Source of the DNA: Candidatus Thorarchaeota archaeon
Lineage (GTDB): Archaea; Asgardarchaeota; Heimdallarchaeia; Hodarchaeales; Hodarchaeaceae
DNA length: 28,570 nt
Assembly: GCA_048882505.1 (NCBI GenBank)
Contig: JBHLRO010000035.1
Coordinates: 1 to 28,570 of the forward strand
Direction of reading: 5' to 3'
The translations under genes were made by a program, and so were the position numbers. This document shows positions 1-28,570 of this stretch, piece by piece. Numbering within the stretch: position 1 is the stretch's first letter; every line of letters starts with the position of its first letter. The notes under the pieces are model-generated. The model worked only from the letters and a program-made list of their open reading frames with translations, did no database searches and was not told the DNA's origin.

Positions 1-442
1 GGTAATTATCGAATATAATATTATCCGAAATCCTTATGTTTTGAGAATAATGGATCATTAAAGGGATCGCGGTTCGTGTAAACAAGCAGTTCGTTATTTC
101 TAGACTTAAATTGGTACGTATGATTTGAATTTGATATTCACTTGAATAGGTGTTATTAGGAAAAGGCCCCGTGAAATTTAATCCAGATATGACAATTGGA
201 CTATCTATTGATCCATTTCCAGGCCAATTTTCAGTCTTCGCGATTGCCAACAACTCATCGTTGGTCACGATCTTAAGTGGACTATGAGGGGTGTAGTTTG
301 TATTTTTATCCATAATTGCTGCTGGAAGTCCCCCATTTAAGTTGTAATCGCGTTCCGTGGACGCTGTTATATAATTAGAAAAGGTCTGACTTACGGATAT
401 AAAGACTAAGACGAGAACCAAGATTTTGACTTTGATCTTCAT
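1..442 (-). CDS. Secreted parallel beta-helix (NosD/right-handed beta-helix-like) protein, 5' part only; runs off the left edge and is absent from the ORF track
   Basis: Manual translation from ATG at 442 (alternative in-frame ATG at 460) is open to the window edge: MKIKVKILVLVLVFISVSQTFSNYITAS...NYTPHSPLKIVTNDELLAIAKTENWPGNGSIDSPIVISGLNFT...IRISDNIIFDNY. It has a signal peptide (basic N-terminus plus hydrophobic core) and the PH.P..I..N...WPGNG....P..I.GL cap typical of archaeal beta-helix surface proteins. Confidence 0.75.
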   Translation of the reverse strand, partial: MKIKVKILVLVLVFISVSQTFSNYITASTERDYNLNGGLPAAIMDKNTNYTPHSPLKIVTNDELLAIAKTENWPGNGSIDSPIVISGLNFTGPFPNNTYSSEYQIQIIRTNLSLEITNCLFTRTAIPLMIHYSQNIRISDNIIFDNY

Positions 443-1299
443 TTCTCTCACACTTTGCATTTCTTCACATTAAGAACACGAAGAATAGGTCATTACGGGT
501 TTTACATGCATTTTTACTTTTAAACTTATGGAAACCGGAACAAGATCAATCGGGATCAGAATTCCAGGCTTCACCGAATGAACCAATCCTGAAGGGAACG
601 AACCAGCTGGCATTAATAAGCTGAGTTTAATCGAAATTTTGGATCATAGTCCCCTCTTAATTGTCACGAAGATATGATCTTATTCGGGACAGGATTTGAG
701 TTGGATTCTTTCGACCAAGTCTTTTTGAGTGTTAAATGAAAAATTAGTAAATGAAAGCATATGTAAGACGAAAAGAGTATATATTATCCTCATTTGAAGT
801 TTGGTCGGAAAGGGATCCTCGGGGGGAAATCAATGGATGGTCAACGGGAGCACCTGCAGACCCCGTTGCACAGCAAAAACATTTCATAGGGGGCCGCGAA
901 AATTTGGTTAAAAACCCTCGAAATGCCCCCTTTCAAGGTTCGAGGGATTTCATGGGTACCCCCAAATGTGAAATCTAACGGGGCAGTCTCCTGCCTCAAC
1001 GAATGAATTTCGAAATTGTAGGGAGGAAATTGTGTTTTTTTCAATCCAAAAGGACGGTCAGCTGGAGTCCGACGATTCCGAATCCGCCAGCGACTCCCAT
1101 TCTCCTCACATGGAACTGGGTTTTTTCGGCAGAATCCCTGGTCAAGGGGTGCCCGTTGGTTTTTAAGACACTATTATTTCCACAACACCCCTAACAAACG
1201 ATAAAAAGGTAATGAAACACAAAGATATTTAATAAGTAACCTTCCGACATCAATAGGTTTAGTAAGGTTAAAAAACTTAAGTTCTAAATTGAGAATGGT

Positions 1300-2289
1300 G
1301 TGACTTCTATTTTGATCTCAAAGGGTTTAGATTCGCTGGCCTCTGTGGTTTTATCCGAAATTAATCGGATTCATAAGGATCCTCGGTTCAATAGGAAGCA
1401 TACAATTATCCTGGACGATTCAAACGCTGATCAGGTGAACGTAAGGACGGAATTCTTTCAATTCCTGTTACTAGACCAAATTCAATCCCCTCACGAAGGC
1501 GCGTTAAAGACAGAGGAGGGGTTCAGAGTGGAGTACGAAGGTCGCGAGGAGTATGGTAAGAGGATCATTCCGATCTTTTCCTTAAAACTACCCCAAGAAG
1601 CGCAACAATATTTCGGAAGCACCCTCCCGCATGCGCTCACCTCGAGTCCCAAGTTAGCTCCACTCGGATTAATCAAAGTTCAGGTTCACGGAATTAAATT
1701 TCTCACGGATGTTCTTAATGAAAAGACAAATGTCCCTCTACTTTTGAGTTTGTACATGTCCCTGTATTCCAATGCTTCGAATCATTATCGGGGGGGGTAT
1801 AAATTCACCTGGTATTGGCCCTCCTTCCCCGAGGATCTCCTGGACAGCGAATTTGAGTGGTTTGATCGACTGGAGGAGCGACAGAATGAGACCCCCCATC
1901 TTAGGCGGTTTGTGGACAGGTTTACTCCCTGTTTCAGTCAACACATCAAACCCCACGTGGGACGGCTCCCCTATAAAGGCCCAATGTACGATTTTTTCGT
2001 CACCACCCCTAAGAAAGAGCGAGTGCTGGCCATTGTGAATCACTGGGCCAACCCCACCTGGTTGCAAGCTAAGGAAGTCCATGATCTCTATCACCATTAC
2101 ATTGACACGGGGATCACGATTGCCGAAGTACAAACGATACTACCCCAATTGGTGGCCGCAGGATACCTGGATCAAAATCCCAAGTATGCGCCACCGGCAT
2201 ATCGGATCATTCCGAGACAGGCGGCAGTGTTACCAACCATACCCCCCGACCCCCAACTGAGGACGAAGACGTATACCTTTCGCCTTTAA
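1300..2289 (+). CDS. Hypothetical protein (329 aa), possible C-terminal winged-helix
   Basis: Long ORF with a GTG start and no recognised family motif. The C-terminal LQAKEVHDLY...ITIAEVQTILPQLVAAGYLDQ resembles the end of a wHTH (L..L...GYL). Confidence 0.7.
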   Translation: MTSILISKGLDSLASVVLSEINRIHKDPRFNRKHTIILDDSNADQVNVRTEFFQFLLLDQIQSPHEGALKTEEGFRVEYEGREEYGKRIIPIFSLKLPQEAQQYFGSTLPHALTSSPKLAPLGLIKVQVHGIKFLTDVLNEKTNVPLLLSLYMSLYSNASNHYRGGYKFTWYWPSFPEDLLDSEFEWFDRLEERQNETPHLRRFVDRFTPCFSQHIKPHVGRLPYKGPMYDFFVTTPKKERVLAIVNHWANPTWLQAKEVHDLYHHYIDTGITIAEVQTILPQLVAAGYLDQNPKYAPPAYRIIPRQAAVLPTIPPDPQLRTKTYTFRL

Positions 2290-2392
2290 AAAAGGACATA
2301 GAGCTTTGATATGGTGAAAATGTATGAAAAAGACTTGGAAGGAAATTACCCTCTATCCACTCGGATCGATAACGTTTGCGTTCTTTCCAAAA

Positions 2393-2410
2393 AGAAAGAG
2401 GATCTTTAAA
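2393..2410 (+). promoter_or_regulatory. Possible BRE/TATA promoter for moaB-moaE
   Basis: A purine run AGAAAGAGG is followed by TTTAAA (2405-2410), about 25 nt upstream of the second in-frame ATG (2433). This spacing fits a leaderless archaeal transcript. Confidence 0.3.
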
Positions 2411-2423
2411 GCCGTACGGTTGA

Positions 2424-2951
2424 ATGAAAAATATGTCAACTAAAGAAAAGCATATCTCAGATCCTGAACTGGCGCTTTCTGCCCAGATTGTTGTTGTGAG
2501 CGATTCTTTATCTGCTGCGGGCAGCAAGCGTTGGCGGAAACTAGATACATCTGCAAAACAAGCGGAGCAAATCTTGGAGAACCACCGTATTGCCCTTTCT
2601 ACCCCAATCGTAGTTCCTGATGATTTCGAACACATTCAACGTTCTGTTTCTAAAGCATTAGAATTGGAGACGAGTCTAATTATAACAATTGGAGGTACAG
2701 GAATAGCCAGGAGAGACGTGACAACCGAGGCGATTCTACCTCTCTTAGAAAAGGAATTAGTCGGATTTGGGGAACTATTTCGTCAAAAAACTTATCAAGA
2801 AGTAGGTCCTGTTTCAATTATGACTCGTACCCTCGCGGGAGTTGCACAAAAGTCCTGTGTTGTCTGTCTGCCTGGATCACCAGATGCCGTAATCCTCGGA
2901 TTAAAGATTATTTTGGAAGAACTTCTACATATCGTAAACCTAAGGAGATGA
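2424..2951 (+). CDS. moaB: Molybdenum cofactor biosynthesis protein B (MoaB/Mog family molybdopterin adenylyltransferase)
   Basis: Motifs VVVSDS, IITIGGTGIARRDVTTEA, GFGELFR and CLPGSPDAV. The true start may be ATG 2433. Confidence 0.92.
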   Translation: MKNMSTKEKHISDPELALSAQIVVVSDSLSAAGSKRWRKLDTSAKQAEQILENHRIALSTPIVVPDDFEHIQRSVSKALELETSLIITIGGTGIARRDVTTEAILPLLEKELVGFGELFRQKTYQEVGPVSIMTRTLAGVAQKSCVVCLPGSPDAVILGLKIILEELLHIVNLRR

Positions 2952-2958
2952 AGAATTT

Positions 2959-3444
2959 TTGTTAAATGGAACCAGTTTCGACATGCTCGGCCAGGTCCTA
3001 GAAAAAGATTCAATCACTTTAACTCAAATGCTCCATAAGGTTAAGAAAAACCCAAATTTTGGAAAAGCAGGGGATATCATAACGTTCACTGGAGTTGTTC
3101 GAGAGACGACTGGAGACCCCAAGGACATTCCAACTAAGAAAGTTGAGAAAATCGAAATTCAGGTTCATAAAGAAATGGCAGATCAACAGTTATCTCTAAT
3201 TTGTCAAGAACTCATCGAGGCACATGATTTGATCGAGGCACGGATAGTACATTTTTACGGGATATTTTCTTTAGGTGATATTCTTGTCCACTGTATAGTG
3301 GCATCGAAGCATAGAACAGAAGGATTTACTGCTTTAAAGGAAATGATAGAAGCTTATAAACATCGTGCATATATCTGGAAGGCAGAAATCTATACTGACG
3401 GTTCCGAGAAATGGATTTCAACGATTCCCTTTAAAGAAACTTAG
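2959..3444 (+). CDS. moaE: Molybdopterin synthase catalytic subunit
   Basis: Motifs GDIITFTGVVR, HFYGIFSLGD, VASKHRTEGF and YKHRAYIWKAE; 7 bp downstream of moaB. Confidence 0.88.
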   Translation: MLNGTSFDMLGQVLEKDSITLTQMLHKVKKNPNFGKAGDIITFTGVVRETTGDPKDIPTKKVEKIEIQVHKEMADQQLSLICQELIEAHDLIEARIVHFYGIFSLGDILVHCIVASKHRTEGFTALKEMIEAYKHRAYIWKAEIYTDGSEKWISTIPFKET

Positions 3445-3581
3445 GAATATTCATCTCATTACGGTTCTCGTAGAGGAAACTCGATTGTCGAAACAAACTT
3501 TATGTTTAACAAGACTAAAGAAGAACAGACTTTTGCCTCTGTTTTAAACAATATTCAACAAACTGCGATAGATTACGGTTG

Positions 3582-3806
3582 ATGGCATTGACAGCGATCA
3601 AGAAATGGGAAGATGATGATCTTTGGGTAACAATAGATCTTGATCTGTGTAATGCTCAGGGCGAATGTGTAGATATTTGTCCTGAGGAAGTTTACGCGAT
3701 TGTTAAGGGAAAAGTCGTTGCGGACAATATTGCCGCGTGTACCGAATGTGCTGCATGTGACGGAGTATGTCCAACCGATGCCATTTTAGAGCATTGTTCA
3801 TGGTAA
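3582..3806 (+). CDS. Dicluster ferredoxin (probably 3Fe-4S/4Fe-4S)
   Basis: CNAQGECVDICP and CTECAACDGVCP motifs; ATG at 3582 (the ORF track uses TTG 3579). Confidence 0.92.
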   Translation: MALTAIKKWEDDDLWVTIDLDLCNAQGECVDICPEEVYAIVKGKVVADNIAACTECAACDGVCPTDAILEHCSW

Positions 3807-3849
3807 TTTGCAAAAGAAGTTTTACTGAATCCTCTTCTTTGTTCGTTCT

Positions 3850-4200
3850 TTACGCCCCGAATCTTTTAACGAGGGAAAAGTCGGGGATATACACATAGGC
3901 CATCAATTTCTCCGTTAGAGTTTCTACTTCAACGAGGGTTCTGTGATACAGAGAACCTTCTCCTTCAACACGATCGAGCTCCACCCAATGAGAGGATGTA
4001 ACGTTGAAATATACCTCTCCTAGAACTGAAGATCTAGCATTCTCTACAATAAATGGAAAACCCAGATCAGGTGATTGAATCTTTCTATAACCATGTAGAG
4101 TGGCATTTTCGTACATTAGACCAGCCAATAGATGATGACGACTTTGGCCTGATTGTAGGGTGCCATATACGAATAATCGATCGCATTCCATAAGACTCAC
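3850..4200 (-). CDS. Gamma-glutamylcyclotransferase (GGCT/AIG2-like) family protein
   Basis: LFVYGTLQSG N-terminal motif, V.GEVY, LDRVEG..LYHR and AYVY. Confidence 0.9.
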   Translation of the reverse strand: MSLMECDRLFVYGTLQSGQSRHHLLAGLMYENATLHGYRKIQSPDLGFPFIVENARSSVLGEVYFNVTSSHWVELDRVEGEGSLYHRTLVEVETLTEKLMAYVYIPDFSLVKRFGA

Positions 4201-4206
4201 TGTCTT

Positions 4207-5754
4207 TCATTGAACTTGGCGTCCATATGTCCCATTTAAGGCCGCTAATTCCTTTCCTTTTTCCGCAGTTAGTTGATTCCAAGAAAATCTCCATTGCCAA
4301 TTCCCTTCAGAAGTACCTGGAGTATTCATCCGGCCATCCTGCCCAAGTCGGAGTAGGTCTTGAAGCGGGATAACACATAGCTGGGCTACCGAACTCCATG
4401 CCAATCTGATCAAATCTCCTACGATATCTTTACCTGGGGAGTTTGTATACTCTAAAACTTGCTGCCTTACGTGTCGGGGGCTATTTTTGAACCAAGAAAA
4501 TGTTGGAGGATTATCATGTGTCCCCGTATAAACGATGGTTTTGGCAGTAAAATTGTGCGGTAAATACTTGTTTGTTAAATTCTGCTTTTCGTGAGGAGAC
4601 CCAAAAGCAAATTGAAGTACCCGCATGCCATAGAACCCGGTTTGATTTAGTAGTTCCTCGACTTCAGGGGTGATATAGCCGAGATCTTCTGCAATAATTG
4701 GGAGTAAACCTAATGTTTTCCTTAAAGCCGAGAAAAGACGAATTCCTGGTCCTGCGACCCACTTTCCGTTGAGGGCTGTTTCTTCTTCAGCTGGTATTTG
4801 CCAATAGGATTCAAATCCCCTAAAATGGTCGATTCGTAGTATATCCACTAGCCGCAAGGAATGCTTAATACGTCTAATCCACCATCCATACCCATCCTCT
4901 TTCATTTGTTCCCATCGATAGGTAGGATTTCCCCAGCGTTGGCCCGTTGGAGAAAAATAGTCCGGAGGAACTCCGGCCACGAAGGTTGGATTCCCCTCAT
5001 CATTTAGGTGAAATAAACGTCTATTGACCCAAACATCCGCAGAGTCATGGTCAACGAAGATCGGGATATCCCCTATGATTTTGACGCCTTTTTGGTTGGC
5101 ATATTCCTTGGCTTCAGTCCATTGCATCCAGAAGAGAAACTGAACAAATTTGTATAACGAAATTTCTGAGTTATGGTTCTCCCGCCAGTTACTAAGTGAC
5201 TCTGATTTTCTATTTCGTAACGAGGGTTTCCATTCTGTCCAAGATGCCATATTATGCGCTTTTTTTATCGACATGAACAAACAGTAGTCTTCTAACCAAA
5301 ATGAATGTTCCTGTACAAACCGTTCGAAAAGGGATTCCAATTTATTAAAGGTTCCAGATTTGAAATTTTGGTTTGCGGTCTTTAATAACTTCCATTTGAA
5401 TGGGATGACCTTATTAAAGTCGACAAACAAATCAGGAAAATGAACAGGTCTTAAATCATCCAGTAAACCCTGAATGACTAATTTTTCGGGATTTATTAAC
5501 AGAGGATTTCCGGCAAAGGCAGAAACGCATGAATAGGGAGAATTTCCATATCCTGTCTGTCCTAGGGGAAGAATTTGCCATAACGACTGGTGAGCTTCAT
5601 CTACTAGGAAGTCTATGAACTTGTAGAGATTGGAACCCAGATCGCCAATTCCCCATTTTCCCGGAAGACTTGTAGGATGTAAAAGGATGCCACTCAATCT
5701 TCGGCATTTAGAATAACGATTTACCCAAGAAGCTCCCTGGGATGATATATGCAT
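4207..5754 (-). CDS. malQ: 4-alpha-glucanotransferase (amylomaltase, GH77)
   Basis: SGILLHPTSLPG, WQILPLG, SPYS..SAFAGNP, GDIPIFV..DSADVW, GVPPDYFS.TGQRWGNP, RIDHFRGF, IAEDLG, YTGTHDN and MNTPG...GNWQWR. Confidence 0.96.
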   Translation of the reverse strand: MHISSQGASWVNRYSKCRRLSGILLHPTSLPGKWGIGDLGSNLYKFIDFLVDEAHQSLWQILPLGQTGYGNSPYSCVSAFAGNPLLINPEKLVIQGLLDDLRPVHFPDLFVDFNKVIPFKWKLLKTANQNFKSGTFNKLESLFERFVQEHSFWLEDYCLFMSIKKAHNMASWTEWKPSLRNRKSESLSNWRENHNSEISLYKFVQFLFWMQWTEAKEYANQKGVKIIGDIPIFVDHDSADVWVNRRLFHLNDEGNPTFVAGVPPDYFSPTGQRWGNPTYRWEQMKEDGYGWWIRRIKHSLRLVDILRIDHFRGFESYWQIPAEEETALNGKWVAGPGIRLFSALRKTLGLLPIIAEDLGYITPEVEELLNQTGFYGMRVLQFAFGSPHEKQNLTNKYLPHNFTAKTIVYTGTHDNPPTFSWFKNSPRHVRQQVLEYTNSPGKDIVGDLIRLAWSSVAQLCVIPLQDLLRLGQDGRMNTPGTSEGNWQWRFSWNQLTAEKGKELAALNGTYGRQVQ

Positions 5755-5806
5755 TATCGATACCTTTCTTGAACCCCAGATAGCGCTTTCACTTTATGGA
5801 GTATAC

Positions 5807-7249
5807 CTAAAAACCAAATCCTCCAAACAATCGCCGTGACATATATTCAGACTCATCTAATGCTACCAGGATCCTATCATTTGATTCTAATGGAATTTCA
5901 AGTCCGCGGACGACCAGGACATTTGTAATCATAATACTTTTGAAACCAGAAACCAGGAGGTCGTTTTCGGTGTATGTTAATGCATAATCTGCCGCCAGGC
6001 GGCCTTGGATCTGGGTTCCTTGGCTGATCCCATATCTTCTTCCCCGTCTATCCGTAATGGTACGACTATGTCGAAGTTGAGCTACAACAAAAACCTTACC
6101 TTGCTGACGAAGTTGTTCAAATGATTGAGTTTTGTATTCAACCTTTAAATCCCCCTGCTTTCTATCGACGTGGGCAAGGTTTCGATTAAGCTGTATCTGA
6201 AGTATATTCGAGTACGGGTCGAGGGAATCCACCCATTGTTTCACACTGGCTTGGACGGTTTCTCTTTTTCCATCACCCCGTGCAAATTCCGCATTTGTAC
6301 CATAAACTATGGCCTGTTCGATATTTTGACGATGATATGGATCTGGATTAATCCTTCCTTGTGCATGAAGATGAACAGCATGCAAAGCAGAGACACAACA
6401 TAGGTTTGCTATATCAACCAATCTGTCGGTGTCGTGTTGAACGTCAAAAATCCGGATCTCGACTCGATTCGTCATTAATGAAGCATCCTTGTCGTCTCCA
6501 ATGTTGGTGAATGGCCCCCGAGGTGTGATATCCACCAGTCGATCGCCCCGTGGATTTGTTACAACTTGTTTCACGTTATCTGGTGAGCCAAGCCGCAAAG
6601 TATATCGCCGCCGCCCATAATATTGAATTGGAACAAGAGCTGCCACTTTTTTTGGCGTTTGGATCGTGGCAGATCCGTTAGGCTTTAAAACCGAGCTATT
6701 CGCAACACGTTGAGAAGCAATTCCACTAACACCGCCCTGGAATACAGGAGAATTCGCAGACAGAGCGATAAGTTCTGGCAAATAGTTCCAGAAATAATTG
6801 TGTACCGCAAAGAGTTCTTCAACATTCATAATATGATGTTGGACGGAAACGTTGATATGCGTTCCAACGATCGGATTTGGATCACTTTGGATGGGATGAA
6901 GGCTTTGGGCCAGCAGTTTAAAGCCAAGCTGTGCCGCGGCATCAGATAATAACCGTCGGCCTTCTGTAACCGCTTCATGGAGACGGTGAGGAGGTAATGG
7001 AAGTGTAACGTATTCAATCTGGGTCAACGCGGGTTCAGCGTCCAATCCTCGAATCCCAGTCATCAATATCTCAAGTCGTTTCGGATCCTCCTCCAAGATC
7101 TCTGCAGCACGTACCATACAATCATCAGCAGCCTCTACTAACGTACCATCCTTGTGGATGAGTAAAAATTCTTCCTCTACTCCGCATAAAACGGAATAAT
7201 CCCGTAATGATTCAAATGAAATTTCACGTGTTTCATCAGAGGATAACAT
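5807..7249 (-). CDS. Glutamate-cysteine ligase family 2 (GCS2/YbdK-like carboxylate-amine ligase) with C-terminal extension
   Basis: CGVEEEFLLI, QIEYVT, GTHINVSV, LPELIALSANSPVFQG..SGIASQR and RVEIRIFDVQ motifs. Confidence 0.85.
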   Translation of the reverse strand: MLSSDETREISFESLRDYSVLCGVEEEFLLIHKDGTLVEAADDCMVRAAEILEEDPKRLEILMTGIRGLDAEPALTQIEYVTLPLPPHRLHEAVTEGRRLLSDAAAQLGFKLLAQSLHPIQSDPNPIVGTHINVSVQHHIMNVEELFAVHNYFWNYLPELIALSANSPVFQGGVSGIASQRVANSSVLKPNGSATIQTPKKVAALVPIQYYGRRRYTLRLGSPDNVKQVVTNPRGDRLVDITPRGPFTNIGDDKDASLMTNRVEIRIFDVQHDTDRLVDIANLCCVSALHAVHLHAQGRINPDPYHRQNIEQAIVYGTNAEFARGDGKRETVQASVKQWVDSLDPYSNILQIQLNRNLAHVDRKQGDLKVEYKTQSFEQLRQQGKVFVVAQLRHSRTITDRRGRRYGISQGTQIQGRLAADYALTYTENDLLVSGFKSIMITNVLVVRGLEIPLESNDRILVALDESEYMSRRLFGGFGF

Positions 7250-7263
7250 GGAACTACACCTTA

Positions 7264-7289
7264 TTAATTTCAGTATAGCTTAATTTCAG
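7264..7289. repeat. 10-bp direct repeat TTAATTTCAG x2 (6-nt spacer) just upstream of the GCS2 gene
   Basis: Exact copies at 7264-7273 and 7280-7289, 15-40 nt from the start codon at 7249. Confidence 0.5.
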
Positions 7290-7702
7290 AGCACAAATAA
7301 TTATTTATATCTAAGCATCTGATATTAGGGAACTGATAACTTATAATAGATCCAATTATATGACCTGCCAACGCCTTGATATATTTTTTTCAATAAAATA
7401 ACCGTAGATTTTTTGTCAATTTTGACTCTTCCTCATTTTCCTTCCCTCCCAATGAGTATGGGAGAATTTAATTCTTCCAATATCGTGAACGAATCTCTTG
7501 CTCTTCCAAAATTGATCTTTCGCTTCTAATCAGATCTATAATAATCTGCAGTATTATTTGATTTTCTTAATGATATAGCCAAATAATCTAATATCCTAAG
7601 TGGAAAAAAAGATTAAAGGAGATTTTTTTCATGGTCTCCTTAATGCCTCGAATGCTAAATCACTACTTTCAAATAAAATAGTAAATCCGGAAGCGAACTT
7701 GG

Positions 7703-8395
7703 TTATGCATCAAATAGCGAATAGATTAAGAGTTCAAAGCTTTCTATAGCTTCCACCATCGCGGAAACATCAGATATTGGCAGATAAATAGGATCCTCCA
7801 GATCATAATCCAGATTGAGGAGGGGGATTCCATGATGATTATAGTTCGAGAGGATCCACGTTCCATCCAGCACGCCAAGGATCTGATGTTGCTTTGAAAA
7901 TACCAATGAAAGAGAGGATCCATTGTCATACGCAAGGTCCATCAGGTAAGTTGGCGGCCAAATATCCATCAAATCCGTAATCTGATCGGAGGATTCGTTT
8001 ATTTGGGCAATGACACCACGAAATTTGGTAAATGCTTGATTAAGATCAGTTTGCTCTACAAGGGCGAAATCGGCCACTGGCTCATGAATTAAGGCCATTT
8101 CTTGGGAGCCATTCGCCAAACGACCAACTCTCACTCCGTCAATGTATTTACCAAAGTGTGTACTTAGGTTAAGATTAGTAAAAGTATTGTTATAGCACCA
8201 TACATAGGCTATCTCGTCTTCTGATGCACTCATTCTAGATGCAATTCGAAATCCAATTTTGTTATCATCGGGAGGCTGCTGATTTTCATCGACGGGGTTC
8301 AAGAGTAATGGGAGTGAATTAAGAGCTATCGCTAGCACAATTACACCACAAAAAGCTATAACTAAACCGTAAATTCCAATTTTCTTTACATTCAT
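7703..8395 (-). CDS. Hypothetical membrane-anchored/secreted protein (230 aa)
   Basis: N-terminal KK plus a hydrophobic helix (IGIYGLVIAFCGVIVLAIAL), several N-x-S/T sequons, no family recognised. Confidence 0.7.
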   Translation of the reverse strand: MNVKKIGIYGLVIAFCGVIVLAIALNSLPLLLNPVDENQQPPDDNKIGFRIASRMSASEDEIAYVWCYNNTFTNLNLSTHFGKYIDGVRVGRLANGSQEMALIHEPVADFALVEQTDLNQAFTKFRGVIAQINESSDQITDLMDIWPPTYLMDLAYDNGSSLSLVFSKQHQILGVLDGTWILSNYNHHGIPLLNLDYDLEDPIYLPISDVSAMVEAIESFELLIYSLFDA

Positions 8396-9206
8396 TTTTC
8401 TCTAATTCCTTTTCCAACGATTCTGAGATCGTTAAGAGTTTCTGGGATAGCCCAGACCCTTTTAAAAGTCCGAAGGAATCCAGCTTTGGTATATCCACAG
8501 TCATTTAAAGAACCAAATATTAGAACGCGGTTTCTAACCTTTAGAACAGAATCAAAGAGGATTTGTAAAGCACCTGACTTGCCACATTCTAGTTTATAGA
8601 ACTTGATGAAGTCCAATTGCGAGCAGGATTGAGCGCATTTTGCCAAACGGTGCGATTTCCTGCCTCGATGGAACCATTAACCTGAAAATTACCTTCAGCT
8701 GTAGGTTTTACGCACGATAATCTGGCAAAGATTACTTGATCATGACTCTGAGAGGTAAGATAGAGATCCGGGGACACGCTTTTTCAGGGCGGTTTTTGCT
8801 GAATCAGTTATCTGGGAATCGGCCCAACGTATCATCGCCATGGTTTCAGAACGCAGCTTCTGGTATTTTAAGGAGTAACACCCATTTCAGTTCTTGTAGA
8901 TTTTGGCAGCCTCTTTGGACCTAGCTTTTGACTTGATAATAAGTGTTTTGGGTAGGTTAGTGGCCAGAGTTCTGTAGTTGTCAATTCATGTTTTGGCGAC
9001 CAATTAGGCATCAAAAAAGCAAGACACGCACCATCTGGCGAGAGATCTTTGGATTTTTTTTCAAAGCTCGTGATATCTTAGGGGAGGATTGGTTCCACGG
9101 TTCAATATAACAAGGAAGAAAACCAGGAGAGGAAAAAAAAGGGGCATATTATCTAATCCTTTCTGGAGAAATTTCTTGTTAATGATTTTAAACGAGTAAT
9201 AGTATA

Positions 9207-9323
9207 ATGTCTATCCAAAAAGTCGCTCTTTATGCTCGTGAGAACGGTTTTTCGATAGAAATAAATACTGAAAGTGATTATCCCGTTACATTTTCGAATA
9301 GAATATCTAGTTTAGCTTATTAA
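9207..9323 (+). pseudogene. 38-codon mini-ORF resembling a collapsed serine-recombinase N-terminus
   Basis: Manual translation MSIQKVALYARENGFSIEINTESDYPVTFSNRISSLAY*. KVALYAR resembles the resolvase first strand; the catalytic V-S-T is absent. Confidence 0.25.
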
Positions 9324-9609
9324 TTTTGATCCATGTGTTTTGATCGTCAAAAGATCATGTGACTTTATGCTTAACACGAACATCTTATAATTCCATGTTG
9401 TGAATCTGAACAGAGAATACTAAAAAGGGGTGTTTGTATCATATCATTATATTTCCCAAATCCAATAACCTATTGAGAGACAATTTGTTATTACAGTGGG
9501 GATTCACTCTATCAGCGACTCTTATACAGAAAATGAGGAATTTATCGTTATTTATCGTTCCAAATAACGCTGGAATGATAAAACAAATCTACATAAGAGT
9601 GGATTCCTG

Positions 9610-12600
9610 GTGCATCAGCATAATATCGGAAAAAATCTATTTGTTCTCGGTCTTCTTTTGATTAATCTCCTTGTTATTTCATTTCCTCTCGAGGAAGAAG
9701 GGATTTTGGAATCAGATCATCCTTCTACAGAGATCTTAAGGGCCTCGCGATTTCATAATCAGCCCCAAGGACTATTTCAAAATATACCAAGATTAACAAA
9801 AGACGATAGGGCGATCTATGAGAACACCAATGATAATCCACCTGGTATTAAACTCCGAATCTCAGATTATTACACTCCGGGGTGGGCTGATACTCGATTT
9901 AATTTTAGAAAGAATATCACAATAGATTCAACGAAAGTTAGCTCAGACTTAACGAATTTTCCTATTTACATTGACCTTTATGATTCCAATTTACCACAAA
10001 ACGCTCAAGCTAGTGGTAATGATATTCTATTTACTAATAGTTCTGGGCATTTACTTGATCACGAAATCGAGACCTTTGACCGTGTATATAATTCCACTCA
10101 CGCGCATCTTACAGCATGGATAAAAACAAATATTTCTAGTTCTCAGGATACGGTCCTCTCCATGTATTATGGATACCCTGGTGCAATAGATCAATCAAAT
10201 CCTCAAGGGGTGTGGGACGATAACTATGAGTTTGTTCTCCACATGAACCAAGACCCTTCCTCTTCTGATATATTAGATAGTACTTCCAATGGCTTTGATT
10301 TTGATGTTGAAGTGTCTTCGAGCATGACTTCAGATGATCTAGTAGTTGGACAAACGGGCACGGCTCTTGCACTGGATGGAAGTGATGACTTCATCTATCT
10401 TCCTTTAGCAGAAGGTTTTGCTGGCCCTACAGACAAGTTCACATTTGAATTTTGGATAATGTTTCCAAATGGAGGACCAGGGTTGAGAGATACATTGGCC
10501 ATGCCAGCTACATCATTTGGCGCCCCACATTTATATTTTTTTCAACAATCTGAATTTAAGGTAGCGACTTCAGGATCGACGTATATTCAGACATCTCAAG
10601 ACTTTCAAACCATAGTAGGTACTTGGCAGCATATAGTAGCTATCTGGGATGGAACAGGCGGAGGGATTCATCAACTCTATCTCAATGGTTCATTGGATGC
10701 AAATGATCCAACGCCACTAACTGGTACACATGTTGCTTGGAATACGCTCTCAATAGGAACTGAGGATTTACCTGGTGATGGGCCTGGTGGGAGTTATGAT
10801 AATGCCCGTAATCTCAATGCAACAATAAGTGAATTTCGGTTATCAAACGTAGTAAGATCCGTTGATTGGATAACCACAGAATATGAAAACCAAAACTCCC
10901 CAAAGTCATTTTACTCAATAAGTTCGGAGGAGAAGTATTCTGATATCCCCGAATGGCATTTGCCAGGCTTTAAGTACCGAAAAGGTATTACTATTGATGC
11001 CGCAGAAGTAAGCGGAGGCGGAATTCTCACGAATTTTCCGGTATTGATAGATCTATATGATTCTGATCTACATCATCCAGACAAAGTTCAAGCAGATGGT
11101 GATGATATAGTATTTTCAGATGCTTCAGGAAATTTATTAGATCATGAAATTGAATTATTTGACCAGAATTATGATTCAACTAACGCTCATTTGATTGCAT
11201 GGATCGAAATTCCCAGCCTTTCAGGCACTGTTGATACTGAAATATTCATGTATTTTGGCAATAAGGGCATTGGGATTCAGGAGAATCCGACAGGAGTATG
11301 GGATTCAAATTATGTAAGTGTATGGCATTTAAATCAGGATCCTTCGGGAACTTCACCTCAAATAATTGATAGTACCACTCCAGGTTCTCATGGTACTTCT
11401 AACGGATCGATGACCTCTAATGATCTTATTACAGGAAAAATCGGGTATGGTCTCAATCTCGATGGAGCTGATGATTTTATTGATTTTGGCAATCCTTCAG
11501 AGGTTCAAATTACGGGAGCCATTACCGTTGAATCATGGTTCCGTGCGCTGGAAGATCAAAACGAGTATTTAATTTCAAAGAATGGCCCTGGACCTGATAA
11601 ACGTTCATGGGATTTAAGTTTTGATCCTTTTAATGGTACTCACGGCAAACTAGTCTTTCGGTATGATACAGATGGAGTTTTACCTCATTATGGAGAAGTA
11701 GATAATGTTTATTATGAAATAGGTCAATGGCACCATGTTGTGGGTGTATTTAGCCCCTCTACCTATTTAAGGATGTACCTAAATGGCCAATTGGTTTATG
11801 ATAATTCAACAGCTGCTCCTTCCCAGTATGATGCAGGAAATCCGTTACGGATTGGAGCTAGAGGCGACGATCCCCCAGGTAGCTTTTATAATGGCTCAAT
11901 TGATGAAGCTCGTATCTCGAACATAGCTCGTTCATCAGATTGGGTAATTACAGGATATAACAATCAGTTTGATCCGAATGGGTTTTCTTCTATTGGTTCC
12001 ATCGAGATACGTGGTAATTGGACTTTACCCTATCTGAGATTTAAAAAGAGCATTGCAATTCAAAGTTCTGAGGTTTATGGAACAGGAAATCTGTACAATT
12101 TTCCTGTTCTAATAGACCTATACGATTCTGATCTCCATGCAACTGAAAAGGTACAAACGGATGGGGATGATATCGCTTTTACTGATGCCAATGGGGCACG
12201 ATTGGATCATGAGATCGAACTTTTCGATCAAAGTTTCAATTTATCACATGCTCATTTAATGGCATGGGTAAAAATTCCAATTCTTTCTGGTACTACAGAT
12301 ACTCCCATATACATGTGGTATGGAAATTCAGCTGTTAAATCATTGGCAAATCCTACAGGTGTTTGGCAGGATTATGGGGCGGTTTGGCATCTGAATGATG
12401 ACTTCTTGGATTCCACAGCAAACAATAATGATGGGACAAATTATCAATCAACTGATGTTGGTGGAAAGATCGTGGATGGCCAGGACTTTGATGGGATTAA
12501 TGATTATATCAATGTTGGATCAGATTCTAGTATTGATAACATTTTTAATGGAGGGGCAACTATTTCAGCCTGGATTTACCCTGAAGGATGGGGTGGCGGT

Positions 12601-15600
12601 TATTATGGGCGGATTCTGGATAAGGCTGCTCAAACAGCAGGTACTAATGGATGGGTAATGTGTATCGATGGTACAGGAAATCCTTATAACCATTTATTGT
12701 TTTATAGAGACTTTAGTACAAGCCGAGGACTCTGGTACACTCCCACGGACTCAATAAGTCTTAATCAGTGGCAGTACGTGGTAGTAGCTTTCGATGATAG
12801 TTCTGATGCGAATGTTCCAAAGGTTTACATTAATGGGATATTACAACCCTTAACCCCAGAACCTTTACCTAGTGGGTCGGCTACCACGGATGCCGTTCAA
12901 TCGTTATATATTGGCAATTTTATGGGTGGAGGTAGAACTTTTGACGGTACGATAGATGAGCCCCGAATTGCATATAATTATCTTTCAGGTGATTGGATTC
13001 AAACCGAGTTTAATAACCAACTAAATCCTTCAAATTTCTATACAATTGGTATGGAAGAAGAGAGGTTATGGGCTGACACGTCATTCCGTTACAGTAAAGA
13101 TATCAGTATTAATCAGTCTAATGTGTCCTCTGACTTTACGGATTTCCCTGTGCTAATTGATATTATTGATAGTGACCTAAAGAGTGGAAAAATTAAATCA
13201 GATGCGTCTGATATATTGTTTATAGATTCAATAGGGACAAAACTTGATCATGAGATTGAATCATTCACTCAATCTGGAAGCGATGGTCATCTAACAGCTT
13301 GGGTAAGAGTACCCTATTTGTATAATGCAGAAGACACCGTTATCACAATGTATTACGGTAATTCGAAGATTAGCAATCAAGAAAATCCTGATAATGTATG
13401 GGATTCAAATTTCAGAGGGGTATGGCATCTTTCTGAAGATCCGTCAGTATCCCAAATATTCGATAGTACATCGTACAATAATCATGGAACTGCTACTAAT
13501 CTGGCTTCTGATGATCAAGAAAGCGGTCAAATAGATGGCAGCATTGATTTTGATAATGTCCAAGACCAAATTAATTATGGGGATCAATCTTCTTTAAATA
13601 TGGGTTCTGGTGATTTTTCACTTTCTTTATGGTTTAATTATGATGGTGTAGACAAGGGACCGCTAGCAGGAAAAGGATCCTATGGCTCTAATGGAATTAG
13701 GTATTATATTGCCATGGATACAACGCAAGGCCTTATAAAAGGAGAAATCGATGATAACGGGGCTTCAGGAAAGAAAGTAATTACTTCCACTGTGACTTAT
13801 GGGGATAATTTATGGCATCATGCGGTATTAGTAAGAGATGGGAATTACCTAAGATTTTACATTGATGGAGTTGAAATCCCGGGATCACCTATTGACATCA
13901 CTGGGTATGGGAGTCTTGATTTGGCTTTACCTTTTTATATGAATACATTAGCCAGTGATACTGGTGGAACTCTAAGTGATTGGACTAGCGCCAAACTGGA
14001 TGAAGTCCAGGTTTCAAACTCTGTTCGTTCCACAGATTGGATTAATGCTCAGTACACCAACCAACACACCCCAACAAGCTTTTATTCTGTTGGAACAGAA
14101 TTTTATCTAGATAAAACTCCCCCCGTTATAAACGATTACGGAACGGAAGATCCTGGCACAGGATCAGGAAGATTTTGGGCTGATGTTTCTGATGTTACTT
14201 CCAGCGTAAGCAGTGTAAAGATAAAAATTAATACTACTGAATATGATATGAGCTTTAATGGTTCCTATTGGATTTACATTCAATCAGTTAACTATGGAGA
14301 TACTTATGAGTATCAGATCTCTAATGCGTCTGATGTAAGAGACAACTATATAACAAGTCCCTCAAATTTAAAGGTATCTACTTTTACAGCAGATACGATT
14401 GACCCGTATGTTGATGATTGGGAATACTTCCCAGACGAAGGACAATATGGTACGTTTAAAGCAAATGTTTCAGATTCCTGGGGGATCATTGATACGGTCA
14501 TTGTGAATGTTACTGTCGGAACTATTTTACAGGGAGACCCCTGGGCTTTAATGGTTCTCAATGGAACGGGATACATGAATAATACAATCGCAATGAATTC
14601 AGGAACGATCAAATTCGTAATTAAAGTGAATGATACTGCAGGAAACAACTATACTTCAGGAGAGCACCAAGGCTACGTCCCCATTATTAACCATTATCCG
14701 GTTGCAAGTGATATCACGCTTTCTCGTTCTCAAAATGAAGTCTCGTTACCGATATATAGCAATAGTACACTATTTCTGAATTATACTTTCTATGATGCTG
14801 ACGGTGATGATGAAGGGGGAACTGAGATTCGTTGGTATTTGAATGGGGCATTACAGTCAGCTTATAATAATCTCAAAGAGGTTCCTCCAACTGCTTTAAA
14901 CAAGGATGATTTCTGGAATGTGACTGTAAAACCAAAGGATGGCAAAGATTTTGGTGTATTGAATTCTTCTAGCACAATTACAATTCAAAATACACCTCCG
15001 AAAGTTACCAGTGCCAGCATAATACCCGCACTCCCCTACACTACTTCTGATCTCAGTATCAACTATGTATATTACGATAATGATGGTGATACAGAAAATA
15101 CCCTTATCCGCGAGATATACTGGTTTAAAGATAGTGTTTTACAAGTTTTATTGAATGGATCAACAACTATTCTTGCAGGAAATACAACCAAAGGGGAATC
15201 ATGGTATTATAAAATTATAGTAAACGATGGTTTTAATTCCTCTGGGACATATACTTCTTCAAGTGTTATAATAGCCAACAGTGCACCTACAGCAGCGGTG
15301 TTAACTATTTCGCCTTCAAATCCAACGACCAGTAGCGATTTAACCGCAGGATGGACGTTTAATGATGCGGATGGAGACTCCGAGATAGCTTATTTCATAG
15401 AATGGTATCAAGGGGTCACTCATCAACCGATTTATGACGGGTTGACTACCCTCCCTGCGGCAGCCACAACCAAAACTCAGGTTTGGTATTTCAAACTCAT
15501 AGTTAATGATGGAACGGATAATTCGAGTATATATACTTCTCCATCTGTTAATATATTGAATACCGCCCCCACTGCTTCAGGCATCACAATTACTTCTAAT

Positions 15601-18600
15601 CCTCTTACTAGTGATAATTTACAGGCAAGCTGGACATTTAATGACGTGGATGGCGATAGTGAAAGCACCAGTTGGATCATTCGCTGGTACAAGGACAATG
15701 TCTTACAAGCAGGGTATAATGATCTTCAAACAGTCTCCTCAAGTGCCACCTCCAAAGGAGAAGCCTGGAATTATACTGTAAAAGTCTACGATGGCACCAA
15801 CTATTCACTTCAGTACAATTCCTCCATAACCACCATTTTGAACAGTCCACCCACCGCATCAGGGTTAACAATTACTAATAATCCCACTACAAGTGATAAT
15901 TTAAGCGCTAGTTGGACTTTTAACGATGTAGATGGCGATACCGAAGACAGTAATTGGATTATCTACTGGTACAAAGACAACGTATTACAGGGAGGATACA
16001 CTAATCTTACGACGGTTTCCTCCAGTGCTACCTCCAAAGGGGAGGCATGGAATTATACCTTACAAGTGTATGACGGAACAGATTACTCAATACAATATGA
16101 CTCATCTACTACAGTTATTATAAATACTCCTCCAATAGCTTCGGGTTTATTAATTTCCCCTGCATATCCAGCTACTAATGATGATCTTTCAACAAGCTGG
16201 ACATTCAATGATGCGGATGGAGACTCCGAGATGGCTTATTTCATAGAATGGATTCGGGGGATCACTCATCAACCGATTTATGACGGGTTGACTACCCTCC
16301 CTGCGGCAGCCACAACCAAAAATCAAGTTTGGTATTTCAAACTCATAGTTAACGATGGAACGGATAATTCGAGTATATATACCTCTCCATCTGTAGATAT
16401 CGTTAATACCGCCCCCACTGCTTCAGGCATCACAATTACTTCTAATCCTCTTACTAGTGATAATTTACAGGCAAGCTGGACATTTAATGACGTGGATGGC
16501 GATAGTGAAAGCACCAGTTGGATCATTCGCTGGTACAAGGACAATGTCTTACAAGCAGGGTATAATGATCTTCAAACAGTCTCCTCAAGTGCCACCTCCA
16601 AAGGAGAAGCCTGGAATTATACTGTAAAAGTCTACGATGGCACCAACTATTCACTTCAGTACAATTCCTCCATAACCACCATTTTGAACAGTCCACCCAC
16701 CGCATCAGGGTTAACAATTACTAATAATCCCACTACAAGTGATAATTTAAGCGCTAGTTGGACTTTTAACGATGTAGATGGCGATACCGAAGACAGTAAT
16801 TGGATTATCTACTGGTACAAAGACAACGTATTACAGGGAGGATACACTAATCTTACGACGGTTTCCTCCAGTGCTACCTCCAAAGGGGAGGCATGGAATT
16901 ATACCTTACAAGTGTATGATGGGACGGATTACTCAATACAGTACAATTCATTCCTAACTACTATCGCGAATTCAGCTCCCATTATATCAGGCCAGCCATC
17001 ATTCAATAAGACCAGTGGTGTAGTTTCGAGCGATACTTTGAGCATTACCTACACATTCAGCGACGCTGATAGTGATTCAGAAATCACTGGAAATAGAATA
17101 GTTTTTTGGTATAAAAACGGGAATTATGATGCAGCTAAAGATAATGACATTATCTTACTAAGTTCGGAAACTTTAGCCGGTCAATGGTGGTACTATATAA
17201 TCAGAGTTTATGATGGAATGGATTATAGCCAAAATTATACTTCTGAGCCGGTTTCGATCGAAGGCGGGGGACAAACCAATGATCCGCCTATTGCAGGAAA
17301 TTTGACACTGACTCTCAGTCCAACTACCTTGGATAATTTGATTGCGAATTATGATTATTATGATAATGATTCAAATGAGGAAGCAGGAACCCAGATCCGC
17401 TGGTATAAAGATGGAATACTACAACCTCATTTGAATGATACAAAGACAATTCAATCCAGTGAGACAGCAAAAGGAGAGGTGTGGAACTTCACAGTTAGGC
17501 CTAAAGATGGCTTAGAATTTGGAAATATTGTTTTTTCTGGTAGTGTAATAATTTTAAATACTCCTCCAACGGGTTCAGGATTAGCTATTACTTCTATTCC
17601 CAGGACATCGGATGACCTAGTGGCCGGCTGGACTTTCAACGATGTAGATGGCGATACCGAAGACGGTAATTGGATTATCTACTGGTACAAAGACAACGTA
17701 TTACAGGGAGGGTACACTAATCTTACGACCGTTTCCTCCAGTGCTACCTCCAAAGGAGAGGTATGGAATTATACCATTCAAGTGTATGATGGAGAAGATT
17801 ACTCGATTCAGTATAATTCTTCTAGTACGACAGTCCTCAATACCATACCTACCGCGTCGAATTTGGGACTTACTTTTAATCCGTCAACAATTGATGATTT
17901 GGTCGTAAGTTATGCGTACAACGATCTCGATAATGATCCGGAAAGTTCCTCATGGGAGATCCTCTGGTACAAGGATAATAACCTCCAACCAGGACTAAAC
18001 GGCACTAAAACCGTAGATGCAGGGAACACGAGTAAAAATGAATTCTGGCATTTCACTCTAAGAGTCCATGATGGGGAAGAAATTTCAGTTCTTTACACCT
18101 CTCCAAGTCGGAAAATCCTTAATACAGCACCTACACTCACAAGTGTAAGTATCAATTCTAATCCCACTACTACCACTAACTTAGTGGCAAGCTGGACGTT
18201 TTCTGATATCGATAATGATGATGAAAGCACCACACGTATTATCAAGTGGTATATGAACAATGTATCTCAGCCCTCGTGGGATAATCTTACATTAGTTCCA
18301 GCAAGCGCAACAAGTAAAGGTGAATCATGGAACTATACAATTCGAGTATATGACGGAGAAGATTATTCAGTTGAATATGTCTCAAACCTTGTTATAATAC
18401 TTAATACTAAGCCAATATCCTCGAGTCTGACCCTAACAATAAGTATTCCTAAAACTTCAGATAATTTAATGGCTGATTGGATTTATACAGATATCGATGG
18501 AGATACTGAAAATTCTGGTTGGATAATTCGATGGTACAAGAATGATGTCTTGCAACCCGCCTTAAACGATTCAAAGATAGTTACTGCAGGTAATACAACA

Positions 18601-21600
18601 AAAGATGAAGTTTGGTATTATACCCTCCAAGTGTTTGACGGCGAGGATTATTCCGATATAAATACATTAAATCCAACCATAACAATCGCCAATACAAGAC
18701 CAAGCGCCTCTAGTTTAACAATCACCGCTAGTCCAAGAACTACCGACGATTTAGTAGCAGATTATATCTATTCCGATATCGATGGCGACATAGAAACGAT
18801 TGGCTGGATAATCAAATGGTACCGAGACGGGGGACATTATCCCCTTTATGATGATCTAAAGATAGTGCCATCAACTGCCACATCGAAGAATGAAATCTGG
18901 TATTTTACTCTTCAAGTGCATGATGGGACTAATTATTCCAGTGAATACGCCTCTCCGCAAACACAAATCCTAAACAGTGCACCATATGCAAGTGGTGTAT
19001 CTTTCAGTCCATCCATTCCAACTGCCTTAAACAATCTCTCCGTCACCTATAGCTGGAATGATGATGATTTAGCCGATTCTGAAGGAGGAACTCTTATCAG
19101 GTGGTATAGAAATGATATTCTCCAACAAACATATAATGATTTGAGAACGGTGGATAGCGCTCTCCTCATTAAGAATGAGCGCTGGAACGTATCAATAAGA
19201 GTCTCTGACGGTACAGATTTCGGCGCATGGGTAAATATAAGTGTCCTTATTGCTAATTCAGCACCAACAATTGTAACTGATTCGGCGCAGATATATAATC
19301 CATCTACAGGATTATATACAACAAATACACTGGTAGCAAATTGGGTTGAAAATGATGCCGATGGAGATAATATAACATTTGTTAAAATAATTTGGGAAAA
19401 TCGAACAAGCGGGTCAGGTTCCTTTACTCCAATATCTCTCTTAGAAAACTTAACAGCTGTTCCTTCTCAATATACTGCGAAAGACCAGGATTGGCGATTT
19501 AAGATTCAAGTATATGATGGCCAAGATTGGTCATTAGAGGCTGCCTCCTTCCTATCATCTATCGGTAACTCAGAGCCTATTGTGGAGAATATTTCGTTAA
19601 CTGGAGGATTAACAACAACTGATAATATTATACTCAATTATGATTATTATGATGCAGATAATGATCCTGAAGGATCAACTGATATTGACTGGACAGTGTT
19701 CCATCTGGGCAGTCCTTCATTCATTTCAGGAACCTTCATATTAGATCACTCGAGCTTTACTGCGGGTGACGTCGTTTGGTGTGTGATTACACCAAATGAT
19801 GGAACCATTGATGGAACTCCAGTTGATTCATCAAAGCTAGCAGGATCGAATGTGTTGGTACAAGTAGGTAACACCGCTCCATTTATCAATACGTCCTTAG
19901 GAACTCCTGAAATTCTAAGCGATCACCCTAATGGTACATCAATATTCAATGCAATTACTTCAATCTATGTAAATTACTCAGATTTTATAGTTGATATTGA
20001 TTCAGGTGAAAGTGATCCAGTATTTGATGTAGATTTCGAACCAAATTATGATGTACAGTATGTACCTGGAGTAACCAAAAACATAGGTGCTCAATATCGA
20101 TGGTATAAGTTTAATAAAGGTTCTGGGATATGGGAACTACAATCCGGGCTCACAACTGCTTACGTTGATACATTCTATTTACATAGAGGCGAGGAATGGA
20201 AATGTAGTGTTCGTCCTCGCGATCTATATGGTGATGAGGGGACGTGGGTGAATTCAACAACAATTACTATTGGGAACAGTTATCCCATTATTACGGGAGG
20301 AATTCAATGGTTAATCCAAAATCCTCGAACTCAAGATAACTTAATTCTTTGGTCTGGTTTCACGTTTGATTATTATGATTTTGACAACGATCCTATTGAT
20401 ATCTCTCAGACTCTAATCTTGTGGTTCAAGAATGGACAATTACTATATGGAACCCAGAATAATACAGTTCTAACTAGTCAGTATTTTGGAAAAGGAGATC
20501 AAATTTATGTAGTGATTCGTCCTTCTGACGGTATGAACTGGGCTTTACGGAACTACACCAGTTCGACAATTACCATTGCTAATACCATACCTACCATAAC
20601 AGACGTAAGTCTCTATCCAACAAGAATATCGAACCAAGAAATCCTATATCTGGACTGGACTTATTTTGATATTGACAATGATGTTGAAGGTACTTCCTGG
20701 CGAATCTGGTGGTTCAGAAACGGGGTGTACCAGTCCAATTATGATAACTCCACGTCAATACCCCTAAAACAGGTAAATAATGGCGAAATATGGAAAGCCG
20801 AGTTTCAAGTCTTTGATGGAATAGATTACAGCACTATATATTATTCTGCTGAAATAGAAACCAAAATTCTCCAAATAAATTACATCTTTGACCCTGTGAG
20901 TAGCCAAGTTGACCCCAATGTCAGAGAAAGCGAGTTTTTGGTTGATGATGAGAATTTAAGTATATCATACTTGTTTTCAACGCAAGATGATGCTTTGGGC
21001 CTAATTATCAGATGGTTTAGTACATTGGATAATGTAACTTGGATTGAACGAACCGAATTTGAAGGAGATACATCAATCGATCATTATTTCACATCGCCAG
21101 GTGAACAATGGAAGTGTATGATCTCACCTCTTGAGCAAAGTACTGGTTTTGTTTGGGCAACGACTAATTCAAGTACAATAATGATTGAAAGTAGGCCTGA
21201 GTTTTACACTCTGTCTGAGGAAATTATGATCCCATTGAATGACACTGAAGGCCATTATAGACTACAAATAAATACCTCGGATCTACTCCATGACATTGAA
21301 ATTGTCATATTCACATTGGATAATGGTGCAATTGAACTCTATGCCACAGAAATGAGCAATGACATTTGGTCGGTAGATTATCAAATTCCGATTGAAAGAT
21401 TTGAAGATTTAATGAACTCCGAATTCTTAGGATATGTAAGAGCTGTTACTTCCGTTGATTATGCGGGTAACGACTTTAGTATTTATGCTAGTAAACAATT
21501 TAACATTACGATCATTGACAACGCACCTCCACGGGTTCCAAATGTCCAGATGATTCCAAATGATGAAACAAACCCAACTAATATCACATTCATAGCTGAA

Positions 21601-22596
21601 GTGGAGGAATATGGTTCTGGCGTAGCCGGTGTAATACTCCTTTATTATTTAAATCCCAGTACTGAAAACAGTGGAGGTGCAGGTGCCTCTTATCTTCAAA
21701 CAGAAGACTGGATTGAAATTCAAATGGAATTTCATGGTATTAATTCCTCAACCAACTACCTTGAATATTCTGTAACAGTACCATTCGACCCTAATGGTAC
21801 AAATTGGCAAGTTATATATCGAATTCAAACCTTTGATAATGCAGGTAACTCGAACCCATTAGCTTATGATATAAGGAACTATCCTGATAGGATAAGAGAA
21901 CAAACAATTTACTACACTCCTCCTAGTATAGATCCTGGCTTAGTCATTATTATTGTAGCTATAACACTATTCATCGCATTTACGGGCTCGATAGTTTATG
22001 TAAAATTCATCCGAAAGCCTGAATTAGTGGGTTTAGATAAAGAACTAGTATTGGAAAGGATCAGCGATATTTCAAAGACCGAAGTAATGACCTCACTGGA
22101 TGCCCATACAGTCGGGCTTGTTGTATCATTCTTTGATCAAAGACACGGGCCCATACCAATCATTGTTATCCCGGAAATCTTGAAGGACAATTTTTCAAAA
22201 CTGGTTGATCTTTCTGATCGTTCTTTCAGTGGAACCGGCTTTGTTGATGAATTTGATGAAGAGGTTTCATCAAGCTATGATTTTATGCTTTCTAGAGGTT
22301 TACGTACAAAAGTGATGTCATTTGGATATTCCTTGGAAAGACCAGAGGCACGAGGGGGCCAAGAAAATCTTACAGCCAACATATTGATACACAGGGAATT
22401 ATTCCCATTAGTAAACCAATTCTTGGATGAGATTCAGGAAAAGGTTCGTGAGATACACGTCCTAATGAATGAAAAAGCGGACGAAAAGGAGAGAATCCGA
22501 AAGAAACTATTTGCCCTTCGATTATTTGTAACAAGGATCATTCTTTCTTATGAACAAATTTACGGCACTACTGAATTACTTAGTGAGGATAATTAG
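9610..22596 (+). CDS. Giant single-pass surface glycoprotein (4328 aa): 4x DUF2341+LamG, Ig/cadherin-like repeat stalk, TM helix, cytoplasmic uDENN/longin-like domain
   Basis: Uninterrupted 12,987-bp ORF with a hydrophobic N-terminus (NLFVLGLLLINLLVISFP), very many N-x-S/T sequons, repeated domain motifs and one C-terminal TM segment followed by basic RK. Confidence 0.95.
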   Translation: MHQHNIGKNLFVLGLLLINLLVISFPLEEEGILESDHPSTEILRASRFHNQPQGLFQNIPRLTKDDRAIYENTNDNPPGIKLRISDYYTPGWADTRFNFRKNITIDSTKVSSDLTNFPIYIDLYDSNLPQNAQASGNDILFTNSSGHLLDHEIETFDRVYNSTHAHLTAWIKTNISSSQDTVLSMYYGYPGAIDQSNPQGVWDDNYEFVLHMNQDPSSSDILDSTSNGFDFDVEVSSSMTSDDLVVGQTGTALALDGSDDFIYLPLAEGFAGPTDKFTFEFWIMFPNGGPGLRDTLAMPATSFGAPHLYFFQQSEFKVATSGSTYIQTSQDFQTIVGTWQHIVAIWDGTGGGIHQLYLNGSLDANDPTPLTGTHVAWNTLSIGTEDLPGDGPGGSYDNARNLNATISEFRLSNVVRSVDWITTEYENQNSPKSFYSISSEEKYSDIPEWHLPGFKYRKGITIDAAEVSGGGILTNFPVLIDLYDSDLHHPDKVQADGDDIVFSDASGNLLDHEIELFDQNYDSTNAHLIAWIEIPSLSGTVDTEIFMYFGNKGIGIQENPTGVWDSNYVSVWHLNQDPSGTSPQIIDSTTPGSHGTSNGSMTSNDLITGKIGYGLNLDGADDFIDFGNPSEVQITGAITVESWFRALEDQNEYLISKNGPGPDKRSWDLSFDPFNGTHGKLVFRYDTDGVLPHYGEVDNVYYEIGQWHHVVGVFSPSTYLRMYLNGQLVYDNSTAAPSQYDAGNPLRIGARGDDPPGSFYNGSIDEARISNIARSSDWVITGYNNQFDPNGFSSIGSIEIRGNWTLPYLRFKKSIAIQSSEVYGTGNLYNFPVLIDLYDSDLHATEKVQTDGDDIAFTDANGARLDHEIELFDQSFNLSHAHLMAWVKIPILSGTTDTPIYMWYGNSAVKSLANPTGVWQDYGAVWHLNDDFLDSTANNNDGTNYQSTDVGGKIVDGQDFDGINDYINVGSDSSIDNIFNGGATISAWIYPEGWGGGYYGRILDKAAQTAGTNGWVMCIDGTGNPYNHLLFYRDFSTSRGLWYTPTDSISLNQWQYVVVAFDDSSDANVPKVYINGILQPLTPEPLPSGSATTDAVQSLYIGNFMGGGRTFDGTIDEPRIAYNYLSGDWIQTEFNNQLNPSNFYTIGMEEERLWADTSFRYSKDISINQSNVSSDFTDFPVLIDIIDSDLKSGKIKSDASDILFIDSIGTKLDHEIESFTQSGSDGHLTAWVRVPYLYNAEDTVITMYYGNSKISNQENPDNVWDSNFRGVWHLSEDPSVSQIFDSTSYNNHGTATNLASDDQESGQIDGSIDFDNVQDQINYGDQSSLNMGSGDFSLSLWFNYDGVDKGPLAGKGSYGSNGIRYYIAMDTTQGLIKGEIDDNGASGKKVITSTVTYGDNLWHHAVLVRDGNYLRFYIDGVEIPGSPIDITGYGSLDLALPFYMNTLASDTGGTLSDWTSAKLDEVQVSNSVRSTDWINAQYTNQHTPTSFYSVGTEFYLDKTPPVINDYGTEDPGTGSGRFWADVSDVTSSVSSVKIKINTTEYDMSFNGSYWIYIQSVNYGDTYEYQISNASDVRDNYITSPSNLKVSTFTADTIDPYVDDWEYFPDEGQYGTFKANVSDSWGIIDTVIVNVTVGTILQGDPWALMVLNGTGYMNNTIAMNSGTIKFVIKVNDTAGNNYTSGEHQGYVPIINHYPVASDITLSRSQNEVSLPIYSNSTLFLNYTFYDADGDDEGGTEIRWYLNGALQSAYNNLKEVPPTALNKDDFWNVTVKPKDGKDFGVLNSSSTITIQNTPPKVTSASIIPALPYTTSDLSINYVYYDNDGDTENTLIREIYWFKDSVLQVLLNGSTTILAGNTTKGESWYYKIIVNDGFNSSGTYTSSSVIIANSAPTAAVLTISPSNPTTSSDLTAGWTFNDADGDSEIAYFIEWYQGVTHQPIYDGLTTLPAAATTKTQVWYFKLIVNDGTDNSSIYTSPSVNILNTAPTASGITITSNPLTSDNLQASWTFNDVDGDSESTSWIIRWYKDNVLQAGYNDLQTVSSSATSKGEAWNYTVKVYDGTNYSLQYNSSITTILNSPPTASGLTITNNPTTSDNLSASWTFNDVDGDTEDSNWIIYWYKDNVLQGGYTNLTTVSSSATSKGEAWNYTLQVYDGTDYSIQYDSSTTVIINTPPIASGLLISPAYPATNDDLSTSWTFNDADGDSEMAYFIEWIRGITHQPIYDGLTTLPAAATTKNQVWYFKLIVNDGTDNSSIYTSPSVDIVNTAPTASGITITSNPLTSDNLQASWTFNDVDGDSESTSWIIRWYKDNVLQAGYNDLQTVSSSATSKGEAWNYTVKVYDGTNYSLQYNSSITTILNSPPTASGLTITNNPTTSDNLSASWTFNDVDGDTEDSNWIIYWYKDNVLQGGYTNLTTVSSSATSKGEAWNYTLQVYDGTDYSIQYNSFLTTIANSAPIISGQPSFNKTSGVVSSDTLSITYTFSDADSDSEITGNRIVFWYKNGNYDAAKDNDIILLSSETLAGQWWYYIIRVYDGMDYSQNYTSEPVSIEGGGQTNDPPIAGNLTLTLSPTTLDNLIANYDYYDNDSNEEAGTQIRWYKDGILQPHLNDTKTIQSSETAKGEVWNFTVRPKDGLEFGNIVFSGSVIILNTPPTGSGLAITSIPRTSDDLVAGWTFNDVDGDTEDGNWIIYWYKDNVLQGGYTNLTTVSSSATSKGEVWNYTIQVYDGEDYSIQYNSSSTTVLNTIPTASNLGLTFNPSTIDDLVVSYAYNDLDNDPESSSWEILWYKDNNLQPGLNGTKTVDAGNTSKNEFWHFTLRVHDGEEISVLYTSPSRKILNTAPTLTSVSINSNPTTTTNLVASWTFSDIDNDDESTTRIIKWYMNNVSQPSWDNLTLVPASATSKGESWNYTIRVYDGEDYSVEYVSNLVIILNTKPISSSLTLTISIPKTSDNLMADWIYTDIDGDTENSGWIIRWYKNDVLQPALNDSKIVTAGNTTKDEVWYYTLQVFDGEDYSDINTLNPTITIANTRPSASSLTITASPRTTDDLVADYIYSDIDGDIETIGWIIKWYRDGGHYPLYDDLKIVPSTATSKNEIWYFTLQVHDGTNYSSEYASPQTQILNSAPYASGVSFSPSIPTALNNLSVTYSWNDDDLADSEGGTLIRWYRNDILQQTYNDLRTVDSALLIKNERWNVSIRVSDGTDFGAWVNISVLIANSAPTIVTDSAQIYNPSTGLYTTNTLVANWVENDADGDNITFVKIIWENRTSGSGSFTPISLLENLTAVPSQYTAKDQDWRFKIQVYDGQDWSLEAASFLSSIGNSEPIVENISLTGGLTTTDNIILNYDYYDADNDPEGSTDIDWTVFHLGSPSFISGTFILDHSSFTAGDVVWCVITPNDGTIDGTPVDSSKLAGSNVLVQVGNTAPFINTSLGTPEILSDHPNGTSIFNAITSIYVNYSDFIVDIDSGESDPVFDVDFEPNYDVQYVPGVTKNIGAQYRWYKFNKGSGIWELQSGLTTAYVDTFYLHRGEEWKCSVRPRDLYGDEGTWVNSTTITIGNSYPIITGGIQWLIQNPRTQDNLILWSGFTFDYYDFDNDPIDISQTLILWFKNGQLLYGTQNNTVLTSQYFGKGDQIYVVIRPSDGMNWALRNYTSSTITIANTIPTITDVSLYPTRISNQEILYLDWTYFDIDNDVEGTSWRIWWFRNGVYQSNYDNSTSIPLKQVNNGEIWKAEFQVFDGIDYSTIYYSAEIETKILQINYIFDPVSSQVDPNVRESEFLVDDENLSISYLFSTQDDALGLIIRWFSTLDNVTWIERTEFEGDTSIDHYFTSPGEQWKCMISPLEQSTGFVWATTNSSTIMIESRPEFYTLSEEIMIPLNDTEGHYRLQINTSDLLHDIEIVIFTLDNGAIELYATEMSNDIWSVDYQIPIERFEDLMNSEFLGYVRAVTSVDYAGNDFSIYASKQFNITIIDNAPPRVPNVQMIPNDETNPTNITFIAEVEEYGSGVAGVILLYYLNPSTENSGGAGASYLQTEDWIEIQMEFHGINSSTNYLEYSVTVPFDPNGTNWQVIYRIQTFDNAGNSNPLAYDIRNYPDRIREQTIYYTPPSIDPGLVIIIVAITLFIAFTGSIVYVKFIRKPELVGLDKELVLERISDISKTEVMTSLDAHTVGLVVSFFDQRHGPIPIIVIPEILKDNFSKLVDLSDRSFSGTGFVDEFDEEVSSSYDFMLSRGLRTKVMSFGYSLERPEARGGQENLTANILIHRELFPLVNQFLDEIQEKVREIHVLMNEKADEKERIRKKLFALRLFVTRIILSYEQIYGTTELLSEDN
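9883..14105 (+). other. Four tandem DUF2341 + LamG/concanavalin-A-like modules (starting near 9883, 10951, 12016, 13066)
   Basis: Each module has W....F.YRK.ITI....V...L.NFPV.IDL.DS.L....Q.DGDDI.F....G..LDHEIE.F......HL.AW...P.......MY.GN......NP..VW, then W.L....DS...N.G, G..G....DG.DD.I, W.HVV.V, Y.NG, G.IDE.RIS...RS.DWI...Y.NQ..P..F. Confidence 0.85.
15352..16094 (+). repeat. Copy 1 of a near-identical intragenic DNA duplication (period 846 bp = 3 repeat units)
   Basis: Aligns to 16198-16940 at offset 846; 15559-16073 is identical to 16405-16919 by eye. Confidence 0.92.
16198..16940 (+). repeat. Copy 2 of the intragenic duplication
   Basis: As above. The duplicated shadow ORFs in the track (15477/16323 and 15677/16523) show the same 846 offset. 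Confidence 0.92.
17629..17775 (+). repeat. Third partial copy (~147 bp) of repeat unit 5/8
   Basis: Matches 15913-16059 and 16759-16905 with 6 mismatches counted by eye. Confidence 0.85.
21937..22011 (+). other. C-terminal transmembrane helix of the giant protein
   Basis: GLVIIIVAITLFIAFTGSIVYVKFI followed by RK (positive-inside), placing residues ~4135-4328 in the cytoplasm. Confidence 0.9.
22105..22593 (+). other. Cytoplasmic uDENN/longin-like domain (folliculin/SMCR8-like)
   Basis: VGLVVSFFDQRHGPIPIIV resembles the FLCN N-terminus IVALCHFCELHGP. SFGYSLERPEARGGQENLTA resembles FLCN [20 protein letters not shown] and SMCR8 LYDLEARGFVRP. Reference motifs are recalled, not searched. Confidence 0.75.
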
Positions 22597-22750
22597 TCTT
22601 TTGTCCTCGCGGGGCCTCTCAGCGGGCTTGGCTAGCGGAATAGATCCCAGTTTTTCTTGGAAGAAACACCGAAAAAAGATGAAAGATGTCTATTAAGAAA
22701 GGAATGGTTCAAAATAGGAGGGGGCGGATTGAAGCTGATAGCATTAGAAT

Positions 22751-22845
22751 GACCCTGGGCCCTAGCCTATTGGAGGATTTGAGTCTCGTTTACGGACAAC
22801 GAGGCTTTGCAAGCGGATAACTAGGGTTCAAATCCTAAATCCTTA
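22751..22845 (+). ncRNA. Structured, tRNA-like element (not a canonical tRNA)
   Basis: TAGCCTATTGG (A-box/D-loop-like), TTTGCAA (Ala-TGC anticodon-loop-like) and GGTTCAAATCC (T-loop) occur in order. There is a 10-bp hairpin 22781-22790/22798-22807, but the acceptor and anticodon stems do not pair. Confidence 0.3.
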
Positions 22846-22963
22846 GGAACTTAGAATTCTTGGAAAAAAGATAAAAATAGGGAAGGATATACAATGCGTT
22901 AATCCCTTAAATTTTGAAATAATGCAATTAAATCGCATTAAACATAAAGAATGGTGAAATTTC

Positions 22964-24403
22964 ATGAGTAATGAGAATGTCAAGGCAAAAAAACATTCTA
23001 ATATTACATACTTGTCTGCAGGCATCTTGATGCTTGGTTTTAACACGACAATCTACGCAGTTACTCAAAACTATCCCATTTACTACCAGAATTTGGGATT
23101 ATCAATTGAAATGCTGTTTCTTGCAGCGCTTGTCTATACGCTTTGGGACATGTTCAACGATCCCATTATAGGTCATCTATCTGATGGAACTTACGGGTTC
23201 ACCCGCCGATGGGGCAAGCGTTTCCCGTGGATGTTAATTGGTACCGTAGCACTTTTGTTGGCTACTGTTCTATTATTTTCTGCCCCAACTGTTGATGCCA
23301 GCGGAGAAATTATGACTTTTCTTTGGTTTTTAGTCTTTCTCTCTGCCTATGATGGATTTATGTCAGCAGTGCTTGTAAATTATAATGCACTTATCCCTGT
23401 AAAATTCAAATCAAAATCTGAGCGTATCAGCGTGTCTGCGGCATATCAGTTCTTTCTGATCCTTGGTCCAGTTGTTGGATTGATTGTGGTTCCAACAATC
23501 CTAGAGACAGGATCTTATCTGATAATGAGCATCTTTCTAGCAGGTTTCATGCTGGTTTCATACTTGTTATCGTTACCAGGCCTAAAAGAGGATGAAGAAC
23601 TAAGAGAATCCTATTTCCACGAAAAAACAGAACGGGGATCCTTTTATTCGGAATTTACGAGTAATCTGAGACAGTCGTTTTCTCAACGATCCTTTATTGT
23701 TTTCGCGGTGGTCACCCTATGTATTACCGTGACTTCTTCCATAATTGCGGCCACTGTGCCCTATTACATCGAATATATTCTTCAGATCAGTCAAAGATTG
23801 CAACCACAAGAATATGCTCAGACCTTACGAACGATAAACCTACCTTTTGCGATTACTTCACTACTTCTAATCCCCTTGTACTTTTGGGGTACAAAGAAAA
23901 TCGGTCATATGAAAGCTTTCAAATATGGATTGTTACTTGCACCACTTCCATTGTTACTCATCTTTGTGAGCTTAATGGCTGGTGCTACCGCAAGTATGCC
24001 TCTAGTGATGATAGGTGCAGGAATTTACGGAATTTGTGGTGGATTCATCGTTGTTGCTCGAATTCCAGTATCCGCAGATTTTTTTGACGAGTCGGCTGCT
24101 AAGTATGGCAAACGACAAGAAGGAATTTACTTGGGGATTTGGAATTTCTTTAGCAGACTAGTTACAGCGATACAATTTGGCATTTTTGCCCTTATCCAGA
24201 ATCTCACCTCGTTTATACCCCCAACAGAAGCGAATCCCGCTCCTGCTCAAGGAGTACCCGCACAATGGGGGATTATGGCCCAGTTTGGGTTGGTTCCTGC
24301 AATTGCCCTTTTGATCGCTGGAATATTATTCTGGAGATTTTGGTATCTTACACCTCAAAAGACAGAAAAAATTCAATCCGAATTAGAAAAACTCGGGATT
24401 TAG
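22964..24403 (+). CDS. MFS transporter, glycoside-pentoside-hexuronide (GPH/MelB-like) family
   Basis: WDMFNDPIIGHLSD..YGFTRRWGKRFPW, NYNALIP, ADFFDE...YGKRQEGIYLG and about 12 hydrophobic segments. Confidence 0.92.
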   Translation: MSNENVKAKKHSNITYLSAGILMLGFNTTIYAVTQNYPIYYQNLGLSIEMLFLAALVYTLWDMFNDPIIGHLSDGTYGFTRRWGKRFPWMLIGTVALLLATVLLFSAPTVDASGEIMTFLWFLVFLSAYDGFMSAVLVNYNALIPVKFKSKSERISVSAAYQFFLILGPVVGLIVVPTILETGSYLIMSIFLAGFMLVSYLLSLPGLKEDEELRESYFHEKTERGSFYSEFTSNLRQSFSQRSFIVFAVVTLCITVTSSIIAATVPYYIEYILQISQRLQPQEYAQTLRTINLPFAITSLLLIPLYFWGTKKIGHMKAFKYGLLLAPLPLLLIFVSLMAGATASMPLVMIGAGIYGICGGFIVVARIPVSADFFDESAAKYGKRQEGIYLGIWNFFSRLVTAIQFGIFALIQNLTSFIPPTEANPAPAQGVPAQWGIMAQFGLVPAIALLIAGILFWRFWYLTPQKTEKIQSELEKLGI

Positions 24404-24442
24404 AGTGTGGTTCTCCACATATTGAACTTCTCTTTTTCTTAA

Positions 24443-26701
24443 ATGCGAAGATGTTCTAAATCCTTCCCTTTATTCAAATCACAGAGGATTTACTCAATGA
24501 TAGATTGGTTCATCTTAATATTTTATACCCTAGATAGTCTAGGTATCCTTATACTGGAGAATATAATATTAAATCTGATATTATTAATACTAATCCGAGG
24601 ACTTTATCTCTTCATCCAATATAATTATAGAAAATCTTTGAAGGATGGAGTAACGGGCGTAAAAGTATCGAATCTGTATTCGAGGCGTGAAGAAGTTATT
24701 TTCGGATTGAAGCAGGTTGTCATAGTTTTACTACCAAGCTTCTTTACCCCAGTCACTACTTCCGTGATTTTCTATTCGATTCTCATGATCGGAGGGAATC
24801 TTAGGAGGATCGATCAGGAAGAACATGTTTCGCAATATCGCGTAATTGGTACAGGAATAACCATTCTCGCGCCATTAATTGGATTTTATTTGTATGGTGG
24901 AGACCCTTTATCACTTATCGGGATAGGAATTAGCCTTATTCTATATCACCAATATGGGTTTTCACAAGTGGATTCCCCATTTATTCAAGGAATCGAAAAA
25001 GGCAAAGGATGGGTTAACCGGTTACCACGAACCGTGATAATGATAGGATTGGTATTACTAATTATCCTTCCTACCCTAATTCTCGCTGGCGTCGCTTTAT
25101 ACACTCCCCCTAGGAAAATAACCGTTAGAGTTGAAATGCGTGACGGAATTACCCTTGCAACCGATATTTATCTCGCACCCGGGTCTTTGGGAATGCAGCG
25201 TCCCGTAATTCTTATTCGCACTCCATATGATAAAAACAATCTTGGACCATACGGTTTCCTATATCTTACCCAAGGATACCATATGGTTGTTCAGGATATC
25301 CGTGGGACGTATGATTCAGAAGATCATGAGACCTTTTTGATGTTTCAGAAAGCCTATCAGGACGGAGTGGATACAATTGCCTGGGTCCTTAATCAAACCT
25401 GGTCAAATGGAAAAATTGCCTCAGTGGGCGCTTCTGCTCTCTGTAACAATCAATATTATTATGCAGGTATGAATCCAGAGGGATTGGTTGCCCAATCATT
25501 AATGATTGGTACTCCCGACCTCTATAAGACCTCTATCTGGCAGGGAGGAGCTTTCAGAGAGTATCTCGCAAAAGGTTGGCTGGAATCGAGCTCAGATAAT
25601 GCGGAATTTCAGCTTCAACAATTAATCACGCATCCGAAAAAAGATTCCTATTACAATACAACCTCCCTATTCATGGATTTGGGTCCCTCCTTTTCCCAAG
25701 TAAATGTATCTGCGATTCACATTGGAGGTTGGTATGACCTATTTCAGCAAGGAACACTAGATGGGTATATGGGATACGATGATTTAGGTTTACCTGGAGC
25801 AAGGGGAAAGCAACTTCTAATCATGGGGCCATTCACTCATGGCATGCCTGGTGAAGGACAACACGGCGAAGTGGTATTTCCGACCAAATCAAAGTCTGGA
25901 TGGGATCTATATCTTGAATGGGAACAAGCTCTGTTAGATCATGTTCTATTGGGTAAGTATTTCGATTGGTCTGGGAATCGCGTTGCATATTATATGATGG
26001 GAGACCCTCAGGATTCCTCACCGAATTTAAATGATTACCGATATGCTGCGGATTGGCCTATTCCTTATTCAAATGAATCTTGGTACTTGCAAGATGATGG
26101 CCTTCTCCTGTTGGGTTCCCCGGCGGCAGTCAATCATAACTATTCGTATGTGTACGATCCCCGCGATCCTATTCCGACAATTGGAGGTACGAATCTCCTC
26201 ATGAATGCTGGACCTTACGATCAGCAATCAATCGAAAGCAGAGGTGATGTTCTTCTCTTTGAGACACAAACCCTAACCGAGGAAATCGAAGTGGTTGGTC
26301 GCATGTGGGCACGTTTGTGGGTGATGTCGAATGCGACTGCTACTGATTTCACTGTAAAAATTACTGATGTTTACCCGAATGGTTCCTCGATGCTGATTAG
26401 TGACGGCATTATCAACACATTAAGACGTGACGGGATGGACAAAGATGCTGCTCCCCTTCAAGAGGGAGATCCAGTAGAAGTGTGGATTGATTTATGGAGT
26501 ACCGCCTATCAGTTTGACCTAGGTCATAAAATTCGGATAGCAATTTCTAGTTCAAACTATCCTCGTTTTGCAATTAATCCGAATACTGGAGAACCCACTA
26601 AACTCTTTGATTACCAATATTCATCTCGTGTCATAGCCAACAATACGATTGTTGTGGGGCCCAATTTTCCTAGCCAAATAATCCTCCCTATTCCAATTTA
26701 A
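24443..26701 (+). CDS. CocE/NonD family hydrolase (peptidase S15-like) with N-terminal multi-TM domain
   Basis: VEMRDGITLATDIY, PVILIRTPY, QDIRGTYDSE, WSNGKIASVGASAL (Ser), GGWYDLF (Asp), MGPFTHG (His), and a C-terminal PepX_C-like GHKIRIAISSSNYPRF. The start is more likely ATG 24497. Confidence 0.9.
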   Translation: MRRCSKSFPLFKSQRIYSMIDWFILIFYTLDSLGILILENIILNLILLILIRGLYLFIQYNYRKSLKDGVTGVKVSNLYSRREEVIFGLKQVVIVLLPSFFTPVTTSVIFYSILMIGGNLRRIDQEEHVSQYRVIGTGITILAPLIGFYLYGGDPLSLIGIGISLILYHQYGFSQVDSPFIQGIEKGKGWVNRLPRTVIMIGLVLLIILPTLILAGVALYTPPRKITVRVEMRDGITLATDIYLAPGSLGMQRPVILIRTPYDKNNLGPYGFLYLTQGYHMVVQDIRGTYDSEDHETFLMFQKAYQDGVDTIAWVLNQTWSNGKIASVGASALCNNQYYYAGMNPEGLVAQSLMIGTPDLYKTSIWQGGAFREYLAKGWLESSSDNAEFQLQQLITHPKKDSYYNTTSLFMDLGPSFSQVNVSAIHIGGWYDLFQQGTLDGYMGYDDLGLPGARGKQLLIMGPFTHGMPGEGQHGEVVFPTKSKSGWDLYLEWEQALLDHVLLGKYFDWSGNRVAYYMMGDPQDSSPNLNDYRYAADWPIPYSNESWYLQDDGLLLLGSPAAVNHNYSYVYDPRDPIPTIGGTNLLMNAGPYDQQSIESRGDVLLFETQTLTEEIEVVGRMWARLWVMSNATATDFTVKITDVYPNGSSMLISDGIINTLRRDGMDKDAAPLQEGDPVEVWIDLWSTAYQFDLGHKIRIAISSSNYPRFAINPNTGEPTKLFDYQYSSRVIANNTIVVGPNFPSQIILPIPI

Positions 26702-26789
26702 CTAGAGATAATTCCAAAGAAACCAAAGAAGGTTCCCCTTTCGCAGTAGCTACTAATACAAAACCTACGATGCGGAAGTATTGGATTCT

Positions 26790-27155
26790 TCACGATTGAA
26801 GAACCTCTTCAACGATTTCTTCAAGAAATTTTGCCATTTCGGAATTTATACTGACCTTATCGACTCCAATGTTCCGAGCTAACTCGAGTAGAGTTTTTTG
26901 AGTATGCCCTGCAAAAGCGATTATTTTTCCAGAAAATATTGATCTCAGCTTACGCAAGGTTTCAATTCCTCCCAAATCCGGGTTATTTAGGTCAAACACA
27001 ATTATCTGATAAGTATGGCATCTATCATATAGTTCTACTGGGTTGGAGACATCTGAAACCTCATACCCAGCTTCGTTCAATCGAGAACCAAATCTGCTAT
27101 AGAAAAAAAGACCTGTTCCCAGGAGGATGTTTGGTTTTGAGAGTGATTCTGGCAT
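26790..27155 (-). CDS. Single-domain CheY-like receiver protein, atypical
   Basis: IIVFDLNNPDLGGIETLRKLR...IIAF..H....ARNIGVDKV is the receiver-fold pattern, with Asp55 at the phospho-acceptor position. Confidence 0.7.
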   Translation of the reverse strand: MPESLSKPNILLGTGLFFYSRFGSRLNEAGYEVSDVSNPVELYDRCHTYQIIVFDLNNPDLGGIETLRKLRSIFSGKIIAFAGHTQKTLLELARNIGVDKVSINSEMAKFLEEIVEEVLQS

Positions 27156-27260
27156 TCTCTGCAGCAGTCCGTCAAGCGTCCTACCTAAAGGTCTCGTATA
27201 ATAGGATTATCGGGAAAACACCCTTATCAGAATGAAAAACTTTTTCATTATGGATTCGTA

Positions 27261-28265
27261 TCAGCCGAATCGTAGTTCGGTCATGTCCCCTTTGACTTCC
27301 ATGCCAGCTGGATAACCTTTCCCTTCAAAAACTAAACCAAGTTTACCTTCTCGGCGCTCAAAAAGCTTGACAATAACTGTTGATACTAGACTCTCAAACA
27401 CTTCCCCAAGCATTCCGTTTTTATCGGGACTTCTCAGGATTGCTCCACTCCCCTGCTCTGCAGTAACCTCCAACAGGTGTTTTCTATTTGATATTCTCAT
27501 GAAAACTTGATGGTCTCCCACCTCCAAATCGCTTATTTTTGACCTATTATAAGTAGTGAATCGGTACAACTTGTTCTCGTGGAGAAAACCAACAGCAAAA
27601 CCCGGAAATTTCCATAAGAGATAGGGAATATGGGCAATTGACACGTTTAAAGCTGTCCCTTCTGCCTTAAAATGGTTTGATTGGATCCAAATCCAGGAAC
27701 TCGGATGCGAGGATCCCCATTCCTTCCCAATGTATCCTTTTCCCCCTTCAAAATCATACATAGAACCGTTTATGGCGAAACCACCTTGGATCTGATGATT
27801 AAAGCTTAGTATGGCGTGAAAACATTCCAAGCGGGGTAGAAAAGCCAACGGACCCATTGCTCCCGGCGCCAAACGCCCTATAGGCCATGGGGACAAGCCC
27901 AAGAATCGGAGAACACCCGAAACCTCTAGATTATCTCGATCGATATTAAGGGAAATTTGGTCGGTCTTGAATTCATTTTTCCCAATCTTGACCAGAAACT
28001 CCTTTGAGACTGCGTTAAATTGTTCTAATTCGTAAGGAATGTAGTTATATTCGCCTGTCGATCCATTGAAAATTTGTATAAATGCGTGCGAGCTCTGATA
28101 GGGATTCGGACCGCGATATGGATTATATATTACTCCAGGGATAATTGCAAAGACATTTTGAGCTGTTTTATCCACCAATTTGTAATACCAACCCTCAAAC
28201 TGGCGATCTCGGCGTCCGTGGAATACGGCAGGCCTCCATATCCTCTGAATTCTATTAAATACCAT
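27261..28265 (-). CDS. Tocopherol cyclase family protein
   Basis: FEGWYYKLVD, HAFIQI, PGAMGP...P.LECFH.ILSFNH, GKGYIGKEWGSSHPSSWIWIQSNHF and SIAHIP. Confidence 0.85.
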   Translation of the reverse strand: MVFNRIQRIWRPAVFHGRRDRQFEGWYYKLVDKTAQNVFAIIPGVIYNPYRGPNPYQSSHAFIQIFNGSTGEYNYIPYELEQFNAVSKEFLVKIGKNEFKTDQISLNIDRDNLEVSGVLRFLGLSPWPIGRLAPGAMGPLAFLPRLECFHAILSFNHQIQGGFAINGSMYDFEGGKGYIGKEWGSSHPSSWIWIQSNHFKAEGTALNVSIAHIPYLLWKFPGFAVGFLHENKLYRFTTYNRSKISDLEVGDHQVFMRISNRKHLLEVTAEQGSGAILRSPDKNGMLGEVFESLVSTVIVKLFERREGKLGLVFEGKGYPAGMEVKGDMTELRFG

Positions 28266-28309
28266 TTTCTTCCCTAAGATTAGTGTTTTTCTCGGAAAAA
28301 TCGAGGAAT

Positions 28310-28570
28310 TTAGCTTGAAGTATGATTAGGCTCTGAATTATTGAATTTAAGACCTATGGGAGGTTTTGTGAGTCCATATTTTGGTCCGATCTTGTGAAAA
28401 AAATTAGAAACTCCGTAGATCACTCCACCCAATTCACTACTGAAATTCTCAAAATCACAATCGTAGGTCACATGATTAGTCGAAAATACTGAACCATGCG
28501 GATCTACGGAATACATAACGTCCTTCAATTGCCAATTACTCAGTAGGAGATTCTGGTACAATTCTCTTTG
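28310..28570 (-). CDS. 3' end of a hypothetical protein entering from the right edge
   Basis: The frame is open from the window edge (QRELYQNLLLSNW...) to TAA at 28310-28312, co-oriented with and 44 bp upstream of the tocopherol cyclase gene. No family recognised. Confidence 0.55.
   Translation of the reverse strand, partial: QRELYQNLLLSNWQLKDVMYSVDPHGSVFSTNHVTYDCDFENFSSELGGVIYGVSNFFHKIGPKYGLTKPPIGLKFNNSEPNHTSS

Follow-up and report, generated by a model that had tools for sequence, protein, structure and literature searches.

A giant surface protein of a Heimdall-group Asgard archaeon ends in a predicted cytoplasmic folliculin-type longin domain

Results

A giant single-pass protein with lectin-like heads and a repeat stalk

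The window, a stretch of 28,570 nucleotides from contig JBHLRO010000035.1, contains a gene of 4328 codons at 9610..22596 on the + strand, as are all features given below, with a GTG start and a stop at 22594-22596. The frame runs without interruption over 12,987 nt. A twin protein of identical length, annotated as 'DUF2341 domain-containing protein [Candidatus Heimdallarchaeota archaeon]', is present in another MAG; it falls in the same 90% cluster and comes from a different contig of 186 kb. The DNA of the gene also occurs in sequencing runs from further studies, and the sequencing-run search listed no RNA runs among them. Near-identical DNA repeats in the stalk could mislead an assembler on copy number, and it is conceivable that the long frame arose as an artefact of assembly or annotation, or that the gene is decaying. 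The open frame, the same-length twin and the recovery of the DNA in other studies rule this out, the recurrence of the architecture in about ten paralogs and 153 clusters also speaks against it, and we give it practically no chance.

The product consists of a signal-like N-terminus, four DUF2341 and LamG modules, about 20 tandem repeats of 95 aa, one transmembrane (TM) helix and a 194-aa tail. It is best explained as a giant glycoprotein with type-I topology at the surface of a Heimdall-group (Hodarchaeales-like) Asgard archaeon. The heads are four tandem modules of about 350 aa (9904..14097; residues 99-443, 456-815, 813-1164 and 1161-1496, bounded by self-phmmer), each combining DUF2341 with Laminin_G_3, which has a ConA-like lectin/glucanase fold. 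Pfam matched PF13385 (E 1.9e-53) and PF10102 (E 3.9e-28), each in four stretches, within residues 99-1496. Then follow about 17 clear repeats of roughly 95 aa (residues 1690-3304; 14677..19521), located by phmmer of one repeat against the protein, and degenerate copies that give weak phmmer matches (residues 3305-3840; 19522..21129). The repeats carry a W-x-F-x-D-x-D-G-D-like motif, and a block of three of them was duplicated recently; at the DNA level, repeats 278-300 nt long share 84-96% identity. A membrane-proximal module at residues about 3800-4105 (21007..21924), delimited by blastp against the paralogs, is conserved in five of them at 32-38% identity. The stalk repeats matched no Pfam or NCBIfam family, an NCBIfam search of the whole protein had no match, and for the stalk repeat, region 1480-1700 and the membrane-proximal module Pfam gave merely insignificant Big_9 and Cadherin_4 hints. 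The lectin heads and the stalk of the original prediction, which was made from the sequence alone, can now be equated with the four Pfam-recognised DUF2341 and Laminin_G_3 modules and with the clear and several degenerate repeats of residues 1690-3840. Outside the cell, four ConA-like heads on a stalk of about 20 repeats would suit an adhesin-like binding role.

Hydropathy analysis (Kyte-Doolittle, 19-residue window, threshold above 1.6) found two hydrophobic segments in the whole protein. One, at residues 5-29 (9622..9696), is a putative signal peptide or signal anchor, and a similar signal-like segment is common to all paralogs with a complete N-terminus. The other spans residues 4103-4134 and includes the single TM helix at 4110-4134 (21937..22011), in agreement with the TM-like segment upstream of the family tails. 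The helix is followed by K-F-I-R-K, with no basic residues in the 15 residues that precede it. The ectodomain has 84 N-x-S/T sequons, compared with 60.9 ± 6.4 in 500 shuffles (maximum 84); the tail has two. Because of the signal-like N-terminus, the single TM helix, the positive-inside flank and the sequon skew, we place the tail in the cytoplasm, and these indicators fit a type-I single-pass protein. The predicted layout of a sequon-rich ectodomain of about 4100 aa, one TM helix and a tail of about 190 aa is borne out by frame, hydropathy and sequon count, and the topology indicators point to a tail inside rather than outside the cell. A single TM helix offers no obvious route for a conformational signal.

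The tail is modelled as a longin of the folliculin class

The tail (residues 4135-4328; 22012..22593) is a conserved domain recovered by family search. AF2 with a 72-sequence alignment modelled it at pLDDT 93.3 and pTM 0.89, whereas the run without homologues (single sequence, residues 4100-4328) reached pLDDT 35.6 and was not usable. In the model, a juxtamembrane helical hairpin with a conserved VGLD motif (tail residues 9-31; 22039..22107; pLDDT about 97) precedes a longin core (tail residues 32-183; 22108..22563) outlined by AF2, VIA-align and Foldseek. The residue D8 of the tail is at least 90% conserved. Strands at 32-41, 45-52, 84-91, 97-108 and 116-126 and helices at 54-74, 137-153 and 158-183 (tail numbering) form a five-stranded antiparallel sheet in the order of the longin superfamily, beta-beta-alpha-beta-beta-beta-alpha-alpha. 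Judged by the models, the hairpin is specific to the tail family, because in most structural matches the alignment begins no earlier than tail residue 23-34. Longin helix alpha3 is followed by just 10 more residues and by no DENN module, and the tail is therefore Lst7-like.

Among 48,161 chains compared with the tail model by VIA-align, the top match was the Lokiarchaeal longin 8yqg_B (Z 13.9, rmsd 3.0 over 141 residues). The FLCN complex 6nzd_H (Z 11.9), C9orf72-SMCR8 7o2w_A (Z 11.6), Lst4 (11.1) and GATOR1 (11.1) also scored highly; solved GAP/DENN-class longins ranged from Z 13.9 to 9.1, with SNARE, AP and TRAPP longins lower at about 7-8 and roadblock and GAF domains at about 6. The best Foldseek match in the PDB was FLCN 6ulg_N (E 6e-5), and SMCR8, LST7, DENND6 and C9orf72 led among Swiss-Prot models. 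The leading two AFDB clusters are titled 'Folliculin/SMCR8 longin domain-containing protein' (TM 0.58-0.59), and the ESM Atlas returned a Heimdall cluster with PF11704 as well as SMCR8 and C9orf72. Foldseek also listed many LOV/PAS chains at E about 1e-3, and VIA-align placed GAF domains at Z about 6.5, as might be expected if the tail were a PAS/GAF-like domain sensing a small molecule or light. However, those Foldseek matches have TM-scores of 0.27-0.36 and rmsd of 10-30 Å, the Z of 6 compares with 11-14 for longins, the modelled strand order is that of a longin, and the sequence-profile link described below goes to Folliculin-type longins. A PAS/LOV identity is ruled out on TM-score, rmsd and Z, and we consider the sensory-domain reading as a whole extremely improbable.

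Two motifs, FFDQRHGP beginning at residue 4174 and EARGGQ at 4246, had drawn attention to the tail in the original prediction. Neither motif is a chance occurrence. In an alignment of 72 family tails G45 (G4180) is invariant, and conservation reaches at least 90% at F40, D41, Q42, P46 (P4181), P110, R113 (R4248), G115, E117 and N118. Conservation clusters in the beta1-beta2 turn (F40, D41, Q42, G45, P46, P48) and the beta4-beta5 loop (P110, R113, G115, E117, N118). R4248 (22351..22353) lies in loop 109-115, between modelled strands 97-108 and 116-126, and its region lines up with an A-R-G that soluble Asgard longins of the Folliculin type carry; the loop sequence of FLCN and SMCR8 we take to be A-R-G-F. 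The arginine finger of known longin GAPs belongs to this same loop, SMCR8 R147 and FLCN R164 both occupying the beta4-beta5 loop of the longin (bioRxiv 10.1101/2020.04.16.045708). The GP motif, here G4180-P4181 in the beta1-beta2 turn (22147..22152), closes the beta1-beta2 loop or opens beta2, is specific to GAP-type longins (FLCN, NPRL2, SMCR8, C9orf72) and is missing from non-GAP longins (PMC12290439). The tail thus carries both sequence signatures of a GAP-type longin. The longin fold foreseen for the tail is what AF2, Foldseek and VIA-align return, in the FLCN/SMCR8/NPRL2/C9orf72 class. The 'uDENN' part of the earlier label is too broad, since F-x(4)-GP is particular to GAP longins and not general to DENND-family uDENN (PMC12290439); 'FLCN/SMCR8-type longin' is accurate. 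The best structural match, 8yqg, has the GP motif and lacks the loop arginine, and for this reason fold rank alone does not imply GAP activity.

At the sequence level, hhalign linked the tail profile to soluble Asgard proteins at 98.7% (E 1.6e-16), and in the alignment both the GP and the A-R-G motifs fall into register. Two of these soluble proteins pass Pfam Folliculin (25.5 and 27.7 bits against a gathering threshold of 23.3), and two members of the set are fused to Gtr1/RagA GTPase domains. PF11704 was matched at E<=1 by 24 of 72 tails (best 2.4e-4), far above any other family, and two paralog tails scored 18.5 and 14.6 bits against it. The window's own tail had zero Pfam matches, even at E<=10. 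Searches of PDB sequences with the tail (phmmer) and the tail profile (hmmsearch) missed FLCN and returned coiled-coil noise only, phmmer of a soluble Asgard Folliculin-type protein gave nothing useful there, and a second profile (A2) found 8yqg alone. Because the tail itself has no Pfam or PDB-sequence match, its homology to eukaryotic FLCN rests on structure and this transitive link. Taken together, the model-based comparisons support the tail as a longin of the FLCN/Lst7/SMCR8/NPRL2 class.

A recurrent cassette with Rag-like genes beside three paralogs

TM proteins ending in this domain recur, the tail family comprising 153 clusters at E<=1e-3. All but one of the 154 hits (153) carry the tail at the C-terminus, and in 102 of the 114 family members that could be tested it comes straight after a TM-like segment. 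The genome carries about ten paralogs with differing ectodomains, including nine tail copies beyond that of the window. Paralog tails are 52-67% identical; the ectodomains are 32-47% identical or unalignable. Because the tails are more alike than the ectodomains, we infer selection on the tail. The TM helix and tail, together with the membrane-proximal module, form a cassette joined to otherwise unrelated ectodomains, and the cassette is confined to signal-bearing giant proteins.

Of the strongest seven Gtr1/RagA-like genes in the genome, five are found no more than 4.3 kb from the 3' end of one of three paralogs, and for three of these genes the distance is just 28-77 nt. This linkage is repeated in genus-mates (G115:C49, G204:C28, G204:C112, G202:C168, G206:C28 and G136:C9), probably as orthologous synteny reflecting few independent events. 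Most paralogs have no adjacent GTPase gene, and neither does the window's own gene, which is followed by genes for an MFS transporter and an S15 peptidase. The paralog-adjacent GTPases score 104-134 bits as Gtr1/RagA, far above SRPRB, for which the adjacent GTPase fusions of 739 aa and 648 aa reach 29.2 and 26.3 bits (Pfam cut-off 25). A soluble 304-aa ORF is also found near the C1 paralog, at C1:28178-29092.

We predicted a complex of the window's tail with GTP, Mg and a Rag-like GTPase taken from a paralog's locus, its gene lying 56 nt downstream of the C1 paralog. The complex scored 0.60, compared with 0.35 for the best of three controls, with contact agreement of at least 95% between runs and partner pLDDT of at least 84. 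The mark it passed is cleared by 58 of the 80 solved complexes used for comparison, and also by 2 of the 110 mismatched pairs; scores of 0.60 or under were obtained by only 7 of the 80 solved complexes and by both passing mismatches. The pass may reflect memory, because like complexes have been solved (FLCN-RagC, GATOR1-RagA). The prediction therefore favours binding weakly.

Discussion

In eukaryotes, the longin GAPs FLCN, GATOR1 and C9orf72-SMCR8 act on lysosomes, where Rag and Arf GTPases are under their control. The known longin GAPs are heterodimers with a second, non-catalytic longin (FNIP, Lst4, NPRL3 or C9orf72); none was identified for the window's gene. In the archaeal protein, the hairpin and longin cassette would hold a longin domain at the plasma membrane, with the GP motif and the beta4-beta5-loop arginine apparently kept as in the catalytic pocket of the eukaryotic longin GAPs. 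From these two kept features, docking or GAP action on a GTPase is the likeliest job. At the membrane, the tail would dock a small GTPase of the Rag/Arf family and probably switch it off, probably as a longin dimer with another tail or a soluble longin, and clustering of ectodomains on a bound surface could set the site of GTPase control. A membrane-held FLCN-class longin tail that most likely docks or switches off a Rag/Arf GTPase is the best explanation of the data, with a probability of about 0.6. GTPase binding, GAP catalysis, dimerisation and outside-to-inside coupling are steps that we infer. The motifs, the Rag neighbours of three paralogs and the weak complex prediction argue indirectly for control of a small GTPase, the inner half of the one-component contact sensor that was originally proposed.

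The tail could instead be a passive platform or anchor, that is, a non-catalytic longin that dimerises giant proteins or docks them to the cytoskeleton or to a cytoplasmic scaffold such as a Rag dimer, much as Ragulator/EGO docks Rags, and fixes the position of the surface protein without GAP chemistry or signalling. Longin domains, like roadblock domains, serve generally as dimeric platforms (PMC10933270), the best match is a dimeric Lokiarchaeal longin lacking the loop arginine, one cassette serves otherwise unrelated ectodomains, and a single-pass helix is a poor signal transmitter. Set against this, conservation is highest at the GAP pocket (GP turn and A-R-G-G loop) and not just in the core or at a dimer edge, and the GP motif is absent from non-GAP longins (PMC12290439); we find the anchor reading rather unlikely. 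Linkage to Rag genes is compatible with GAP action and with passive anchoring alike. The longin-like SRX domain of SR-alpha binds SR-beta, thus raising by analogy the possibility that the tail is a biogenesis or sorting module that engages an SR-beta/Arf-like GTPase in targeting, inserting or trafficking long secreted proteins. The two adjacent GTPase fusions do pass Pfam SRPRB, and the restriction of the cassette to signal-bearing giant proteins would agree with such a role. However, these GTPases are far stronger as Gtr1/RagA, most paralogs have no neighbouring GTPase, and the closest structures are FLCN, SMCR8 and NPRL2, with no signal-recognition-particle receptor chain among the matches listed. 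We regard a biogenesis role as quite improbable, and prefer GTPase docking or GAP action by a membrane-held longin.

The closest known counterparts are Folliculin and yeast Lst7 (PF11704), the catalytic subunit of the FLCN-FNIP RagC/D GAP, which shares the longin fold, the GP motif and the beta4-beta5-loop arginine. Like the tail, Lst7 is a longin with no DENN, and its model aligns over tail residues 31-193. FLCN and Lst7 act on Rag-type GTPases, and Rag-type genes adjoin paralogs here. Unlike them, the tail has its own TM tether, a 4,100-aa ectodomain and an extra juxtamembrane hairpin, comes with no identified FNIP/Lst4-like partner, falls below Pfam detection in the window's protein, and has a GAP role that is predicted. 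It also differs from the tripartite DENN proteins FLCN and SMCR8, in which a DENN module lies C-terminal to the longin. SMCR8-C9orf72 and NPRL2-NPRL3 (GATOR1) agree with the tail in fold (Z 11.6 and 11.1) and also have a GP motif and a loop arginine (PMC12290439; 10.1101/2020.04.16.045708). They differ in being soluble assemblies of several subunits whose C-terminal domains are DENN or NPRL2-specific, and other proteins recruit them to the lysosome. Soluble Asgard Folliculin/SMCR8-type longins and longin-Rag fusions, tied to FLCN/GATOR1/C9orf72-SMCR8 only recently (PMC12290439), share with the tail its domain class, both motifs and the phylum, notably Heimdallarchaeia (PMC12290439; 10.1101/2020.10.19.343400; PMC10933270). 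They occur in the cytosol or as fusions with GTPase or two-component domains, whereas the family described here is TM-tethered in 102 of 114 testable members. These three papers do not mention a transmembrane or extracellular longin architecture, and the word 'transmembrane' has 0 occurrences in PMC12290439 and PMC10933270. Nowhere in the full-text literature searched, which leaves most subscription journals outside its coverage, was a giant protein described that is TM-anchored and ends in a longin.

The architecture suggests that, in the archaea most closely related to eukaryotes, the cell surface and GTPases are connected. It would provide a concrete way for Rag/Arf regulation to have a membrane address before endomembranes, and suggests how, in an archaeon living in syntrophic contact, GTPase switches might be made to respond when its surface touches another. 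Plexins are single-pass eukaryotic receptors with a large ligand-binding ectodomain and a cytoplasmic Rap/Ras GAP that is activated by clustering. The likeness would be one of logic only (ectodomain, one TM helix, intracellular GAP); the plexin GAP fold is RasGAP-like, the ectodomains are unrelated, and there is no homology. Heimdall-group archaea might by this analogy have plexin-like receptor-GAPs, in which adhesin clustering on a partner cell or substrate gathers tethered longins and switches off Rag-like GTPases, a picture that we hold to be doubtful. If it were true, the FLCN-Rag module would at first have sensed contact at the plasma membrane, and eukaryotes would have relocated it to the lysosome afterwards. 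With about ten paralogs per genome and a short, well-folding domain of 190 aa, the tail is directly expressible and assayable. Since strains of the Heimdall group have been brought into culture (10.1101/2025.02.26.640444), its localisation and interactions can now be tested.

On its outer side, the protein resembles the giant prokaryotic adhesins SiiE, LapA and MpIBP (for example PMC6272769, PMC5550230), which likewise have thousands of residues, tandem beta-rich repeats and lectin-like heads. Repeat expansion visible in the DNA is common to giant adhesins and to this stalk. The termini of SiiE, LapA and MpIBP are secretion signals or outer-membrane or cell-wall anchors, whereas the terminus here is a folded domain, placed in the cytoplasm.

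Architecture of the giant protein

The window spans 28,570 nt at about 40% GC and belongs to a 4.3-Mb genome that is 94.5% complete. Records of the same or related proteins carry the taxon labels Candidatus Heimdallarchaeota, Hodarchaeales or Kariarchaeaceae. The giant gene (9610-22596, forward strand) is an uninterrupted frame of 4,328 codons, and a protein of equal length in the same 90% cluster has 'DUF2341 domain-containing protein' as its sole annotation. Hydropathy identifies two hydrophobic segments only, residues 5-29 and 4103-4134, the latter preceded by an acidic, proline-rich stretch and followed by K-F-I-R-K. The body holds 84 N-x-S/T sequons vs 60.9 ± 6.4 in shuffled sequences, the tail holds two, and there are four cysteines in the entire protein. 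Together they are consistent with a type-I surface glycoprotein whose cytoplasmic tail is 194 aa long, and they confirm the description in the original prediction of a giant sequon-rich ectodomain, one transmembrane (TM) segment and a short, motif-bearing tail.

Pfam recognizes four DUF2341 plus Laminin_G_3 (ConA-like) modules at residues 99-1496. About 17 clear tandem repeats of ~95 aa each occupy residues 1690-3304, and degenerate copies continue to about residue 3840. A three-repeat block in this stalk was recently duplicated (window 15277-16958, spacing 846 nt, DNA copies 84-96% identical); the stalk copy number may therefore differ, or be mis-assembled, between strains. The stalk repeats and the final 300 residues ahead of the membrane go unrecognized by both Pfam and NCBIfam. 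The earlier picture of lectin heads on a stalk is fair as a layout, while carbohydrate binding is something we only infer.

The flanking genes are of a housekeeping kind: on the upstream side GH77, MoaB/MoaE and a GCS2-like gene, on the downstream side an MFS transporter and S15 peptidase. No GTPase gene is found among them. The 1.2 kb immediately 5' of the giant gene (8396-9609) lacks any ORF of at least 100 codons, and the GC minimum of the window, 34.8%, falls in 9001-10000. Two ORFs, 1300-2289 (+, 329 aa) and 7703-8395 (-, 230 aa), have no Pfam match at E<=0.001. Another, of 121 aa at 26790-27155 (-), matches Response_reg below threshold (28.4 bits vs a cut-off of 30.2) and may encode a stand-alone receiver domain.

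The tail as a predicted FLCN-type longin

Modelled from sequence alone, the tail folds poorly. AF2 supplied with an alignment of 72 family tails gave a tail pLDDT of 93.3 and a pTM of 0.89, with two short N-terminal helices preceding a core in the longin order, beta-beta-alpha-beta-beta-beta-alpha-alpha. In an exhaustive structural comparison, the longin domain of a Lokiarchaeal Roadblock-Longin protein (8yqg_B) scored Z 13.9, with an rmsd of 3.0 Å over 141 residues. FLCN-FNIP2-Rag-Ragulator (6nzd_H) followed at 11.9, C9orf72-SMCR8 (7o2w_A) at 11.6, Lst4 and GATOR1 at 11.1 each, the SEA complex at 10.4 and DENND1A at 9.1; SNARE, adaptor and TRAPP longins reached about 7-8, and Roadblock and GAF about 6. 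With Foldseek, the best PDB match was FLCN (6ulg_N), the best Swiss-Prot model matches were SMCR8, LST7, DENND6, C9orf72 and LST4, and the top two AFDB clusters were 'Folliculin/SMCR8 longin domain-containing' proteins (TM-score 0.58-0.59). ESM Atlas matches comprised a Heimdall cluster bearing PF11704, plus SMCR8 and C9orf72. A LOV/PAS identity was rejected, its Foldseek matches having poor TM-scores and rmsd. Model, Foldseek and Z ranking agree on a longin-class domain near FLCN, SMCR8, C9orf72 and NPRL2, as had been proposed.

The window's own tail has no Pfam match. Across the family, 24 of the 72 tails match PF11704 (Folliculin) at E<=1 (best E 2.4e-4), and any other Pfam family is matched by at most five. 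In other Asgard classes the tail profile weakly matches soluble proteins, whose N-terminal domains exceed the gathering score for Folliculin (25.5 and 27.7 bits vs 23.3); in two of these cases a Gtr1/RagA GTPase domain is fused to the Folliculin-type one. Profile-profile alignment relates the tails to these soluble proteins at 98.7% probability (E 1.6e-16), placing F-D-Q-x-x-G-P-x-P of the tails on F-D-E-x-G-P-x-P, and R-P-E-A-R-G-G on D-P-x-A-R-G-x.

According to PMC12290439, a GP motif where beta1 turns into beta2 specifically marks the GAP-type longins (FLCN, NPRL2, SMCR8 and C9orf72) and adjoins their arginine finger. The motif is missing from FNIP2, NPRL3, adaptins, the TRAPP subunits and DENND-family proteins, and one class of soluble Asgard longins has both motif and finger. 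SMCR8 R147, equivalent to FLCN R164, sits on the longin beta4-beta5 loop (10.1101/2020.04.16.045708). In our family G45 of the tail (G4180 of the protein) never varies, and conservation is at least 90% at both P46 (P4181) and R113 (R4248). R113 is modelled on the loop joining strands 4 and 5, and the remaining strongly conserved residues gather round it and the GP motif. By alignment and model, the tail is a predicted FLCN-type longin with both GAP-pocket signatures. The 'uDENN' label first given to it should narrow to FLCN/SMCR8-type (GAP-type) longin. No DENN module lies behind, which makes the domain similar to Lst7, also a longin without a DENN module. The closest solved structure is 8yqg, which in a HMMER alignment shows the GP motif and no loop arginine, so GP-bearing Asgard longins occur with and without the candidate finger.

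One cytoplasmic cassette behind varied ectodomains

Residues 4136-4328, run with HMMER against the full set of 1.84 billion representative proteins, matched 153 clusters at E<=1e-3, of which 82 reach E<=1e-30. The domain is C-terminal in 153/154 matches re-scored locally, and a TM-like segment lies immediately on its N-terminal side in 102 of the 114 testable matches. The other 12 are short (190-430 aa), lack that segment and are thus apparently soluble; among them are P0047, P0055, P0067, P0072, P0075, P0082, P0118, P0135, P0136, P0143 and P0148. Several have hydrophilic, heptad-like (possibly coiled-coil) sequence ahead of the domain. The short members are candidate soluble partners for the tethered tails.

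Nine further copies of the tail occur in the same genome, closing open frames of 823 to 10,069 codons. Every paralog extracted has one TM segment followed by a 188-230-aa tail, and each with a complete N-terminus starts with a signal-like segment. The paralog tails are 52-67% identical to that of the window, whereas the ectodomains are 32-47% identical or unalignable, which is consistent with stronger constraint on the tail. DUF2341/LamG heads are common to four paralogs, the ectodomains of the others have no Pfam match, and a ~300-aa membrane-proximal module is conserved along with the TM segment and tail. Among 201 genomes sampled from the phylum, strong tail matches were present in 9/9 genus-mates (mostly multi-copy, 2 to 9 per genome), in two additional families of the same class (proteins of ~1,500-1,600 aa), and in one other family; more distant classes had weak matches only, in soluble 250-500-aa proteins. 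The giant type-I surface protein with its cytoplasmic FLCN-type longin belongs to one family that places the same cassette behind different exteriors.

A three-gene tandem cluster, each gene ending in a TM segment and family tail, is located on two other contigs of the source genome (C10:95239-125427 with C9:121065-126896) and is conserved in other Asgard genomes (G062:C193, G127:C14, G136:C13, G115:C87, G206:C52 and G201:C52). Its products are a giant of ~8,800-10,400 aa and proteins of ~1,540-1,560 and ~1,000-1,060 aa, the last with a divergent tail (22% identity, 230 aa) and a very basic juxtamembrane stretch. The arrangement hints at hetero-oligomers of tails.

Rag-like GTPases and a possible role for the tail

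The source genome contains seven strong Gtr1/RagA-like genes (106-134 bits). Five of these are no more than 4.3 kb from the 3' end of a paralog, with three paralogs involved. Downstream of the paralog on contig C1, a 300-aa Rag-like gene begins after 56 nt on the same strand, with a second 4 kb on. The C4 paralog faces a convergent 739-aa Rag-fusion gene across a 77-nt gap, with a 313-aa Rag-like gene and then a gene for a WD40 propeller beyond it, and the C50 paralog faces a convergent 648-aa Rag-fusion gene across 28 nt. Rag-gene linkage thus holds for some paralogs. The juxtaposition recurs in genus-mates (G115:C49, G204:C28, G204:C112, G202:C168, G206:C28 and G136:C9), where much of it is probably orthologous synteny and so reflects few independent events.

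The complex of the window's tail, the C1 Rag-like protein (a paralog's neighbour, not that of the window's own gene), GTP and Mg was predicted. It scored 0.60 vs 0.35 for the best of three controls, a verdict of 'weak support', and since similar complexes have already been solved the pass may reflect memory. The pass mark was attained by 58/80 solved complexes and 2/110 mismatched pairs; scores of 0.60 or under belonged to only seven of those 80, plus both passing mismatches. At least 95% of contacts agreed between runs, with a partner pLDDT of at least 84.

We infer that at the plasma membrane the tail would dock a GTPase of the Rag/Arf family, probably inactivating it, and would work as a longin dimer, and that engagement or clustering of the ectodomain would decide where or when this occurs. 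The main rival is a non-catalytic role, with the tail anchoring or scaffolding; a weaker rival places the tail in biogenesis or sorting. Earlier publications describe soluble Asgard longins of the FLCN/SMCR8 type, longin-Rag fusions, and fusions of NPRL2-like longins with two-component domains (PMC12290439; 10.1101/2020.10.19.343400; PMC10933270). The literature searched, whose coverage is incomplete, yielded no account of a giant transmembrane surface protein bearing an FLCN-type longin, and databases name the giant protein by DUF2341 only. We rate it as a new architecture and a new family built on a domain of known kind. In the archaeal lineage closest to eukaryotes, it provides a connection from the cell surface to GTPases that can be tested directly.

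Near the C1 paralog, a 304-aa ORF with no Pfam match (C1:28178-29092; 3178-4092 of stretch L015) lies between cysS and the second Rag-like gene. A divergent pair encoding a ~740-aa Rag-like GTPase fusion, about 550 C-terminal residues of which have no Pfam match, and a ~310-aa Rag-like GTPase is found genus-wide (C4:49729-53082 in the source genome, stretch L016; also G115:C49, G201:C12, G202:C168, G204:C28, G204:C186, G206:C28, G207:C1, G208:C350, G203:C98 and G136:C9). This pair often adjoins a TM-longin giant gene, and in the source genome it is followed by the gene for a 705-aa WD40 propeller (47577-49694).
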